DNA of 60,569 nt, counting the filler. It is 4 parts of 4 records of this genome, joined end to end, with 100 filler letters (N's around TTAATTAATTAA, not from the genome) between each part and the next. Parts side by side here need not be neighbours in the genome. Positions count along the whole stretch, not along the records: positions 1 to 27,658 come from DRR723986_4725; 3 more parts are not named here. The stretch is one strand, 5' to 3'. A program made the translations under genes and the position numbers. Position 1 is the first letter of the stretch. Each line of letters opens with the position of its first letter. Positions 1 to 60,569 of this stretch are shown here, in pieces. The notes beneath the pieces were generated by a model. That model was not told the origin of the DNA. It worked only from the letters and a program-made list of their open reading frames with translations, and searched no databases.

Positions 1-1
1 G

Positions 2-487
2 ATGATCGTGCCGCTGATCATCTCGGCGGCAGGCATGTACTTCTTCTATTCGCGCATCGGCCTGCAGGGCACCTATTGGGGTGTTGTTCTGGCCCATGCC
101 GCGCTTGGAACGCCCTTCGTCATCATCACGGTGACGGCGACACTGGTCGGTTTCGACCGCAGTCTCGTGCGGGCGTCGGCCAGCCTGGGCGCCAACCCGG
201 TCACCACCTTCTTCAAGGTGCAGATGCCCCTGATCATTCCAGGTGTCGTCTCCGGAGCGCTGTTTGCCTTCATCACCTCCTTCGATGAAGTGGTGGTGGT
301 GCTGTTCCTGGGATCCGCCGGGCAGAAGACGTTGCCCTGGCAGATGTTCACCGGCCTTCGCGAACAGATCTCGCCGACCATTCTGGCGGTGGCATCCCTG
401 ATGGTGGCCATTTCCATCTGCCTGTTGACCGTACTGGAGCTGCTGCGCCGCAGGTCCGAACGCCTGAGAGGTCTGTCCCCGGGCTGA
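2..487 (+). CDS. ABC transporter permease, PotC/polyamine-opine type (5' truncated at window edge)
   Basis: Hydrophobic; EAA-like loop 'RASASLGANPVTTFFKV', 'FITSFDEVVV' and 'TLPWQMF' typical of PotC-like permeases. Confidence 0.85.
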   Translation: MIVPLIISAAGMYFFYSRIGLQGTYWGVVLAHAALGTPFVIITVTATLVGFDRSLVRASASLGANPVTTFFKVQMPLIIPGVVSGALFAFITSFDEVVVVLFLGSAGQKTLPWQMFTGLREQISPTILAVASLMVAISICLLTVLELLRRRSERLRGLSPG

Positions 488-493
488 TCCCGG

Positions 494-522
494 GCGGGCG
501 CGAGGAGCGCCCCGCTGCTTTC
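494..522 (+). terminator. Possible terminator hairpin after the permease
   Basis: GGGCGC-GAGGA-GCGCCC stem followed by TGCTTT; imperfect. Confidence 0.35.
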
Positions 523-604
523 AAGGTGAGCCGGTGGCGGAACGCCAGTCACCGGGTGGAGACAGGGTCTCCCGGTAGCAAGACATTTTGAATTTGGGCC
601 TGGC

Positions 605-638
605 GGGCCGGCTTCTTCGCGGAAGCCGGCCCGTTTTG
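605..638 (+). terminator. Rho-independent terminator-like hairpin in the leader upstream of creatinase
   Basis: CGGGCCGGCTTC-TTCGCG-GAAGCCGGCCCG (12-bp stem) followed by TTTT, about 50 nt before the creatinase ATG. Confidence 0.7.
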
Positions 639-688
639 CGTTTCAGGTCCCTGGAAACCGAAGCTCGAACGAACGGAAGGAGCCTTCA

Positions 689-1918
689 ATGAGCAACGAC
701 ATGATCCGCATTTATGAAATGAACAACGGTGAGAAGGCGTTTTCGCCCTTCTCGGCTGCCGAAATGGACAGCCGTCAGGCAAAGCTCCGCAAGCTGATGG
801 CGGACCGGCAGATCGATGCCGCCCTGTTCACCTCCTATCACAACATCTGCTACTACTCCGGCTTCCTCTATTGTTACTTTGGCCGCAAATACGGCTTCCT
901 GGTCACACAGGACAAGGCAACCACGATTGCGGCTGGTATTGACGGTGGTCAGCCTTGGCGCAGGACCCACGGCGACACCGTGATCTACACCGACTGGCGT
1001 CGGGACAATTACTTCCACGCCATCCAGTCGCTGCTTGGGATGCCCAATCCTGGGGTCAAGCGCATCGGCATCGAGTTCGACCACGTCTCCCTCGACATGC
1101 TGAAGCTTCTGGAAGCCGCGCTTCCGGGCGTGGAGCTGGTCGACATTGCCGCCGACGCAATGGCGCAGCGTACGATCAAGAGCGCAGAGGAGCACGTGCT
1201 GATCCGCGAAGGCACGCGCATCTGCGATGTCGGCGGCGCGGCTCTGGTGGAGGCGGTTCAGGCCGGCGTTCCGGAACACGAAGTCGCCATGGCCTCGACC
1301 AATGCCATGATCCGGGAAATCGCGAAGTCCTTCCCGTTCGTTGAGCTGATGGACACCTGGACCTGGTTCCAGTCCGGCATCAACACCGATGGAGCGCACA
1401 ACCCGGTCACCAACAAGAAGGTGGAAGCCGGCGATATCCTCAGCCTCAACTGTTTTCCGATGATCTTCGGCTATTACACGGCGCTGGAGAGGACCCTGTT
1501 CTGCGAATATGCCTCCGACGAGCACCTGCGGCTTTGGGAGATCAACTGCCATGTCCACCGCGAGGGACTGAAGCTGATCAAGCCGGGTGCGCGGTGCTGC
1601 GATATCGCAAGCGAGCTGAATGACATCTACCGTAGCCACGATCTCCTGAAGTACCGCAGCTTCGGCTATGGCCATTCCTTCGGTGTGCTCAGCCACTACT
1701 ACGGCCGTGAAGCTTCAGTGGAGTTGCGTGAGGATGTCGACACGGTGCTTCAACCGGGCATGGTCGTCTCCATGGAGCCGATGATCATGATCCCGGAAGG
1801 CGAAGCCGGAGCAGGCGGTTACCGGGAACACGACATCCTGATCGTTTCGGAAACCGGGGCTGAGAACATTACCGGTTTCCCGTTTGGACCGGAGCACAAC
1901 ATCCTGCCGAAACGATAA
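689..1918 (+). CDS. Creatinase (creatine amidinohydrolase, M24 fold)
   Basis: Creatinase-specific motifs 'WTWFQSGINTDGAHNPVT', 'YYTALERTLF', 'FGYGHSFGVLSHYYGRE', 'GAGGYREHDIL'; AAGGAG RBS. Confidence 0.93.
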   Translation: MSNDMIRIYEMNNGEKAFSPFSAAEMDSRQAKLRKLMADRQIDAALFTSYHNICYYSGFLYCYFGRKYGFLVTQDKATTIAAGIDGGQPWRRTHGDTVIYTDWRRDNYFHAIQSLLGMPNPGVKRIGIEFDHVSLDMLKLLEAALPGVELVDIAADAMAQRTIKSAEEHVLIREGTRICDVGGAALVEAVQAGVPEHEVAMASTNAMIREIAKSFPFVELMDTWTWFQSGINTDGAHNPVTNKKVEAGDILSLNCFPMIFGYYTALERTLFCEYASDEHLRLWEINCHVHREGLKLIKPGARCCDIASELNDIYRSHDLLKYRSFGYGHSFGVLSHYYGREASVELREDVDTVLQPGMVVSMEPMIMIPEGEAGAGGYREHDILIVSETGAENITGFPFGPEHNILPKR

Positions 1919-1947
1919 GGCGGCAAACTTTCCGGTGTTGGGAAGAA

Positions 1948-1983
1948 CACTGGCAGCAAGGTGCGGGCATCTTGCCGCCAGTG
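1948..1983. repeat. Imperfect inverted repeat/hairpin downstream of creatinase
   Basis: CACTGGCAGCAAGGTGC-GG-GCATCTTGCCGCCAGTG; no U-tract. Confidence 0.5.
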
Positions 1984-2116
1984 ACGGTCTCGAAAGGAAC
2001 CCGTCGCAATGCAGCAAATGCTCCGGGGCGATCGCAGGACCCTTCAACAAACATCTTGGGTTACCCGGCAAGGCGTGATTTAACCGGGCTATCTTCGAGC
2101 GCCTGCGGAGGGCTGA

Positions 2117-2536
2117 ATGACCTCATCCGACACCATGAAACCTGCTCTGGCCAGCCTGGCCCGGACCTGTGAAGCGATCGCCAACGGGCGCTTCGACGAG
2201 GTCGAGGAGCTTTATCAGGTGATCACGGACGAGGGTGTCGAAGCCGATATCCGCGCTTTGGCGGAAACCTTTTCAGGCATGGTCGTGCAGGTAGAGGCAC
2301 GCGAATTCCATTCCAGCCAGCTCATTGCGGAACTGACGGAAACCAAGCGCCAGCTGGAAGCGGCCGAAGCGAAGCTGCGCAAGGAAAATGCCGAGCTGAA
2401 AACCCGGCTGGACAAGTTCGAAGTCACCTACGACAAGGAACAGGCGCAGGCTGAAATCGAACAGGTGAGCGATTCCGACTATTTCCGTTCCCTGCAGTCC
2501 CGTGCCAAGGATCTTCGATCCCGGTACAAGTCCTGA
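2117..2536 (+). CDS. Small stand-alone HAMP-like/coiled-coil protein with a C-terminal 'SDYF..LQ..AKDLR' tail
   Basis: GGAGG RBS; 'LARTCEAIANGRF...IRALAETFSGMVVQVEARE' resembles a HAMP linker; heptad coiled coil follows. Confidence 0.7.
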   Translation: MTSSDTMKPALASLARTCEAIANGRFDEVEELYQVITDEGVEADIRALAETFSGMVVQVEAREFHSSQLIAELTETKRQLEAAEAKLRKENAELKTRLDKFEVTYDKEQAQAEIEQVSDSDYFRSLQSRAKDLRSRYKS

Positions 2537-2565
2537 ACTTTCAAAACATCCTTCGAGATTGATCC

Positions 2566-3339
2566 GTGACCAAAATCATTTCCACTCATTCCTATCGCGG
2601 CGGCACGGGCAAATCCAACGTCACGGCCAACCTGGCCGCGGTGCTTGCCCTGCGTGGTCACAGGGTCGGCATTGTCGATACGGATATCCAGTCCCCAGGC
2701 ATCCACACCCTCTTCAAGGTCGATCTCAACACGGTCAACAACACGCTGAACAACTACCTGTGGGGGCATTGTTCGGTGACTGATACGGCGGTCGATGTCA
2801 CGGAAAACGTGGTCGATGGCGACGGCAACCCAACGGTGCCGGACGGTGGCAAGGTCTTTCTGGTGCCTTCATCGATCAAGACCGGTGAGATCGCACGGAT
2901 CCTGAAGGAAAAATATGATGTCGAGGATCTGAACCGGGGTTTTGTGGACCTCTGCCGGGGCCTGGAACTCGATTATCTGCTGATCGATACCCACCCGGGT
3001 GTCAACGAGGAAACACTGCTTTCCATCGCTATCTCCGACGCGCTGCTTTTGATCCTTCGTCCTGACATCCAGGACTATCAGGGCACCGCAGTCACATTGG
3101 AACTGGCGCGCAAGCTTGAGGTGCCGCAGCTGTTTCTGGTGGTCAACAAGGCTCTGGAAACCTTCGATTTCAACGAGTTGGCACAGCGCATCTTTTCCAA
3201 CTACCGCACGCCGGTGGCAGCTGTCCTGCCGCTGTCGACGGATCTCATCCAGATCGGCAGCACAGGCCTGATCAGCACCCAGCAGCCGGACCACGGATTC
3301 ACGCGGGCAATCGAGACGATCGTCGATTCCATCGAGTGA
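2566..3339 (+). CDS. MinD/ParA-family ATPase (deviant Walker A with Arg signature)
   Basis: 'HSYRGGTGKS', 'VDTDIQSPG', 'LLIDTHPG', 'LVVNK'; GTG start. Confidence 0.9.
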   Translation: MTKIISTHSYRGGTGKSNVTANLAAVLALRGHRVGIVDTDIQSPGIHTLFKVDLNTVNNTLNNYLWGHCSVTDTAVDVTENVVDGDGNPTVPDGGKVFLVPSSIKTGEIARILKEKYDVEDLNRGFVDLCRGLELDYLLIDTHPGVNEETLLSIAISDALLLILRPDIQDYQGTAVTLELARKLEVPQLFLVVNKALETFDFNELAQRIFSNYRTPVAAVLPLSTDLIQIGSTGLISTQQPDHGFTRAIETIVDSIE

Positions 3340-3375
3340 TTCCAGTTGCAGGCCAGGTTGCCGGGTGGTCTCGGC

Positions 3376-4842
3376 TCAGTCCTGCATTTCAAACAGGCCC
3401 TTCAGAAAACTGTCGACGTCTCCAAGGCGTTTGTTGCGGTCGAACTCGAGCGCCTGGCGCAAGGTGTTCCAGGCTTGCGGGGAGAGCCCCTCGACAGGCG
3501 CCAGCACGAGACCTTCCCGCGCGACCTCGTCTATCGGCCGGAACTGGAACGGATGGCCGCCGGTCAGGATCTGGTACGTGATGCAGCCAAGCGCAAAGAC
3601 ATCGTCGCGGGGGTCACGGTCCGCGCGCCGGAATTGCTCGGGGCTTGCGTAGGCCGAGGTCAGGCTATCCCGGATCGGATGGTCCGCACTGGCGGTTGCC
3701 GCTGCCGCCAAGCCGAAATCAAGGAGCTTGATCGTGCCATCCGTCAGCAGAAAGATGTTGCCGGGCTTCAGATCGGAATGAACGACGCCCCGGCTGTGCG
3801 CATGGGACAGACCTGCACAGGTGCCGCGCAGGACCCGGGCGCATTCGCCCAGAGGCAGGGGTTTGCCAAGGGCCCGCCCGATCCGGCGGTCCAGTCCCAC
3901 GCCGTTGAGTTGCTCCATGACGATAAACACATCGGCCTTGTCGCGATCGAAGTCGTAGACGGTGGTGATATTCGGATGTGCAAGTGCCTGAGACTTGCGT
4001 GCCTCGGCCTCCAGAAGCCGCACGGCTTCGGTGTCGTTGCGATAGCTCTCGTTCAGAAGCTTGATGGCGACATAAGGCTGGTCGTGAGCTGCCTCCAGGC
4101 GCCGGCGATCAACGGCTGAATAAACGTGCCCCATGCCGCCGCTCCCGATCTCGGTGTCCAGAATGAACCGGTCACGCAAAATGGAGCCGACACCGGCGCG
4201 TTTCACCTGGGGTGTCGCCAGCTTGTTGACGTCGAGACTGTCTCTTTGTCCGCCGCCGGAAACGCGGCGCGCGTCGGAACGAAACCGGGCACTTTTGAAT
4301 TCGGTCAGATATTTGTCCAGTTTGCCGCTGTCGGCTGGAGGTGGTGTTTCTTCGGCGGCATTCGCGCGTCGACTGCGAAAGCCGGCGTAGCCCGCAACGA
4401 GTGAGGTCAAAATGGCCTCGTCCATCTTGCCCCGTGTTTCGTCATTTGCTGTCTCGCCACCCGTTGCCCCGGCTGGCTCGTTCAACAATGGCAATGGCGG
4501 CAGGTTTGCAGGAGGCGTTGCTGCCTGCTCAGGTGCGGGAGCCGATACGGGTTCCTGCTGTGTGCCGTGAACAGCATGTGGACGTGGCGGATTGTCTTTC
4601 ACGTCGTAACCGGAAGGTTTGGCATCGCCCACCGGCAACTGGTTCTGCAGTCTCTGGCCGAGCTCGTTCGGAAGGTGGCCCGCTTCGACAAAATCCCGGA
4701 TTGCCTGCCGCGTTTCATCAAGGGCGTTCGCTGATTGCTGTGCACCGGTCCGCAGCTGCTTCGACAAGGCGTCATAAGACAGCTTGCCGGACACGAAGGC
4801 GGTTATCAGCGTGCGCGTGGCGGAGGTCATGTCTGACGTCAA
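3376..4842 (-). CDS. Hanks-type Ser/Thr protein kinase, cytoplasmic, kinase domain C-terminal (PpkA-like)
   Basis: GSGGMG, VAIK, HSDLKPGN, DFG, YASPE; Pro/Ala-rich linker; no transmembrane segment seen. Confidence 0.9.
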   Translation of the reverse strand: MTSDMTSATRTLITAFVSGKLSYDALSKQLRTGAQQSANALDETRQAIRDFVEAGHLPNELGQRLQNQLPVGDAKPSGYDVKDNPPRPHAVHGTQQEPVSAPAPEQAATPPANLPPLPLLNEPAGATGGETANDETRGKMDEAILTSLVAGYAGFRSRRANAAEETPPPADSGKLDKYLTEFKSARFRSDARRVSGGGQRDSLDVNKLATPQVKRAGVGSILRDRFILDTEIGSGGMGHVYSAVDRRRLEAAHDQPYVAIKLLNESYRNDTEAVRLLEAEARKSQALAHPNITTVYDFDRDKADVFIVMEQLNGVGLDRRIGRALGKPLPLGECARVLRGTCAGLSHAHSRGVVHSDLKPGNIFLLTDGTIKLLDFGLAAAATASADHPIRDSLTSAYASPEQFRRADRDPRDDVFALGCITYQILTGGHPFQFRPIDEVAREGLVLAPVEGLSPQAWNTLRQALEFDRNKRLGDVDSFLKGLFEMQD

Positions 4843-5312
4843 ATCTGCAGGATCCCTGGCGACAATTCGGCCCGAAGCTTCTCTTGGCCCCGGAACAGGA
4901 GCAGCGGAAGCCGTTGGGGCGACAAAGGTAGAGCTGGGAAAACGCGTGGGGTATGGTTTGCCAGCCGACGCTCAGTATGCGCGCTGCAGTCGTTTTGTTC
5001 CAGCTGGCTTCGCGCATTTTTGCTTGGATGACCTGGGCGTTGATCGGATCGTCGAACGATCCGGGGGCAATTTTTGAAACGCCCATCCACCCCTGATAGA
5101 TTACCCTTACGGCAGGTGATTTATTGGCGAGGGATGAAAGAGGAATTGACTGCGCGCAACCTAGAAATCGGCTCTGCTACACCCTGACCCGCTGCAACGG
5201 TGCGTTGGCACCAGGGGTATGAAACCGACGGCAATATCTTGATCGCGCAAGTCACATTCGCCTTCATGTCAATTTGAGTGAAACTTACAATCATCAATAG
5301 GGGTTGATCGAA

Positions 5313-7076
5313 ATGACCGGGGAAGACGACATCAAAGGCGGGATCGCCAGCTTCTCGATTGGCCTCGGAAACAAGGGTCACGGTGCAGTCCCGATCAAGC
5401 CGGCACCGCCTTTCAGGGTGCTGATCGCAGGAGACTTCGGCCTTGCGGCAACCGGCGTGGCTTTCAACATCACCGGCCAGGACGTCGAGGAAATCCTGGA
5501 ACAGAAAACACCATCCTTTTCCGTCTCGGCGGCCAATATGCTCGGTTCGCATCCACCCGAGCTGGAAGAACAGGTTTCCTTCGCGCGCCTGAAAGATCTG
5601 GCTCCGACAAAACTGCTGCGCGGATTTCGCTTTGTGCGGGATCTTGAGGCGGCTTCCGGTGACCAGGAACAGCTTGCCGTTCATGACCAGCGTTACGACA
5701 AGATCGGCAAGTCGGCACTGGATGAGCAGAAGTCATTGCTGGAAAGACTGCTGAAAGACGACGAATTGCCGACTTCAGAGCAAGGCAAGCGTAAGGAAAA
5801 CGATGCCTCGAGCAGCAGCAAGGGAACCGAGGGGCTCGACGCCCTCCTGTCGATGATCCGCACTCCGGAGGAAAATGCTGCTCCCGGCGAAAGCGGCAGT
5901 GCCGCGAAAACCGCCGTGGATGCCTTCATTCAAAAGACCCTCCAGGAAACGGGCCAGGTTTCAAGTGCACCCGTCGAGGGGAAAAAGAAGGATGCGCCAG
6001 CCGATACGCTGCAGCTGGAACAGGCGCGTCTCTTCTTCGAAAGCCCGAAACTGAGCAAGGTGCTGCTGAACTGGCATGGATTGAACCTGCTCCTGAGTGA
6101 AGTTCCGTTCGACCTGCCGCTGGAACTTCATCTCCTGCAGCTCGATCACGATCTTGATGCCGTCGACCTGCAGGAGGTTCTGGGCGAAACCGGCGAGGCC
6201 CTGCAGGCAGAACTCTACGATATCGCCCTGTTTGCGAACGAAATCGGCCTGGGCCCACGCGACACGGAACGGCTGAAGGTGCTTGCGCGGGAATGCGCCG
6301 AAAGTGACACGGTCGGGCTTGCCGCGCTTGCCGGGCACTTTGCCGGAGTACCGGGTGAGGAAGTTGCCGACATCGAAACGCCACACCAGTTGCTCGACAA
6401 GCCGGGCTTCGAAGGTTTTGCAGGCTTGAGGGCCGGCGATGCCGCCTCTCACCTGGCACTGTTCTGGAACGATGCCCGGTTGACCGCCGAAGAGGACGGC
6501 GCGCCGGCGCTGTTTGTGTCGGGTGCTTTTGTCGCCCTTTCCGAAATACTGGTCCAGCTTGAAACTGAAGTGTTTCCGCGGCTCCCAGTCGGCATGCCGA
6601 AGGATTACGATGCGCTGGAGCTTGTCGAAAGCCGGTCGATGGGCGTTGAAGTTGCCATGGCAACACGGTTTGCCGTCGGTTCGGACACGGCACTGTCGCT
6701 CGCACTTGCCGGCATCAACGTGCTGGAGGGCGTCGCCAACAGAACCAGCCTCGTATTCCGTCGGGCCGTGACGGTCCAGCCCGGCGAGGACGGTCGGGGG
6801 GCACTGGATCAGGCCCTTCTGGTGTCCCGCCTGTTTTCCCTGTTCCAGGAAGCTCTCGGCGAGGCGGTGTTTGCAGGGCAGGATGCTGACGAGCGCGAGG
6901 CTGCCGTTGCAACGAGCCTGGAAGTCCTGAGCAGATCCCTCTCAGACAAGGTCACTTTCGAAGTGGAACGACTGGCGGTGGAAGATCAGGATCTGATTGG
7001 CGTAACGGCAGTCGTGCAGGATGGTTGGGCCTCGGGCCAGCAGCATTCCTTCTATCTGCCGGCTTCCGGCGGCTGA
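5313..7076 (+). CDS. Fused, divergent T6SS sheath-like protein (TssB-like N-terminus + TssC-like region)
   Basis: 'PFRVLIAGDFG...DVEEILEQKTPSFSVSAANML...VSFARLKDLAP' resembles TssB/VipA; 'EQARLFFESPKLSKVLLNWHGLNLLL' resembles the TssC/VipB '...HHPxFQxLExAWRGL' motif; ATG 5313 chosen over TTG 5304. Confidence 0.65.
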   Translation: MTGEDDIKGGIASFSIGLGNKGHGAVPIKPAPPFRVLIAGDFGLAATGVAFNITGQDVEEILEQKTPSFSVSAANMLGSHPPELEEQVSFARLKDLAPTKLLRGFRFVRDLEAASGDQEQLAVHDQRYDKIGKSALDEQKSLLERLLKDDELPTSEQGKRKENDASSSSKGTEGLDALLSMIRTPEENAAPGESGSAAKTAVDAFIQKTLQETGQVSSAPVEGKKKDAPADTLQLEQARLFFESPKLSKVLLNWHGLNLLLSEVPFDLPLELHLLQLDHDLDAVDLQEVLGETGEALQAELYDIALFANEIGLGPRDTERLKVLARECAESDTVGLAALAGHFAGVPGEEVADIETPHQLLDKPGFEGFAGLRAGDAASHLALFWNDARLTAEEDGAPALFVSGAFVALSEILVQLETEVFPRLPVGMPKDYDALELVESRSMGVEVAMATRFAVGSDTALSLALAGINVLEGVANRTSLVFRRAVTVQPGEDGRGALDQALLVSRLFSLFQEALGEAVFAGQDADEREAAVATSLEVLSRSLSDKVTFEVERLAVEDQDLIGVTAVVQDGWASGQQHSFYLPASGG

Positions 7077-7777
7077 GCATCTGTATCCGTCCAAACGGTT
7101 ATCACCGTGATGTCGTCCGAGGATCCGCCGGCCACAGCGCGCGAAACAAGCCGGTCAGCAAGACCGGAGGTTCCCTCGGTGGCCATCCTGGCCAGCGTGG
7201 TTTCGTCCATGCCTTTCAACAGTCCGTCGGTGCAAAGTACAAAAACATCGTCGGGCATCATCTCCAGCGTTCGGCGGTCAAGCTGAAGCGTGTTGTGGAT
7301 GCCGACAGCGGCGGTCAGCCGTCCGGCTTTGTCGGCATGGTCCTCCGAGATGAGGAACAGTTGCTGCTGGCGCAAAAGGTAAAGACGCGAATCTCCGGCC
7401 CAGGTGCAGCTGGCTTGTGTCCCGCTGATGATCAGGCTGAGACTTGTCGTGCCTGAAATGTCTTGTTCGGGGAGAGCGAGAAAACCGGCGTAAAGACCGT
7501 GATTGACGTGGTTGAGCTTGGCTTCCAGGGCAATCTGCCGGGCTTCGTGGCTGCTCGGCGGCATGTTGGTCAGTTGCGAGATTGCGTGAACCGTCGCACG
7601 GCTGGCGACGTCACCCTCTCTGTGACCACCCATGCCATCGGCAATCGTGAAGAGCCCATGCGACGGGGCCGCAAAGTGGCTGTCCTGGTTGACCTTGTGT
7701 CGGCGTCCGCGCCGGGTCGCTGCTTCGGATCGCAGCAACGCAACAGCGGCAGAAGTGTCGACCGTATTCAAACGCAC
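7052..7777 (-). CDS. PP2C/PPM Ser/Thr phosphatase (PppA/Stp1-like)
   Basis: 'NQDS', 'IADGMGGH', 'AGDSRLY', 'LCTDGL', 'SDDIT'. Confidence 0.92.
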   Translation of the reverse strand: MRLNTVDTSAAVALLRSEAATRRGRRHKVNQDSHFAAPSHGLFTIADGMGGHREGDVASRATVHAISQLTNMPPSSHEARQIALEAKLNHVNHGLYAGFLALPEQDISGTTSLSLIISGTQASCTWAGDSRLYLLRQQQLFLISEDHADKAGRLTAAVGIHNTLQLDRRTLEMMPDDVFVLCTDGLLKGMDETTLARMATEGTSGLADRLVSRAVAGGSSDDITVITVWTDTDAQPPEAGR

Positions 7778-8137
7778 GTTCTCCCGAGTAAGGGCCGCAG
7801 GACCAGTCCGGGTTCGATCTTAACGCGCAGTCATTCTCCGGAAAAGAAGTCTCCGGTTTCCAGCCAGGCGCCGGTCATGCTCCTCTGGATGAGGTGACCC
7901 GTCGCAGGGCCCCGATAGCTGTCCTCGGCAAGCAGACCGAACGCGAGCCGGATCGAGACCGGCTGGGAAGCACGCAGAAATTTGCTTATCCCTGGTCTCG
8001 TAGCCTTTCGCGTGATGCGCCTTTATAAAATGTACAAGTTTCACGCCGAAATTGCGTGGCAGATGCTTTCATCGGTTGAAACCGGAGGCTGTCGGCTTTT
8101 TGCAGTCCGGGCACCGATGCAGATTTGGGAAATGGCA

Positions 8138-8494
8138 ATGACCGCAGACGTCGCAGAAATCACCATCGGCCACGAGACGGACGGCGACCTGATCGTTGTT
8201 CGTCCTGTCGGCAAGCTGGACACGCTCAGCGCAAAAACCTTCGAAACCTACCTGAAGAACCTGATCTCGGAAAAGCCGGCAACCTTGCTGATCGACATGG
8301 AGCAAGTGGACTACGTCACCAGTTTCGGGCTGAGATCACTGTTGATCGTTGCCAAGCTTCTGGCTCCTTCCGGAGACAAGCTGGTGCTGTTCCAGGTGAA
8401 CCAGTCGGTGGTCGACGTCCTCAAGATCTCCGGCTTTCTGAAGATCATGCAGGTGGCGGAAAGCCGGGAAGATGCAAAGGCGCTGGCGGGTTGA
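8138..8494 (+). CDS. STAS anti-sigma-factor antagonist (RsbV/SpoIIAA-like)
   Basis: 'GKLDTLSA', 'IDMEQVDYVTSFGLRSLL' with phosphoacceptor Ser, 'DVLKISGF'; start trimmed to ATG 8138. Confidence 0.9.
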   Translation: MTADVAEITIGHETDGDLIVVRPVGKLDTLSAKTFETYLKNLISEKPATLLIDMEQVDYVTSFGLRSLLIVAKLLAPSGDKLVLFQVNQSVVDVLKISGFLKIMQVAESREDAKALAG

Positions 8495-8546
8495 ACGAAG
8501 CTCACACCCGGCAGCTTGAATTGAACAACGTCCGGCAGGGAACGGG

Positions 8547-8972
8547 ATGGTGGATCTCGAGACGGTGACAGTTCGAAACGACCTGGAGGACCTGCCGGCG
8601 GTCTATACCGTGCTGGAGCGGTTCTGCACAGGAGCGGGCCTGTCAGACGCGGTCCGCCGTACCCTGTGCCTGGTCGTTGAAGAGCTGTTCGCCAATACCG
8701 TTGCCTACGGCTATCCGGATGGCGGCAAGGACCAGATCGCGGTCACGGCGGCGCTTGGGCCGACACACGTCAAGCTCGTTCTGTCCGACAGGGCGAGACC
8801 ATTCGACAACAGCGGCATGCCGTCCGGTCCACCGGAAGCGGACACAGTCGAGGACATGGGCATTGGCGGTTTGGGCCTTTATCTGGTGCACCAGCTGGCC
8901 GATGACGTTGCGACCCAACGGATTGGAAACGTCAACCACACCACGGTTCTGGTGCCTCGCGCCAAGGATTGA
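8547..8972 (+). CDS. RsbW/SpoIIAB-like anti-sigma factor Ser kinase (HATPase_c)
   Basis: N-box 'VEELFANTVAYGY', 'SDRARPFD', G-box 'GGLGLYLV'. Confidence 0.9.
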   Translation: MVDLETVTVRNDLEDLPAVYTVLERFCTGAGLSDAVRRTLCLVVEELFANTVAYGYPDGGKDQIAVTAALGPTHVKLVLSDRARPFDNSGMPSGPPEADTVEDMGIGGLGLYLVHQLADDVATQRIGNVNHTTVLVPRAKD

Positions 8973-8999
8973 CGGGCACCTTGCTGCAAGGTGCTTCCC

Positions 9000-9926
9000 T
9001 CAGAAGGCAAATTCCATCATGGAGAAATCGTCCGGCAGGGGCGCATTGTCGTGGAATGCGGCCAGCCAGTCGTAGATGGCTTGAGGGACGGTTCCGTCCA
9101 CGGATTTCGATTTGTCCGCGAGCTCGGCCCAGGTCAGCGTCCGGCCATCCGCATCCTCGATTTCGTACGTACCGTCGCTGATGACAAGCAATCGGTCGCC
9201 CGGGCGAACGTCGAATGTACCGCCATCGAATTCCATATCTGGGATGGCGCCGATAACCATGCCCTCCGGCGTTCCGAGGCCGATGACGTCCAGCCCCGAT
9301 GCCGAAGGCCGCATGAGAATGGCAGCAGGGTGGCCGCCGGAGGCATAGGCCAGTTGCCGGGTCGAGCGCCGGTAGACGCCATACCAGATGGTGAAGAACA
9401 TGTTGTTCTGCCGTTCCATCGGAAAGGCATTGTTCAGTTTGGCAAGAACGTTTGCCGGGTCACGAAAATCGGTGCCCCCAAGCGCATTCGAGCGCAGCAC
9501 GTTGATAATCGCGACAGACAGCAATGCGGCCCCGACACCATGGCCGCAGACGTCGATCAGGTAAATTGCGAAATGATCGTCGTCGAGGTCGTGATATCCG
9601 AACGAATCACCGCCCAGTTCGGTCGACGGCACCAGAAGCCAGTCCGCTTTCGGGGCTTCGGGACGCCTTTCCGGCAGGATGGAATAAACATAATTGCCGG
9701 CATCACGAAGCTCCGCTTCCAGGCGTTCCTGGGTGCGGGTCAGCAGGATGTTGTATTCGGCCAACTGGTCTTCCACGGCCTCGCCATGTTCGATCGTTGC
9801 CTCGTAAAGCAGCTTGAGGTCGTCATGTTCAGCGCGCAATTCCTCAAGTTCTCTGCGCACTCGCGCGAGTTCGCCAGCGGAAGTGTCTGGTTGGGCAGCG
9901 GCGCCAAAATTACTGGTGCTTGTCAT
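9000..9926 (-). CDS. SpoIIE/RsbU-type PP2C phosphatase with N-terminal coiled coil
   Basis: 'ELGGDSF', 'IDVCGHG', 'SGGHP', 'ISDG', 'DDFS'; N-terminal 'LYEATIEHGEAVEDQL' helix. Confidence 0.92.
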   Translation of the reverse strand: MTSTSNFGAAAQPDTSAGELARVRRELEELRAEHDDLKLLYEATIEHGEAVEDQLAEYNILLTRTQERLEAELRDAGNYVYSILPERRPEAPKADWLLVPSTELGGDSFGYHDLDDDHFAIYLIDVCGHGVGAALLSVAIINVLRSNALGGTDFRDPANVLAKLNNAFPMERQNNMFFTIWYGVYRRSTRQLAYASGGHPAAILMRPSASGLDVIGLGTPEGMVIGAIPDMEFDGGTFDVRPGDRLLVISDGTYEIEDADGRTLTWAELADKSKSVDGTVPQAIYDWLAAFHDNAPLPDDFSMMEFAF

Positions 9927-10175
9927 GTTGTAAATATGATGCCTTTACGGACGCGCGGTGGAAACCCAAAGTTTAGAGTTCTGCTGCTATGTTAATGAAG
10001 CAGAAAACATTGGAGCAATCGCGGTTGATATATCCTTGGCAATGAGCGACACCGTATTGTTAAATACATGAATTATCGATGACACGAGTCCAATCGGCCA
10101 AAATTTCCAGCTTTCTCGTATAACAGAAGTGCATCGCTTTGAGGTGCAATTGACCACGCCAGCGGGGGAATAAAA

Positions 10176-10697
10176 ATGCAGGCACCTTCTGAAGGCATAT
10201 CATCAAATTCCGGTCTGCCGCAGATGATTCACCTGGATTTGGACATCAAGGATTTTTGCACCGACTGGACCCATTGCGATCTCATGTCGGGATACATTGC
10301 CCGGATGGTCAGCCACAACCGGCTGGATTCGCTCCTGTTTTCCAATCTCTATTCGTCGGCTTTGAACGAGCTGCTGGAAGCGGTGTACCGCACGCACGGC
10401 TCAGGCGGCAAACTGCAATGCGCGGTTCAGCGCGACGGCAATGTCGACAGGATCGAACTGACTTTCCCTGCGGACGAAGAAACCTACGAGATCTATGAGA
10501 CCGCCATTGCGAAGGTCAACGGCGAGGACGCCGAAACGCTTTATCTGGAAGCGCTGTTTGCCGACGCCGAACCGGATGCGAGCCTGGGGCTCCTGGAACT
10601 CGGCGTGGACTATGGCGCCCGGCTTGCCATCGGACGGAGCGAAGACGGCCGCATGAGCCTGGTTGCAGAGCTCGTGCTTGAGGACGACACAGAATGA
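10176..10697 (+). CDS. Degenerate SiaB/slr1658-like HATPase protein (probable pseudokinase)
   Basis: Aligns by eye with 14257-14802 (W-x-HC-x-L-x-S; NELLE; LGLL-x-L-x-x-DY-x-A-x-L) but lacks the N-box Asn and part of the G-box. Confidence 0.7.
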   Translation: MQAPSEGISSNSGLPQMIHLDLDIKDFCTDWTHCDLMSGYIARMVSHNRLDSLLFSNLYSSALNELLEAVYRTHGSGGKLQCAVQRDGNVDRIELTFPADEETYEIYETAIAKVNGEDAETLYLEALFADAEPDASLGLLELGVDYGARLAIGRSEDGRMSLVAELVLEDDTE

Positions 10698-11872
10698 TCG
10701 CTGATAATATGACACAGGCCTTTCAATGGACCTTCAACGAGAACGATCAGGAGTTCTCGCTCCATGGCAGCTTGCGCCCCCAGCGGGCCGAGGAACTGCA
10801 TGGCTGCTTTTCCGCGATGGAGCAGTCCGTCGCCAAGGTGAGCGGAAAATTCTACGTCAACGTCAGGCGCCTGGTGCGCATGAACAACGTCGCCTTCCAC
10901 GCATTTGCCGGCAAGATCCTGGATCTTGTCCGCAACCGCAGCGATCTGAGCGTTCATGTGACGACGTCGAGTGTCGTCGGCTGGGCAACGCGCAAGTTCG
11001 CCGTGCTGGAGACGATGTCCGACAAGATCACCGTCAGCGAATACGACAACGAGTTCTACCCGGGACAGTCCTTCGTCGAGGACAGTGAATTCATTCATGT
11101 CCTGCGGACACAGACCAAGCTTACCTGGCGCCATGAGAAGGAACTCCTTCGCCGCCACGGCCTGAAGCCGGGAATGCAGGTGGCCGACATTTGCTGCGGC
11201 ATCGGCGATTTCGCCGTGCTCCTGCAGAAGGAGTTCGAGCCGGACCGGCTTGTCGCGCTGGACCATTCCAGATCCAGCCTCGACTACGCACGCCGTGTCG
11301 CCGCCGACTTCGGCATCAAGGGCATTGACTATGTCTTTGGCGATGCCGCGGACATGCTGCTGGAGGACAATCAGTTCGACTTCGTGACCTGCCGACATTC
11401 CCTGCAGGTGTTCGATCAGCCGGAACTGATCCTCAAGGAGCTCTACCGTATCTGCAAGCCGGGTGGCCGCATTTACGTGACCAACGAAAAGAACTCCCAT
11501 TGCCTCGGCGAACCGAGATCGGAGTCTATCCAGTGGACCTATAACGAGGTCGCCAAACTCTGGCACCATTTCGATATGGATATCGAAATCGGCCCGAAAT
11601 GCCGGCGCCTCCTGATCGACGGTGGTTTTGAAAACGTCACCATAGGCTCCTTCATGGTCACCAACACCGACGGCGACCCGCAGGATTTCGCAGACGTCAT
11701 CGCCTCGTGGAAAAATCTCTTTGCCGGCAAAATGGCGCAGGAACGCGGCGACAGCCCCGAGTTCATCGAACGCTTCGCCAAGGGTTTTGATGATCATATT
11801 TTCGCAGCGCTCCACCCCAAGGGGTATGCGGGCTGGCCGATCTGGGTTGCCTCGGGGCGTAAGCCGCTATGA
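10694..11872 (+). CDS. Fusion: SiaC/slr1659-like STAS domain + class I SAM-dependent methyltransferase
   Basis: C-terminal 'VADICCGIG', 'ALDHS', 'GDAADM', 'FDFVTCR', 'CKPGG'; first ~115 aa align with 14834-15172; ATGA overlaps on both sides. Confidence 0.85.
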   Translation: MIADNMTQAFQWTFNENDQEFSLHGSLRPQRAEELHGCFSAMEQSVAKVSGKFYVNVRRLVRMNNVAFHAFAGKILDLVRNRSDLSVHVTTSSVVGWATRKFAVLETMSDKITVSEYDNEFYPGQSFVEDSEFIHVLRTQTKLTWRHEKELLRRHGLKPGMQVADICCGIGDFAVLLQKEFEPDRLVALDHSRSSLDYARRVAADFGIKGIDYVFGDAADMLLEDNQFDFVTCRHSLQVFDQPELILKELYRICKPGGRIYVTNEKNSHCLGEPRSESIQWTYNEVAKLWHHFDMDIEIGPKCRRLLIDGGFENVTIGSFMVTNTDGDPQDFADVIASWKNLFAGKMAQERGDSPEFIERFAKGFDDHIFAALHPKGYAGWPIWVASGRKPL

Positions 11873-14253
11873 ATGCACCGGTAAAGAGCCCTCAGAGTGA
11901 AAAGCAGATAGGTCGCTTTTCCCTGCGAAGCTTTCGCGCCAAGTTCATTCTTGTCGTGGGCGTGGCGGTGCTGTTCGATCTGGCGCTTGCCGGTGGCATC
12001 GGCATCTGGAACGTGCAGAAACTGTCGAGGGATGCAACGGAGCAGGTCGGTGAAGGCCTGACCACCGCGACCGAAGACTATCTGGAAACCTACATCGATA
12101 CGACTGCGTTCCGCGCCGACCTTCTGATCGAGCGCGTTCATTCGGAACTTGCGACGCTTGCCTCGTCGATGCAGACACTGATCGACCACCCGGATATCCA
12201 GGAAGCGGTCGGCAACACGATCGAAGGCAGTTCGGAGTTTTCCTCCGCACTGGTCTACGACGAAAAAGGCGGCTGGTCGCAGAACACCGAGGGTGTTCCT
12301 TCCGCAGTCAGCGTCTGGGGTTACTTGCTCGATGAAGACAAGAACCCGCTTCCCAAGGCCGCAGATGAGCTGAAGAACAGCTCCTTCCTCAGCCTTGTCG
12401 GGCCTTCGATGATGTCGACAGGCGCTCCCAAGCTGCAGATCTATTATGTCGGCCCCAAGGACGCGTCGATCATGCGCGCGACCCCTTATTCGGAACAGGC
12501 GCAGACATTCGACCTGCTTTACCCCGGTCATAACGAGGGCGCGAACTTCTGGGATTTTTTCTTTCCCGGGGTCTACGAAGGTTGGCAAGGCTGGATCAAG
12601 GATCCGTCTTCCAAGCCGGTTGAATCCAATATCGTCACCACTGCTCCCTACATCGACGCGATCACGGGCAAGCTGATCGTCAGCTTCTTTCATCCCCTGT
12701 GGACGCAGGATCGCAAGGACGTTGCGGGCATGGTCGCGGTCGACATCACGCTCGAACAGCTGACTTCGCTCGTCGAAAGCCTTGAGATCTCGGAAAGCGG
12801 CTTCGGCTTCCTGACGATGTCCGACGGCAACGTGGTGGCAACGCCGAAAGCCGGAGAGGCCACACTGGGTCTGGTTTCGAGCGACGTCAGCGGCCAGGGT
12901 GTTACCGGCGTGAACCGGAACCTCAAGGAAAGCAGCCAGCCCGCCATTTCTTCCCTTGAACTCAGTGCCAAGGACGAGACCGTCATCAAGCACATCTTCC
13001 TTGAAAATGACGGTGAAGAGGTCCCCTATCTTCTGGTTCTCAAGCAGCTCAACCCGACCAACCTGTGGGATGGAACCGGCATCACATCGGAAACGATGAC
13101 GCTGGGCTTTGTCGTTTCCGAACGCGAGATCTACCAGTCGCTGATCGATGCCACCAACAACATCTCCGAGGCGACGGCCCGCATCCTGAACTACCAGCTG
13201 ATTGCCTTCTGCGTCAGTATCTTCGTGGTGTTCGTTGCGGTCTATGCCATTTCCGGCCGTATCACCAAGGGCTTGTCGCAATTGGCAGCCGCAGCGCGTG
13301 CGCTGCAGAACAAGGATTACTCGGTTCGCGTTGCTATTCCGACCCGCGACGAGGTTGCGGCCGTGGGGCTTGCGTTTAACCGGATGGCGGAAGAGATCAG
13401 CTATCACACGGAGAACCTTGAAAATCTCGTCGAGGAGCGGACCAGGAAGCTGGAAACAGCGAACCACGAGATCGGCGAGCTCAACAAGCGGCTGAAATCG
13501 GAAAACCTGCGCCTCGGAGCCGAGCTGGATGTCGCCAAGCGCATTCAGGAAATGGTTCTGCCACGGTTGAGCGAACTGGAAGTCATCCCGCAGATCGAGA
13601 TTGCCGCCTTCATGGAACCGGCAGACGAAGTCGGCGGCGACTACTACGACGTCCTGTTCGACGGCAGTCGCATCAAGGTCGGTATCGGCGACGTGACCGG
13701 CCACGGCCTGGAAAGCGGCGTGTTGATGCTCATGGTGCAGTCGGTTGCCCGTGCGCTTCAGGAGAAGGGGGACAAGGATCCGATTGCCTTCCTGGATGTG
13801 CTCAACCGCGCTGTCTACAAGAACATCACCCGTACGAATTCCGACAAGCACCTGACCCTTGCCTTCGTCGACTATGAGGACGGACAGGTCACCTTGTCCG
13901 GCCAGCACGAGGAAGTGCTGATCATTCGTGCCAATGGCGAAACCGAGCGGATCGACACGATGGATCTCGGTTTCCCGGTCGGGCTCGAGGCCGATATTTC
14001 ACCCTTCGTGGCCACACTGGATCTTGCGTTCGGACCCGACGACATCCTGATCCTGCATACGGACGGGATCACGGAAGCGGAAAATGCGAAGGGCGAGATG
14101 TATGGCCTCGACCGGCTTGCCCAGAGCGCCCATGAAAATCGCGAAAAATCCGCTAAAGGTATTGCCGCAGCGGTCATTAATGATGTGAAGTCGCATATCG
14201 GCGACTACAAGGTATTTGATGACATCACTCTTGTTGTCTTGAAGCATAGGTAA
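11869..14253 (+). CDS. Membrane sensor phosphatase: TM-Cache-TM-HAMP-SpoIIE/PP2C (SiaA-like)
   Basis: Two TM helices; dCache-like 'TAPYIDAITGKLIVS...AGMVAVDITL'; HAMP 'RDEVAAVGLAFNRMA'; 'VGGDYYD', 'IGDVTGHG', 'TDGITEA', 'DDITLV'. Confidence 0.92.
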   Translation: MNAPVKSPQSEKQIGRFSLRSFRAKFILVVGVAVLFDLALAGGIGIWNVQKLSRDATEQVGEGLTTATEDYLETYIDTTAFRADLLIERVHSELATLASSMQTLIDHPDIQEAVGNTIEGSSEFSSALVYDEKGGWSQNTEGVPSAVSVWGYLLDEDKNPLPKAADELKNSSFLSLVGPSMMSTGAPKLQIYYVGPKDASIMRATPYSEQAQTFDLLYPGHNEGANFWDFFFPGVYEGWQGWIKDPSSKPVESNIVTTAPYIDAITGKLIVSFFHPLWTQDRKDVAGMVAVDITLEQLTSLVESLEISESGFGFLTMSDGNVVATPKAGEATLGLVSSDVSGQGVTGVNRNLKESSQPAISSLELSAKDETVIKHIFLENDGEEVPYLLVLKQLNPTNLWDGTGITSETMTLGFVVSEREIYQSLIDATNNISEATARILNYQLIAFCVSIFVVFVAVYAISGRITKGLSQLAAAARALQNKDYSVRVAIPTRDEVAAVGLAFNRMAEEISYHTENLENLVEERTRKLETANHEIGELNKRLKSENLRLGAELDVAKRIQEMVLPRLSELEVIPQIEIAAFMEPADEVGGDYYDVLFDGSRIKVGIGDVTGHGLESGVLMLMVQSVARALQEKGDKDPIAFLDVLNRAVYKNITRTNSDKHLTLAFVDYEDGQVTLSGQHEEVLIIRANGETERIDTMDLGFPVGLEADISPFVATLDLAFGPDDILILHTDGITEAENAKGEMYGLDRLAQSAHENREKSAKGIAAAVINDVKSHIGDYKVFDDITLVVLKHR

Positions 14254-14256
14254 GGC

Positions 14257-14802
14257 ATGGTCGAGGATTTTGGAGAGACGGCTGCTTTGAACGGCGGAGA
14301 CGCGAGACAATTTTGTCTCACGCTGATGGCAGAGCCGCTGGAGCTGAGCTGGCATCATTGCGGCCTGACATCGGATTTTATCGGGGAATATTTCAGCAGG
14401 GCTTGCGGCAAAGGCATCGATCCTGTCGATGCGCGCCACAGCATCAGTTACATGATCAACGAGATTCTGGAAAATGCGATCAAGTTCCGTCACGGCGGCG
14501 ACATCGCGATTCACAGCTCGCTGGAAGAACAGACGTTTGAAATCCGGATCGTGAACCGGATCGACCAGGAAACGGCCGTCAAGTTTCAGGGTCACCTGAA
14601 AGCCCTGCTCGACCGCGAACCGGGAGAGCTGCTCCTGGAACGTATCGAGGAGAACGCCCTCAACCCGGACTCCTCCGGCTCAGGCCTGGGTTTGCTCACA
14701 CTTATGAGCGACTACGAGGCCAAATTGGGCTGGTCTTTCGCGTCTGAGCGTGTAAGTGAAGGCGTTGAGTTGACGACATATGCTTCTTTGCGACTTTCCT
14801 GA
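14257..14802 (+). CDS. SiaB/slr1658-like (DUF6272-type) HATPase Ser/Thr kinase
   Basis: 'SYMINEILENAIKF' N-box, 'GSGLGLLTLMSDY' G-box. Confidence 0.8.
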   Translation: MVEDFGETAALNGGDARQFCLTLMAEPLELSWHHCGLTSDFIGEYFSRACGKGIDPVDARHSISYMINEILENAIKFRHGGDIAIHSSLEEQTFEIRIVNRIDQETAVKFQGHLKALLDREPGELLLERIEENALNPDSSGSGLGLLTLMSDYEAKLGWSFASERVSEGVELTTYASLRLS

Positions 14803-14833
14803 TCGCTGACATATTCCAAAGGAAGAAATCACA

Positions 14834-15172
14834 ATGGAAATCAGCACGAACGATTACCGCGTTTGGACTGAAGGCTCCGCCATCCACTACGAAGGAACGA
14901 TGCGGCTTTCAGGAACAGATGCCTACGCACCTATTCTGGACATCATGAATTCCGTTCTGGCGGCCAAGCCGGAACTCATCACCATGGACCTGACAAGCCT
15001 GGAATTCCTGAACAGCTCCGGCATCAACCTGCTCGCAAAGTTCACGATCGAAATCAGAAAGCAGCCGGAAGTCGGCGTTCGGGTTCTGGGCTCCAAGTCC
15101 ATTCCCTGGCAGTCGAAATCACTCCGCAACCTGCAGCGTCTGCACCCGGCGCTTGAACTGACGATTTCCTGA
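14834..15172 (+). CDS. SiaC/slr1659-like STAS phospho-acceptor protein
   Basis: 'GTMRL', 'DLTSLEFLNSSGINLL', 'IPWQSKSLRNLQRL'. Confidence 0.82.
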   Translation: MEISTNDYRVWTEGSAIHYEGTMRLSGTDAYAPILDIMNSVLAAKPELITMDLTSLEFLNSSGINLLAKFTIEIRKQPEVGVRVLGSKSIPWQSKSLRNLQRLHPALELTIS

Positions 15173-15711
15173 TCCCGCACACAGGCGCGTGAGGACGTGC
15201 TGATGCAAGCGCAACGGAAATGCCCGCAGACTTCCGGCTCGGTTTCAAGAAGGCCGGATGAATTGCGCATGTCGCAGGCCTAATATCCGTCCTCGTTGCA
15301 ACAGGCTTTCAGCCGTCCCGCCAGTCTCCCGGACTTGATAGAGAAGATTTCGGCAAGGCCATCCTGATCACGGCGCAGGCCGCAGCTGGCGCTATCAGCG
15401 CCATGAAGGTTGCCTGCAAAGCGACGGTCAAGCGATCGGGCAGGGTCTGCAATCCTGCTCAGAGCCTCAGGCCATGAAGTTCCTGTCGCTGCGGTGCAAG
15501 GCTTTCCACCGCTCGTAATCCGCCAGGCCGGTTCCTGACTTTCCCGTTTCAAAAATCCCTTGGCCGGCAATGCGATCCGGCGGAATATGCGGATTGATCC
15601 GCCGGCTCCCGTGCCGCGGGCAGCCCACCCTTGGCAGGACTGGCGGCATCGCTTTTTGGATATCGTTTCTGTCCTGCTGCTTCTTGTCAGCGCCATCTTC
15701 CGGAGGCCTTA

Positions 15712-16407
15712 ATGACCCTGTCCGCTGAAGCCGTCGAAATCCTGAAATCCGTCAGCACGGCGACACTCACCACGATCCTTCTGAAAAAGGGACTGCGCAA
15801 CGTCTGGATCCGCGGGGCTATGCCGCTCGATCGCTCCAGACCTCGGATCGTCGGGCCGGCATTTACCCTTCGTTTCGTGCCTGCGCGTGAGGACCTGGCA
15901 ACGCCCGCTTCCTGGGGCTCTCCCATTTCGACACGTGCGGCCATCGAGGAGATGCCGGAAGGATGCGTCGCGGTCATCGATGCGATGGGCATCCGCGACG
16001 CCGGTGTCTTCGGCGATATCCTGTGTGCCCGTATGCGCAAACGCAATGTCGCTGGCATGGTCACAGACGGCACAGTGCGCGATCTGGCCGGTGTGCTGGC
16101 GTCGGATCTGCCGGTCTGGTGCAGCGGTGTCTCGGCTCCGCCTTCGGTGGCCGGTCTAACCTTCGTCGGCTGGCAGGAAACCATCGGCTGCGGCGGTGTT
16201 GCGATCATTCCGGGCGATATCATTGTGGCAGACGGCGATGGTGCGGTTGTGATCCCAGCAGCCACGCTTGATGACGTGCTGAAAGAAGCCCCGGAACAGG
16301 AACGCATGGAGGCCTGGATCGTCGAGCAGGTCGACGCAGGTGCGAAGCTGCCGGGCCTTTACCCGATGAACGAGGAAACCAAAGCGCGCTACGAAGCCGA
16401 ACGCTGA
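15712..16407 (+). CDS. RraA family / HMG-CHA aldolase-like protein
   Basis: 'GPAFTLRF', 'GVFGDIL', 'TDGTVRD', 'PGDIIVADGDG'; GGAGG RBS before ATG 15712. Confidence 0.85.
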   Translation: MTLSAEAVEILKSVSTATLTTILLKKGLRNVWIRGAMPLDRSRPRIVGPAFTLRFVPAREDLATPASWGSPISTRAAIEEMPEGCVAVIDAMGIRDAGVFGDILCARMRKRNVAGMVTDGTVRDLAGVLASDLPVWCSGVSAPPSVAGLTFVGWQETIGCGGVAIIPGDIIVADGDGAVVIPAATLDDVLKEAPEQERMEAWIVEQVDAGAKLPGLYPMNEETKARYEAER

Positions 16408-16455
16408 GGGGCGTCGGATGCCGGGATCTGCATTCGATAAGGGAATCTGACGACG

Positions 16456-17640
16456 ATGCCGCCCGGCTGCCATGCCTCTTCCGGCCAGACTGTTCTGATA
16501 ACGGGTGCTCGCGCGCCTGTTGCCCTGCATCACGCCCGGCTGTTTCATGCCTCTGGTTGGCGTGTTGTTCTGGCCGATATGCCCGCGCGCCCAGTCTCCC
16601 GGGCAAGTCGTGCCTGCGCACTCTATCAGCGTTTGCCATCGCCAAGGTTTCATCCGGAAGATTTCACTGATGCGCTCGAGGCGCTGATCGAACGCGAAAA
16701 GCCGTCCCTGATTGTCCCGACCTGCGAGGAGGTCTTCTACCTGGCGGCAATCCGGGAAAGGCGCGGCCTTGGGGCGGAACTGTTCGCGCCAGGTCTCGTC
16801 CTGCTTCAGACGTCCCATAACAAGCATGACTTCATCAGGTTGTGTGAAGGGTTCGGGATTGCCGTGCCCGAAACACGGCTGCTGACGTCTCGGGAAGATG
16901 TCACCAACCTTGGCAAGCAGGCCGAAAACCTTGTGTTCAAGCCCGTCTGGTCGCGCTTCGCCGGTCAGGTCCTTGTGTCGCCAGCGTCCCGCAAGTTGAA
17001 GCAGGTGGTGCCGAGCGCTGCAATGCCCTGGGTCGCCCAGGAACGGTTGGAAGGAGACGAGATCAGTGCCTACGTTCTGGCGCGCGACGGCAAGGTGCTG
17101 GCAGTGTCGATATACCGTTCGCTATACCGGGCCGGTGCTGGCGCGGGGATCTGTTTTGAACCGGTAACGGACCCGGCAGCACGGGCTGTTATCGAAACAT
17201 TCGTCGGGAACACCGGTTGGACCGGGCAGGTTTCGTTTGACCTGATGCGCCTTGAAGACGGCTCTGTGCGCCCGCTGGAATGCAATCCGCGCGCGACCAG
17301 CGGCCTGCATTTTTTCAAGGACGCGGCCCGGTTTGTCCGCACGCTTTTGCAAGGCGGTGACGAAGTCTTGCCGGACGTAGCAGGCAATCAGGCCGTGCGG
17401 CTGGCCATGTGGGTCTACGGTCTGCCTTCAGCGCTCCGCTCACGAGACTTTGCCCGTTTCCGGGAGGTTCTCGGTGCGGCCGAGGAGATCCTCGGAACCT
17501 CGGACGATCCGTCGCCGGGGCGTGCTCAAATACCTGCCTTGCTGGAAATCGCGACCATAGCCATGCGCAACCGGATCAGTCTTCAAAGCGCCACCACGAG
17601 GGACATCGAGTGGAACGGGCCGGATCAAAGTTCGATGTAG
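16456..17640 (+). CDS. ATP-grasp domain protein
   Basis: 'VLITGARAPVAL', 'VPTCEE', 'HNKHDF', 'FKPVWSRF', 'WVAQE', 'LECNPRATSG'. Confidence 0.85.
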   Translation: MPPGCHASSGQTVLITGARAPVALHHARLFHASGWRVVLADMPARPVSRASRACALYQRLPSPRFHPEDFTDALEALIEREKPSLIVPTCEEVFYLAAIRERRGLGAELFAPGLVLLQTSHNKHDFIRLCEGFGIAVPETRLLTSREDVTNLGKQAENLVFKPVWSRFAGQVLVSPASRKLKQVVPSAAMPWVAQERLEGDEISAYVLARDGKVLAVSIYRSLYRAGAGAGICFEPVTDPAARAVIETFVGNTGWTGQVSFDLMRLEDGSVRPLECNPRATSGLHFFKDAARFVRTLLQGGDEVLPDVAGNQAVRLAMWVYGLPSALRSRDFARFREVLGAAEEILGTSDDPSPGRAQIPALLEIATIAMRNRISLQSATTRDIEWNGPDQSSM

Positions 17641-18614
17641 GCCCTTCTGGGGGACACTGCCGCATCTGGCAGCTCGCCTTTTTCAATTGCTGCGATGTCC
17701 CTTCGCAAATAGTCGAGCGGTCCGATCAGAGGTTTTGCGTCCGGAAAGCGCGCCGCGTTTTCAAGCGAGGATTTCAGCACGCGGCGGTCTTGTTCCAGAG
17801 CGATGCGGAACATCGGCTGAAACATCCAGGACTTGACCCGGTCGAGCAGACCCTCGTTCGGTCCGATCAGGCAACCGATACCTTCAACAAGTCCGTCGGC
17901 CGCCTGCCGCAAATGGAAAGTGGTTGCAAGTGCAAGGCCGTTTTCGCCCCAATATTCCAGCTCGGCGATACCGGGAAAGCGATACCGCCCGACAGTCCGC
18001 ACCCGTCCGGCTTCCAGCAGCCTGCTGATCAGGCCGTGCTGCCGGTCCTCCCCGGTATAGACGGCCTCGACCCAGCCAGGCCCACCGGTGATATCGACCC
18101 GAACCCGATGCCGCTTGCTGCTGAGGCCGCGCAGCAGGCCCTTGTGGGTGAAATGGGTATGGGTCGCATCGAGGATGTTTTCGGCAGCATCGATCAATGT
18201 CGAGTTGGTGCTGCTGCGCACGAGGCGCACCACTGTCTTTCTGCCTTCCATCGGGTGCAGGTAGGGTTCACCTGAGGGGTCTCCATTGGAAAGAAAGACC
18301 ACGCCGTCCTTCACGAAGGTCTTGAGGCCGGGAATACGGTACCCCGGCACGTCGCCCATGTGTCCCGGAATGGCGGTGCAGCGTCCGCCGCCGTCAAAAC
18401 GCCAGCCGTGATAGGGGCATTCGATCTCGCCTCCGACGACCTTTCCTTTCGACAGTTCCATCAGCCGGTGCGGACAACGGTCGGCCAGAGCCGAAATGCC
18501 GGACGCGCTCTTGAACAACACCACAGGTTCGCCGCCGAATTCGACACGGGCCGGTCGGCGCTTCAAATCCTTCACGAGCGCCGCGGCCTGCCAGAAATCC
18601 CTTGATGAAGTCAT
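17625..18614 (-). CDS. Rieske non-heme iron oxygenase
   Basis: Rieske 'CPHR...CPYHGW'; mononuclear Fe site '[13 protein letters not shown]'. Confidence 0.92.
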
Positions 18615-19759
18615 AGGTCGAAGGCCTCCAGAAGGGGAATGCCGATGCGCGACAGAAGTTTTTCGAGGCTTCGCACTGCCAGTTGCCTGCGCCGGGACAG
18701 ATGGCCCGCATAGACGGCGTTGAACTCGATTTCCGATTCTGCCCCGCGCAGCCGTTTGAAGTGGCCGGCGCCCGCGCTCATGTTGAAAAAGAGAGTGTGC
18801 CGGTCTGCAATGTCCTGGCCTGCCGCCATGACCAGCCGGTAGAGCCCGTCTTTCAGCGGCAGGCGGGTGTCGTATCCAACCAGCGGCTGCGTCAATGTGC
18901 GGCCGTTGGCAAAGAAACCGGCTACCGCCACCAACTGGCCACTGTCATCGCGATAACCAAGCAGTTGGAACAGGCCTCTGCGGTGGCATTCCCGGATGTA
19001 GGTTGCGGTGTACTGCGGATTGAGCGGTGTGTACTTGTCGAGATAGAGCATCTTGTAGAGCTCCGCGGCACGGTCAAAATCCGAACCCTCGAAGCTGTCG
19101 TTTTCCGCGAGCCGATAGGGCGTCTGTTGCATCAGCCTTATGTCGTAACTGCGGTTTTGCGTCGGCCGTCCTGGTGTTTGGTCACCGGAGTAGAGATAGA
19201 TCCGTCGTGCCGCCAGAAGCCTGAACCCAGCTTGCCTGAGGGCGTTCATCGATGACCGGTCCGCCCGGCCATTGAGCGAGCGGATGACAATGGCATGCTC
19301 TGGATGGCGCTGAGACAGGGTTCTGGCGATCTCGCGGGCTGCGGCTGCATCGATTTCCGGAACTGGATTGGTTGATAGCAGCCAGTTGTTCACCTGCACC
19401 TGTCGATCAAGCCCGCTGGCCGCGATCAGCGGCGCACAGGCCCGGATCAGCGGTCGCACCAGATGGTAGGTCAGTGGCGACTTCAGGAAATTGCGCGTTT
19501 CCTCGATTGCATAGTCGATATAGGCAGCGCTTGGTGAACAGATGTAACACGTCGGCGGACGGCTTGGTTCGTTGATCGTCACCGGAAAACACCGCCCTGC
19601 AATCTCCAGCGAGCTGACACGCGTCGTGAGGTTGGCAACAAGATCAGGCATGGCAAAGTCCTTGCACAAACGCACGAAGGCATGAACGGTCTCGGGTGCG
19701 TTGCTCACACCTCCATTGGCCGACGTGTCCCGCATGACCGTATCCTGCGCTGTGGTCAT
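18611..19759 (-). CDS. Conserved hypothetical protein, probable GNAT/FemAB-like fold
   Basis: 'VNNWLLSTN', 'LYLDKY..LNPQYT', 'PLVGYD', '[14 protein letters not shown]'; ATGA-coupled within the operon. Confidence 0.65.
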
Positions 19760-21027
19760 GATTGAGCCTGCCGCTTAAACCGGCTTTCCACCCGCCGCAG
19801 CTTGCGGGTGCTTTCCAGGCGCAGCCTTTCCCGGCGGAGCGAAATTGCAGGTACGAGGCCCAGTGCGCTCAGGGTATTGCCAAGTGCCGCCAGGACCGCT
19901 TCAGCGCTCGTCTCCGCCACCTCCGGCGGGAGCTGCAGGGTCACCGATCCATCTGCTTCCTGCACAAGGCGAAAATCGGATATCTCGCGCGAGGCATCCA
20001 GAACCGAATTGCGCAGGATGTCGGGCGTAACCGGCACGTCCGTTCCCGCTTCGCTGGTGAAGAGAAAGATATCGTCCATCCGTCCGATCACTTCATCAAC
20101 CGTCTGAAGCGGCGAGCCACAGGAGCATGGTGTCGACGACAGGCGCAGGAGATCGTTCATCCGGTATCGTGCCATGATCTGGAAATCGCGGCGAAAGCCT
20201 GTCACCAACGGAGTGACGAGATCGTTTGCGACCGGCTCGAACTCGAAAAAATTGGCGTCCTCGGCAAGATGCAGGCGGCCATGGGCACACGTCACGGCGA
20301 AAAGGCCTTCGGTTGCCATGTAGATCTGCCCGAGGGGAATGCCGAACCTTTTTTCGACAACGACCCGGTCGATCGGGTCGAGCGTTTCCGCACCTGCATA
20401 AAGCTTGCGAGGGGCAAGTCGGTCCGATGTTTCCGCCAGGTGCCGCAACACCCTCGGCGGCGCGACGATGGTCGTCGGATTGAAGGTTTCCAGTTCGTCC
20501 AGCCAGGAAGCGATGCCATGGCGCAGATCGAAGAACCGCAAGTGCAGTTGCCGTAGTCTGGCCGGGCTTTCGTAAAGCGAGGAGGACTGAGGCAGGATGA
20601 TCGCAACCCGTTCCGGATGCCAGAGAAAGCGGGGTAAGGTCTTGGCCAGAATAGTGCCGAGCCAACGGAACCGCTCTGGTGCGGTAATGGCATAGAGGCC
20701 GCGGTTGCCGCTGGTGCCCGTACTGGCTCCGATGTTGATCCCGTCGATCTCGCCGCCCGCCTCCAATGCCTGCCATCCGACCTCAGCGCTGATCCGGGCC
20801 CTGTTGAAGGCCTTGAACCGGCTCATCACGATGGCTTTGTCGATCACCGGCAGTTGGTCGAGGCGTGGAGGCGCGTCGCGGTAGAAATCGACCTTGGGAA
20901 GCGACTGGCGCAACCAGCCATCCAGTCGACGTTTTTGCCAGTCCTCGAAAGCCTTTCGAGATCGGCCACTGCGGCCGGTCCAGAGCGTTTCGGCAAAGGC
21001 AATGCCAGTCTGAAAACGCCCGTTCAT
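19756..21027 (-). CDS. F390-synthetase/PaaK-related adenylate-forming enzyme
   Basis: 'STGTSGNRG' P-loop, 'GAETL', 'QIYMATEG', 'RYRMND', 'IGRMDD'; start at ATG 21027 (ATGA overlap). Confidence 0.85.
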
Positions 21028-21848
21028 TCCGAAGCCTCCGGCAAATCGTATGGACTGTCGGACGGATCGTGGCACAGCAGAACATCACCGCCTTGCTCCC
21101 GGAAGGCGGCAACCCGGCGGCTGCTTGCCGCAAGTGCCCGGCGATCCGAAGCGACAAGAGCCGCGGGCAGTCCGGGGGCCTTGCCGGGTTCAAGCGCTGC
21201 CGCACACCACTGGGTATCGACCGCATAAAGCAATGGCACCGGCTGAGCGGCAAAGCAGATGCCGAAATGGCCTTCCGCATGACCGGGCAGACCGACGGCC
21301 AGCGTCTCACCATCACCAAAGAGATCAGCTCCTTCGCCAAGTCCATTGGGAGCGGGCTTGACCGAGAGTTGGTCGATATCGACGATCCGGCTGGAGAGAT
21401 CCTGTGGCAGCAACTCGTCAAAGACGCCGTGGCGCAGATTGGAAAACCTTGAGCGCGCCTCGATACGAGCGTGCACTGCTGCCTTCGCATAGATCCTCGC
21501 CTTCGGGAATAGGTGAAGTGCGGCAACATGATCGGCGTGAAAATGGGTCAGCACGATGGCTGCAACATCTGCTGTGCTTGCGCCAAGGCGATCAAGCACG
21601 CGGGTGGGCTGGTGCTCTTCGATCAGCCTCGGCCGGAGCAGACTGGCATAGATCCGAAGCGGCAGACTGCGCCCGGCACCTTCCGTGACCCGGGGGCCGT
21701 AACCTGTATCGATCAGCACCAGTCCGGCGGTCGGGTGCTGGTGAACCCCATAGCGTACCTTGAAGCGAAGCGGGTGACGCCCACCCCTACGGACCACCAA
21801 CCGCTCCGATGCGGAAACAAAAGCGCTGTTTGCAAACATCGGGGTCAA
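21024..21848 (-). CDS. Metallo-beta-lactamase-fold hydrolase
   Basis: 'LIDTGY', 'THFHADH', 'LPGHAEGH', 'CHD'; probable TTG start overlapping the upstream stop. Confidence 0.88.
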   Translation of the reverse strand: MTPMFANSAFVSASERLVVRRGGRHPLRFKVRYGVHQHPTAGLVLIDTGYGPRVTEGAGRSLPLRIYASLLRPRLIEEHQPTRVLDRLGASTADVAAIVLTHFHADHVAALHLFPKARIYAKAAVHARIEARSRFSNLRHGVFDELLPQDLSSRIVDIDQLSVKPAPNGLGEGADLFGDGETLAVGLPGHAEGHFGICFAAQPVPLLYAVDTQWCAAALEPGKAPGLPAALVASDRRALAASSRRVAAFREQGGDVLLCHDPSDSPYDLPEASE

Positions 21849-22837
21849 CGGGCGTTCCCTTCGCCAAGTGTTTTTGCAAGACCGCTTTCGAAGTCGATCT
21901 GCGGCCGCCAGTCCAGCAACCGCTCCGCCTTGGAAATGTCGAGGCTCTGCCGGAAGGCGAAGAGGCCGAGCGTATAGGGTGTCGCCAGAGGTTCGCCGGC
22001 GCCAGGCACAATCAGACTTGCCGTCTTCAGAAGCCCGGCCACCAGGACAGCCGGGGCCAGGGAGCGGTTCTGCCAGCGAACCGGAACGCCCTTGGCGGCA
22101 CAGACACGCTCGACAATGAAACGGACCGGCAAAGGTTCGCCACCGGAAATGTTGAACGTCTCGCCTTCGCATTCCGGAGAGGCTTCAAGGGCCGTCTCGA
22201 TGGCTGAGAGCAGATCATCGACATGGGTCAGGTCGATGGAGGCAGCTCCATTCAGGAAAACCGGCAAGGGCCGCTTCTGGGCTGCGGCGAGCAAACGCGG
22301 CAGGAGTGTCGTGTCCCCCGCACCATAAAGGCCGCGTGGACGCAGGTTGATCGGGCCAAGGTCGGCGCGGGTCAGCACCAGTTGTTCGGCCTCGGCCTTT
22401 GTCGCCGCATAATCGTTGATGGGCGGCGGCAGAAGCGCATCTTCCCGGACGTTCTCCTTGTCCTTCATCTCGAAATAGACGGTGGGCGAGGAAATGTTGA
22501 CGAAGCGACGCACGCCAAGCTTTTCCGCAAGATCAAGCAGGTGTTTTGTCCCGGTGACATTCGCCGCCACGAAGGCGCTTCGTGGTCCCCAGGGCGCGGA
22601 AAGCGCCGCGCAGTGAACAATGGCGTCGACCGGACCAAAAGGCGCGATTTGATCCTTGTCGCAGGGGTTGGAAAGATCCATGCGAACGACGTCGAAGCCC
22701 TCGGCCTCAAGGTGCTGACACTGTAACTCGCTCCTGCCGAGAGCGATCGGGTTGGAGCCCTTGGCGCGCAAATGACGGATCAGGGCTCCGCCCAGAAATC
22801 CCGTTGCTCCAGTGACCAGCAAGCGCCCCATGGTCAA
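21845..22837 (-). CDS. NAD(P)-dependent epimerase/dehydratase, 3-beta-HSD/OleD-like extended SDR
   Basis: 'VTGATGFLG', 'HCAALSAPWG', 'YAATKAEAE', 'LRPRGLYG'. Confidence 0.9.
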   Translation of the reverse strand: MTMGRLLVTGATGFLGGALIRHLRAKGSNPIALGRSELQCQHLEAEGFDVVRMDLSNPCDKDQIAPFGPVDAIVHCAALSAPWGPRSAFVAANVTGTKHLLDLAEKLGVRRFVNISSPTVYFEMKDKENVREDALLPPPINDYAATKAEAEQLVLTRADLGPINLRPRGLYGAGDTTLLPRLLAAAQKRPLPVFLNGAASIDLTHVDDLLSAIETALEASPECEGETFNISGGEPLPVRFIVERVCAAKGVPVRWQNRSLAPAVLVAGLLKTASLIVPGAGEPLATPYTLGLFAFRQSLDISKAERLLDWRPQIDFESGLAKTLGEGNAR

Positions 22838-23946
22838 ACCTCAAGGGCCATGCCGCCGAAGGTCACACCGGCCGATGTCCCGAGCAACAGGACACGCATG
22901 CCGGGCTCGATCCGGCCCTGGCGCCAGGCAATGTCGAGCGCAGTTGGCAGCGATGCTGCTATCTGGTTGCCGTGGGTGCAACCGATGTCGACCACCCGGC
23001 TGCGCTCCATGCCGGTTTCCCGGATCATGTGCTCCAGCGCCAGCGGGCTTGCCTGGTGCGGAACGACGAGGTCGATATCCTGCCGGGCCCATCCGGCTTT
23101 CGACAGCAGCTGGTCGACGAACTGCGGAAAGTGCTTGTGCGTGACACGGAAGAGGTCCTTGCCGTCCATGTGGAACACGGCATGCCGGGCGAAGGCCTTG
23201 TGGTCCTTGTGAAAATCGAACCGAGTGCCTCCGGCCCCGATTTCGCATGCGGCATAGGCGGAGGGGTAGGTTCGCAGCAGCGAGGCTGCAATGCCCGGGC
23301 CATCACTGCCTCCTGTCGTCAGGACGACGGCAGCCGCGCCATCGCCGAACAGGGCGGCAACATCGGGCTGGTCTTCCCAGGGCAGTGCACGCGAGGCAAT
23401 GTCAGCGGCAAACACCAGCACCGACGTTGCTTGCCCCAGCGCAAGTTTGTTGGCGGCAAGCTCGAAGGCGGTCAGGAAGGAAAGACAAGTCGCATTGACG
23501 TCGTAGGCTGCCGCCGTGCCATCGGCAAAACCCAGTCTCTGCATCACCAGTGGCGCGGTTGCCGGCAGGGTCTGGTAGGGAATACCGCACGCACCGAGGA
23601 CGAGATCGACGTCCCGAGGCGCTTTGCCTGCCTTTTCAAGCGCGTCTTGGCAAGCCGCAACCGCCAGATCTATCTGGCTTTCCTCTGCTGCGACAAACCG
23701 GCTTGAAACGCCGGACAGTTTTTGAAGATGTCCGGCAGGAAAGCCCAGCTGAAGATCAAGGGTTTCCGAGGTGACGGACTTTGCAGGCAAGGCATGTCCA
23801 GTGCCTGCAATTCTGACGGGAAGAATGGATGCGGCCTCCGTTTGCGCTCCGGTCCGGACCGGCTTCAGACAAGGATCTAAGTCACGGGCCGAAGACACGC
23901 AAGGAGGATGGGGCATTGGACCAGGCGGAGAAGCCGGAACCGGCAT
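22834..23946 (-). CDS. KAS III/FabH-like (OleA-type) condensing enzyme; true start probably downstream of 23946
   Basis: Catalytic Cys 'NATCLSF', 'FGDGAAA', His 'PHQAS', Asn 'HGNQIAAS', 'GTSAG'. Confidence 0.88.
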   Translation of the reverse strand: MPVPASPPGPMPHPPCVSSARDLDPCLKPVRTGAQTEAASILPVRIAGTGHALPAKSVTSETLDLQLGFPAGHLQKLSGVSSRFVAAEESQIDLAVAACQDALEKAGKAPRDVDLVLGACGIPYQTLPATAPLVMQRLGFADGTAAAYDVNATCLSFLTAFELAANKLALGQATSVLVFAADIASRALPWEDQPDVAALFGDGAAAVVLTTGGSDGPGIAASLLRTYPSAYAACEIGAGGTRFDFHKDHKAFARHAVFHMDGKDLFRVTHKHFPQFVDQLLSKAGWARQDIDLVVPHQASPLALEHMIRETGMERSRVVDIGCTHGNQIAASLPTALDIAWRQGRIEPGMRVLLLGTSAGVTFGGMALEV

Positions 23947-24002
23947 GCCAGGAAGAGGGGCCGCATTTCAAAACGCGGGCAGGTCGCGGCCCCAGGACCC
24001 GG

Positions 24003-24980
24003 TCATGCCCTTTGAAACGCAGCCTGTGTACCCGCGGAGCAAAGACGCTGATTGTGCGGCGTCACGCCGAACCTGTTTTGATAGGTGCGGATGAAATGCG
24101 AAGCGGATTCGTAGCCGCAGGCCAGGGCGATCTCAGACACGGACCGTTCGGTCTGCAGCAGAAGATTGCGGGCACGCGTGAGCTTCTGGTCTATGGCAAA
24201 CCGTTTCGGCGACACCTTCAGGTGTTTCTGGAACAACCGCTCAAGCTGCCGGGTGGAAATGCCGATCTTGCGGGCGATCTCGGATGTCGGCAGGTAATAG
24301 GGCGCGCTTTCGTTCAACAGACGAATTGCCTCGGCAATATGCGGGTTCCGGATTCCGTGCCGCGCCTGTAGCGAGATCTGCTGGGCCGCGTTGGCAGGCC
24401 GAACACCGGAATAGACCATCATGTCCGCAATCGCGACCGCCAGGTCCGTACCGTGGGCCTCGCCGATCAGGTGAAGCATCATGTCGGTCGCGGCGGTGCC
24501 GCCGGATGCGGTGACGAAGGCCTCGTCCGTGACGAAGACATTCTTGCACAACTGCACGTCCGGAAAGGTTTCCTCGAAACTGTCGTGGAACGACCAGTGA
24601 ATGGCTGCGCGGCGGTCGTTCAACAGGCCAGCCTTGGCAAGAATGTAGGCACCCGAACAGATCGCACCGATCTGGGTGCCCCGGGCGCGCTCCCGCCGCA
24701 GGAAGCTCAGCACCTCCGGCGCCGCCCGGTCGCCGACATTCTGACCGGAGATCAGGAACAGGCTGGAGCGCGCGGGCAAGGGACCGAGGCCCTGATCCAC
24801 CAGCGTCACGGTTCCGTTGGAGCAGACCGCCCTCTGACCATCGGGTGAGGCCAGTCGCCACCGGTAGATTTCCTCTCCCTGAAGCAGGTTGGCGATACGC
24901 AGCGGCTCCACCGCGCAGGCGAAGGCGATATGCGAAAAATCTTCAAGCAACAGGAAGGTGACGTCAGTGGTTCGGGACAT
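24003..24980 (-). CDS. GlxA/GbdR-type AraC regulator with DJ-1/PfpI domain
   Basis: 'EPLRIAN', 'AICSGAYILA', 'AIHW'; C-terminal HTH 'STRQLERLF...ACGYESASHF'. Confidence 0.9.
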   Translation of the reverse strand: MSRTTDVTFLLLEDFSHIAFACAVEPLRIANLLQGEEIYRWRLASPDGQRAVCSNGTVTLVDQGLGPLPARSSLFLISGQNVGDRAAPEVLSFLRRERARGTQIGAICSGAYILAKAGLLNDRRAAIHWSFHDSFEETFPDVQLCKNVFVTDEAFVTASGGTAATDMMLHLIGEAHGTDLAVAIADMMVYSGVRPANAAQQISLQARHGIRNPHIAEAIRLLNESAPYYLPTSEIARKIGISTRQLERLFQKHLKVSPKRFAIDQKLTRARNLLLQTERSVSEIALACGYESASHFIRTYQNRFGVTPHNQRLCSAGTQAAFQRA

Positions 24981-25055
24981 GTCGCTTTTCTCCGGCCTCT
25001 GTCGCCTCTGGCCGATCAGGGCCTTTCGGGTGCATGTATTATTATTGTGTTGATA

Positions 25056-25076
25056 TTGTACACATCATGTATACAA
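25056..25076. promoter_or_regulatory. Probable GntR/FadR-family operator (inverted repeat)
   Basis: TTGTACACAT-C-ATGTATACAA (1 mismatch) in an AT-rich divergent promoter directly upstream of a GntR gene. Confidence 0.65.
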
Positions 25077-25108
25077 AAGAGTCAACTGAATTCGGAATGG
25101 AGCGTCAC

Positions 25109-25819
25109 ATGCCCCCTGTACGCGGCACGGCAAAGTCGAATGCCTATGAGGATCTGAAACGCGCGATCCTGACGTTGGAGCGCAAGCCCGGCAGCCCGCT
25201 GGAAGAAACCGATCTGTGTGATCTCTACGGCCTCTCCCGGACCCCTTTGCGCGAGGTGCTGCAGCAACTGGCCGGTGAAGGCTATGTCACGCTGCAGCTC
25301 AATCGGGGTGCGCGCGTTTCCGACATGACCCACTACACGCTGCGGGACTTCTTCCTTGCCGCACCGCTGATCTACAGCGCCGTGCTTCGGCTCGCCGCGC
25401 AGAACGCAACGCCGGTACAGATCGAGGAACTGCGTCAGGCGCAGAAAGAGTTCCGGGCCGCCATGGCAAGTGGCGACGTGATTGAACGGGCACTTACAAA
25501 CGACCGTTTCCACCGCATCACCGGCCACATGGCGGGCAACAGCTACCTGCTGGCGAGCCTTGACCGGTTGCTGATCGACCATACCCGGATCGGCATGACC
25601 TTCTTCCGCCCCAAGTCCGGTGCGAAGGAAGATCGCCTCGAGCTGGCCGGCCGCCAGCATGACGAAATGATCGAGGCGATCGAGCAGGGCGACGACAACC
25701 GCGCCGCGGAACTGGCGCTGGAGCACTGGGCTCTCTCGCGTGACCAGATCGAACTGTTTGTCATGCCTGAAGGCTTGGAAGCTCCGCTCGGCATCCCACC
25801 CAAACTCAAATCCGCATGA
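25109..25819 (+). CDS. GntR (FadR/FCD) transcriptional regulator
   Basis: HTH 'YGLSRTPLREVL', FCD 'NDRFH', 'QHDEMIEAI'; GGAG RBS before ATG 25109. Confidence 0.9.
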   Translation: MPPVRGTAKSNAYEDLKRAILTLERKPGSPLEETDLCDLYGLSRTPLREVLQQLAGEGYVTLQLNRGARVSDMTHYTLRDFFLAAPLIYSAVLRLAAQNATPVQIEELRQAQKEFRAAMASGDVIERALTNDRFHRITGHMAGNSYLLASLDRLLIDHTRIGMTFFRPKSGAKEDRLELAGRQHDEMIEAIEQGDDNRAAELALEHWALSRDQIELFVMPEGLEAPLGIPPKLKSA

Positions 25820-25832
25820 GGCAGACACCGCG

Positions 25833-26750
25833 ATGACCCCAATCATGAAGTTCGAAGGCATCTACACGCCCGTGGTCACGCCCTATGACGGCGAAGGCAA
25901 CGTGGTCTGGGATGCCCTGGCCGCTGTTGTCGACCATCTTGTCGACAGTGGTGTGCACGGCCTGATTTCCGGTGGATCAACGGGCGAAAACTATGCCCAG
26001 ACCGTCGAGGAACGTCTCGAACTGGCGCGCTTTACCGCGCAAAGGCTTGCAGGCCGCCTGCCTCTGATCGTGGGAACGGGAACCATGAGGACACCGGATT
26101 CCATCGCGCTGGCGGAAGGTGCCGCGGAGATCGGGGCCGATGCCATTCTGGTGGCAACACCGCCCTATTCGGTGCCGACGGAGCGGGAAAACGCGCTCAA
26201 TGTCCTGACTATCGACCGGGCCGCCGATCTTCCGATCATGCTCTATAACTATCCGGGACGGATGGGGGTGAACATGGGCGAGGAATTCCTCGACCGGGTT
26301 GGCCGTTCGCGCAATGTCTGCGCCATCAAGGAAAGCTCTGGCGACATCAACCGCGTTCACCTTCTGGCACGCGACTACCCGCACATCCAGATGTCCTGCG
26401 GCATGGACGATCAGGCGCTGGAATTCTTCGCCTGGGGGGCACGCAGCTGGGTGTGCGCCGGCTCGAATTTCCTGCCCGAAGAACATGTTGCCCTTTACCG
26501 GGCCTGCGCCGTCGAAGGGGATTTCAGCAAGGGGCGGCGGATCATGTCGGCAATGATGCCGCTGATGCGCGTGCTGGAACAGGGCGGCAAGTTCATTCAA
26601 TGCGTCAAGCACGGGGTGGAAATGAGCGGGCTCTATGCCGGTCCGCCGCGCCCGCCGTTAAAGGCACTCAACAAGGACGACAAGCGCCAGCTCGACCAGG
26701 TCGTCCGGGTTCTGAAATCCACCATTCAAGACATCACGGCGGGAGAATGA
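25833..26750 (+). CDS. DapA/NAL-family class I aldolase/lyase (catabolic paralogue)
   Basis: 'GGSTGE', 'MLYNYPGR', Schiff-base Lys 'AIKESSG'. Confidence 0.85.
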   Translation: MTPIMKFEGIYTPVVTPYDGEGNVVWDALAAVVDHLVDSGVHGLISGGSTGENYAQTVEERLELARFTAQRLAGRLPLIVGTGTMRTPDSIALAEGAAEIGADAILVATPPYSVPTERENALNVLTIDRAADLPIMLYNYPGRMGVNMGEEFLDRVGRSRNVCAIKESSGDINRVHLLARDYPHIQMSCGMDDQALEFFAWGARSWVCAGSNFLPEEHVALYRACAVEGDFSKGRRIMSAMMPLMRVLEQGGKFIQCVKHGVEMSGLYAGPPRPPLKALNKDDKRQLDQVVRVLKSTIQDITAGE

Positions 26751-27658
26751 TCATGACCGACCTTCTGACGCGCGAGGAATACAAGGCGCTCGCTGCCGGC
26801 CTGACCTTGCCGACAAATGCTTTCATCGACGGATCTTACCGCCCGGCGGCGTCGGGCAAGACCTTCGAGACGGTCAATCCCGCCACCGGCGAGACACTCG
26901 CCTCCGTGGCAGCCTGTGGTGCAGAGGATGTCGACTTCGCCGTGCTGAAGGCCCGGGAAGCCTTTGAGGACGGCCGGTGGTCGAAGCTGCATCCGTCGGA
27001 CCGCAAGGACACGCTGATCCGCTTTGCCAAGCTCATCACCCGCAACCGGCGGGAGCTGGCCGTGATGGAGAGCCTCGACAGCGGCAAGACGATCTACGAT
27101 TGCGAAACCGTGGATGTGCCCGAGACGATCCATTGCCTGAAATGGCACGCAGAGGCGATCGACAAGATCTACGATCAGGTCTCGCCCGCCTCCGATGATC
27201 ACATCGCCATGATCGTGCGCGAACCGGTTGGCGTCGTCGGGCTGGTTCTGCCCTGGAACTTTCCGCTGCTGATGCTCGCCTGGAAAATCGGTCCGGCGCT
27301 GGCGGCAGGATGTTCGGTCATCGTCAAGCCGGCCGAAGAAACATCGCTCACCGCCCTGCGCATTGCGGAACTTGCCATGGAAGCCGGCATTCCGCGGGGA
27401 GTCTTCAATGTCGTTCCCGGCTCCGGTCCGGACGTCGGCGAACCGCTTGGCCGGCACATGGAGGTCGACATGATCTCCTTCACCGGTTCGACGGAAACCG
27501 GCCGCCGGTTCCTGCGCTATGCCGCCGACAGCAACCTGAAGGAGGTCGTTCTGGAAATGGGCGGCAAGAACCCGAGCGTTGTCCTGAAGGACGCGGAAAA
27601 TCTCGACCGGGTGGCTGCTCACGTCGTCAATGGCGCGTTCTGGAACATGGGCGAGAAC
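26747..27658 (+). CDS. Aldehyde dehydrogenase (3' truncated by contig end)
   Basis: 'LPWNFP', 'KPAEET', 'FTGSTETG', 'LEMGGK'. Confidence 0.92.
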
Positions 27659-27758
27659 NNNNNNNNNNNNNNNNNNNNNNNNNNNNNNNNNNNNNNNNNN
27701 NNTTAATTAATTAANNNNNNNNNNNNNNNNNNNNNNNNNNNNNNNNNNNNNNNNNNNN
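27659..27758. other. Artificial contig-joining spacer
   Basis: 44 N + TTAATTAATTAA (stops in all six frames) + 44 N. Confidence 0.98.
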
Positions 27759-28189
27759 TCAGCCCACATGCCGCCCAAAAGCCCGTCACCGGACATGATC
27801 GGGTTCAGCGCGACCGCCTCTTCGACACTGACAAGACGACAATCCTCGATGCCGATGGACTGAAACGTGCGATACGCCGATTGCAGCCATTCCCAACGGT
27901 CCGGTGTGCCTGCCATCGTCAAGCCGCCGGTCATATGCAGCCCGATGTTCTGGCCGCTTTCCTCTTCGATCTCGCTCAGCAGATCAATGGTATAGGCCTG
28001 CAAGGCCGCAATATTGGGATCAGCATTCAGCGCATGAATACCGCCAGCGGCGTGCCAGCTTGACCCTGCGGTCAGGACCGAACGTTCCACCAGCGCAACA
28101 TCGCTCCAGCCAAGTTTGGCCAGATGGTAAAGCACGGATGCCCCAACAACGCCGCCACCGATAACAACCACTCTGTAATGCGATTTCAT
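27759..28189 (-). CDS. GcvT-family FAD oxidoreductase (dimethylglycine/sarcosine dehydrogenase-like), 3' truncated
   Basis: 'VIGGGVVG', 'LTAGSSWHAAG', 'GLHMTGG'. Confidence 0.85.
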
Positions 28190-28271
28190 GCCCGCTCTCC
28201 CCTCGTGCTGATAGGGTCAAGCAGACAAGCGCGGCGCGGGGCCCGTCAAGACCAATCGCGACACGGCCAAG

Positions 28272-28303
28272 AAAAAGGCGCGCACCCGGTCGGGGTACGC
28301 GCC
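28272..28303 (-). terminator. Rho-independent terminator after comE
   Basis: Minus strand: GGCGCGTACCC stem pairing with GGGTGCGCGCC, followed by TTTTT. Confidence 0.75.
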
Positions 28304-28328
28304 AATAAACAGAGTTTATGGTTTCAGA

Positions 28329-28883
28329 TCAGGATGCTACGGCATTCATAAACCGGTCGCGGATCACCACAGGATCTTTAGTGATCACTGGCACTTTGAT
28401 GTTACCGCTGTCGCATTTCACCACCATGATCGTCATTTGCTTTGATGCAATCGCTGCCTCAAGTGCCGGACCGCAGTCCTTGTCCTGCACTTCGACCACA
28501 TTCTCACAGCCGCAGGCTGTCGCCACAGCGGCCAGCGATGTCTTCTTGCCCGCATAGGTCGGTTGATCGCCGGTGGACCCATATGACCCGTTGTCGATGA
28601 TCATCAGGATGAAATTGTCCGCCACATTGTTGGCGATGGTCGGCAAGGTGCCAAAGTTGGTCAGGACGGACCCGTCACCGTCAATTGCGATGACCGTTTT
28701 GTCCTGGGCCAAAGCCACGCCAAGCCCGATTGAGGACGCCAGGCCCATTGTGCCCAACATATAAAAATTGGTCGGCTGATCGTCGATCATATGCAATTCC
28801 TGGCTGGGCAGGCCAATATTGCAGATCACCAGTTGGTCCCGCAGGATCGGTGCGATTTCTCTAAGAACTTCGGAACGGATCAT
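28329..28883 (-). CDS. comE: Sulfopyruvate decarboxylase beta subunit
   Basis: 'FYMLGTMGLASSIGLG'; TPP motif 'DGDGS...IIDNGSYGSTG'; TGATG coupling to comD. Confidence 0.9.
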   Translation of the reverse strand: MIRSEVLREIAPILRDQLVICNIGLPSQELHMIDDQPTNFYMLGTMGLASSIGLGVALAQDKTVIAIDGDGSVLTNFGTLPTIANNVADNFILMIIDNGSYGSTGDQPTYAGKKTSLAAVATACGCENVVEVQDKDCGPALEAAIASKQMTIMVVKCDSGNIKVPVITKDPVVIRDRFMNAVAS

Positions 28884-29380
28884 CAGTAACCTCCCCAGAA
28901 TGTTGCGTCGGTCAGGATGGCGACCGGCTTGTTGCACATGAATGTATATTTCAGGATCGCATCCAATTCCTGCGCATCTTCTTGCTTGTGGAAATGGTAG
29001 GTCGGGATGTTCAACTGATTGAGCAGCGCCTTGGTGTGCACCGCCATTTCAACCTGACAGGCGACCGGCTCTTTCAACTCTCCCCGATAGCTGATCAGCA
29101 TCGGCAAGGGCATCCGGTAGAACTGTGTCAGTGTAACCAGAGTGTTCACTGTTACACCGATGGCGGTGTTCTGCATGATGATGGCAGGGCGTTTGCCGCC
29201 CATGAAAGCACCCGCACAAAGACCCATGCCCTCGTCCTCTTTGTTGGACGGGATGTGATAGATCTCTGGCCGCGTCTCAACCTCGTCAATCACGCCAGCC
29301 AACTGCTTGCACGGCACGGTCGTTACAAATGAGATGTCATTGGCGACAAAATCATCAACGATTTGTTTGGATATGGACAA
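28883..29380 (-). CDS. comD: Sulfopyruvate decarboxylase alpha subunit
   Basis: 'TTVPCKQL', 'KEDEGMGLCAGA', 'IMQNTAIG', 'SYRGE'. Confidence 0.9.
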   Translation of the reverse strand: MSISKQIVDDFVANDISFVTTVPCKQLAGVIDEVETRPEIYHIPSNKEDEGMGLCAGAFMGGKRPAIIMQNTAIGVTVNTLVTLTQFYRMPLPMLISYRGELKEPVACQVEMAVHTKALLNQLNIPTYHFHKQEDAQELDAILKYTFMCNKPVAILTDATFWGGY

Positions 29381-29436
29381 AGGTCTACTCCTGACGGTTC
29401 TGAGGTTCGAGATAGGCGTTGGCTGGGACGTGACCG

Positions 29437-30744
29437 TTAGCCGGACATGCCAAGATCAAACTGCTGGTCGGGAAAGTATTTTGCAAGGCGCACATCGGCG
29501 GACCTTGCATGCCCTTCCATCCCTTCCAGACGTGAAATTCTTGCCGTCGCTTCGGCCACGGGGCGGGCGCCCTCGCGCGTTGCCTGTTGCCAGGTGACGA
29601 TCTTCATGTACTTGTGAACCGACAGACCACCCGTGTAGGTCGCCGCCCCAGAGGTGGGCAAAACGTGGTTTGTACCGCTGGCCTTGTCACCAAAAGACAC
29701 GGTCGTTTCCTCGCCAAGAAACAGTGATCCATATGATGTCAATCGATCAAGCCACCAAGGCAAATCGTCAGCCTGCACCGTCAAATGCTCGGGCGCGTAT
29801 TGATCAGAGACCACTGCCATTTCCTCGCGGTCCGCGCACAGCACAACCTCAGCGTAATCACGCCAGGCCGCCAGTGCGTTGTCGCGGTTCAGTGTCGGCA
29901 GATCGTCGATCATGCCGGGCACCATCGCCATCACGTCATCGGCCAGTTTCTGGTCATCTGTCACCAGCCAGACCGGGGAATTGTAGCCGTGCTCTGCCTG
30001 CGACACGAGATCCGTCGCGACGATATGGGCATCTGCAGTTGCATCGGCCAATATCAGACTGTCCGTGGGGCCAGCGACCATATCAATACCAACGCGCCCA
30101 TAAAGAATGCGCTTGGCCTCTGCGACAAATTGATTTCCCGGACCTACCAGAATGTTGGCCTTGGGCTGACCAAACAGGCCAAAGGTCATCGCCGCAATCC
30201 CCTGCACACCGCCAATAGCCATGATGCTGTCCGCGCCGCACACATGCGCTGCGTAGATAATCGCAGGATTGATACCCACATCAGGGCGCGGCGGCGAGCA
30301 GGCCATGATATGTTTGCATCCCGCCACCTTGGCGGTTGTCACGGTCATAATTGCGCTGGCGATATGGCTGTAACGCCCGCCAGGCACGTAACAGCCCACA
30401 GCATCCACCGGGATCACCTTTTGGCCCGCAGTCAATCCCGGAACGACTTCAATCTCAACGTCGCCTATGGTGGATTTCTGCGCCTCTGCAAACCGTTTTA
30501 CATTGTCATGGGCGAACCGGATATCGGCCTTGACCTGACCCGACACCAACGCGGAGGCGGCGGAGATCTCTTCCTCTGTCAGCAAGATATTTCCGGCGTA
30601 TTTGTCAAACCTGGCCGCATACTCAAGCGCTTTTTCTTCGCCGCCGCTTTCAATGTCAGACAGGATGGTCTGTACCGTTTTCTGAACATCGGACGATCCG
30701 CTTTGCGCTGTCATGCTGGCTTTTTTCAGGTAAGTCGGGGCCAT
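29437..30744 (-). CDS. hpsN: Sulfopropanediol (DHPS) 3-dehydrogenase, HisD-like
   Basis: 'YVPGGRYSHIASAIM', 'AGPTDSL', 'QAEHGYNSP', 'GDKASGTNHVLPT', closely matching roseobacter HpsN as I recall it; adjacent to comDE. Confidence 0.88.
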   Translation of the reverse strand: MAPTYLKKASMTAQSGSSDVQKTVQTILSDIESGGEEKALEYAARFDKYAGNILLTEEEISAASALVSGQVKADIRFAHDNVKRFAEAQKSTIGDVEIEVVPGLTAGQKVIPVDAVGCYVPGGRYSHIASAIMTVTTAKVAGCKHIMACSPPRPDVGINPAIIYAAHVCGADSIMAIGGVQGIAAMTFGLFGQPKANILVGPGNQFVAEAKRILYGRVGIDMVAGPTDSLILADATADAHIVATDLVSQAEHGYNSPVWLVTDDQKLADDVMAMVPGMIDDLPTLNRDNALAAWRDYAEVVLCADREEMAVVSDQYAPEHLTVQADDLPWWLDRLTSYGSLFLGEETTVSFGDKASGTNHVLPTSGAATYTGGLSVHKYMKIVTWQQATREGARPVAEATARISRLEGMEGHARSADVRLAKYFPDQQFDLGMSG

Positions 30745-31086
30745 TTCATGCGGTCCTTTGTTCGAAAGATTGAAGGCAAATCCTCTGCGCCCGCCAAGGG
30801 GAAAACAGTAGATTATGCCTGTTCTTGGGGGGCTATTTGCGCCATTGCAAGGCTTTCAGCCGTTTCGGCACCTCCATTTTCAAAAGCCGAAAACTGGCTT
30901 TCGAGGACTGAAATTCATGGGCCATTTTGACCCTGAATGGGGCTGTCTTGTGCCGGAAGTGCCGATGGCTGCCGCGCCGCTGCGGGGGGATTCGCATCTG
31001 CGGCCTTTGTCTTGGGCCTGCCCTGCTCTTGACAGTTCCGGCAGCATTCTCACCCTATGCCCAAATACAACCGAAGAGGCCGAGTT

Positions 31087-32355
31087 ATGACAGTTCTTAT
31101 TGCCGGAGGCGGGATCGCGGGGCTTGCGCTGGGGCTGACCTGCCATCAGATAGGTGTGCCCTTCAAAGTGTTCGAAGCGGTTCAAACGCTGCGCCCTCTC
31201 GGGGTCGGGATCAACCTTCAACCCACCGCTGTCCGCGAATTGATTGATCTGGGTCTCGAAGCCGAACTGGAAAAGATCGGTGTACGCACCCAAGATTACG
31301 GGATGTTCACCCGCCATGGTGTGCATGTCTGGACCGAGCCGCGCGGACATTGGGCGGGCTATGACTGGCCACAATATTCCGTTCACCGGGGCAAATTGCA
31401 CATGATGCTGTATCACGCGCTGATCGAACGGGCCGGGCCGGATGCCGTTGAAACCGGCTGGGCCGCGACCGGGTTTGAGAACACAGACGCAGGCGCGATC
31501 TTGCATCTGCGCAGCGCGGATGGCGAAACCCGGTCAATGGACGGTTCCGTGGTGGTCGGGGCTGATGGCATCCACTCGGCGATCCGGGGCCAGATCGACC
31601 CCGACGAAGGCCCGCCAAAATGGGGCGGCACAATCATGTGGCGCGGCACAACACTGGCCAAACCGTTCAAGACCGGTGCGTCCATGGTGATGATCGGATC
31701 AAAAGGTCTGCGCTTTGTGTCTTATCCGATTTCAAAGCCTGACCCAGACACTGGCCTTGCTGAAATCAACTGGATTGCGACACTCTTGCAAGATCCAGAC
31801 GCCGATTGGAACAAAGAAGACTGGAGCCGCGAAGCCGACAAAAACGATGTCCTGCCCGCGTTTTCGGTGTTTGATCTTGATTGGATTGATGTGCCCGGAT
31901 TGATCCGCGAGGCTGGCAAAGTCTACGAATACCCCATGGTGGACCGTGACCCGATGGACCGCTGGCAACTGGGCTGCGTGACATTGATGGGCGATGCCGC
32001 CCATGCGGCCTATCCAGTGGGGTCAAACGGCGCAGGTTCAGCCATCATCGACGCCCGCAAACTGGGCGCGGCATTCCTGGCGCATGGCATCGGGCCAAAA
32101 GCGCTCGAAGTCTATGAGGCCGAAATGCGCCCGCAGACGGCACAGGTGACCTTGATGAACCGTGTCGCGGGCCCGGATTCCATTCTGGATTTGGTCGAGC
32201 AACGCGCAGATGGCGCATTCACCGACATTTCCGAAGTGATGAGCAAGGAAGAGTTAGCCGCACATGCGGATAAATACAAAGCGGCCGCTGGTTTCGGGAT
32301 TGAAGAAACAAATGCCCGCCCGCGCACCATCGCCGAAGGGGCAAAGGTAGGCTAG
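31087..32355 (+). CDS. FAD-dependent monooxygenase (salicylate hydroxylase-like group A)
   Basis: 'IAGGGIAG', 'GADGIHS', 'MGDAAH', 'GSNG'. Confidence 0.88.
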   Translation: MTVLIAGGGIAGLALGLTCHQIGVPFKVFEAVQTLRPLGVGINLQPTAVRELIDLGLEAELEKIGVRTQDYGMFTRHGVHVWTEPRGHWAGYDWPQYSVHRGKLHMMLYHALIERAGPDAVETGWAATGFENTDAGAILHLRSADGETRSMDGSVVVGADGIHSAIRGQIDPDEGPPKWGGTIMWRGTTLAKPFKTGASMVMIGSKGLRFVSYPISKPDPDTGLAEINWIATLLQDPDADWNKEDWSREADKNDVLPAFSVFDLDWIDVPGLIREAGKVYEYPMVDRDPMDRWQLGCVTLMGDAAHAAYPVGSNGAGSAIIDARKLGAAFLAHGIGPKALEVYEAEMRPQTAQVTLMNRVAGPDSILDLVEQRADGAFTDISEVMSKEELAAHADKYKAAAGFGIEETNARPRTIAEGAKVG

Positions 32356-32375
32356 GCTCAATCAGAAAGATCTGC

Positions 32376-32906
32376 TCATTTCACCTTGGACAGGAACGCC
32401 TTGATTTCACGTTCTACCGCGCCTTGCTTGACCCGGCGAAACACAAGGTCGAGCCCGCCATCCGCCAGCGTGCGGTGGTATTCCTGCATTTCATATTCGC
32501 CAGCCTCGTTGATAAAAAGCGAGAACGTCGAAAATGTGTCGCCACTGATCCGGGTCCAGACAAAGGGTTCACCATTGAGCGGGTCCAGTGGTTCAGGCTT
32601 GCCAAACACGTTGGTTTTCATGGCAGAGCCGTAGATGCCATCGCGCGGGCTTGGCACAAATTCGATGGTATAGACCTTCTGCTTGATCCGCCCATCGCTT
32701 TTGTAGCTGACCGATGTCCAGCTCAGCTCAAAACCCGTTCTTGATGGCTTAATGGTGGTGCTCAGATCGCGGCGCTGTGCCTCGCCATCCTGAACAAACT
32801 CCGAACTGCCTTCATAGACACCTGCAAAACGGTCAATTTCAGCGGCCAAAGCCAAAACCGGCAGGATGCTGAGTACCAGCGCAAGAAGCAGTCGATGGAG
32901 GGTCAT
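32376..32906 (-). CDS. Hypothetical secreted protein
   Basis: Signal-peptide-like N-terminus 'LLLALVLSILPVLALA'; beta-rich mature part; start uncertain (32906 or 32918). Confidence 0.65.
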   Translation of the reverse strand: MTLHRLLLALVLSILPVLALAAEIDRFAGVYEGSSEFVQDGEAQRRDLSTTIKPSRTGFELSWTSVSYKSDGRIKQKVYTIEFVPSPRDGIYGSAMKTNVFGKPEPLDPLNGEPFVWTRISGDTFSTFSLFINEAGEYEMQEYHRTLADGGLDLVFRRVKQGAVEREIKAFLSKVK

Positions 32907-32984
32907 GAATGATCTCATATAATAAATGTAGTGGAGTTGTGAAAGATTACCAGAGGGGCGCGTTTCAAATGCCTCCGTATGACG

Positions 32985-33731
32985 TCAGATACAGCGCCCG
33001 CCGTCAACTTCCATGCAGACGCCCGTAACCATGCTGGCCTCGTCCGAACACAGATAGCAGGCGGCGTTGCCCATATCTTCGGGGGTGGAAAACCGGCCCA
33101 GCGGGATGGTCGACAGAAACTTGGCCCGCACTTCGGGGGTGTCTTCGCCCATGAACATCTTCAACAGCGGCGTTTCACCTGCAACCGGATTGATCGCATT
33201 GACGCGCACCCCGTCGGGGGCCAGTTCGACCGCCATGCCCTTGGTCGCGTTGTTCATCCACCCTTTGGAGGCATTGTACCAGTTCAGCCGTGGTCGCGGG
33301 CTGACCCCCGCAGTTGAGGCCACATTCAAGATCGCCCCGGTTTTGCGGGCCTTCATCAAAGGCACAATGGATCTTGCTGTCAGGTAAACCGATTTGACGT
33401 TCACCGCGATCACCTTGTCAAAATCCTCTTCGCTGACCTCTTCCATCGGTGCGGGCAAATGTGTGGTGCCAGCGTTGTTGACCAGAATGTCGATCTGCCC
33501 GAATGCCGACAATGCGGCCTGCGTCATCGCATCTACATCTGCGGCTTTGGCCACGTTGGTGGTGCAGACGCGAATTCTTTCGCCCAGTTCTGCCGCCAAT
33601 TCTTCTGCCAGCTCGGTGTTCAGGTCCGCAATCAGAACCTTGGCCCCTTCGGCGTGAAACTTGCGAACAATGCCCGCGCCAAACCCCGAGGCACCGCCGG
33701 TGACGATTGCTGTTTTGTTGCTTAGTCTCAT
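32985..33731 (-). CDS. Classical SDR oxidoreductase
   Basis: 'TGGASGFG', 'NNAG', 'YNASK'. Confidence 0.9.
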   Translation of the reverse strand: MRLSNKTAIVTGGASGFGAGIVRKFHAEGAKVLIADLNTELAEELAAELGERIRVCTTNVAKAADVDAMTQAALSAFGQIDILVNNAGTTHLPAPMEEVSEEDFDKVIAVNVKSVYLTARSIVPLMKARKTGAILNVASTAGVSPRPRLNWYNASKGWMNNATKGMAVELAPDGVRVNAINPVAGETPLLKMFMGEDTPEVRAKFLSTIPLGRFSTPEDMGNAACYLCSDEASMVTGVCMEVDGGRCI

Positions 33732-33740
33732 TTGATCCTC

Positions 33741-35195
33741 CTAGCCGTGCAGCGCCGCGACGGTCTTGAGTTGTGAAAATCCATAAAGCGCCTCAAAGCC
33801 CTTTTCGCGCCCGTGCCCGGACAACCCTGTGCCGCCAAAGGGCAGCTCCACACCGCCGCCCGCGCCGTAGTTATTGAGAAAAACCTGCCCCGCCCGCAGC
33901 CGTTTGGCCAGCCGCATCTGCCGCGCACCATCGCGCGACCAGACCGAAGCAACCAGCCCGAAGGCCGTGCCATTGGCGATCTCAACCGCCTCTTCTTCGG
34001 TTTCAAATGGAATAACGACCTGCACCGGGCCAAAAATCTCATCCTGCGCCAACAGGTGATCGGGCTTCACACCCGCAAAGAGGGTCGGCGCAACATAAGC
34101 GCCGCCCGCAGGCGCATCCGAGACAACCTGCCCCTGTGCCGCAATCTCAAGGTCTTTGCCTTTGGCCAGAAACCCCTCAACAATCTCTTTTTGCCGCGTT
34201 GATACCAGCGGCCCCACATCAAGATCATTCATCGCAGGACCAGCACGCAGCGCAGAGTACCGTTCCGCCATACCGCTCAACACTTCATCATATCGACTGC
34301 GGTGCACCAAAATACGCGAAGACGCCGAACAGGTTTGGCCGGCGTTCTGGATGCCCGCATTGGTCAGAAACGCAAGCGCGGCATCCACATCCGCGTCCTC
34401 GAACACCAGCTGCGGGGATTTGCCGCCCAGCTCAAGCGTGACAGGCACCACATTGGCCGCCGCCGCTGTCTGGATCAACTTGCCAACCCCGACCGAGCCG
34501 GTGAATGACACATGCCGGACACCCGGATGACCGGCCAAGGCCGCGCCGGCCTCTGCGCCCAACCCCGGAACAACGTTCAATGCCCCGTCCGGCAAACCGG
34601 CGCGGCGGGCAATCTCGGCAAAGGCCAGCGCGGTCAGGCAAGCCTCTTCCGCCGGTTTCAAGACCGCTGCATTGCCCATTGCCAAAGCCGCCCCAACAGA
34701 CCGCCCGATGATCTGCATCGGATAGTTCCAGGGGATAATATGCCCCGTCACCCCATGCGGCTCCCGCAGGGTATAGACAGTATACCCATCGAGATAGGGA
34801 ATGGTCGTTCCGTGGATCTTATCAACCGCACCGGCGTAAAACTCCATGTACCGCGCAAGGGCGATCACATCGGCCCGCGCCTGCTTGAGCGGCTTGCCCA
34901 CATCCAGCGCCTCAAGCTCGGCCAGTTCGTCCACATGCTCCAGCACCATCGCGCCGATCTTTTGCAAGATCCGGCCCCGTTCAAATTGTGGCATCCGGCC
35001 CCAGTCACCCGAAAGCGCGCCCTCGGCCGCCGCAACAGCGCGATCAACGTCCGCCGCACCGCCACGTGCAATTGCGCACAAGGTCAATCCATCAGACGGG
35101 TTGCGCAGCGGGATGGTATCTTTGCCATCCACCGAGGCCCACTGGCCGCCGATGAAACACAAGCCGGGATCAATGCCTAAAGGTCGCAGGGTCAC
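33741..35195 (-). CDS. Aldehyde dehydrogenase
   Basis: 'IPWNYP', 'FTGS', 'LELGGKSP', 'NAGQTCSA', 'EIFGPV'. Confidence 0.92.
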   Translation of the reverse strand: MTLRPLGIDPGLCFIGGQWASVDGKDTIPLRNPSDGLTLCAIARGGAADVDRAVAAAEGALSGDWGRMPQFERGRILQKIGAMVLEHVDELAELEALDVGKPLKQARADVIALARYMEFYAGAVDKIHGTTIPYLDGYTVYTLREPHGVTGHIIPWNYPMQIIGRSVGAALAMGNAAVLKPAEEACLTALAFAEIARRAGLPDGALNVVPGLGAEAGAALAGHPGVRHVSFTGSVGVGKLIQTAAAANVVPVTLELGGKSPQLVFEDADVDAALAFLTNAGIQNAGQTCSASSRILVHRSRYDEVLSGMAERYSALRAGPAMNDLDVGPLVSTRQKEIVEGFLAKGKDLEIAAQGQVVSDAPAGGAYVAPTLFAGVKPDHLLAQDEIFGPVQVVIPFETEEEAVEIANGTAFGLVASVWSRDGARQMRLAKRLRAGQVFLNNYGAGGGVELPFGGTGLSGHGREKGFEALYGFSQLKTVAALHG

Positions 35196-35434
35196 GTTTC
35201 ATCCTCACGGTGCTGTCTGAACTGCGCCCAAGCTGCGGCAGAACCGCATGAATGAACAGCCCAAAATCGCATGAACAGGGTTTGGGCGCCCTGCTTTCTG
35301 CCACTTCCAACCTTTGTTCAGAATTCGGCAAGCAAGGTGACTAAGTCACCGAAACTCGGACATCTTTGAGATACAATGGCGGGAAACGATCACTCTGTTC
35401 CTGCGCCACCCGCGCCGCCCTGCCGGACCACTTC

Positions 35435-37171
35435 ATGAAAACATCCCTCGCCCGATTTCTACCGATCCTCAGCTGGGGCCGCACCTATGACCGCAGCAGT
35501 TTCAGCAATGACCTGATGGCAGCAGTGATCGTCACGATCATGCTTATTCCGCAGTCATTGGCCTATGCCCTGCTTGCCGGCCTGCCCCCAGAGGCAGGGC
35601 TTTACGCCTCAATCCTGCCCATCATGCTTTATGCGGTGTTCGGGACCAGCCGCGCCTTGGCGATTGGCCCTGTGGCAGTTGTGTCCTTGATGACCGCCGC
35701 CACCTTGGGCGAAGTCACGGCGCAGGGCAGCGCCGGATATGCTGCGGCGGCCCTGACCCTTGCGGCCTTGTCTGGCGTGATCCTGCTGGCGATGGGCCTG
35801 TTCCGGCTTGGCTTTGTCGCAAACTTTCTGTCGCATCCGGTGATTGCCGGATTTATCACCGCATCCGGGTTGTTGATTGCAGCCAGCCAGCTCAAACATA
35901 TTCTTGGTATCGACGCGCAGGGTCATACGCTTTTGGACCTGCTCTCGACCTTGATCCGGCATCTGCCGCAGACCAATTGGATCACCTTGATCATCGGCGC
36001 CAGTGCAATTGTTTTCCTGTTCTGGGTGCGCAAGGGCCTTGCGCCGCTGCTTGCGCGGCTTGGTTTTCCCGATAGGGTCAAATCCGCCTTGGTCAAGGCC
36101 GGACCTGTCGCGGTTGTTGTCATGACAACATTGGCGGTTTGGGGTTTTGACCTGAACCAAAGCGGCGTGCAGATTGTCGGCGCGGTCCCGCAAAGCCTGC
36201 CGCCCTTTACCTTGCCACCTGTGCCGCTTGATCTGTTGCAACAACTAGTGTTGCCAGCTTTCCTAATCTCGCTGATCGGGTTTGTGGAATCCATTTCGGT
36301 CGCGCAAACCCTTGCCGCGAAAAAGCGCCAGAGGATCGACCCGGATCAAGAATTGATCGGCCTCGGCGCGGCCAACATCGGCGCGGCGCTGACGGGCGGC
36401 TTCCCTGTCACTGGCGGATTTTCCAGATCGGTTGTGAATTTCGATGCAGGCGCAGAGACCCCTGCCGCCGGAGCCTTTACCGCCATCGGTCTTGCCATCG
36501 CAGCGCTGCTGCTGACGCCGCTGATCTATTTCTTACCCAAGGCAACACTGGCCGCGACCATCATCGTTGCGGTGCTGAGCCTCGTTGATTTCTCCATCCT
36601 GACTCGCAGCTGGCACTACTCCAAATCTGATTTTGCCGCCGTGGCGATCACGATCCTGCTAACCCTTGGCATGGGCGTCGAAGCGGGCGTCACAGCCGGT
36701 GTGCTGCTCTCGATCCTGCTGCATCTATACAAGTCATCCAAACCGCATATCGCCGAAGTGGGCCGCGTGCCGGGCACCGAACACTACCGCAATGTCTTGC
36801 GCCACAAGGTGATCACCGACCCCGCTGTCGTGACCTTGCGGGTGGACGAGAGCCTCTATTTTGCCAACGCGCGGTTTCTTGAGGATCAGATCCACAACCG
36901 CGTCGCCCGTGATCCGGCGATCCGGCACGTGATTTTGCAATGCTCTGCCATCAACGCAATTGACCTCAGCGCATTGGAATCCCTTGAGATGATCAACACC
37001 CGTCTTAAGGAAATGAACGTTTGCCTGCATCTGTCCGAGGTCAAAGGCCCGGTGATGGACCGGCTGGGAGAACAACATTTCTTGCAGGAGATGACAGGCA
37101 AAGTGTTCCTGACGCAATTTGAGGCCGCCGAATTTGCCGCCAGCGCTGCCAGCGCAAAGGTTTCATCCTAG
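35435..37171 (+). CDS. SulP/SLC26 anion transporter with C-terminal STAS domain
   Basis: 'PQSLAYALLAGLPP', 'GGFSRSVVN', 'SLYFANA'. Confidence 0.92.
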   Translation: MKTSLARFLPILSWGRTYDRSSFSNDLMAAVIVTIMLIPQSLAYALLAGLPPEAGLYASILPIMLYAVFGTSRALAIGPVAVVSLMTAATLGEVTAQGSAGYAAAALTLAALSGVILLAMGLFRLGFVANFLSHPVIAGFITASGLLIAASQLKHILGIDAQGHTLLDLLSTLIRHLPQTNWITLIIGASAIVFLFWVRKGLAPLLARLGFPDRVKSALVKAGPVAVVVMTTLAVWGFDLNQSGVQIVGAVPQSLPPFTLPPVPLDLLQQLVLPAFLISLIGFVESISVAQTLAAKKRQRIDPDQELIGLGAANIGAALTGGFPVTGGFSRSVVNFDAGAETPAAGAFTAIGLAIAALLLTPLIYFLPKATLAATIIVAVLSLVDFSILTRSWHYSKSDFAAVAITILLTLGMGVEAGVTAGVLLSILLHLYKSSKPHIAEVGRVPGTEHYRNVLRHKVITDPAVVTLRVDESLYFANARFLEDQIHNRVARDPAIRHVILQCSAINAIDLSALESLEMINTRLKEMNVCLHLSEVKGPVMDRLGEQHFLQEMTGKVFLTQFEAAEFAASAASAKVSS

Positions 37172-37236
37172 CGTCAAAGCGCCCCTTTACGCCGCAGGGC
37201 CGATAGCGCAAATTCGGGCGAAATCTCCGCAAAGGA

Positions 37237-38757
37237 ATGATCATGGCAAATCCGCTTTTTGATGCTCTGTTTGGTCGCCACCAAGGCAAGGACACACCGT
37301 TTCTGCATTTACCGGACGGCCAGACCCTGACCCATGCGGCGTTTCTGGCTCGCACTGCCCGCTTTGCCAACGCATTTGCCGCATGCGGGCTGATTGCCGG
37401 GGATCGGGTTGCCGTGCAGATCGACAAATCCGCGGATGCGCTGGCTCTCTACGCCGCTTGTGTACAGGCGGGGCTGGTCTTTCTCCCTCTGAACACTGCC
37501 TACAAACCTGTCGAAGTGGACTATTTCGTCAGCAATTCGGGCGCGAAGGTGCTGGTCTGTGATCCGGCCAAGGCAAGCGGTCTGGCACCCGTGGCCAATG
37601 CTGCGCAGGCGCGTCTCGAAACGCTGGATGGCTCGGGCGGCGGTACTTTGGCAAACCTGGCCGAGGCCCAGTCCGAAACATTTGATACAGTAGACAGATC
37701 CGCCCACGATCTGGCCGCGTTCCTTTATACCTCCGGCACCACAGGCCGGTCCAAAGGTGCAATGCTGAGCCAAGCCAACCTGCTCAGCAATGCCGAAACC
37801 CTCACGGCGTTCTGGCGTTTTACCGAGCGCGATGTCCTGCTGCATGCATTGCCGATCTTTCACACGCACGGGCTGTTCGTTGCGACCAATATCATCCTGC
37901 TTTCAGGCGGATCCATGGTGTTTCTGCCCAAGCTGGATGTGGATGAATTGATCCGGTTCATGCCCCGCGCCACCAGCCTTATGGGGGTGCCGACGTTCTA
38001 CACCCGGCTGTTGGATCATCCCGGTTTTACCAAGGATCTGACCTCACATATGCGGTTGTTCATCTCGGGGTCTGCCCCCCTGTTGGCGGAAACCCACAAG
38101 GCGTTTGAGGCCCGGACAGGCCACCGGATATTGGAACGCTACGGGATGACCGAAACCAATATGAACACCTCAAACCCCTATGACGGGGACCGCCGCGCGG
38201 GAACGGTCGGGCATCCCTTGCCGGGGGTAGAATTGAAAGTGACAGACCCGGACAGCGGCACGACCCTGCCGGATGGGGAGATTGGCGTGATCGAAGTGCG
38301 CGGGCCAAATGTGTTTCAGGGCTATTGGCAGATGCCGGAAAAGACCGCCGCTGAACTGCGCAGCGACGGGTTTTTTATCACCGGCGATCTGGGGCTGATT
38401 GACGATCAGGGCTATGTACAGATTGTCGGACGCGGCAAGGATCTGATTATTTCGGGTGGGTACAACATCTATCCCAAAGAGGTTGAGCTGGTGTTGGATG
38501 ACCAACCCGGTGTGCTTGAATCTGCTGTGATCGGCGTGCCTCATGGCGATCTGGGTGAGGCGCCGCTGGGCATTCTTGTGTGCGAAAAAGGCGCGGAGCC
38601 GGACAGCGAGGCGATTTTGGCGCAGCTTAACGCAGACCTCGCGCGGTTCAAATGTCCGCGCAAACTGATCGTGGTGGACGCCCTGCCGCGCAATACCATG
38701 GGCAAGGTGCAAAAGAACGTGCTGCGCGAAACCTATGCGGATGTATTCGGGCGCTAG
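37237..38757 (+). CDS. matB: Malonyl-CoA synthetase
   Basis: 'YTSGTTGRSKGAML', 'LPIFHTHGL', 'GVPTFYTRL', 'ERYGMTE', 'MGKVQKN'. Confidence 0.88.
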   Translation: MIMANPLFDALFGRHQGKDTPFLHLPDGQTLTHAAFLARTARFANAFAACGLIAGDRVAVQIDKSADALALYAACVQAGLVFLPLNTAYKPVEVDYFVSNSGAKVLVCDPAKASGLAPVANAAQARLETLDGSGGGTLANLAEAQSETFDTVDRSAHDLAAFLYTSGTTGRSKGAMLSQANLLSNAETLTAFWRFTERDVLLHALPIFHTHGLFVATNIILLSGGSMVFLPKLDVDELIRFMPRATSLMGVPTFYTRLLDHPGFTKDLTSHMRLFISGSAPLLAETHKAFEARTGHRILERYGMTETNMNTSNPYDGDRRAGTVGHPLPGVELKVTDPDSGTTLPDGEIGVIEVRGPNVFQGYWQMPEKTAAELRSDGFFITGDLGLIDDQGYVQIVGRGKDLIISGGYNIYPKEVELVLDDQPGVLESAVIGVPHGDLGEAPLGILVCEKGAEPDSEAILAQLNADLARFKCPRKLIVVDALPRNTMGKVQKNVLRETYADVFGR

Positions 38758-38763
38758 CCGGCG

Positions 38764-39819
38764 TCAGACCTCTGTCAGATCATGAACCGTCCGCGCATCG
38801 CTGGCTGTGCCCGTGTTTACCGTGCTAGCCGGTTCCAGCAGAACCACCTCACAGCTTTCTGACAGGGCCACGGGGCAATGTTCAACGCCGCGCGGCACCA
38901 CGATAAATTCGCCCTCTTCGATGATCTCTTCGCGGTCGCGGAACTTCATCAACAGCCGCCCACGATGCACCAGAAACAACTCGTCCTCATCATGGTGGAA
39001 ATGCCATGTGAAATCCCCTTCCAGTTTGACCAGTTTAATCTGCATCTCATTGATTTGGCCCGCGACCCGAGGAGACCATGTGTCTTCGAATGACCCAAAT
39101 GCACGGTCGAGGCTCTTTTTGCCAAAGGGGGAAATATGCCCGTTCAGCTCTGCCACATCGCGGACAATTGCGCCCAGCTGCGAGGCCAGATCATTGGCCT
39201 CAGCCGGATAAAGGCCATCAAGGGCCGCAGTGCCAATGGTAAAGCCTGCCGCCCCCGCATCCCGCACATCGGCAATCCGCGAAGGATCAGCGATGGAACC
39301 CGCCGCAATCACCGGCTTGCCTGCGGCAGCGCAGACCGCACGGATCAACGCAGGCACATCGGTGTTGGACCGATATGCCAGCAGATCCAGCCCATCCACC
39401 CCGTCCCGCGCCGCCAGGTCTGCGGCGCTTTTTGCGATCTCTTCGATGCTGCCTTGCAGGACGCTGGGATGTCCCTCAATCCGACCGGGAAACGGATAAT
39501 AGGCGATGCCCCGCCCCGCCAGAACCGGCAGCACCTCATCAACCCGTGTACCGCCAAGCAGGACATCAACCCCAATCTCAACTGCCGCACGGGCAGAGCG
39601 CACTTCGCTGCCTTGATCAAGAGAAACAACCTCAAGATAGGACGTTGCGCCCTTGGCCTTGATCGACTGGTTCAGCTCCTTGAGCGCGGCCACCGGCAGG
39701 CCGACATCCTTGAACCCGACATGCCGTACTCCCAAGGCCAAAGCCGTCGCCAAATGCGCGGCCGCATCCTCCACCGTGCGGTCGTTGCGGGTCAGCATGA
39801 AGATGAAACGCAATCCCAT
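38764..39819 (-). CDS. Fusion of an uncharacterised TIM-barrel-like domain and a cupin domain
   Basis: N-terminal 'GFKDVGL','DLLAYR','AAGSI','GFTIGTA'; C-terminal cupin 'WHFHHDEDELF...VPRGVEH'. Confidence 0.7.
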   Translation of the reverse strand: MGLRFIFMLTRNDRTVEDAAAHLATALALGVRHVGFKDVGLPVAALKELNQSIKAKGATSYLEVVSLDQGSEVRSARAAVEIGVDVLLGGTRVDEVLPVLAGRGIAYYPFPGRIEGHPSVLQGSIEEIAKSAADLAARDGVDGLDLLAYRSNTDVPALIRAVCAAAGKPVIAAGSIADPSRIADVRDAGAAGFTIGTAALDGLYPAEANDLASQLGAIVRDVAELNGHISPFGKKSLDRAFGSFEDTWSPRVAGQINEMQIKLVKLEGDFTWHFHHDEDELFLVHRGRLLMKFRDREEIIEEGEFIVVPRGVEHCPVALSESCEVVLLEPASTVNTGTASDARTVHDLTEV

Positions 39820-39911
39820 GTTATAGCTTCCCTATTGGTGATGCAGTTGACACGGACAATATACGCCGCATCACCATCCGCATAGAGGACCGCACCGCTG
39901 CGGCAGCTGGC

Positions 39912-40310
39912 CTATACCAGCGCCCGCGTGATCATGACCCCCGCCCATGCAGAAAACCCGGTAAGAACCGCGCCCCAAAGGCTATCGACGATCACCTGTG
40001 TCATCGACCAATCGCGCAGTGTTGCATAATTGGTAAATTCATAGGTGCCATAGGCCATTAGGCCAAGCAAGGCACCGCCAATTAAAGCCGCAACCGGATC
40101 ACCATCGCGCAAGGCAGGCAACGCCACGAACCAAAGCACCCCGGCGACATAGCCAAGATAGAAAACCGCCGCTGGAACAACCCGAAACGGGTCGGCATAC
40201 AAATGCGCGATGTGCCGGTCGAACACCGGCTTTATCAGCATCCTCAGGCCAACGGCATCCGCCGCGAAAAACACCAGAGCAGTCGACAGGTAAAGAACAA
40301 GAATTTTCAT
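39912..40310 (-). CDS. DUF2177-like membrane protein
   Basis: 'AYGTYEFTNYATLRDW', 'DSLWG'; four hydrophobic helices. Confidence 0.8.
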   Translation of the reverse strand: MKILVLYLSTALVFFAADAVGLRMLIKPVFDRHIAHLYADPFRVVPAAVFYLGYVAGVLWFVALPALRDGDPVAALIGGALLGLMAYGTYEFTNYATLRDWSMTQVIVDSLWGAVLTGFSAWAGVMITRALV

Positions 40311-40337
40311 GGCTTTGCTTCTTTCTTCAATCTGGAA

Positions 40338-41075
40338 TCAGCGGGTCAAACGCCCGGTCAGGGGCAGTGCCGCCCAATAAGGCAGCGCGCTCAACCACTT
40401 GAGCGGCCAGGTGAGGCGGCGCGGGAAATGCACTTCGAAGGAACGCCCCTGCAAACCTTTGACGATCTCCTGCGCCGCGTGTTCGGGGGTGACCATCGCG
40501 GGCATGTCAAAATCATTCTGAGCGGTCAGGCGGGTCTCAACAAAACCGGGGTTGATCAGCCGGACATCCACTTTTCCCGACAGCTCTGCCCGGAGGGTTT
40601 CGGCAAGGTTAATCACCCCCGCTTTGGTTGCGGAATAAATCTGCCCCTGAGGCAATCCGATGTAGCCTGCCACCGATCCGCAAAGCGCCATCTGCCCACC
40701 TGCACGCAGAACCTTTGGCGCCACCTGCGCCACATGAAACGTCCCGGCGAGGTTCACGGTGACAATCTGCGCGGCCTTTTCTGCGTCAAGGTCTGCGACC
40801 TTGCCCGGATCATAGATCGCCGCCAAATGCACAACCCGGTCCACAGGTCCAATCGCTGCAATCGCCTGTACGGCCCGATCAAGGCCGTCACGATCCGACA
40901 CATCAAGCGGCTGCGCCACATGGTCTGGTCCCAGTTCAGCCGCAAAAGATGCAAGTTTGTCTTCGGACCGCGCCGACAGGATCAAACGCGCGCCTTTGGC
41001 CGCCCAGGCACGGGCCAAAGCCGCGCCGATCCCGTCACTTGCCCCGATGATCCAAACGGTCTCACGCTCAGGCAT
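40338..41075 (-). CDS. SDR oxidoreductase of the RpoE-regulated lipid operon
   Basis: 'IGASDGIG', 'YSATK', 'NPGFVETRLT'. Confidence 0.85.
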   Translation of the reverse strand: MPERETVWIIGASDGIGAALARAWAAKGARLILSARSEDKLASFAAELGPDHVAQPLDVSDRDGLDRAVQAIAAIGPVDRVVHLAAIYDPGKVADLDAEKAAQIVTVNLAGTFHVAQVAPKVLRAGGQMALCGSVAGYIGLPQGQIYSATKAGVINLAETLRAELSGKVDVRLINPGFVETRLTAQNDFDMPAMVTPEHAAQEIVKGLQGRSFEVHFPRRLTWPLKWLSALPYWAALPLTGRLTR

Positions 41076-42225
41076 GGCTCAGCTCCACTTGCACCACATT
41101 GGTCTGCTCCGCCTTGAACGAGGCCGCACAAGCGCCAAGATAATAGCGCCAGCTGCGCAGAAACGCGTCGTCATAACCAAGTGCCCGGATCTTGCCGGAT
41201 TGCTGTTCGATACGGTCATCCCATACCGCGCAGGTGCGGGCGTAATCCTGACCAAAGGCATGGCTGCCCGTGACCTTCAGACCGGCCCGCTCTGCCTGCT
41301 GGCGGATCGCCGCATCACACAAAAGCAAACCGCCCGGAAATGTATGCTGCCGGATGTAATCTGCGGTCCGGCGGTAGGTGTCGAAATAGTCGTCCGAAAC
41401 CGTGATCGCCTGCACCACGGCCCGGCCTCCTTCGGCGAGCCGGTTTTTGAGCATCGCAAAATAGGTGGGCCAGTACTTTTGCCCGACCGCCTCAATCATC
41501 TCAATCGAAACGATGCCATCATAACGCCCATCGCTGTCGCGGTAATCCTGCAACCGGATGTCGGCCCGCCCGTCCAGACGCGCGTCGGCATAGCCTTTTT
41601 GACTGCGAGAGATCGTCAGGCCGGTCACATAACGCCCGCTGTCCGCAGCCCGCTCGGCAAATCCGCCCCAACCACACCCAACCTCAAGCACATTCTCAGC
41701 TTTGCCAAGGCGGTTCAGGATGCGATCATACTTGCGGTTCTGGGCGCGCAGCAGATCGTTGTCGCCCGCCGCAAACATTGCTGATGAATAGGTCATGCCT
41801 TCATCCAGCCAGAGTTGGTAAAACTCATTACCAACATCATAATGCGCCCGGATATTCCGCGCCGCGCCGCTGCGTGAATTGGCGCGCAAGATCTGATTGA
41901 CCACGCGATATTTCAGGTTCGACCAGAACCCCGCATAGGCATAGCCGCGGAATTGATCCAGATTGAGAATCGCAACCTCAACCAAGTCGGCGATGGAAGA
42001 GGTTTCCCAAAGACCGGCGACATAAGTCTCCCCCAGCCCAATGTCGCCGCGTGCCGCAATAGATGTCACGACCGACCAATCGTAAATGCGCATCTCGGCG
42101 GCAGGAGACCCCGCACCAAAATCGTAGATCTCGCCCTCTGGCGTGCGCAAGCGCAGACTGCCCGTGTTGATCCGGCCGCATGTGTCTAGAAAGTCCCGCT
42201 TTACACGGTTTGTTAGAAAAAGCAT
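41068..42225 (-). CDS. Cyclopropane-fatty-acyl-phospholipid synthase family methyltransferase (UfaM/CfaS-like)
   Basis: 'HYDVGNEFY', 'MTYSSA', 'LEVGCGWG', 'SIEMIEAVG', 'FPGG'; start ATG 42225. Confidence 0.88.
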   Translation of the reverse strand: MLFLTNRVKRDFLDTCGRINTGSLRLRTPEGEIYDFGAGSPAAEMRIYDWSVVTSIAARGDIGLGETYVAGLWETSSIADLVEVAILNLDQFRGYAYAGFWSNLKYRVVNQILRANSRSGAARNIRAHYDVGNEFYQLWLDEGMTYSSAMFAAGDNDLLRAQNRKYDRILNRLGKAENVLEVGCGWGGFAERAADSGRYVTGLTISRSQKGYADARLDGRADIRLQDYRDSDGRYDGIVSIEMIEAVGQKYWPTYFAMLKNRLAEGGRAVVQAITVSDDYFDTYRRTADYIRQHTFPGGLLLCDAAIRQQAERAGLKVTGSHAFGQDYARTCAVWDDRIEQQSGKIRALGYDDAFLRSWRYYLGACAASFKAEQTNVVQVELSHA

Positions 42226-42980
42226 CAGCTTACCTCGGTCTTGGGCGGTGTTGGGCGGGACCGGTAGTTGGCCCCCTTGAGTTTCAGGATCATAGCTTGC
42301 CAATAAATCAGCCCGATTGTGCGCATCGCTCCAAGCGGGCGGCGCAGGCTGGCTTTGATCAGATCTGAGCTTGTCATAGGGACGCGGGGGCCGGACAGTG
42401 TCGCGACGACACCCTCCTCCCCGTTTTTGTGAATGATCCGAATCGCAATCTGGTCTTCGCGAATGTCGAACCCGAATTGATAATGCCCCGCGACGTCCTG
42501 ATAGGGTGACACGTGCAACCATTTTGGCTTCTCGATCCGGCTCTCGCCGGTGATCGGCGCAAAACCCGGTAGGTGGCACAAATAGCTGTGCCGGTCATGG
42601 AACGGGGTGGACACCTCCGCAATGACCGCAACCAAATCCTGACCGCGAAACGCCAGCCAGAAACTGACCGGATTGAAGACGTAACCCAGAAACCGTGGTT
42701 GGGTCAAAAGACGCAGATCCACGCCGCGATCCGGCAGGCCATTGGCCCGCAACGCCGCACGCGCCCATGCAGGACCACGGCCTGCCCCAAGTGGGCCACC
42801 ATGATCCACGTCATGCACGGCGCTGAAATTGAACCTGTTGCGGGAAAACAAGAACGGGCTGCGCTGATCCTGCTCTGGGTCGATCATCACGTAATCAACG
42901 CTATACCGAAAACCATGCCTTACAGCACCCTTGCGGGCGTGGGTTGTCACCCCAGAGATATATTCCGGTACGGTTGTCAT
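42225..42980 (-). CDS. DUF1365 protein (UfaO/RSP_1090-like)
   Basis: 'PRFLGYVFNPVSFW', 'AEVSTPF', 'HVSPY', 'IYWQA'. Confidence 0.85.
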   Translation of the reverse strand: MTTVPEYISGVTTHARKGAVRHGFRYSVDYVMIDPEQDQRSPFLFSRNRFNFSAVHDVDHGGPLGAGRGPAWARAALRANGLPDRGVDLRLLTQPRFLGYVFNPVSFWLAFRGQDLVAVIAEVSTPFHDRHSYLCHLPGFAPITGESRIEKPKWLHVSPYQDVAGHYQFGFDIREDQIAIRIIHKNGEEGVVATLSGPRVPMTSSDLIKASLRRPLGAMRTIGLIYWQAMILKLKGANYRSRPTPPKTEVS

Positions 42981-44257
42981 GCGAACTGTCGATCCATCAG
43001 GCGGGCAATCCGTGCGGCGCTGGCAAAACCATCCTCATGGAACCCGTGACGGGTATAGGCGCCCGCGAACCAAGTGTTGTTTTGCCCCTGCAGATCACGC
43101 AGCTGCTGTTGCGCGTTCAGGGCGGCGGTATCAAATACCGGATGGCGGAATGTTTTCTGGTCATAGATCAATTCGTCCGGCACCGGGTCGGAGGGGTTCA
43201 GCGACACAAACAACGGGTCGTTCTGCGGTATATTCTGCAGCCGGTTCATCCAATACGTCACGCCGATCGCGGGCTCAGGCCGCGTGGTATCGGCCTTATA
43301 CACCCAGCTGGACCAAACCGATTTGCGGCGCGGCATCTGCGCCTCATCGCGGTGCAGGATCATCTGGTTGTCCTGAAACCGGATCGCCGACAAGGCCGCC
43401 TGTTCCTGCGCTGTTGGCTGTTCCAGCAGACGCAAGGTCTGATCGGGATGGCAGGCAAAGATGACCTGATCGAACGTTTCATCCGGCGCATCTGCGGTGC
43501 AAACCGTGCTTTCTGCGGCGTTTCGGCGCACACCCTGAACGGTGGCATTGGTGCGCAAAACCGCGCCACGACCGCGCAGATGTTGCTCCAGACGGCGGAC
43601 ATATTCGATGCTGCCGCCATCTACTGTCCACCATTGGTGTTGCCCATGTGTGCTGAGCAAAGCGTGGTTGCGGAAAAACTGGATGAGGGCACGTGCCGGA
43701 AAAGACCGGATTTTTGCGGGCGGCGTTGACCAGATCGCACCACACAGCGGCATCAAATAGTAACGCTGAAACCAATCGCCAAGTTTCAGGTCATCCATAA
43801 ACTCACCGATCGTGGCGTCTGTGTCTCCGGTCGTTGCCTCGGCCTTTTTGTTGAACCTTAGAATATCAGCCAGCATGCGGGTAAACCCCGGCCGCATCAG
43901 ATTGCGCGGCTGAGCAAACAGCGCTGCGAGGGTGTTCAATCCGTATTCGATCCGGCCATCATCAATCGACGCGCCAAAACTCATGTCACTTTTGGCGACA
44001 GGCACATCGAGATCCTGAAACATACGGGTCAGATGCGGATAGTTGGCGTAGTTGAAGACAATAAAACCAGTATCGACCGGTTGATCGCCATTCCGGCCTG
44101 CCATCATAGTCCGCGCATGCCCGCCCAGTCGCGGCGCGGCCTCGTAAAGAGTGACCGCATGATGCGGCGACAGAAGATAAGCCGCAGCCAATCCAGAGAT
44201 CCCTCCACCAATGACAGCGACACGTTGTGGGCGGATGGGAAGGGCATCAAATGACAT
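42977..44257 (-). CDS. FAD-dependent oxidoreductase/desaturase (UfaD/RSP_1091-like)
   Basis: 'GGGISGL', 'VDTGFIVFN', 'YWMNRLQ', 'GFHEDG'. Confidence 0.88.
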   Translation of the reverse strand: MSFDALPIRPQRVAVIGGGISGLAAAYLLSPHHAVTLYEAAPRLGGHARTMMAGRNGDQPVDTGFIVFNYANYPHLTRMFQDLDVPVAKSDMSFGASIDDGRIEYGLNTLAALFAQPRNLMRPGFTRMLADILRFNKKAEATTGDTDATIGEFMDDLKLGDWFQRYYLMPLCGAIWSTPPAKIRSFPARALIQFFRNHALLSTHGQHQWWTVDGGSIEYVRRLEQHLRGRGAVLRTNATVQGVRRNAAESTVCTADAPDETFDQVIFACHPDQTLRLLEQPTAQEQAALSAIRFQDNQMILHRDEAQMPRRKSVWSSWVYKADTTRPEPAIGVTYWMNRLQNIPQNDPLFVSLNPSDPVPDELIYDQKTFRHPVFDTAALNAQQQLRDLQGQNNTWFAGAYTRHGFHEDGFASAARIARLMDRQFA

Positions 44258-44284
44258 GTAGGCTCCAGTGCTTATTCCCTAGTG

Positions 44285-44311
44285 TTACGAGGCGCAAAAA
44301 AAGTTGGATCA
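44285..44311 (-). promoter_or_regulatory. RpoE (ECF11) promoter for the lipid-modification operon
   Basis: Minus strand TGATCC-N16-CGTAA. Confidence 0.85.
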
Positions 44312-44315
44312 AAAA

Positions 44316-44342
44316 TGATCCGACTTTTATCGCCCCCCGTAA
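44316..44342 (+). promoter_or_regulatory. RpoE (ECF11) autoregulatory promoter for rpoE-chrR
   Basis: Plus strand TGATCC-N16-CGTAA. Confidence 0.85.
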
Positions 44343-44415
44343 TGAGATTATGCTGATTGCGAGCCTAGATACCCCTCCCACGCTCAAACCGCCCCCGGCG
44401 CGGTTTGGAAAGGAC

Positions 44416-44982
44416 ATGACACAGGTGACGAAACCGTCCGCCCAAGTCTCTCCACAGACAACGTGGATGCTTTTGGTCCGCGATCAACGCGACCGCGATG
44501 CCTTTGCGATGCTGTTTGATTATTTCGCACCGCGCCTGAAAGGTTTCATCATGCGGTCCGGCACCGGCACCGGGCAAGCCGAAGAGATCGTGCAAGAGGT
44601 CATGCTGACCGTCTGGCGCAAATCGGCGCAGTTCGATCCCGAGCGTGCGCAGGTTTCAGCATGGATCTACCAGATCGCGCGCAACCGCCAGATCGACGTG
44701 ATCCGCAAAGAAAACCGCCCCATGCCAGAAGAATTGGCCGAAGATCCCGAGACCGAGCCAGATGCCGGTCAGATCCTCGCCGTAGAACAAGAGGCTGGGG
44801 CACTCAAAAAAGCGTTGTCGCTGCTCAAGCCCGACCAACGCGACATCATAGAAAAAGCCTATCTGGGGGAGCTGACCCATCAGGAGATCCGCACCCAGAC
44901 GGGCCTACCGCTTGGCACAATCAAATCCCGGATTCGTCTGGGGCTGGAACGGTTGCGCCATGAGCTTAAGGACATGCGTTAG
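44416..44982 (+). CDS. rpoE: ECF sigma factor RpoE (singlet-oxygen response); alternative start 44350
   Basis: 'AEEIVQEVMLTVWRK', 'WIYQIARNR', 'LGTIKSRIR'; followed by chrR. Confidence 0.9.
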   Translation: MTQVTKPSAQVSPQTTWMLLVRDQRDRDAFAMLFDYFAPRLKGFIMRSGTGTGQAEEIVQEVMLTVWRKSAQFDPERAQVSAWIYQIARNRQIDVIRKENRPMPEELAEDPETEPDAGQILAVEQEAGALKKALSLLKPDQRDIIEKAYLGELTHQEIRTQTGLPLGTIKSRIRLGLERLRHELKDMR

Positions 44983-45618
44983 ATGACCGCAATCAATCAC
45001 CATATCTCCGACGATCTGCTGGCCGCCTATGCTGCTGGAACCTTGCCCCATCCTTATGCCGTGGTCGTGGCCGCGCATATTTCGCTGTGCCTCGACTGCC
45101 GCGCAGGTTTCGAGGCGCATCAGATGGCGGGCGGCGCCATTCTAGAAGCTGCGAACAGCGAAGCTGTCTCGGGCAATCTGAAAAACAGCACCTTGGCCCT
45201 GCTGGATGCCCCCGCGCCGGTCGAAAAGACCTATGCACGGTCCGGCGTCTATCCCGGCCCTGTCATGGAGGCGCTCAAGGGCAAGCCGCCACGGTGGAAA
45301 TCACTGGGCCTTGGCGTGCGGCAATGCATCCTCTCCGGTGATCGCGAGGGATCTGTGCGGTTGCTCTATATCCCGCCCGGACAAGCGGTGCCTGATCATT
45401 CGCATAATGGGTTGGAGCTGACCTTGGTTCTTCAGGGCAGCTTCAGCGATGAAACCGGTCGCTTCGGCGTTGGCGACCTTGAGATCGCCGATCAGGATCT
45501 GGAGCATACTCCAATTGCGGACGCCGGTCCGCCTTGTATCTGTCTCGCCGCAACGGATGCTCCTTTGCGTTTCAACGCGCTATTGCCAAGATTGTTGCAG
45601 CCACTGTTCAAGATCTGA
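44983..45618 (+). CDS. chrR: Anti-sigma factor ChrR
   Basis: ZAS 'HISLCLDC'; cupin 'PDHSHNGLELTLVLQGSF'. Confidence 0.92.
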   Translation: MTAINHHISDDLLAAYAAGTLPHPYAVVVAAHISLCLDCRAGFEAHQMAGGAILEAANSEAVSGNLKNSTLALLDAPAPVEKTYARSGVYPGPVMEALKGKPPRWKSLGLGVRQCILSGDREGSVRLLYIPPGQAVPDHSHNGLELTLVLQGSFSDETGRFGVGDLEIADQDLEHTPIADAGPPCICLAATDAPLRFNALLPRLLQPLFKI

Positions 45619-45827
45619 CCGGTTTTGCAGTCGTTGTTGCGATGTCGCCAACCGCTTGCCCTTCGCCGGAGGTGCAAACGGTTGCGGCGTAAGCTCAGTT
45701 TGGCAAATCACCTCACGCGGCCAAAAGCTTCATCCACTCAAACAGGCGCAGACGAATCGCGCGCGCCGCTCGGCCCAAGCCGCAAATGCGTTGTTTTATC
45801 AAAGCATTGATACTTTTCGGATTTCAG

Positions 45828-45848
45828 TGGTGAGCCGTGCAGGATTCG
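45828..45848 (-). tRNA. 3' end of a tRNA (probably tRNA-Lys) or its att-site duplicate, cut by contig end
   Basis: Minus strand CGAATCCTGCACGGCTCACCA = end of T-loop, acceptor stem and CCA; anticodon not visible. Confidence 0.7.
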
Positions 45849-45948
45849 NNNNNNNNNNNNNNNNNNNNNNNNNNNNNNNNNNNNNNNNNNNNTTAATTAA
45901 TTAANNNNNNNNNNNNNNNNNNNNNNNNNNNNNNNNNNNNNNNNNNNN
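45849..45948. other. Artificial contig-joining spacer
   Basis: 44 N + TTAATTAATTAA + 44 N. Confidence 0.98.
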
Positions 45949-45976
45949 CGGGGAGCGCGAGGGGCAGAGCCCCTCG
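45949..45976. repeat. REP-like GC hairpin at contig start
   Basis: CGAGGGGC-AGA-GCCCCTCG perfect 8-bp stem. Confidence 0.5.
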
Positions 45977-46023
45977 TTCCCGACGTCTCAAGGCACGCCC
46001 CCCGGTGCAGGGGAAGCGCCCGG

Positions 46024-46929
46024 TCAGTCGCCCGCGGGCGCGGCTTCCGCCGGGGGAGAGGTCTCCGGCGCGTCCGTCCGGGCCTCGGAACTCATCGCGT
46101 CCAGCGTGGTCAGCAGCGCCGTCACCTGCGCGTCGAGCCAGGCCCGGCCCGCGTCCACGGAGGTGACGTAGCCGTCCATCGCCGGGGCGAGCGCCGGAAC
46201 GGTCTCGGCGATGGTGGGCGCGAACACATAAAGCGCGACCGCCCCGCCGATCAGCACGACCATGGTCAGGAACCCTTTGCCGAACCCGCCACCGCCGCCG
46301 CGGCGGCGCGCGGTTTCGCGCTCCCGTGCCTCGGTCTCGTCCTTGGCGCTGTCGACCACGCGGGGGTCGGAGGCGGTGCTGCGCAGCGACTGGCTGATCT
46401 CTTCGACGTCGGGCAGAAGGTCGCGGCGCGATCCGGCCGCGGCGGCCGCGGCGGCGGCCGTGGTCGCGACGGCGCCCTCGTCGGGGCGGGGCGTCGAGGC
46501 GGCGGGCGCGTCCGAGCCGCGCATCCGCGCCATGCGTTCGCGCGCCTGCCGGGAGCGGCGGGCCTGCTCGTCCTCATCGGGTTCCGTCAGGCCGAGATCG
46601 GGCTGGCTTTCCAGCGTCTCGGCAGAGCGGCGGCGGATCTCGTATTCGCGCTCTTCCCGGAAGATCTCGGCCATCTCGGGGTCGATGCGGCGCTGCGGCT
46701 CGGGGGCGTCGACCGGCGGTTCGCCCTCTTCGTCCGCTTCGGGTTCCGGCTCCCATTCGGGATCGGGAACCGGCAGTTCGAGATCCTCGGCAAGCTCTGC
46801 GTCATCGTCGGGGTGGCGCTGAAACCAGGTGTGTCCGCAGTTCGAACATTGCACATCGCGTCCCGCTTCGGGGATCACGTCCACGGGCACATCGTACTGC
46901 GCGCCACAATTGGGGCAAATCAGCCGCAT
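46024..46929 (-). CDS. Zinc-ribbon (MJ0042-type) membrane protein
   Basis: 'CPNCGAQY...CSNCGHTW', acidic linker, single C-terminal TM; usual neighbour of ftsE. Confidence 0.85.
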   Translation of the reverse strand: MRLICPNCGAQYDVPVDVIPEAGRDVQCSNCGHTWFQRHPDDDAELAEDLELPVPDPEWEPEPEADEEGEPPVDAPEPQRRIDPEMAEIFREEREYEIRRRSAETLESQPDLGLTEPDEDEQARRSRQARERMARMRGSDAPAASTPRPDEGAVATTAAAAAAAAGSRRDLLPDVEEISQSLRSTASDPRVVDSAKDETEARERETARRRGGGGGFGKGFLTMVVLIGGAVALYVFAPTIAETVPALAPAMDGYVTSVDAGRAWLDAQVTALLTTLDAMSSEARTDAPETSPPAEAAPAGD

Positions 46930-47087
46930 CCTGCTCGTCCTCCGAAACGCCGTTCCTTGAGCGTCCTGCTTCCCCATATGGTGTATGCCCGATAGGGAAA
47001 AGTCCATGCCCCTTCATCGCCTTGCGTTGCATGATCGGCGCCGCTCGGGCAAAACGGGGCGAACGGGCATCAGGGGGCAGAGCCGAC

Positions 47088-47765
47088 GTGATAGAGCTGG
47101 ACAACGTGGCCTATTCCTACAGCGGCGACGCGCTGCTGACGGATATGTCGCTGCACCTCGCGCCGGGGGCCTTTCACTTTCTGACCGGGCCGTCGGGGGC
47201 GGGCAAGACCACCTTCCTGAAGCTGTGCTACGGCGCGCTGAAGCCGACGGAGGGCACCATCCGCCTGTTCGGCGAAGACGTGCGGTTCATGTCCCGCGAC
47301 GCCATCGCCATGGCCCGGCGCCGGATCGGCGTGGTCCATCAGGATTGCCAGTTCCTCGATCACCTGCCGGTGGCCGAGAACGTCGCCCTGCCGCTGACCG
47401 TCTCGGGGCAGGCCAACCCCTCCCAAACCGACAACCTGAACGAGCTGCTCAGCTGGGTCGGGCTGAACGGCAAGGTCGACGCCCGCCCCCCGGAACTGTC
47501 GGGCGGAGAGCGGCAGCGGGCGGCGCTGGCGCGCGCGTTGATCCTGTCTCCGGACGTGATCCTCGCGGACGAGCCCACCGGCAACGTCGACTGGGAGATG
47601 TCGCAGCGCCTCTTGCGCCTGCTGGTAGAGCTGAACCGCATGGGCAAGACGGTGATGATCGCGACCCACGACCTGATGCTGATCCGCGCGGCGAAAAGCA
47701 TGGTCCCGGCGCGCAACCTGCGCATCGCCAACCGGACGCTGATCGCGGCGGGGGCGGATCTGTGA
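47088..47765 (+). CDS. ftsE: Cell division ATP-binding protein FtsE
   Basis: 'GPSGAGKT', 'LSGGERQR', 'ADEPTGNVD'; upstream of ftsX; GTG start. Confidence 0.9.
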   Translation: MIELDNVAYSYSGDALLTDMSLHLAPGAFHFLTGPSGAGKTTFLKLCYGALKPTEGTIRLFGEDVRFMSRDAIAMARRRIGVVHQDCQFLDHLPVAENVALPLTVSGQANPSQTDNLNELLSWVGLNGKVDARPPELSGGERQRAALARALILSPDVILADEPTGNVDWEMSQRLLRLLVELNRMGKTVMIATHDLMLIRAAKSMVPARNLRIANRTLIAAGADL

Positions 47766-48670
47766 AGGCGCTGGTTCTGGATACGCTGCGCGGGCTGATG
47801 CGCGGCGATGCGGCGGCGGACCGGGTGGTCCCGCCCTCGGGGTTCACCGTGTGGCTGACGCTGTTCACCTCGGCGGCCATGGCATTCCTGACGATCTTTG
47901 CGCTGGCGCTGGCGCTGGCCTCGGGGCGGCTGGCCTATACATGGGGCGAGGAACTGGCGCGCGCCTCCACCATCCGCATCTCGGCGCCCCCCGGTCAGGC
48001 CGAGGCGCAAAGCGCCGCCGCGCTCAGGGTTCTGGCGCAGACGCCGGGCGTGGCCTCGGCCCGGGCCCTGTCGGACGACGAGCAGCAGGCCCTGCTGGAG
48101 CCGTGGTTCGGCCCCGACCTGCCGCTGGAAAGCCTGCCGATCCCGCGGCTGATCGAGATCTTCGAGGAAGACGAGGGCTTCGACGCCGAGGGCCTGCGCC
48201 TGCGGCTTCAGGCCGAGGCACCCGGCGCGGTGCTGGACGAACACACCCGCTGGCGGCGACCGCTGGTGGCGGCGGCCGGGCGGCTGAAGCTGCTGGGCTG
48301 GGTGTCGATCCTGCTGATCGGCGCCGCGACCGGCGCCATGGTCACGCTGGCCGCCAATGCGGCGCTGGCCGCCAATGCGCAGGTCATCGCGGTGCTGCGG
48401 CTGGTGGGCGCCACCGACAGCTACATCGCCCGCGCCTTCGTCCGGCGGTTCACGCTGCGGACCCTGATCGGCGCGGCGCTGGGCAGCCTTGCGGGGCTGG
48501 TGGCGATCCTGCTGATGCCCGCCGCCGGAGAGACCGGCGGCTTTCTCACCGGCCTGCGGTTTCAGGGCCTGCAATGGGGGTTGCCGCTGCTGGTCCCGCC
48601 GCTGGCGGCGCTGGTGGCGCTGGGGGCGACGTGGATGGCCGCGCGCCGCGTTCTGGAAAGGCTGGCCTGA
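47762..48670 (+). CDS. ftsX: Cell division permease FtsX
   Basis: 'LLEPWFG','LPIPRLIE','LRLVGATDSYIA'; GTGA overlap with ftsE. Confidence 0.88.
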   Translation: MKALVLDTLRGLMRGDAAADRVVPPSGFTVWLTLFTSAAMAFLTIFALALALASGRLAYTWGEELARASTIRISAPPGQAEAQSAAALRVLAQTPGVASARALSDDEQQALLEPWFGPDLPLESLPIPRLIEIFEEDEGFDAEGLRLRLQAEAPGAVLDEHTRWRRPLVAAAGRLKLLGWVSILLIGAATGAMVTLAANAALAANAQVIAVLRLVGATDSYIARAFVRRFTLRTLIGAALGSLAGLVAILLMPAAGETGGFLTGLRFQGLQWGLPLLVPPLAALVALGATWMAARRVLERLA

Positions 48671-49401
48671 TGCGCTGGGTAATCTCGCTGATCTTCGTCG
48701 TTCAGATGTACGCCATGATGGCGATTCTCGGCATCGTCTTCCTGCCGTGGGCGCTGTTCTCGGCCCGGGGCGCGCGCGCGGCCTGCAAGACCTACTGTGT
48801 CTGGGTGCGCTTCACGGCGCGGGTGATGTGCGGCCTGCGCACCGAACTGCGCGGAGAGGTCCCGACCGGAGAGGTGCTGATCGCCTCGAAGCACCAGTCC
48901 TTCCTCGACATCATCCTGATCTTCTCGGTCGTGCCGGCGGGCAAGTTCATCATGAAGCGCGAGCTGATGTTCGCGCCGGTGATCGGGCAATACGCGCTGA
49001 AGATCGGCTGCGTCCCGGTCGAGCGCGGCAAGCGCGGGCAGGCCATCGCCAAGATGCTGCGCGACGTCGAGCAGGGCTCTGCCGAGCCGGGACAGCTGAT
49101 CATCTACCCTCAGGGCACCCGGATCGCGCCGGGCGTGCGGGCGCCGTTCAAGGTCGGCGCCGCGCTGCTCTACGAACAGACCGGGCAGACCTGCGTGCCG
49201 GCGGCGACCAACGTGGGCCTGTTCTGGCCGCGCCGGGGCATCCTGCGCAAGCCGGGCCTCGCCGTCGTCGAATTCCTGCCCCCCATCCCGCCCGGGTTGG
49301 ACCGCGAAAGCTTTCTGAAACGGCTGGAGCACGATGTCGAAACGGCGTCGAATGCGCTGATGCTGGAGGCGGGCTTCGACGTGGAGAAGGATCTCGCCTG
49401 A
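48670..49401 (+). CDS. plsC: 1-acyl-sn-glycerol-3-phosphate acyltransferase family
   Basis: 'KHQSFLD', 'YPQGTR'. Confidence 0.8.
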   Translation: MRWVISLIFVVQMYAMMAILGIVFLPWALFSARGARAACKTYCVWVRFTARVMCGLRTELRGEVPTGEVLIASKHQSFLDIILIFSVVPAGKFIMKRELMFAPVIGQYALKIGCVPVERGKRGQAIAKMLRDVEQGSAEPGQLIIYPQGTRIAPGVRAPFKVGAALLYEQTGQTCVPAATNVGLFWPRRGILRKPGLAVVEFLPPIPPGLDRESFLKRLEHDVETASNALMLEAGFDVEKDLA

Positions 49402-49510
49402 GGCAGGGGGGGCGCTGAGCGGCGCCTGTTTCCAAGGCTGATGTGGAAAACAAAGGTGCGGCGGAACGCGTGGCGCCGGCGCAACATACATCAGGCGCTC
49501 CATTCCGATA

Positions 49511-49526
49511 TTAAGGATTTATTAAC
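49511..49526 (+). promoter_or_regulatory. CtrA-binding box
   Basis: TTAA-GGATTTA-TTAAC = TTAA-N7-TTAAC in an AT-rich patch. Confidence 0.65.
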
Positions 49527-49593
49527 TATTCGTATTGCGCGAGTCGTTCGCCTCAGCGACTTTCCGCGCATCGAACTATAGAATGGATATAAC

Positions 49594-50004
49594 GTGAATA
49601 AGAGTGTTTTGAGCGCGATTTTGATTGGCGCGCTTGGGGTATCTGGCTGTGCCAAGAAATCCGATCAAATCAGCGCAAGCTACGTGTCGCCGCTGACCTA
49701 CCAGAACTACACCTGTTCGCAACTGCGGGAAGAAGCAGTCCGCATCAGCGCGCGTGTGTCTTCCAGCATGGGCGAGCAGAACCGAAAGGCGCATAACGAC
49801 GCCGTGGCCACCGGAGTGGCCGTCGTGCTGTTCTGGCCCGCGGCTTTCTTCATCAAGGGCGATCAGGGATCGGCCGCGGAACTGGGGCGGCTCAAGGGTG
49901 AGATGGACGCCATCGAACGCGCCAGCATTGCCCGCAGATGCGGAATCACCTTCCAGACCGAAAAGGTCCCGGCCAATTCCAAGACGACCAAGGCCGCCGA
50001 CTGA
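49594..50004 (+). CDS. Hypothetical lipoprotein
   Basis: Lipobox 'LGVSGC'; 'YTCSQL'; hydrophobic 'GVAVVLFWPAAFFI'. Confidence 0.75.
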   Translation: MNKSVLSAILIGALGVSGCAKKSDQISASYVSPLTYQNYTCSQLREEAVRISARVSSSMGEQNRKAHNDAVATGVAVVLFWPAAFFIKGDQGSAAELGRLKGEMDAIERASIARRCGITFQTEKVPANSKTTKAAD

Positions 50005-50014
50005 CCCAAGTGGA

Positions 50015-50045
50015 CGATGCCCCCGAATGCGTTTCGGGGGCATCG
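50015..50045. terminator. Hairpin between convergent genes (possible bidirectional terminator)
   Basis: CGATGCCCCCGAA-TGCGT-TTCGGGGGCATCG 13-bp stem; no U-tract. Confidence 0.6.
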
Positions 50046-50052
50046 CGCATCG

Positions 50053-51148
50053 TCAGGCGTGAATCGCGCCGTCGCCGCAGGCGAGGGCCGCCTCGCGCAC
50101 CGCCTCGGAGAAGGTCGGGTGGGCGTGGCAGGTCAGGGCGATGTCCTCGGCGCTGGCGCCGAACTCCATGCCGACGCAGATCTCGTGGATCAGGTCGCCC
50201 GCCGCCGGGCCAATGATGTGGCAGCCGAGGATGCGGTCGGTTTCCTTGTCCACCAGCAGCTTGACGAAGCCTTCGCCCTGGAACACCGCCTTGGCGCGGC
50301 CATTGCCCATGAAGGAGAACTTGCCGACCTTGTAGGCCTTGCCCGTATCCTTCAACTGCGCCTCGGTGGCGCCGACCATGGCGACCTCGGGGGCGGTGTA
50401 GATCACTGAGGGGATCACGCCGTAGTTCACATGGCCATGTTTGCCCGCGATGACCTCGGCGGCGGCCATGCCCTCGTCCTCGGCCTTGTGGGCGAGCATC
50501 GGGCCTTCGATCACGTCACCGATGGCATAGATGCCCTCGACGGAGGTCTGCCAGTGGTCGTCGACCGCGATCTGGCCGCGCTTGGTCATCTCGATGCCAA
50601 GCGCGTCGAGGCCGAGGCCCTCGGTGAAGGGCTTGCGCCCGGTGGCGACCAGCACGACATCGGCGTCGACCGTATGCTCGCTGTCGTCCTTGCGGAGCGT
50701 GTAGGTGACCTTGGCCTTGCCCTTGGCGGTCTCGACCTTGGACACGGCGGCGCCCATGGTGAACTCCAGCCCCTGCTTGGACAGGATGCGCTGGAAGGTC
50801 TTCTGTACCTCGGCGTCCATGCCCGGCGTGATGTGGTCGAGGAATTCGATCACCTGCACCTCGGACCCGAGACGCTTGTAGACGGAGCCCATTTCCAGCC
50901 CGATCACGCCCGCGCCGATGACGACCATCTTCTTGGGGATCTTGGGCAGCGCCAGCGCACCGGTGCTGTCGACCACGACGCCCGCGTCATTGTCGACCGT
51001 GACCTCGGCACCCGGGACCGAGGCGACCTCGGAGCCCGAGGCGATGATGATGGCCTTGGCATTGTGGGTCTCGTCGCCGACCTTCACCTTGCCCTTTTCC
51101 GGGATGGAGCCCCAGCCTTTGAGCCAGTCGATCTTGTTCTTCTTGAAC
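50053..51148 (-). CDS. lpdA: Dihydrolipoamide dehydrogenase (5' truncated)
   Basis: 'GAGVIGLE', '[12 protein letters not shown]', 'HAHPTFSE'. Confidence 0.93.
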
Positions 51149-51248
51149 NNNNNNNNNNNNNNNNNNNNNNNNNNNNNNNNNNNNNNNNNNNNTTAATTAA
51201 TTAANNNNNNNNNNNNNNNNNNNNNNNNNNNNNNNNNNNNNNNNNNNN
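51149..51248. other. Artificial contig-joining spacer
   Basis: 44 N + TTAATTAATTAA + 44 N. Confidence 0.98.
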
Positions 51249-52052
51249 ATGGGCGTCATCAACATGGCGCATGGCGAGTTCATCATGATGGGCGCCTATA
51301 CCGGCTACGTGGTGCAGCTGTTCATACCCGACTACACGCTGTCGCTGGTGGTTGCCCTGCCGCTGGCCTTCGCCGTGACCTTCGGCGCCGGTGTGGCGAT
51401 GGAGCGGCTGGTGATCCGCTGGCTCTACGACCGCCCGCTGGAAACGCTGCTGGCCACCTTCGGGGTGTCCATCGCCCTGCAACAGCTGGCCAAGAACATC
51501 TTCGGCACGCAGGCGCGGCCGCTGACCTCTCCGGCATGGCTGGACGGCAACCTCGCCTTCAACGAGGTGATCTCGATCAGCTACATCCGCGTCGCGATCT
51601 TCGTGCTGGCGCTGCTGTTCCTCGGCCTGCTGCTCTTCATCCTCAAGAAGACCCGTCTGGGGCTGGAGGTGCGCGCGGTGACGCAGAACCCGCGCATGGC
51701 GGCCTCGATGGGCATCAACCCCGACAAGATCAAGATGCTGACCTTCGGCCTTGGCTCCGGCATCGCGGGGATCGCCGGCGTGGCCATCGGGCTTTATGCC
51801 AAGGTGACCTCGGAGATGGGGCAGGATTACATCGTGCAAAGCTTCATGACCGTGGTCGTGGGCGGCGTCGGCAACGTCTGGGGCACGCTCGCGGGCGCCA
51901 CGCTGATCGGCGTGCTGCAGAAGGGCATCGAGTGGTTCAACCCCTCCAACACGCTGGCGGCGCAGACCTACATGATCCTCTTCATCATCCTCTTCATCCA
52001 GGTCCGGCCCAAGGGCATCATCGCCCTCAAAGGCCGCGCGGCAGGAGATTGA
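51249..52052 (+). CDS. urtB: Urea ABC transporter permease (5' truncated)
   Basis: 'GVINMAHGEF', 'RPLETLLATFG', 'SFMTVVVGGVG'. Confidence 0.9.
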   Translation: MGVINMAHGEFIMMGAYTGYVVQLFIPDYTLSLVVALPLAFAVTFGAGVAMERLVIRWLYDRPLETLLATFGVSIALQQLAKNIFGTQARPLTSPAWLDGNLAFNEVISISYIRVAIFVLALLFLGLLLFILKKTRLGLEVRAVTQNPRMAASMGINPDKIKMLTFGLGSGIAGIAGVAIGLYAKVTSEMGQDYIVQSFMTVVVGGVGNVWGTLAGATLIGVLQKGIEWFNPSNTLAAQTYMILFIILFIQVRPKGIIALKGRAAGD

Positions 52053-52056
52053 GACC

Positions 52057-52533
52057 ATGCAGATCGCCATTCTGACCCAACCAACCCCCGCCTTCGAAGA
52101 CCTCGTGGACACGCATACCGCCTTTTGCGACGGCACCGCCCCCGCCGAAAGCTGCCACCGCCTGCCGGTCTCGCGACTCTTCACGCCCGACATCACCGTC
52201 TGGGTCGCGCAGGATGGCGACGCGCTGATCGGCATGGGCGCGCTCAAGGTTCTGTCCCCCACCGAGGGAGAGGTCAAATCCATGCACACCCGGGCCGAGG
52301 CGCGCGGCAAGGGCACCGCGCGGGCCATCCTGCGCACCATCCTGACCGCCGCCCGCGCCCACGGCCTGCAGCGGCTGTCACTGGAAACCGGCACGCATCC
52401 GGCCTTTGCCCCCGCCGTGGCGCTCTACCGCGCCGAGGGCTTCACCGATACCGGCCCCTTCGGCGACTACGTCACCGACCCGCACAGCATGTTCCTCACC
52501 CTCGACCTGACCCCCGCAAAGGACCCGGCATGA
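52057..52533 (+). CDS. GNAT N-acetyltransferase (YedL-like)
   Basis: 'PAESCH', 'EVKSMHT', 'RGKG', 'LSLETG', 'PFGDY'. Confidence 0.88.
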   Translation: MQIAILTQPTPAFEDLVDTHTAFCDGTAPAESCHRLPVSRLFTPDITVWVAQDGDALIGMGALKVLSPTEGEVKSMHTRAEARGKGTARAILRTILTAARAHGLQRLSLETGTHPAFAPAVALYRAEGFTDTGPFGDYVTDPHSMFLTLDLTPAKDPA

Positions 52534-53762
52534 GACGCAGCTTCTTCGCGCAGAATCCTTCCGTCCTGTGGTTCATCGCCATCCTCGGGCTGTTCACCCT
52601 CGGCGTCACGTTGATGGCAGAGGCGACCGGAACCGGCGCGCTTTCGACCTCCTTCGTCAAGACGCTGGGCAAGACGCTGTGCCTGTGCCTGATCGCCATC
52701 GCCATGGACGTGGTCTGGGGCTACTGCGGCATCCTCTCGCTGGGCCATTTCGCCTTCTTCGGGATCGGCGGCTACGCCATCGGCATGTGGCTGATGTATG
52801 CGCGCACGGAAACCATCGTCTCCGCCAGCCTCTCGAACCAGGTGATCCCGCCGACCGCGCAAGAGGTCTCTGACGCCATCGCCAGCCAGATCTTCGGCGT
52901 CGTCGGCGCGTCGGAATTTCCGCCGATCTGGGCCTTCGCCCACTCGCTGCCGCTGCAACTCATGATGGTGGTGCTGGTGCCGGGGCTTCTGGCGCTGGTC
53001 TTCGGCTGGCTGGCCTTCCGCTCGCGCGTGACCGGCGTGTACCTCTCGATCCTCACGCAGGCGATGACGCTGGCGCTGGCGCTCTACCTCTTCCAGAACG
53101 ACAGCGGGCTGCGCGGCAACAACGGCCTGTCGGGCCTGCAGAACATCCCCGGCGCCGAGGGCGTGCCGCAATCGCTGATCTCGATCTGGTTCTTCTGGGC
53201 CTCGGCGCTGGCACTGGCCCTGGGCTACGTGCTCTTCGCCTTCGTGACCTCGGGCAAGATGGGCAGCGTGATCCGCGCCATCCGCGACAACGAGACCCGC
53301 GTGCGCTTCCTCGGCTACGACGTCGAGGGCTACAAGCTCTTCGTCTTCACCCTGACGGCGGTGGTGGCGGGCATCGCGGGCGCGCTCTATTACCCGCAGG
53401 CGGGCATCATCAACCCGGCGGAAATCGCCCCCATCGCCTCGATCTACCTTGCGGTCTGGGTCGCCATCGGCGGACGCGGGCGGCTGTACGGCGCGGTGCT
53501 CGGCACGGTCTTCGTGACGCTGCTCAGCAGCTGGTTCACCGGCGGCGGCGCGCCCGACATCGACCTTGGCTTCTACCGTATCCAGTGGACCGACTGGTGG
53601 CTTGTCCTTCTGGGCCTCAGCTTCGTCGCCGTGACGCTGTTTGCACCCAAGGGCCTCGGCGGGCTGGTCGATCTCCTGACCGCACGCCGCAGCGCTGACC
53701 GCCACGGCGCGGGTTTCGGACCGGACAAGGGCGCCCTGCGCGAAGAGGAGGGCGCGAAATGA
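52530..53762 (+). CDS. urtC: Urea ABC transporter permease
   Basis: 'WGYCGILSLGH', 'FRSRVTGVYLSILTQA', 'AIRDNETRVRFLGY'. Confidence 0.9.
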   Translation: MRRSFFAQNPSVLWFIAILGLFTLGVTLMAEATGTGALSTSFVKTLGKTLCLCLIAIAMDVVWGYCGILSLGHFAFFGIGGYAIGMWLMYARTETIVSASLSNQVIPPTAQEVSDAIASQIFGVVGASEFPPIWAFAHSLPLQLMMVVLVPGLLALVFGWLAFRSRVTGVYLSILTQAMTLALALYLFQNDSGLRGNNGLSGLQNIPGAEGVPQSLISIWFFWASALALALGYVLFAFVTSGKMGSVIRAIRDNETRVRFLGYDVEGYKLFVFTLTAVVAGIAGALYYPQAGIINPAEIAPIASIYLAVWVAIGGRGRLYGAVLGTVFVTLLSSWFTGGGAPDIDLGFYRIQWTDWWLVLLGLSFVAVTLFAPKGLGGLVDLLTARRSADRHGAGFGPDKGALREEEGAK

Positions 53763-54541
53763 GCCTCGACACCGCGACCGCCGCGCCGAAGAAGACGCGC
53801 AAGTCGACCCTGCTGGAGCTGTCCGGCGTCTCCGTCTCCTTCGACGGGTTCAAGGCGATCAACAACCTCTCGTTCCAGATCGGAGAGCCCGAGATGCGCG
53901 CCATCATCGGCCCCAATGGCGCGGGCAAGACCACCTTCATGGACATCATCACCGGCAAGACGAAACCCGACGAGGGCCGCGTGCTCTGGGGCGACGACGG
54001 CATCTCGCTTCTGGGCCTCTCGGAAAGCCGCATCGCCCGCGCCGGGGTCGGTCGCAAGTTCCAGAAACCCACCGTTTTCGAGGCCCAGACCGTGCGCGAG
54101 AACCTCGCCATGGCGCTGAAGGCCCCGCGCGGCCCCTTCGACGTTCTGTTCCACAAGAAGACGAAGGCCGGCGCCGAGAAGATAGAGGCGCTCGCCGCCC
54201 AGATCGGCCTGTCGGACCAACTGCCGCGCATCGCCGGCGAACTCAGCCACGGCCAGAAGCAATGGCTGGAGATCGGCATGCTGCTGGCACAGGAACCGCG
54301 CCTGCTGCTGGTCGACGAACCCGCCGCCGGGATGACGCCCGCCGAGCGCGAGAAGACCACAGAGATGCTGGTCGAGGCCGCGAAGACCCGCGCCGTCGTC
54401 GTGGTCGAGCACGACATGGAATTCGTCCGCCGCCTGAACTGCCGGGTGACGGTGCTGAACGAGGGCTCGGTCCTCGCCGAAGGCTCCATCGACTATGTGA
54501 CCTCCGACCCGCAGGTCATCGAAGTCTACCTCGGGAGATGA
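53759..54541 (+). CDS. urtD: Urea ABC transporter ATPase
   Basis: 'IIGPNGAGKT', 'GRKFQKP', 'LSHGQKQWLEIGM'. Confidence 0.92.
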   Translation: MSLDTATAAPKKTRKSTLLELSGVSVSFDGFKAINNLSFQIGEPEMRAIIGPNGAGKTTFMDIITGKTKPDEGRVLWGDDGISLLGLSESRIARAGVGRKFQKPTVFEAQTVRENLAMALKAPRGPFDVLFHKKTKAGAEKIEALAAQIGLSDQLPRIAGELSHGQKQWLEIGMLLAQEPRLLLVDEPAAGMTPAEREKTTEMLVEAAKTRAVVVVEHDMEFVRRLNCRVTVLNEGSVLAEGSIDYVTSDPQVIEVYLGR

Positions 54542-54625
54542 AGAGATGACGCTGTGTTTCTTCTTGGTCCAAATACCGAAATGCCCGGCCTGCCCCACCC
54601 GTAAACACCGCAGGGAAACCCGCCC

Positions 54626-55324
54626 ATGCTGAGCCTCTCCAACCTGACGCTGCACTACGGCCACAGCCAGATCCTGCACGACATCTCGATGGAGGCGCGG
54701 CCCGGCGCCGTGACCTGCCTGATGGGCACCAACGGGGTCGGCAAGACCTCGCTGCTCAAGGCGATCTCGGGCACGCATCCGCGCTCCGGCGGCACCATGG
54801 TGCTCGACGGCAGGGACATAGCGCCAAACGCCTCGGCTCATGCCCGCGCCCGCGCCGGGATCGGCTATGTGCCGCAGGGCCGCGACATCTTTCCGCTGAT
54901 GACCGTCCGCGAGAACCTGATGACCGGCTTCGCCTGCATCCCCAAGGCCGACTGGACCATCCCGGACGAGGTCTTCACGCTTTTCCCGATCCTCAAGGAC
55001 TTCCTCAACCGGCGCGGCGGCGACCTGTCCGGCGGCCAGCAGCAACAGCTTGCCATCGCGCGGGCCATGATCGCCCAGCCGAAACTGCTGCTCCTCGACG
55101 AGCCGACGGAGGGCATCCAGCCCAACATCATCACGCAGATCGGAGAGGTCATCAAATACCTGCGCTCCAAGGGGGACATGGCGATCATCCTCGTCGAGCA
55201 GTTCTTCGACTTCGCCTTCGAGCTTGGCGACCACTTCGTGGCGCTGGAACGCGGGCGGGTGATCCACGACGCCCCCAAGGCGGAGACCCCGAGGGATGTG
55301 CTGCTGGCCAAGGTCTCGGTCTGA
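54626..55324 (+). CDS. urtE: Urea ABC transporter ATPase
   Basis: 'YVPQGRDIFP', 'LSGGQQQQLAIAR', 'DEPTEGIQP'. Confidence 0.92.
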   Translation: MLSLSNLTLHYGHSQILHDISMEARPGAVTCLMGTNGVGKTSLLKAISGTHPRSGGTMVLDGRDIAPNASAHARARAGIGYVPQGRDIFPLMTVRENLMTGFACIPKADWTIPDEVFTLFPILKDFLNRRGGDLSGGQQQQLAIARAMIAQPKLLLLDEPTEGIQPNIITQIGEVIKYLRSKGDMAIILVEQFFDFAFELGDHFVALERGRVIHDAPKAETPRDVLLAKVSV

Positions 55325-55465
55325 CCGGGCGAGCCCCGGTCCGGGGCCATTCGTGAAAATGCGAGGGATTTAAATGCCGCCGGGCCCGGTGCCCTGCCCG
55401 GTTTTCTTTACGCTTTGCCGCCATTCCTGCCCCTGCGGAACCAAAAGCCGAAGCGGGACCAGACC

Positions 55466-56989
55466 ATGTCGGACGAACTCAGGAAGAAACTGCGCAGCTA
55501 TCAGCTCGACGGCCCCCACGCAGAGCTGCTCCGGCAGGCGGGTGCGGTGCTCATCCCCGAACTCGACGGGGTGCTCGATGCGTTCTACAGGCGCGCCACG
55601 GCGGTTCCCGAACTCGCCGCCTTCTTCGAGGACAAGGGCCGCATGGACTCCGCGCGCAGCGCCCAGAAGGTGCATTGGGAGCGCATCCTGACCGCCCGCT
55701 ACGACGAGGAATACCTCGCCTCGGTCGAGCGGATCGGCCGCGTGCACGCCCGCATCGACCTGCCGATAGAGGCGTATATGTCGGCCTATTCGCTGGCCGC
55801 CTCGGACCTTACCACGCTCTTCCTGAAGAAGCGCCGGCGCGGTTTCCGCAGGTCGGATCTCGACCGGATCCGCGAACAGGTCTGCGCCCTCAACCGGGCC
55901 TTTTCGCTGGACATAGAGCGGGTGGTCGACATCACCTTCCGCGTTCAGGCCGAGGAACAGACGCGCGCCCTGACCCACATCAACCACGCCATCGACCGGC
56001 TGGCAGAGGGCGATCTGACCCATGTCATCCCGGCTCCGCGCGACAGCGACTTCCCCCAGACCTTCGACCCCCTGCGCTGCAAGCTCAATGGCGCCACCGA
56101 GAGGCTGGGCGGGGTGCTGTCCACGGTCACGCGCACGATGGAGCAGCTTCTGGACATCATCGCAGAGGTCGGCAGCGCCACGGAAAACCTCTCCAGCCGC
56201 ACCGCCAGTCAGGCCGCCTCTCTGGAACAGACCGCCGCTGCGGTGCAGGAACTGACCAGAAACGTCGAGGAATCCTCGGTGAACACCGGGCGCGCGCGGG
56301 ATGTCGCCTCCGACGCGGCGCGCACCGCCGAAAGCGGGTCCGGCACCGTGTCCGAGGCGTCGGATGCCATGGGGCGCATCCAGACCTCCTCGCAGAAGAT
56401 CACCCAGATCATCGGCATGATCGACGACATCGCCTTCCAGACCAACCTTCTGGCTCTGAACGCCGGGGTCGAGGCGGCGCGCGCCGGCACCGCCGGGCGC
56501 GGTTTCGCCGTGGTCGCCGAAGAGGTGCGGCAGCTTGCGGGCAACGCCTCTGACGCGGCGCGCCAGATCAAGGAACTGGTCAACGCCAGTTCCGGCGAGG
56601 TCTCGAACGGGGTGGACCTGATCCATCACGCCGCAGAGACGCTGCGCGCGATCGTGGCGAATTTCGATCAGGTGGCGGGCCTGTCGACAGAGATCGCGGC
56701 GGCCAGCCACGAGCAGTCGACCGCGCTGTCCGAGGTCAACGCCGCCATCGCGCAGATGGACCTCGTGACCCAGCAGAACGCCGCCATGGTTGAAGAGACC
56801 ACGGCCGCGACCGACCGCATGAACCAGGAGGCGCGCGGGCTGATGAAACACCTGAAGGCGCTGAAGGTCCCCGCCCCCGGCGAGCCCGGGGCCACAGGGG
56901 CCGCGCCGGGGCGCAGCCACAGGGCCAGCGCGCACGCGCCGGTCCCGCAGGAGGGTGTCGGGGATGGGGCTACGCCACGCGTCGCCTGA
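55466..56989 (+). CDS. Globin-coupled methyl-accepting chemotaxis protein (HemAT-like)
   Basis: Protoglobin 'DAFY...AQKVHW...IGRVHARIDL..Y'; MCP 'IAFQTNLLALNAGVEAARAG'; no TM. Confidence 0.9.
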   Translation: MSDELRKKLRSYQLDGPHAELLRQAGAVLIPELDGVLDAFYRRATAVPELAAFFEDKGRMDSARSAQKVHWERILTARYDEEYLASVERIGRVHARIDLPIEAYMSAYSLAASDLTTLFLKKRRRGFRRSDLDRIREQVCALNRAFSLDIERVVDITFRVQAEEQTRALTHINHAIDRLAEGDLTHVIPAPRDSDFPQTFDPLRCKLNGATERLGGVLSTVTRTMEQLLDIIAEVGSATENLSSRTASQAASLEQTAAAVQELTRNVEESSVNTGRARDVASDAARTAESGSGTVSEASDAMGRIQTSSQKITQIIGMIDDIAFQTNLLALNAGVEAARAGTAGRGFAVVAEEVRQLAGNASDAARQIKELVNASSGEVSNGVDLIHHAAETLRAIVANFDQVAGLSTEIAAASHEQSTALSEVNAAIAQMDLVTQQNAAMVEETTAATDRMNQEARGLMKHLKALKVPAPGEPGATGAAPGRSHRASAHAPVPQEGVGDGATPRVA

Positions 56990-57004
56990 ACCGTGGTGGG
57001 CGCT

Positions 57005-58051
57005 TCAGGGCAGCCAGCCACCGTGCAGCAGGTGGGCCGGGTCCAGCGGCAGCGTCACCGGCTGGCCCGACCGCGCCGAGGCATAGACGGCGGTCACGAA
57101 CTCGATCGAGCGGCGCCCGTCCTCTGCCGTGACCTCTGTACCGGGCCTGCCCATCAGCGCCTCGGACACGGCGGTGAAGAACCCCGTGAAGCCCGTCGGC
57201 GCCTCTGCGACCCCGGCAAGGACCGCGTCCACCTCGGCCTGCGTCACCGGCGCGCGGGCGGTGAAGGTCCACGGGCTTGCGGCTGGGGCATAGGGCGCAA
57301 GGCCGCTTTCGGCGGTGAAGCCCCGGAACATGAGCCGCAGGCGTGTGCTGTCGGTCGCCGCGCCCAGCGTGACCGAGGAGGTCAGCACCGCACCGTTTTC
57401 CATGCGGATCGCCAAAGCCGCGCAATCCTCGACCTCGATCTCGTTCACGCGGGTGGCCAGTTCCGCATGGACCCGCGCGACGGGGCCAAGGAAGGCTGGC
57501 AGGAAATCGTGGATGTGGATGGCGTGGCCAAGGATGCAGCCGCCCCGCTCTCCAGCCCATGTGCCGCGCCAGTCGACCGCGTAATAGGCGGCATCGCGGT
57601 TCCAGTGCGTTTCGATGGTCCCCGCGTAAAGCGGCCCGGCAAGCCCGGCCTCGATCAGGGCGCGAAGCTGCGCGGTGCCCGGGCCGTAGCGGTACTGGAA
57701 CACCGGGAACAACCGCCCCCCGCCCTGCGCGAGCCGGTCCAGCAGCGCATCGGCCTCCGCCAGCGACGCTACCAGCGGCTTTTCGCAGACCACCGCCTTG
57801 CCGGCGTTGAGCGCCGCCTTGCAGGCCTCGAAATGCAGGTGCGGGGGCAGGCAGATGTCGATCAGGTCGACGCCCGGGTCGGCCAGCACGGCGGCCATGT
57901 CCCCCGTCACCGCGATGCCCTGCGCGATGCCTTCGGCGCGGGCCGTGTCCCGGTCGCAGATCGCCACGACCTCGAACCGCTCCGGCAGGCTGCGATAGGC
58001 GGCCAGATGTTCGCGCCCGATCCCGGCGCCGACGATGGCGACCCTATGCAT
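57005..58051 (-). CDS. Gfo/Idh/MocA oxidoreductase
   Basis: 'VGAGIG', 'CEKP', 'GGCILGHAIH'. Confidence 0.9.
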   Translation of the reverse strand: MHRVAIVGAGIGREHLAAYRSLPERFEVVAICDRDTARAEGIAQGIAVTGDMAAVLADPGVDLIDICLPPHLHFEACKAALNAGKAVVCEKPLVASLAEADALLDRLAQGGGRLFPVFQYRYGPGTAQLRALIEAGLAGPLYAGTIETHWNRDAAYYAVDWRGTWAGERGGCILGHAIHIHDFLPAFLGPVARVHAELATRVNEIEVEDCAALAIRMENGAVLTSSVTLGAATDSTRLRLMFRGFTAESGLAPYAPAASPWTFTARAPVTQAEVDAVLAGVAEAPTGFTGFFTAVSEALMGRPGTEVTAEDGRRSIEFVTAVYASARSGQPVTLPLDPAHLLHGGWLP

Positions 58052-59048
58052 GGCCCTCGGCCTGCATCTGGGCGCGGATGGCCAAGTCCATCGTCAGGAA
58101 GGTATGCGCCTGCGTGCCCGCCGTCTCTGTCCGGTCCATCACATCCGCCGTCAGCCGCGCAAAGTAGGGCAGCGCCACATCCCGACAGTCGATATGCGCG
58201 TTCTCGGTCCCGTTCACGAGGTAGAGGTTGTCGGTCCGGTGCGCCTGCCCGATCTCGGTGTACTTGCGGCACTCTATGCTGCCCTCGGTCCCGAGGATGA
58301 AGAGCCGCCCGTCTCCCCATGTCGGCAGCCCGTCCGGGGTGAACCAGTCAAGCCGCAGGTAACCATGGCCCCGGTTGCCCACCAGCGTCGCCTCGCCGAA
58401 GTCCTGAAAGCCGGGGTGTTCGGGATGGGTGGTGTTCTCGACCAGCGCATGGGCTACCGTGGCCTCGGTCGAGCCGGTGTAGTGCAGCACCTGGTCGATC
58501 TGGTGAGAGCCGATGTCGCACAGGATGCCGCCGTAGCGGTCGCGCTGGAAATACCAGTCAGGCCGGGTCTTCAGGTTCTGCTTGTGCGGCGCCAGCGTGA
58601 CCACCTGCACCACGCGGCCCACGGCCCCCTCCGCCACCAGCTCCGAGGCCTTGGCCGCCGCGCGTACCTGAAAGCGTTCCGAGAAGTTCACCGACCAGAT
58701 CCGCCCGGTCCGTGCCACGCAGTCGCGGATCGCTTGCAATTGTTCGAGCGTCGTGCAGCCGGGCTTGTCGACCATGACGTCCTTGCCGGCCTCCATCGCC
58801 TCTATCGCCAGCGCGGCGCGGTCCTCCGGCACGGCGGCGATCAGGATCATGTCCACGTCCGAATCCAGCACCGCGCGGCGGTCCGCGACCTTGATCACCC
58901 CGGGGTGGGTCGCGTTGAATTTCTCCTCGGTGACGGCGTGGCCATCTGTCCAGTACTGCGCGCAGGTCGCGCCTTCGGCCAGCATCCCCGCCAGCATCCC
59001 GAAGATATGGCCGTGGTCGATCCCGAGGATGCCCAGTTTCAGTGCCAT
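58044..59048 (-). CDS. Gfo/Idh/MocA oxidoreductase
   Basis: 'HGHIFG', 'VDKP', 'GGILCDIGSH', 'DWFTPDGLPTWGDG'. Confidence 0.9.
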   Translation of the reverse strand: MALKLGILGIDHGHIFGMLAGMLAEGATCAQYWTDGHAVTEEKFNATHPGVIKVADRRAVLDSDVDMILIAAVPEDRAALAIEAMEAGKDVMVDKPGCTTLEQLQAIRDCVARTGRIWSVNFSERFQVRAAAKASELVAEGAVGRVVQVVTLAPHKQNLKTRPDWYFQRDRYGGILCDIGSHQIDQVLHYTGSTEATVAHALVENTTHPEHPGFQDFGEATLVGNRGHGYLRLDWFTPDGLPTWGDGRLFILGTEGSIECRKYTEIGQAHRTDNLYLVNGTENAHIDCRDVALPYFARLTADVMDRTETAGTQAHTFLTMDLAIRAQMQAEGHA

Positions 59049-59051
59049 GGC

Positions 59052-60068
59052 TCAGCCCTCATCCACCGTGACGGTGCGCCCCTCGGCCCCCGCCTGTTCC
59101 AATGCGGCGATCAGGCGATGCACCTCCAGCGCCGCGCGGCCCGGCACCATCGGCGGGCGGCCCTCGGTCAGCGCGGCGGCGAAATCCTCGATCACCCAAC
59201 GGTGCCAGTCGCTGGTAAAGGCCATGGGGTCCGCCCCCGCGCCCGAGGTCACCGCCTGCCCGACCGTCTCGGTCGTGCCGTCATGGCGGTGGATTTCCAG
59301 CATCCCGGCCTTGAGCCGGGCAGAGCCCTTGGCGCAATGCAGGGTGATCGTCTCGCCCCGGCCCGGGTAGCTGGCGGTGGTGGCGAAGAGGCTGCCCAGG
59401 GCGCCACCCGCAAAGCGCAGCCCGGCGGTGACGAAATCCTCGGACTCCATGGCGTGCTGCCCGGTGGTCGCGGTCATGGCATTGACCTCTGCCACCGGCC
59501 CGGTGAGCGAAAGCATCAGGTCCATCGTATGGATCGCCTGCGAGATCATGACGCCGCCGCCGTCGCGCTCGTAGGTGCCCCGACCCGGCTCGTCGTAATA
59601 GGTCTGCGGGCGCCACCACGGGATGTTTACCTCGACCATCAGCAGCGGCCCGAGCGCGTCGAGCCGCGCGCGCAGATCGGCCACCACGGGCCGCGCGCGG
59701 TGTTGCAAGACGATGCCCAGCGGCACGCCCTTGTCCTCGCAGAGCGTCACCAGCGCGGTCGCGGCGGCCAGCGTGCGCTCGACCGGCTTTTCCATGAGGA
59801 TCGGCTTGCCCGCCGCGACCAAGGTGCGGACGATGGCCTCCCGCGCGTTGGGCGGTGTGGTCACGATGACGAAATCCACGTCCGAGGCGGCGATCTCCTC
59901 GACGCTGGACGCCTCTTGCGCATCCAGTTCGGGAAAGGAGTCGAGGAAGGCGCGACGGCTGTCGGCAGAGCGGGCGTGGACCAGCGACAGGTCGACGCTT
60001 TTGCTGTTCCGGATGGCATCGGCATAGGTCTTCGAGACCATGCCGAGCCCGATCAGGGCGCATTTCAT
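59052..60068 (-). CDS. Gfo/Idh/MocA oxidoreductase
   Basis: 'IGLGMV', 'MEKP', '[12 protein letters not shown]'. Confidence 0.9.
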
Positions 60069-60569
60069 GACGTCATCTCCATCGCTGTGTCGTCGGGGCC
60101 GAAGAGGTGCAGGGCCTCCGGCGGGAAGGTTACGCCAAGCGTCTGGCCCCGGGTCAGCGGCACCTGCTGCGCCAACTGCACCGTCAGACGCTCGCCGTTG
60201 GGAAAGGCGCAGTAGATGTAGGTCACGGCGCCCAGCTGCTCGAAGTTCTCGACCGTCACGATCATGTCTCCGGCGCCGTCGAGCGAGACCGCCACCCGTT
60301 CGGGCCGGATGCCGAAGGTCACTGTCGCGGGCTCCGGCAGAGGCGTCACCGGCACCGCCCGCACCAGCCCGCAGTCGAGCGTCAGAGTGGTGCCGTCGAG
60401 CGTGCCCGCAAGGAAGTTCATCTGCGGCGCCCCGATGAAGCCCGCGACGAAGCGGTTGGCCGGGTGGTTGTAGAGGTCGAGCGGCTTGCCCACCTGCTCC
60501 ACCCGCCCGGCCCGCAGGACCACGATGCGGTCGGCCATGGTCATGGCCTCGATCTGGTCGTGGGTGACG
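60065..60569 (-). CDS. Sugar ABC transporter ATPase (MalK-like), 5' truncated
   Basis: '[17 protein letters not shown]', '[12 protein letters not shown]', TOBE 'GIRPE'. Confidence 0.9.

Follow-up and report, generated by a model that had tools for sequence, protein, structure and literature searches.

To our knowledge, the outputs described for partner switches are sigma factors, diguanylate cyclases and, recently, a glycosyltransferase. The described system closest to the locus examined here is the partner-switching operon bgrRSTUWV of Sinorhizobium meliloti pSymB, reportedly described by Baena et al. in 2019 (Environ Microbiol 21:3379, doi 10.1111/1462-2920.14624). Excerpts of three citing papers (PMC7647112, PMC8457831, PMC13438883) present this operon as hexacistronic. 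In these excerpts the phosphatase BgrU and the kinase BgrW control the phosphorylation of the STAS phosphoprotein BgrV, and the diguanylate cyclase BgrR is named as the target. According to the available part of a paper citing the operon, deletion of bgrV derepresses BgrR. No role was found assigned to BgrS or BgrT in the excerpts of the literature searched, chiefly papers citing the bgr operon.

Related logic is found in other systems. In SiaABCD of Pseudomonas aeruginosa, as summarized in a micro-review, a membrane PP2C sensor with a HAMP domain acts with a GHKL-type Ser/Thr kinase and a phosphoprotein, both small, to switch an enzyme by protein binding, and unphosphorylated SiaC directly binds the enzyme SiaD. 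The Bacillus switches RsbU-RsbV-RsbW and SpoIIE-SpoIIAA-SpoIIAB likewise combine a PP2C phosphatase, a GHKL kinase and a STAS antagonist. Disruption of Synechocystis slr1658, termed a "putative two-component system gene" in the part of the source available, lowers recovery from iron limitation.

The window analyzed here is a DNA stretch of 60,569 nt, of which positions 1 to 27,658 derive from DRR723986_4725; all positions refer to the whole stretch. Between 10176 and 15172 the window contained five ORFs, all on the plus strand, encoding proteins of 173, 392, 794, 181, and 112 amino acids (g1 to g5). The g1/g2 and g2/g3 junctions were 4-bp ATGA overlaps, g3 and g4 were separated by 3 bp, and g4 and g5 by 31 bp, and these ORF coordinates confirmed the tight linkage claimed in a preliminary description of the locus. 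This junction pattern recurred among 10 related genomes, nine of which kept the g1/g2 ATGA overlap. Domain searches upheld the claimed gene order, namely pseudokinase, STAS-methyltransferase, Cache/HAMP/PP2C phosphatase, kinase, and STAS protein, with the Cache match falling below its cut-off. The claimed lack of GGDEF and sigma factor genes also held in and beside the cassette in the window: no GGDEF gene was found within or adjoining the cassette, and no sigma factor gene was found between 5304 and 19759.

A weak sigma-70-like promoter match (10150..10177, plus strand; 9/12 hexamer matches) was located directly upstream of g1, and its weakness follows from the scan of the region, which returned four sites at the 9/12 level where 2.0 were expected. 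A terminator scan of the region gave nothing useful. The stretch was present in 14 RNA-library runs, in each case as assembled contigs only. In three of the four runs examined these contigs were 10-65 kb long, lengths that are uninformative on the transcript; the contig of the fourth (X6) covered 10018-13859, from g1 to g3, which is compatible with co-transcription without being proof of it. Mobile or defense DNA was considered as an identity for the cassette and dropped, as nothing pointed that way.

The preliminary description further stated that no description of such a phospho-switch with a methyltransferase output was known, a claim that failed for the cassette as a whole given that the gene content and gene order recur on S. 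meliloti pSymB, whose operon is known here from excerpts. On pSymB of S. meliloti 1021 (454177-469325; locus L127), a GGDEF-EAL gene was followed by homologues of g1 to g5 in the order seen in the window, and the g2 homologue was 65.0% identical to the window g2 over residues 10-392. Judged by gene order and composition, the interval at 458.8-465.6 kb of pSymB is presumably the bgr operon, so that the window cassette would hold homologues of BgrS, BgrT, BgrU, BgrW, and BgrV in the same order and on one strand. Where the S. meliloti operon has its GGDEF-EAL gene, upstream of the other five, the window had no bgrR-type gene and carried a divergent RsbU-type PP2C gene instead. The cassette therefore appears to be a relative of the published bgr operon that lacks the cyclic-di-GMP enzyme, and to be of an already described kind.

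Linkage to bgrR was followed across the 80 related loci that formed the conservation survey. In total, 35 of these loci had a bgrR-type gene linked to the cassette. Together with S. meliloti they made up one clade of 36 tree rows nested in a g2 plus g3 tree (FastTree, rooted on two genomes of another family; another root would give another ancestral state). No linked bgrR-type gene was found in the window, the outgroup, or the basal clades. A near-identical genome, G001 (98% identical over 18 kb), was searched in place of the source genome with the pSymB BgrR-type protein as query; there were 49 GGDEF/EAL matches, none of which covered residues 1-140 of the query. By these comparisons the bgrR-type gene would lie outside the cassette core. 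Two features of the locus are new, namely the restriction of bgrR-type linkage to one nested clade and the slow evolution of the methyltransferase, which changed less than any other part of the cassette.

The first gene, g1 (BgrS-like; 10176..10697, plus strand), encoded a kinase-like protein with a GHKL/SiaB fold that is predicted to be catalytically dead. Against the NCBIfam model slr1658_superfam it scored 85.9 bits (E 2.1e-24), below the cut-off of 100, and it had no Pfam match; by the curated cut-off it would be related to the superfamily and not a member of it. The similarity of g1 to g4 was detected by BLASTP (27% identity, E 1e-7) and between the two families by hhalign (probability 96.8%, E 2.8e-10). 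The best structural match to an AF2 model of g1 (pLDDT 82.7) was SiaB (6kko_B; Z 12.9, rmsd 3.3, 148 aligned residues), followed at Z 10-11 by SpoIIAB, UsfX, and RsbW, all of them anti-sigma kinases, with histidine kinases at Z 7 or lower. The SiaB structure is that of a complex with the STAS-like protein that it phosphorylates, and the matched anti-sigma kinases were solved with their antagonists. Motif counts for g1 and g2 were made on 84 sequences each. In all 84 g1 sequences V, T, A, or I stood in place of the N-box Asn, and g1 also lacked the G2-box Gly-Ser-Gly. The modeled structure and these losses predict that g1 is an RsbW/SpoIIAB-type GHKL fold from which the catalytic motifs have gone.

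The second gene, g2 (BgrT-like; 10694-11872, plus strand; 392 aa), encoded a two-part protein. Its N-terminal domain (residues 1-125; 10694..11068, plus strand) was of the slr1659-type, STAS-like and without the acceptor Ser. Residues 8-113 matched slr1659_superfam at E 2.4e-6 (27.8 bits, below the cut-off), so this domain, like g1, would be a relative of its superfamily and not a member by the curated threshold. The families of the g2 N-terminal domain and g5 were joined by hhalign (probability 95.0%, E 3.7e-8), and plain BLASTP between g2 and g5 gave no significant match. Assignment of a STAS fold rests on these profiles and on the secondary structure of the AF2 model (b-b-a-b-a-b-a-b). The listings of two whole-model fold searches of g2 were filled by methyltransferase matches, and an ESM Atlas search with the N-terminal domain returned STAS-like and SiaC-like clusters at 0.78-0.79, below a trustworthy level. 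At the position of the g5 Ser-Ser-Gly, 81 of the 84 g2 sequences had Asn-x-Ala; Ser occupied the acceptor (first) position in 3/84, and Thr the next position in 14/84. A search of 1.84 billion representatives with the N-terminal domain returned 33 matches, and all four of the matches that were 300-400 aa long carried a methyltransferase domain, which suggests that the domain occurs essentially only at the front of this methyltransferase. A match to a 2295-aa Ig/OmpA protein (E 5.7e-5) was probably due to chance.

The C-terminal part of g2 (11069..11872, plus strand) was a class I SAM-dependent methyltransferase with a cap domain, having both the Rossmann-type fold and the SAM-binding motifs of that class. 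It matched Pfam Methyltransf_11, Methyltransf_25, Methyltransf_31, and Ubie_methyltran at E 1e-17 to 1e-19, with residues 165-262 matching Methyltransf_11 at E 6e-19. Residues D165, G169, G171, D190, G216, A218, D229, and P256-G257-G258-R259 of the SAM motifs were invariant in 35 sequences, and D217 was nearly so. From this conservation the methyltransferase looks active and central to the cassette. No NCBIfam equivalog matched g2 at its cut-off. Identity as a UbiE/MenG quinone methyltransferase was rejected (best score 70 bits; cut-offs 158-420), and the database name "UbiE" is unsupported because these equivalog scores fell below their cut-offs. The best structural match of residues 137-392, comprising the methyltransferase and cap, was the Methanosarcina mazei structural-genomics methyltransferase 3mgg (Z 27.8, rmsd 2.4, 249 of 253 residues, 23% identity; by sequence, E 1.3e-16), which differs from g2 in having no STAS domain. 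Neither function nor substrate is stated for 3mgg, and it therefore gives no clue to the acceptor of g2. Further structural matches were small-molecule methyltransferases at Z 20-22, and the modeled fold is that of small-molecule or peptide-carboxyl methyltransferases. Altogether, three claims of the preliminary description about the first two genes were borne out: their paralogy with g4 and g5 by the hhalign probabilities given above, their degeneration by the motif losses in 84/84 g1 and 81/84 g2 sequences, and the fusion of a STAS domain to a SAM methyltransferase by the NCBIfam (below cut-off) and Pfam matches within g2.

The product of g3 (BgrU-like; 11869..14253, plus strand) was a membrane sensor phosphatase in which a Cache-like periplasmic domain lies between TM1 and TM2 and is followed, after TM2, by HAMP, a coiled coil, and PP2C. 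Pfam scores were 129 bits for SpoIIE/PP2C, 46 bits for HAMP, and 38 bits for dCache_1 (below its cut-off of 45); the two hydrophobic segments spanned approximately residues 21-49 and 436-469. The Asp/Gly motifs of the PP2C domain were invariant among 10 orthologues. The product of g4 (BgrW-like; 14257..14802, plus strand) was an slr1658-family GHKL Ser/Thr kinase, at 174 bits against a cut-off of 100. In the 81 sequences counted for g4 and for g5, the g4 N-box NE..EN was present without exception, and the core Ser-Gly-Leu-Gly occurred in 80, with Ser-Gly-Ile-Gly in the other one. No canonical G1 box was seen in g4 by eye. An N-box Asn and an ATP lid rich in glycine, on a GHKL fold, mark kinases of the RsbW/SpoIIAB type, and from these motifs we infer that g4 is competent as a kinase. 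The product of g5 (BgrV-like; 14834..15172, plus strand) was a single-domain STAS protein of the slr1659 family (142 bits; cut-off 100) and a predicted phospho-switch. Its loop LNSSGIN (residues 59-65) was identical in 81/81 sequences, and the g5 profile matched solved anti-sigma antagonists (RsfB 8ih8_A, E 9.5e-4) with its Ser aligned to their conserved Ser. These features are those of an RsbV/SpoIIAA-type STAS antagonist with a predicted phosphorylatable Ser.

The likeness of g3 to g5 to the Sia and slr1658/slr1659 proteins, as first proposed, stood in part. In the slr1658/slr1659 superfamily (NF047703, NF047705), g4 and g5 passed their cut-offs while g1 and the N-terminal domain of g2 scored below theirs. 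The Sia models were not reached: g3 scored 127.4 bits against the SiaA model (cut-off 700), g4 scored 17 bits against SiaB_fam (cut-off 85), and g5, which matches STAS/slr1659, had no match to SiaC (PF09345). What the cassette shares with SiaABCD is thus the architecture of PP2C sensor, GHKL kinase, and small phosphoprotein, together with the closeness of the g1 model to SiaB. Unlike SiaABCD, the window operon had no SiaD-type GGDEF output, and SiaABCD has neither an extra dead kinase nor a STAS-methyltransferase fusion. The cassette differs from the Bacillus switches in having no sigma factor and in its presumed target, an enzyme to which a mimic of the STAS protein is fused; the roles of binder and kinase, moreover, appear to be divided between two paralogues in the cassette, unlike in Bacillus.

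A survey of gene neighborhoods had been called for in the preliminary description, and it found the five-gene order conserved. Genes g1, g2, and g3 were adjacent and co-oriented in 80/80 loci, so that a separation of the first two genes from the others in other genomes, against which the proposal had been staked, was not seen. All five genes were present in 77/80 loci; the contigs of the other three stop inside g3. The cassette was complete in 10/10 genomes of the order that had a full-length g2 homologue, and equally in the outgroup, two genomes from a different alphaproteobacterial family. In an alphaproteobacterial sample, each of the three genomes with an slr1659-family match above cut-off had the full cassette. 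Mean pairwise distances were 0.26 for the methyltransferase domain, the slowest-evolving part of the cassette, 0.40 for PP2C, 0.42 for g5, 0.73 for g4, 0.74 for the g2 N-terminal domain, and 0.91 for g1. Partial correlations of distance matrices were 0.66 for g1 and g4, 0.64 for g1 and the g2 N-terminal domain, 0.54 for the g2 N-terminal domain and g4, 0.48 for g1 and g5, 0.42 for g4 and g5, and 0.30 for the g2 N-terminal domain and g5; these "mirror-tree" correlations did not single out a pairing of g1 with either the g2 N-terminal domain or g5.

The reading preferred here, tentatively and with somewhat less than even confidence, is that of a bgrSTUWV-type switch without bgrR, in which the phosphorylation state of g5 would move g1 on or off the decoy STAS domain of g2 and so control methylation by g2, the conserved effector. 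The PP2C activity of g3, the domains of which were found as described above, would be set by a periplasmic ligand acting at its Cache-like domain. Judging from the motifs and from the S. meliloti reports, g4 would phosphorylate the first Ser of the Asn-Ser-Ser-Gly loop of g5, and g3 would dephosphorylate it. The non-phosphorylatable STAS domain of g2 would be bound by g1 in a stable 1:1 complex that sets methyltransferase activity. Unphosphorylated g5 and the decoy STAS domain would then compete for g1, and the phosphorylation state of g5 would decide whether g1 is present on the enzyme. Kinase activity and target binding, which an RsbW-type protein combines, would in this way be divided between the paralogues g4 and g1, with the target bearing a mimic of the antagonist. 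A BgrR-type GGDEF-EAL protein would have joined as an additional or alternative target in a single derived clade, to which S. meliloti belongs. We infer the methyltransferase to be the switch output, and favor it because the genome lacks a linked bgrR-type gene and no other element of the cassette is as conserved as the methyltransferase domain. The proposed wiring is compatible with the derepression of BgrR on bgrV deletion, as far as the excerpted report goes. Counting against it, the sole experimentally studied homologue, in the excerpts available, targets BgrR through BgrV, and g1 and g2 could be accessory.

A possible reading, although one we doubt, places the output elsewhere: g5 would control an unlinked cyclase or a neighboring RsbU/RsbW/RsbV-type module, with g1 and g2 as accessory proteins, for example a SAM/SAH-sensing or feedback branch. 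Control of the cyclase BgrR by BgrU, BgrW, and BgrV, as reported in the excerpts, is in line with this, and the 49 GGDEF/EAL matches of G001 could include an unlinked target. In G655, a genome of another class of the phylum, an slr1658/slr1659 pair shared an operon with a SiaD-like GGDEF gene and a PP2C gene, without g1 or g2. A neighboring module is also at hand in the window, where a canonical partner-switch set lies upstream of the cassette. It comprised an RsbV-like STAS anti-sigma antagonist (8108..8494, plus strand; 128 aa; STAS 61 bits, TIGR00377 65.9 bits with its cut-off passed), an RsbW-like anti-sigma-type kinase (8547..8972, plus strand; 141 aa; HATPase_c_2 E 3e-22), and a soluble RsbU-type PP2C phosphatase divergent from the cassette (9000..9926, minus strand; 308 aa; Pfam SpoIIE 131 bits). 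Orthologues of this phosphatase at 55-78% identity lay divergently upstream in 34/80 loci and in the two outgroup genomes, frequently accompanied by RsbW and STAS genes, making it the commonest neighbor of bgrR-less cassettes; the RsbW-like gene was upstream in 22/80 loci and the RsbV-like gene in 23/80. Against an external output, g1 and g2 were never absent (80/80), whereas both candidate external targets were clade-specific or absent. Neither target was found in 11/80 loci, one of which (L058) had lost its upstream region at a contig end. Among the 11 is the locus of R. aggregatum IAM 12614, a close relative without the 8-kb segment of the RsbU-type set. The methyltransferase domain, in addition, was the most constrained element.

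Direct activation on the model of SiaC and SiaD is improbable. Here unphosphorylated g5 would itself bind and activate g2 or a g1-g2 complex, with g1 as a permanent structural subunit. The precedent is the action of unphosphorylated SiaC by direct binding of SiaD; the translational coupling of g1 and g2 suggests a fixed 1:1 complex, and g5 is much more conserved than g1, as would be expected of a protein with several partners. However, this wiring leaves unexplained that the enzyme bears a degenerate g5 copy and is paired with a degenerate form of the g5 kinase, an arrangement that suggests competition for one interface, as in the switch preferred above. That g1 and g2 form a constitutive enzyme-chaperone pair merely co-transcribed with g3 to g5 is very unlikely: RNA-library contigs that bridge the genes cannot show a single transcript or regulation, but the strict co-occurrence in fixed order across several families (77/77 sufficiently long loci and two outgroup genomes), the full cassette in 3/3 alphaproteobacterial genomes with an above-cut-off slr1659-family match, and the paralogy of g1 and the g2 N-terminal domain with g4 and g5 all speak against it.

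If the preferred switch is right, the cassette would represent a novel output type for partner switches, a methyltransferase controlled by way of a pseudokinase and a decoy STAS domain, and a clear example of duplication followed by division of labor. The bgr operon of S. meliloti would then be reread, with BgrS and BgrT as the conserved core and BgrR as an addition in one clade. A bolder version, which we consider rather unlikely, is that SAM methylation, and not c-di-GMP, is the ancestral and universal output of bgrSTUWV-type switches, operated by antagonist mimicry and a swapped dead kinase, and that BgrR was a late clade-specific addition. Under this version, the pseudokinase g1 of bgrR-less genomes may also serve as an RsbT-like activator of the neighboring RsbU-type phosphatase.

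The cassette was widespread in marine Stappiaceae and in rhizobia associated with plants, with 120 plasmid or chromid records among its occurrences, which makes the product of methylation a possible contributor to life on surfaces or in symbiosis.

The five linked plus-strand genes claimed in the preliminary description were recovered with ORFs, coordinates and junctions as described: g1 (10176-10697, 173 aa), g2 (10694-11872, 392 aa), g3 (11869-14253, 794 aa), g4 (14257-14802, 181 aa) and g5 (14834-15172, 112 aa). ATGA overlaps joined g1 to g2 and g2 to g3, and gaps of 3 bp and 31 bp separated g3 from g4 and g4 from g5. The sole library match of g1 was the NCBIfam slr1658 superfamily regulator (E 2.1e-24; 85.9 bits, cut-off 100). 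The g4 protein exceeded the cut-off of that superfamily (174 bits), and g5 exceeded that of the slr1659 superfamily (142 bits). Residues 8-113 of g2 matched the slr1659 superfamily regulator (E 2.4e-6), and residues 139-284 matched several class I methyltransferase families (e.g., Methyltransf_11 at 165-262); no NCBIfam equivalog was reached by g2 in the library scan. SpoIIE/PP2C and HAMP matches were found in g3, with a dCache_1 match below its cut-off and two hydrophobic segments bounding a periplasmic stretch of some 390 residues.

Paralogy linked g1 to g4 by BLASTP (27% identity, E 1e-7) and by profiles of 10 orthologues each (probability 96.8%, E 2.8e-10). The g2 N-domain matched g5 by profile (probability 95.0%, E 3.7e-8, 98 columns); plain BLASTP of g2 against g5 gave no significant match. 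Motifs were surveyed in the window and 80-83 related sequences. In g4 the N-box Glu and Asn were kept in 81/81, and a Ser-Gly-Leu-Gly core was present in 80 of the 81 (Ser-Gly-Ile-Gly in the remaining one). The N-box Asn of g1 was replaced by Val, Thr, Ala or Ile in all 84 sequences, which also lacked the glycine-rich stretch. The g5 loop Leu-Asn-Ser-Ser-Gly-Ile-Asn was identical in 81/81. At the position of its first Ser the g2 N-domain had Asn in 81 of 84 sequences and Ser in three; the next position was Ala, Val, Thr, Leu or Ile (Thr in 14/84), and Gly was changed to Ala in 83/84. When the g5 profile was aligned to anti-sigma antagonists of solved structure (RsfB, E 9.5e-4), its first loop Ser fell on their conserved Ser; from established knowledge of SpoIIAA and RsbV, this g5 Ser is the predicted phospho-acceptor. 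Near their N-termini both g1 and g4 carried a Trp-x-His(-Cys) motif (window 10260-10280 and 14350-14370); in each family all or nearly all sequences had its Trp and His, and the Cys was fixed in g1 and varied in g4.

The structural model of g1 (pLDDT 82.7) had SiaB of the SiaB-SiaC complex as its top match (6kko_B; Z 12.9, rmsd 3.3, 148 aligned), followed by the anti-sigma kinases SpoIIAB, UsfX and RsbW (Z 10-11); histidine-kinase ATP domains scored Z 7 or less. In the g2 model (pLDDT 88.3, pTM 0.79) the N-domain was predicted to follow the b-b-a-b-a-b-a-b order expected for STAS, and methyltransferase-domain matches took up the result lists of the fold searches. Residues 137-392 best matched an uncharacterised M. 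mazei methyltransferase (3mgg; Z 27.8, rmsd 2.4, 249/253 residues), then small-molecule and peptide-carboxyl methyltransferases (Z 20-22). The SAM-motif residues were invariant among 35 homologues.

Judged from sequence, g3 is a predicted sensor PP2C with intact catalytic motifs, g4 a predicted kinase with ATP-binding motifs, g5 a putative antagonist with an invariant Ser loop, and g1 a predicted kinase-fold protein without ATP-binding motifs. The g2 protein looks like a Ser-less STAS-like domain fused to an intact methyltransferase. Under the reading that we tentatively prefer, g3 and g4 would set the phosphorylation state of g5, g1 would bind the decoy STAS (the g2 N-domain) and so set the activity of the enzyme, and unphosphorylated g5 would compete for g1. 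Distance-matrix correlations did not discriminate between the kinase-like/STAS pairings.

A g2 homologue with 65.0% identity was found on pSymB of Sinorhizobium meliloti 1021, where homologues of g1 to g5, in this order, followed a GGDEF-EAL gene. By order and kinds of genes, rather than by locus tags, this locus fits the partner-switching operon bgrRSTUWV (Baena et al., 2019). The cassette is thus of a published kind and not categorically new, and the earlier remark that no description was known did not hold for the cassette as a whole. Control of an enzyme by a decoy STAS and a pseudokinase is still a worthwhile and directly testable idea, its surprise lessened by the 2019 paper. A bgrR-type gene heads the S. 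meliloti operon, whereas the window cassette lacks one. No statement on the function of BgrS or BgrT was found in the literature searched; Baena et al. (2019) may contain one. Three features are absent from the citing passages on bgr: by sequence, the BgrS- and BgrT-like proteins (g1 and g2) are copies of the kinase and the antagonist that have degenerated; the conserved centre of the cassette is its methyltransferase; and cassettes without bgrR are widespread and are apparently the ancestral form.

Upstream of g1 the window carried a divergent RsbU-type PP2C gene (308 aa), with RsbW-like and RsbV-like genes beyond. Among the best 80 loci from 330 relatives, a co-oriented BgrR-type GGDEF-EAL gene preceded the cassette by about 100-150 bp in 35, and a divergent RsbU-type gene was present in 34, accompanied by a STAS gene in 23 and by an RsbW gene in 22. 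Neither upstream type was found in 11 loci, one of them cut by a contig end. In a FastTree phylogeny of g2+g3 (80 rows, rooted on two genomes from another family), all bgrR-linked cassettes, including S. meliloti, formed one starred nested clade of 36 rows, and the outgroup and all basal clades had an RsbU-type neighbour or none. Given that root, this points to a single late gain of bgrR linkage. In a genome near-identical to the window (98% identity across 18 kb), the pSymB protein had 49 GGDEF/EAL matches, none over the first 140 residues of that protein.

The main alternative, an output other than the methyltransferase with g1 and g2 in accessory roles, is a possible though doubtful account; the citing papers (PMC7647112, PMC8457831, PMC13438883) name BgrR as the target in the passages concerned. 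Across the 80 cassettes, the methyltransferase domain had the smallest mean pairwise distance (0.26) and is thus the most constrained part; PP2C (0.40), g5 (0.42), the periplasmic domain (0.61), g4 (0.73), the g2 N-domain (0.74) and g1 (0.91) followed in that order. The preferred wiring, with g1 on the decoy STAS, would fit the bgrV phenotype as reported in those passages, provided that in the derived clade BgrR also receives input from the g1-g2 state.

In a genome from another class of the phylum (G655), a minus-strand operon (L126, contig C193, 4485-9140) encoded a SiaD-like GGDEF protein, an slr1658 kinase, an slr1659 STAS, a PstS-like binding protein and a 619-aa PP2C. Its slr1658-family kinase scored 253 bits, above the cyanobacterial equivalog cut-off, and the operon had neither g1 nor g2. 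This is a Sia-like use of the kinase/STAS pair, and the pairing with a SiaD-like GGDEF in the absence of g1 and g2 suggests that the pair serves different outputs by lineage. Direct, SiaC-like activation of g2 by g5 is unlikely.

Of 301 genomes sampled from the order, 10 had a full-length g2 homologue, and all 10 kept the g1-g5 order with varying flanks; an eleventh match covered only the methyltransferase part. The slr1659 model exceeded its cut-off in 3 of 301 sampled alphaproteobacterial genomes, two of them from another family, and all three held the whole cassette. A scan of species-representative genomes gave 330 relatives, of which the best 80 were all Hyphomicrobiales: Roseibium, Labrenzia, Stappia, Rhizobium, Ensifer, Sinorhizobium, Mesorhizobium, Phyllobacterium, Aminobacter, Devosia and Aestuariivirga. 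Adjacency of g1-g2-g3 held in 80/80, and a neighbourhood survey of the five-gene order bore it out, with all five genes in 77 and the other three contigs ending within g3. That g1 and g2 act independently of g3-g5 is very improbable. Split genes were seen for g3 in one locus (two ORFs in a Labrenzia MAG, L060 ~8035-10545) and for g4 in another (Mesorhizobium kowhaii, L096 ~10299-11090); frameshifts, pseudogenes or assembly errors may account for them.

The g2 N-domain had only 33 matches among 1.84 billion representatives. All four matches of 300-400 aa (303, 324, 389 and 393 aa) had a methyltransferase domain. A 2295-aa Ig/OmpA protein without one (E 5.7e-5) was set aside as probably a chance match. 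In a plasmid collection, 120 records of plasmids or chromids carried a g2 homologue (80 from Sinorhizobium, 24 from Rhizobium, 9 from Ensifer, 6 from Aminobacter and 1 from Phyllobacterium; two records in S. meliloti GR4), so secondary replicons often carry the cassette in rhizobia.

Roseibium aggregatum IAM 12614, whose g2 protein was 98% identical to that of the window, was among the 11 loci with neither upstream type and lacked an 8-kb segment (window ~1928-9907). This segment was present in the window and its near-identical genome; in IAM 12614 some 350 bp separated the flanks. Apparently a variable signalling island, the segment had genes for a ParA/MinD-like ATPase (2566-3339), a Hanks-type Ser/Thr kinase (3376-4842, minus strand), a 590-aa protein (5304-7076; weak VipA-like match), an Stp1-like PP2C (7052-7777, minus strand), and STAS, RsbW-like and RsbU-like proteins. 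Downstream of the cassette, genes at 15631-19759 encoded an RraA-like aldolase, an ATP-grasp protein, a Rieske-domain protein and a 382-aa protein without a family match; they were common only to the closest relatives (0-4 of 80 loci) and were therefore placed outside the cassette. G+C climbed from about 0.55-0.62 to 0.62-0.70 across the last 14 kb (window ~46000-60569).
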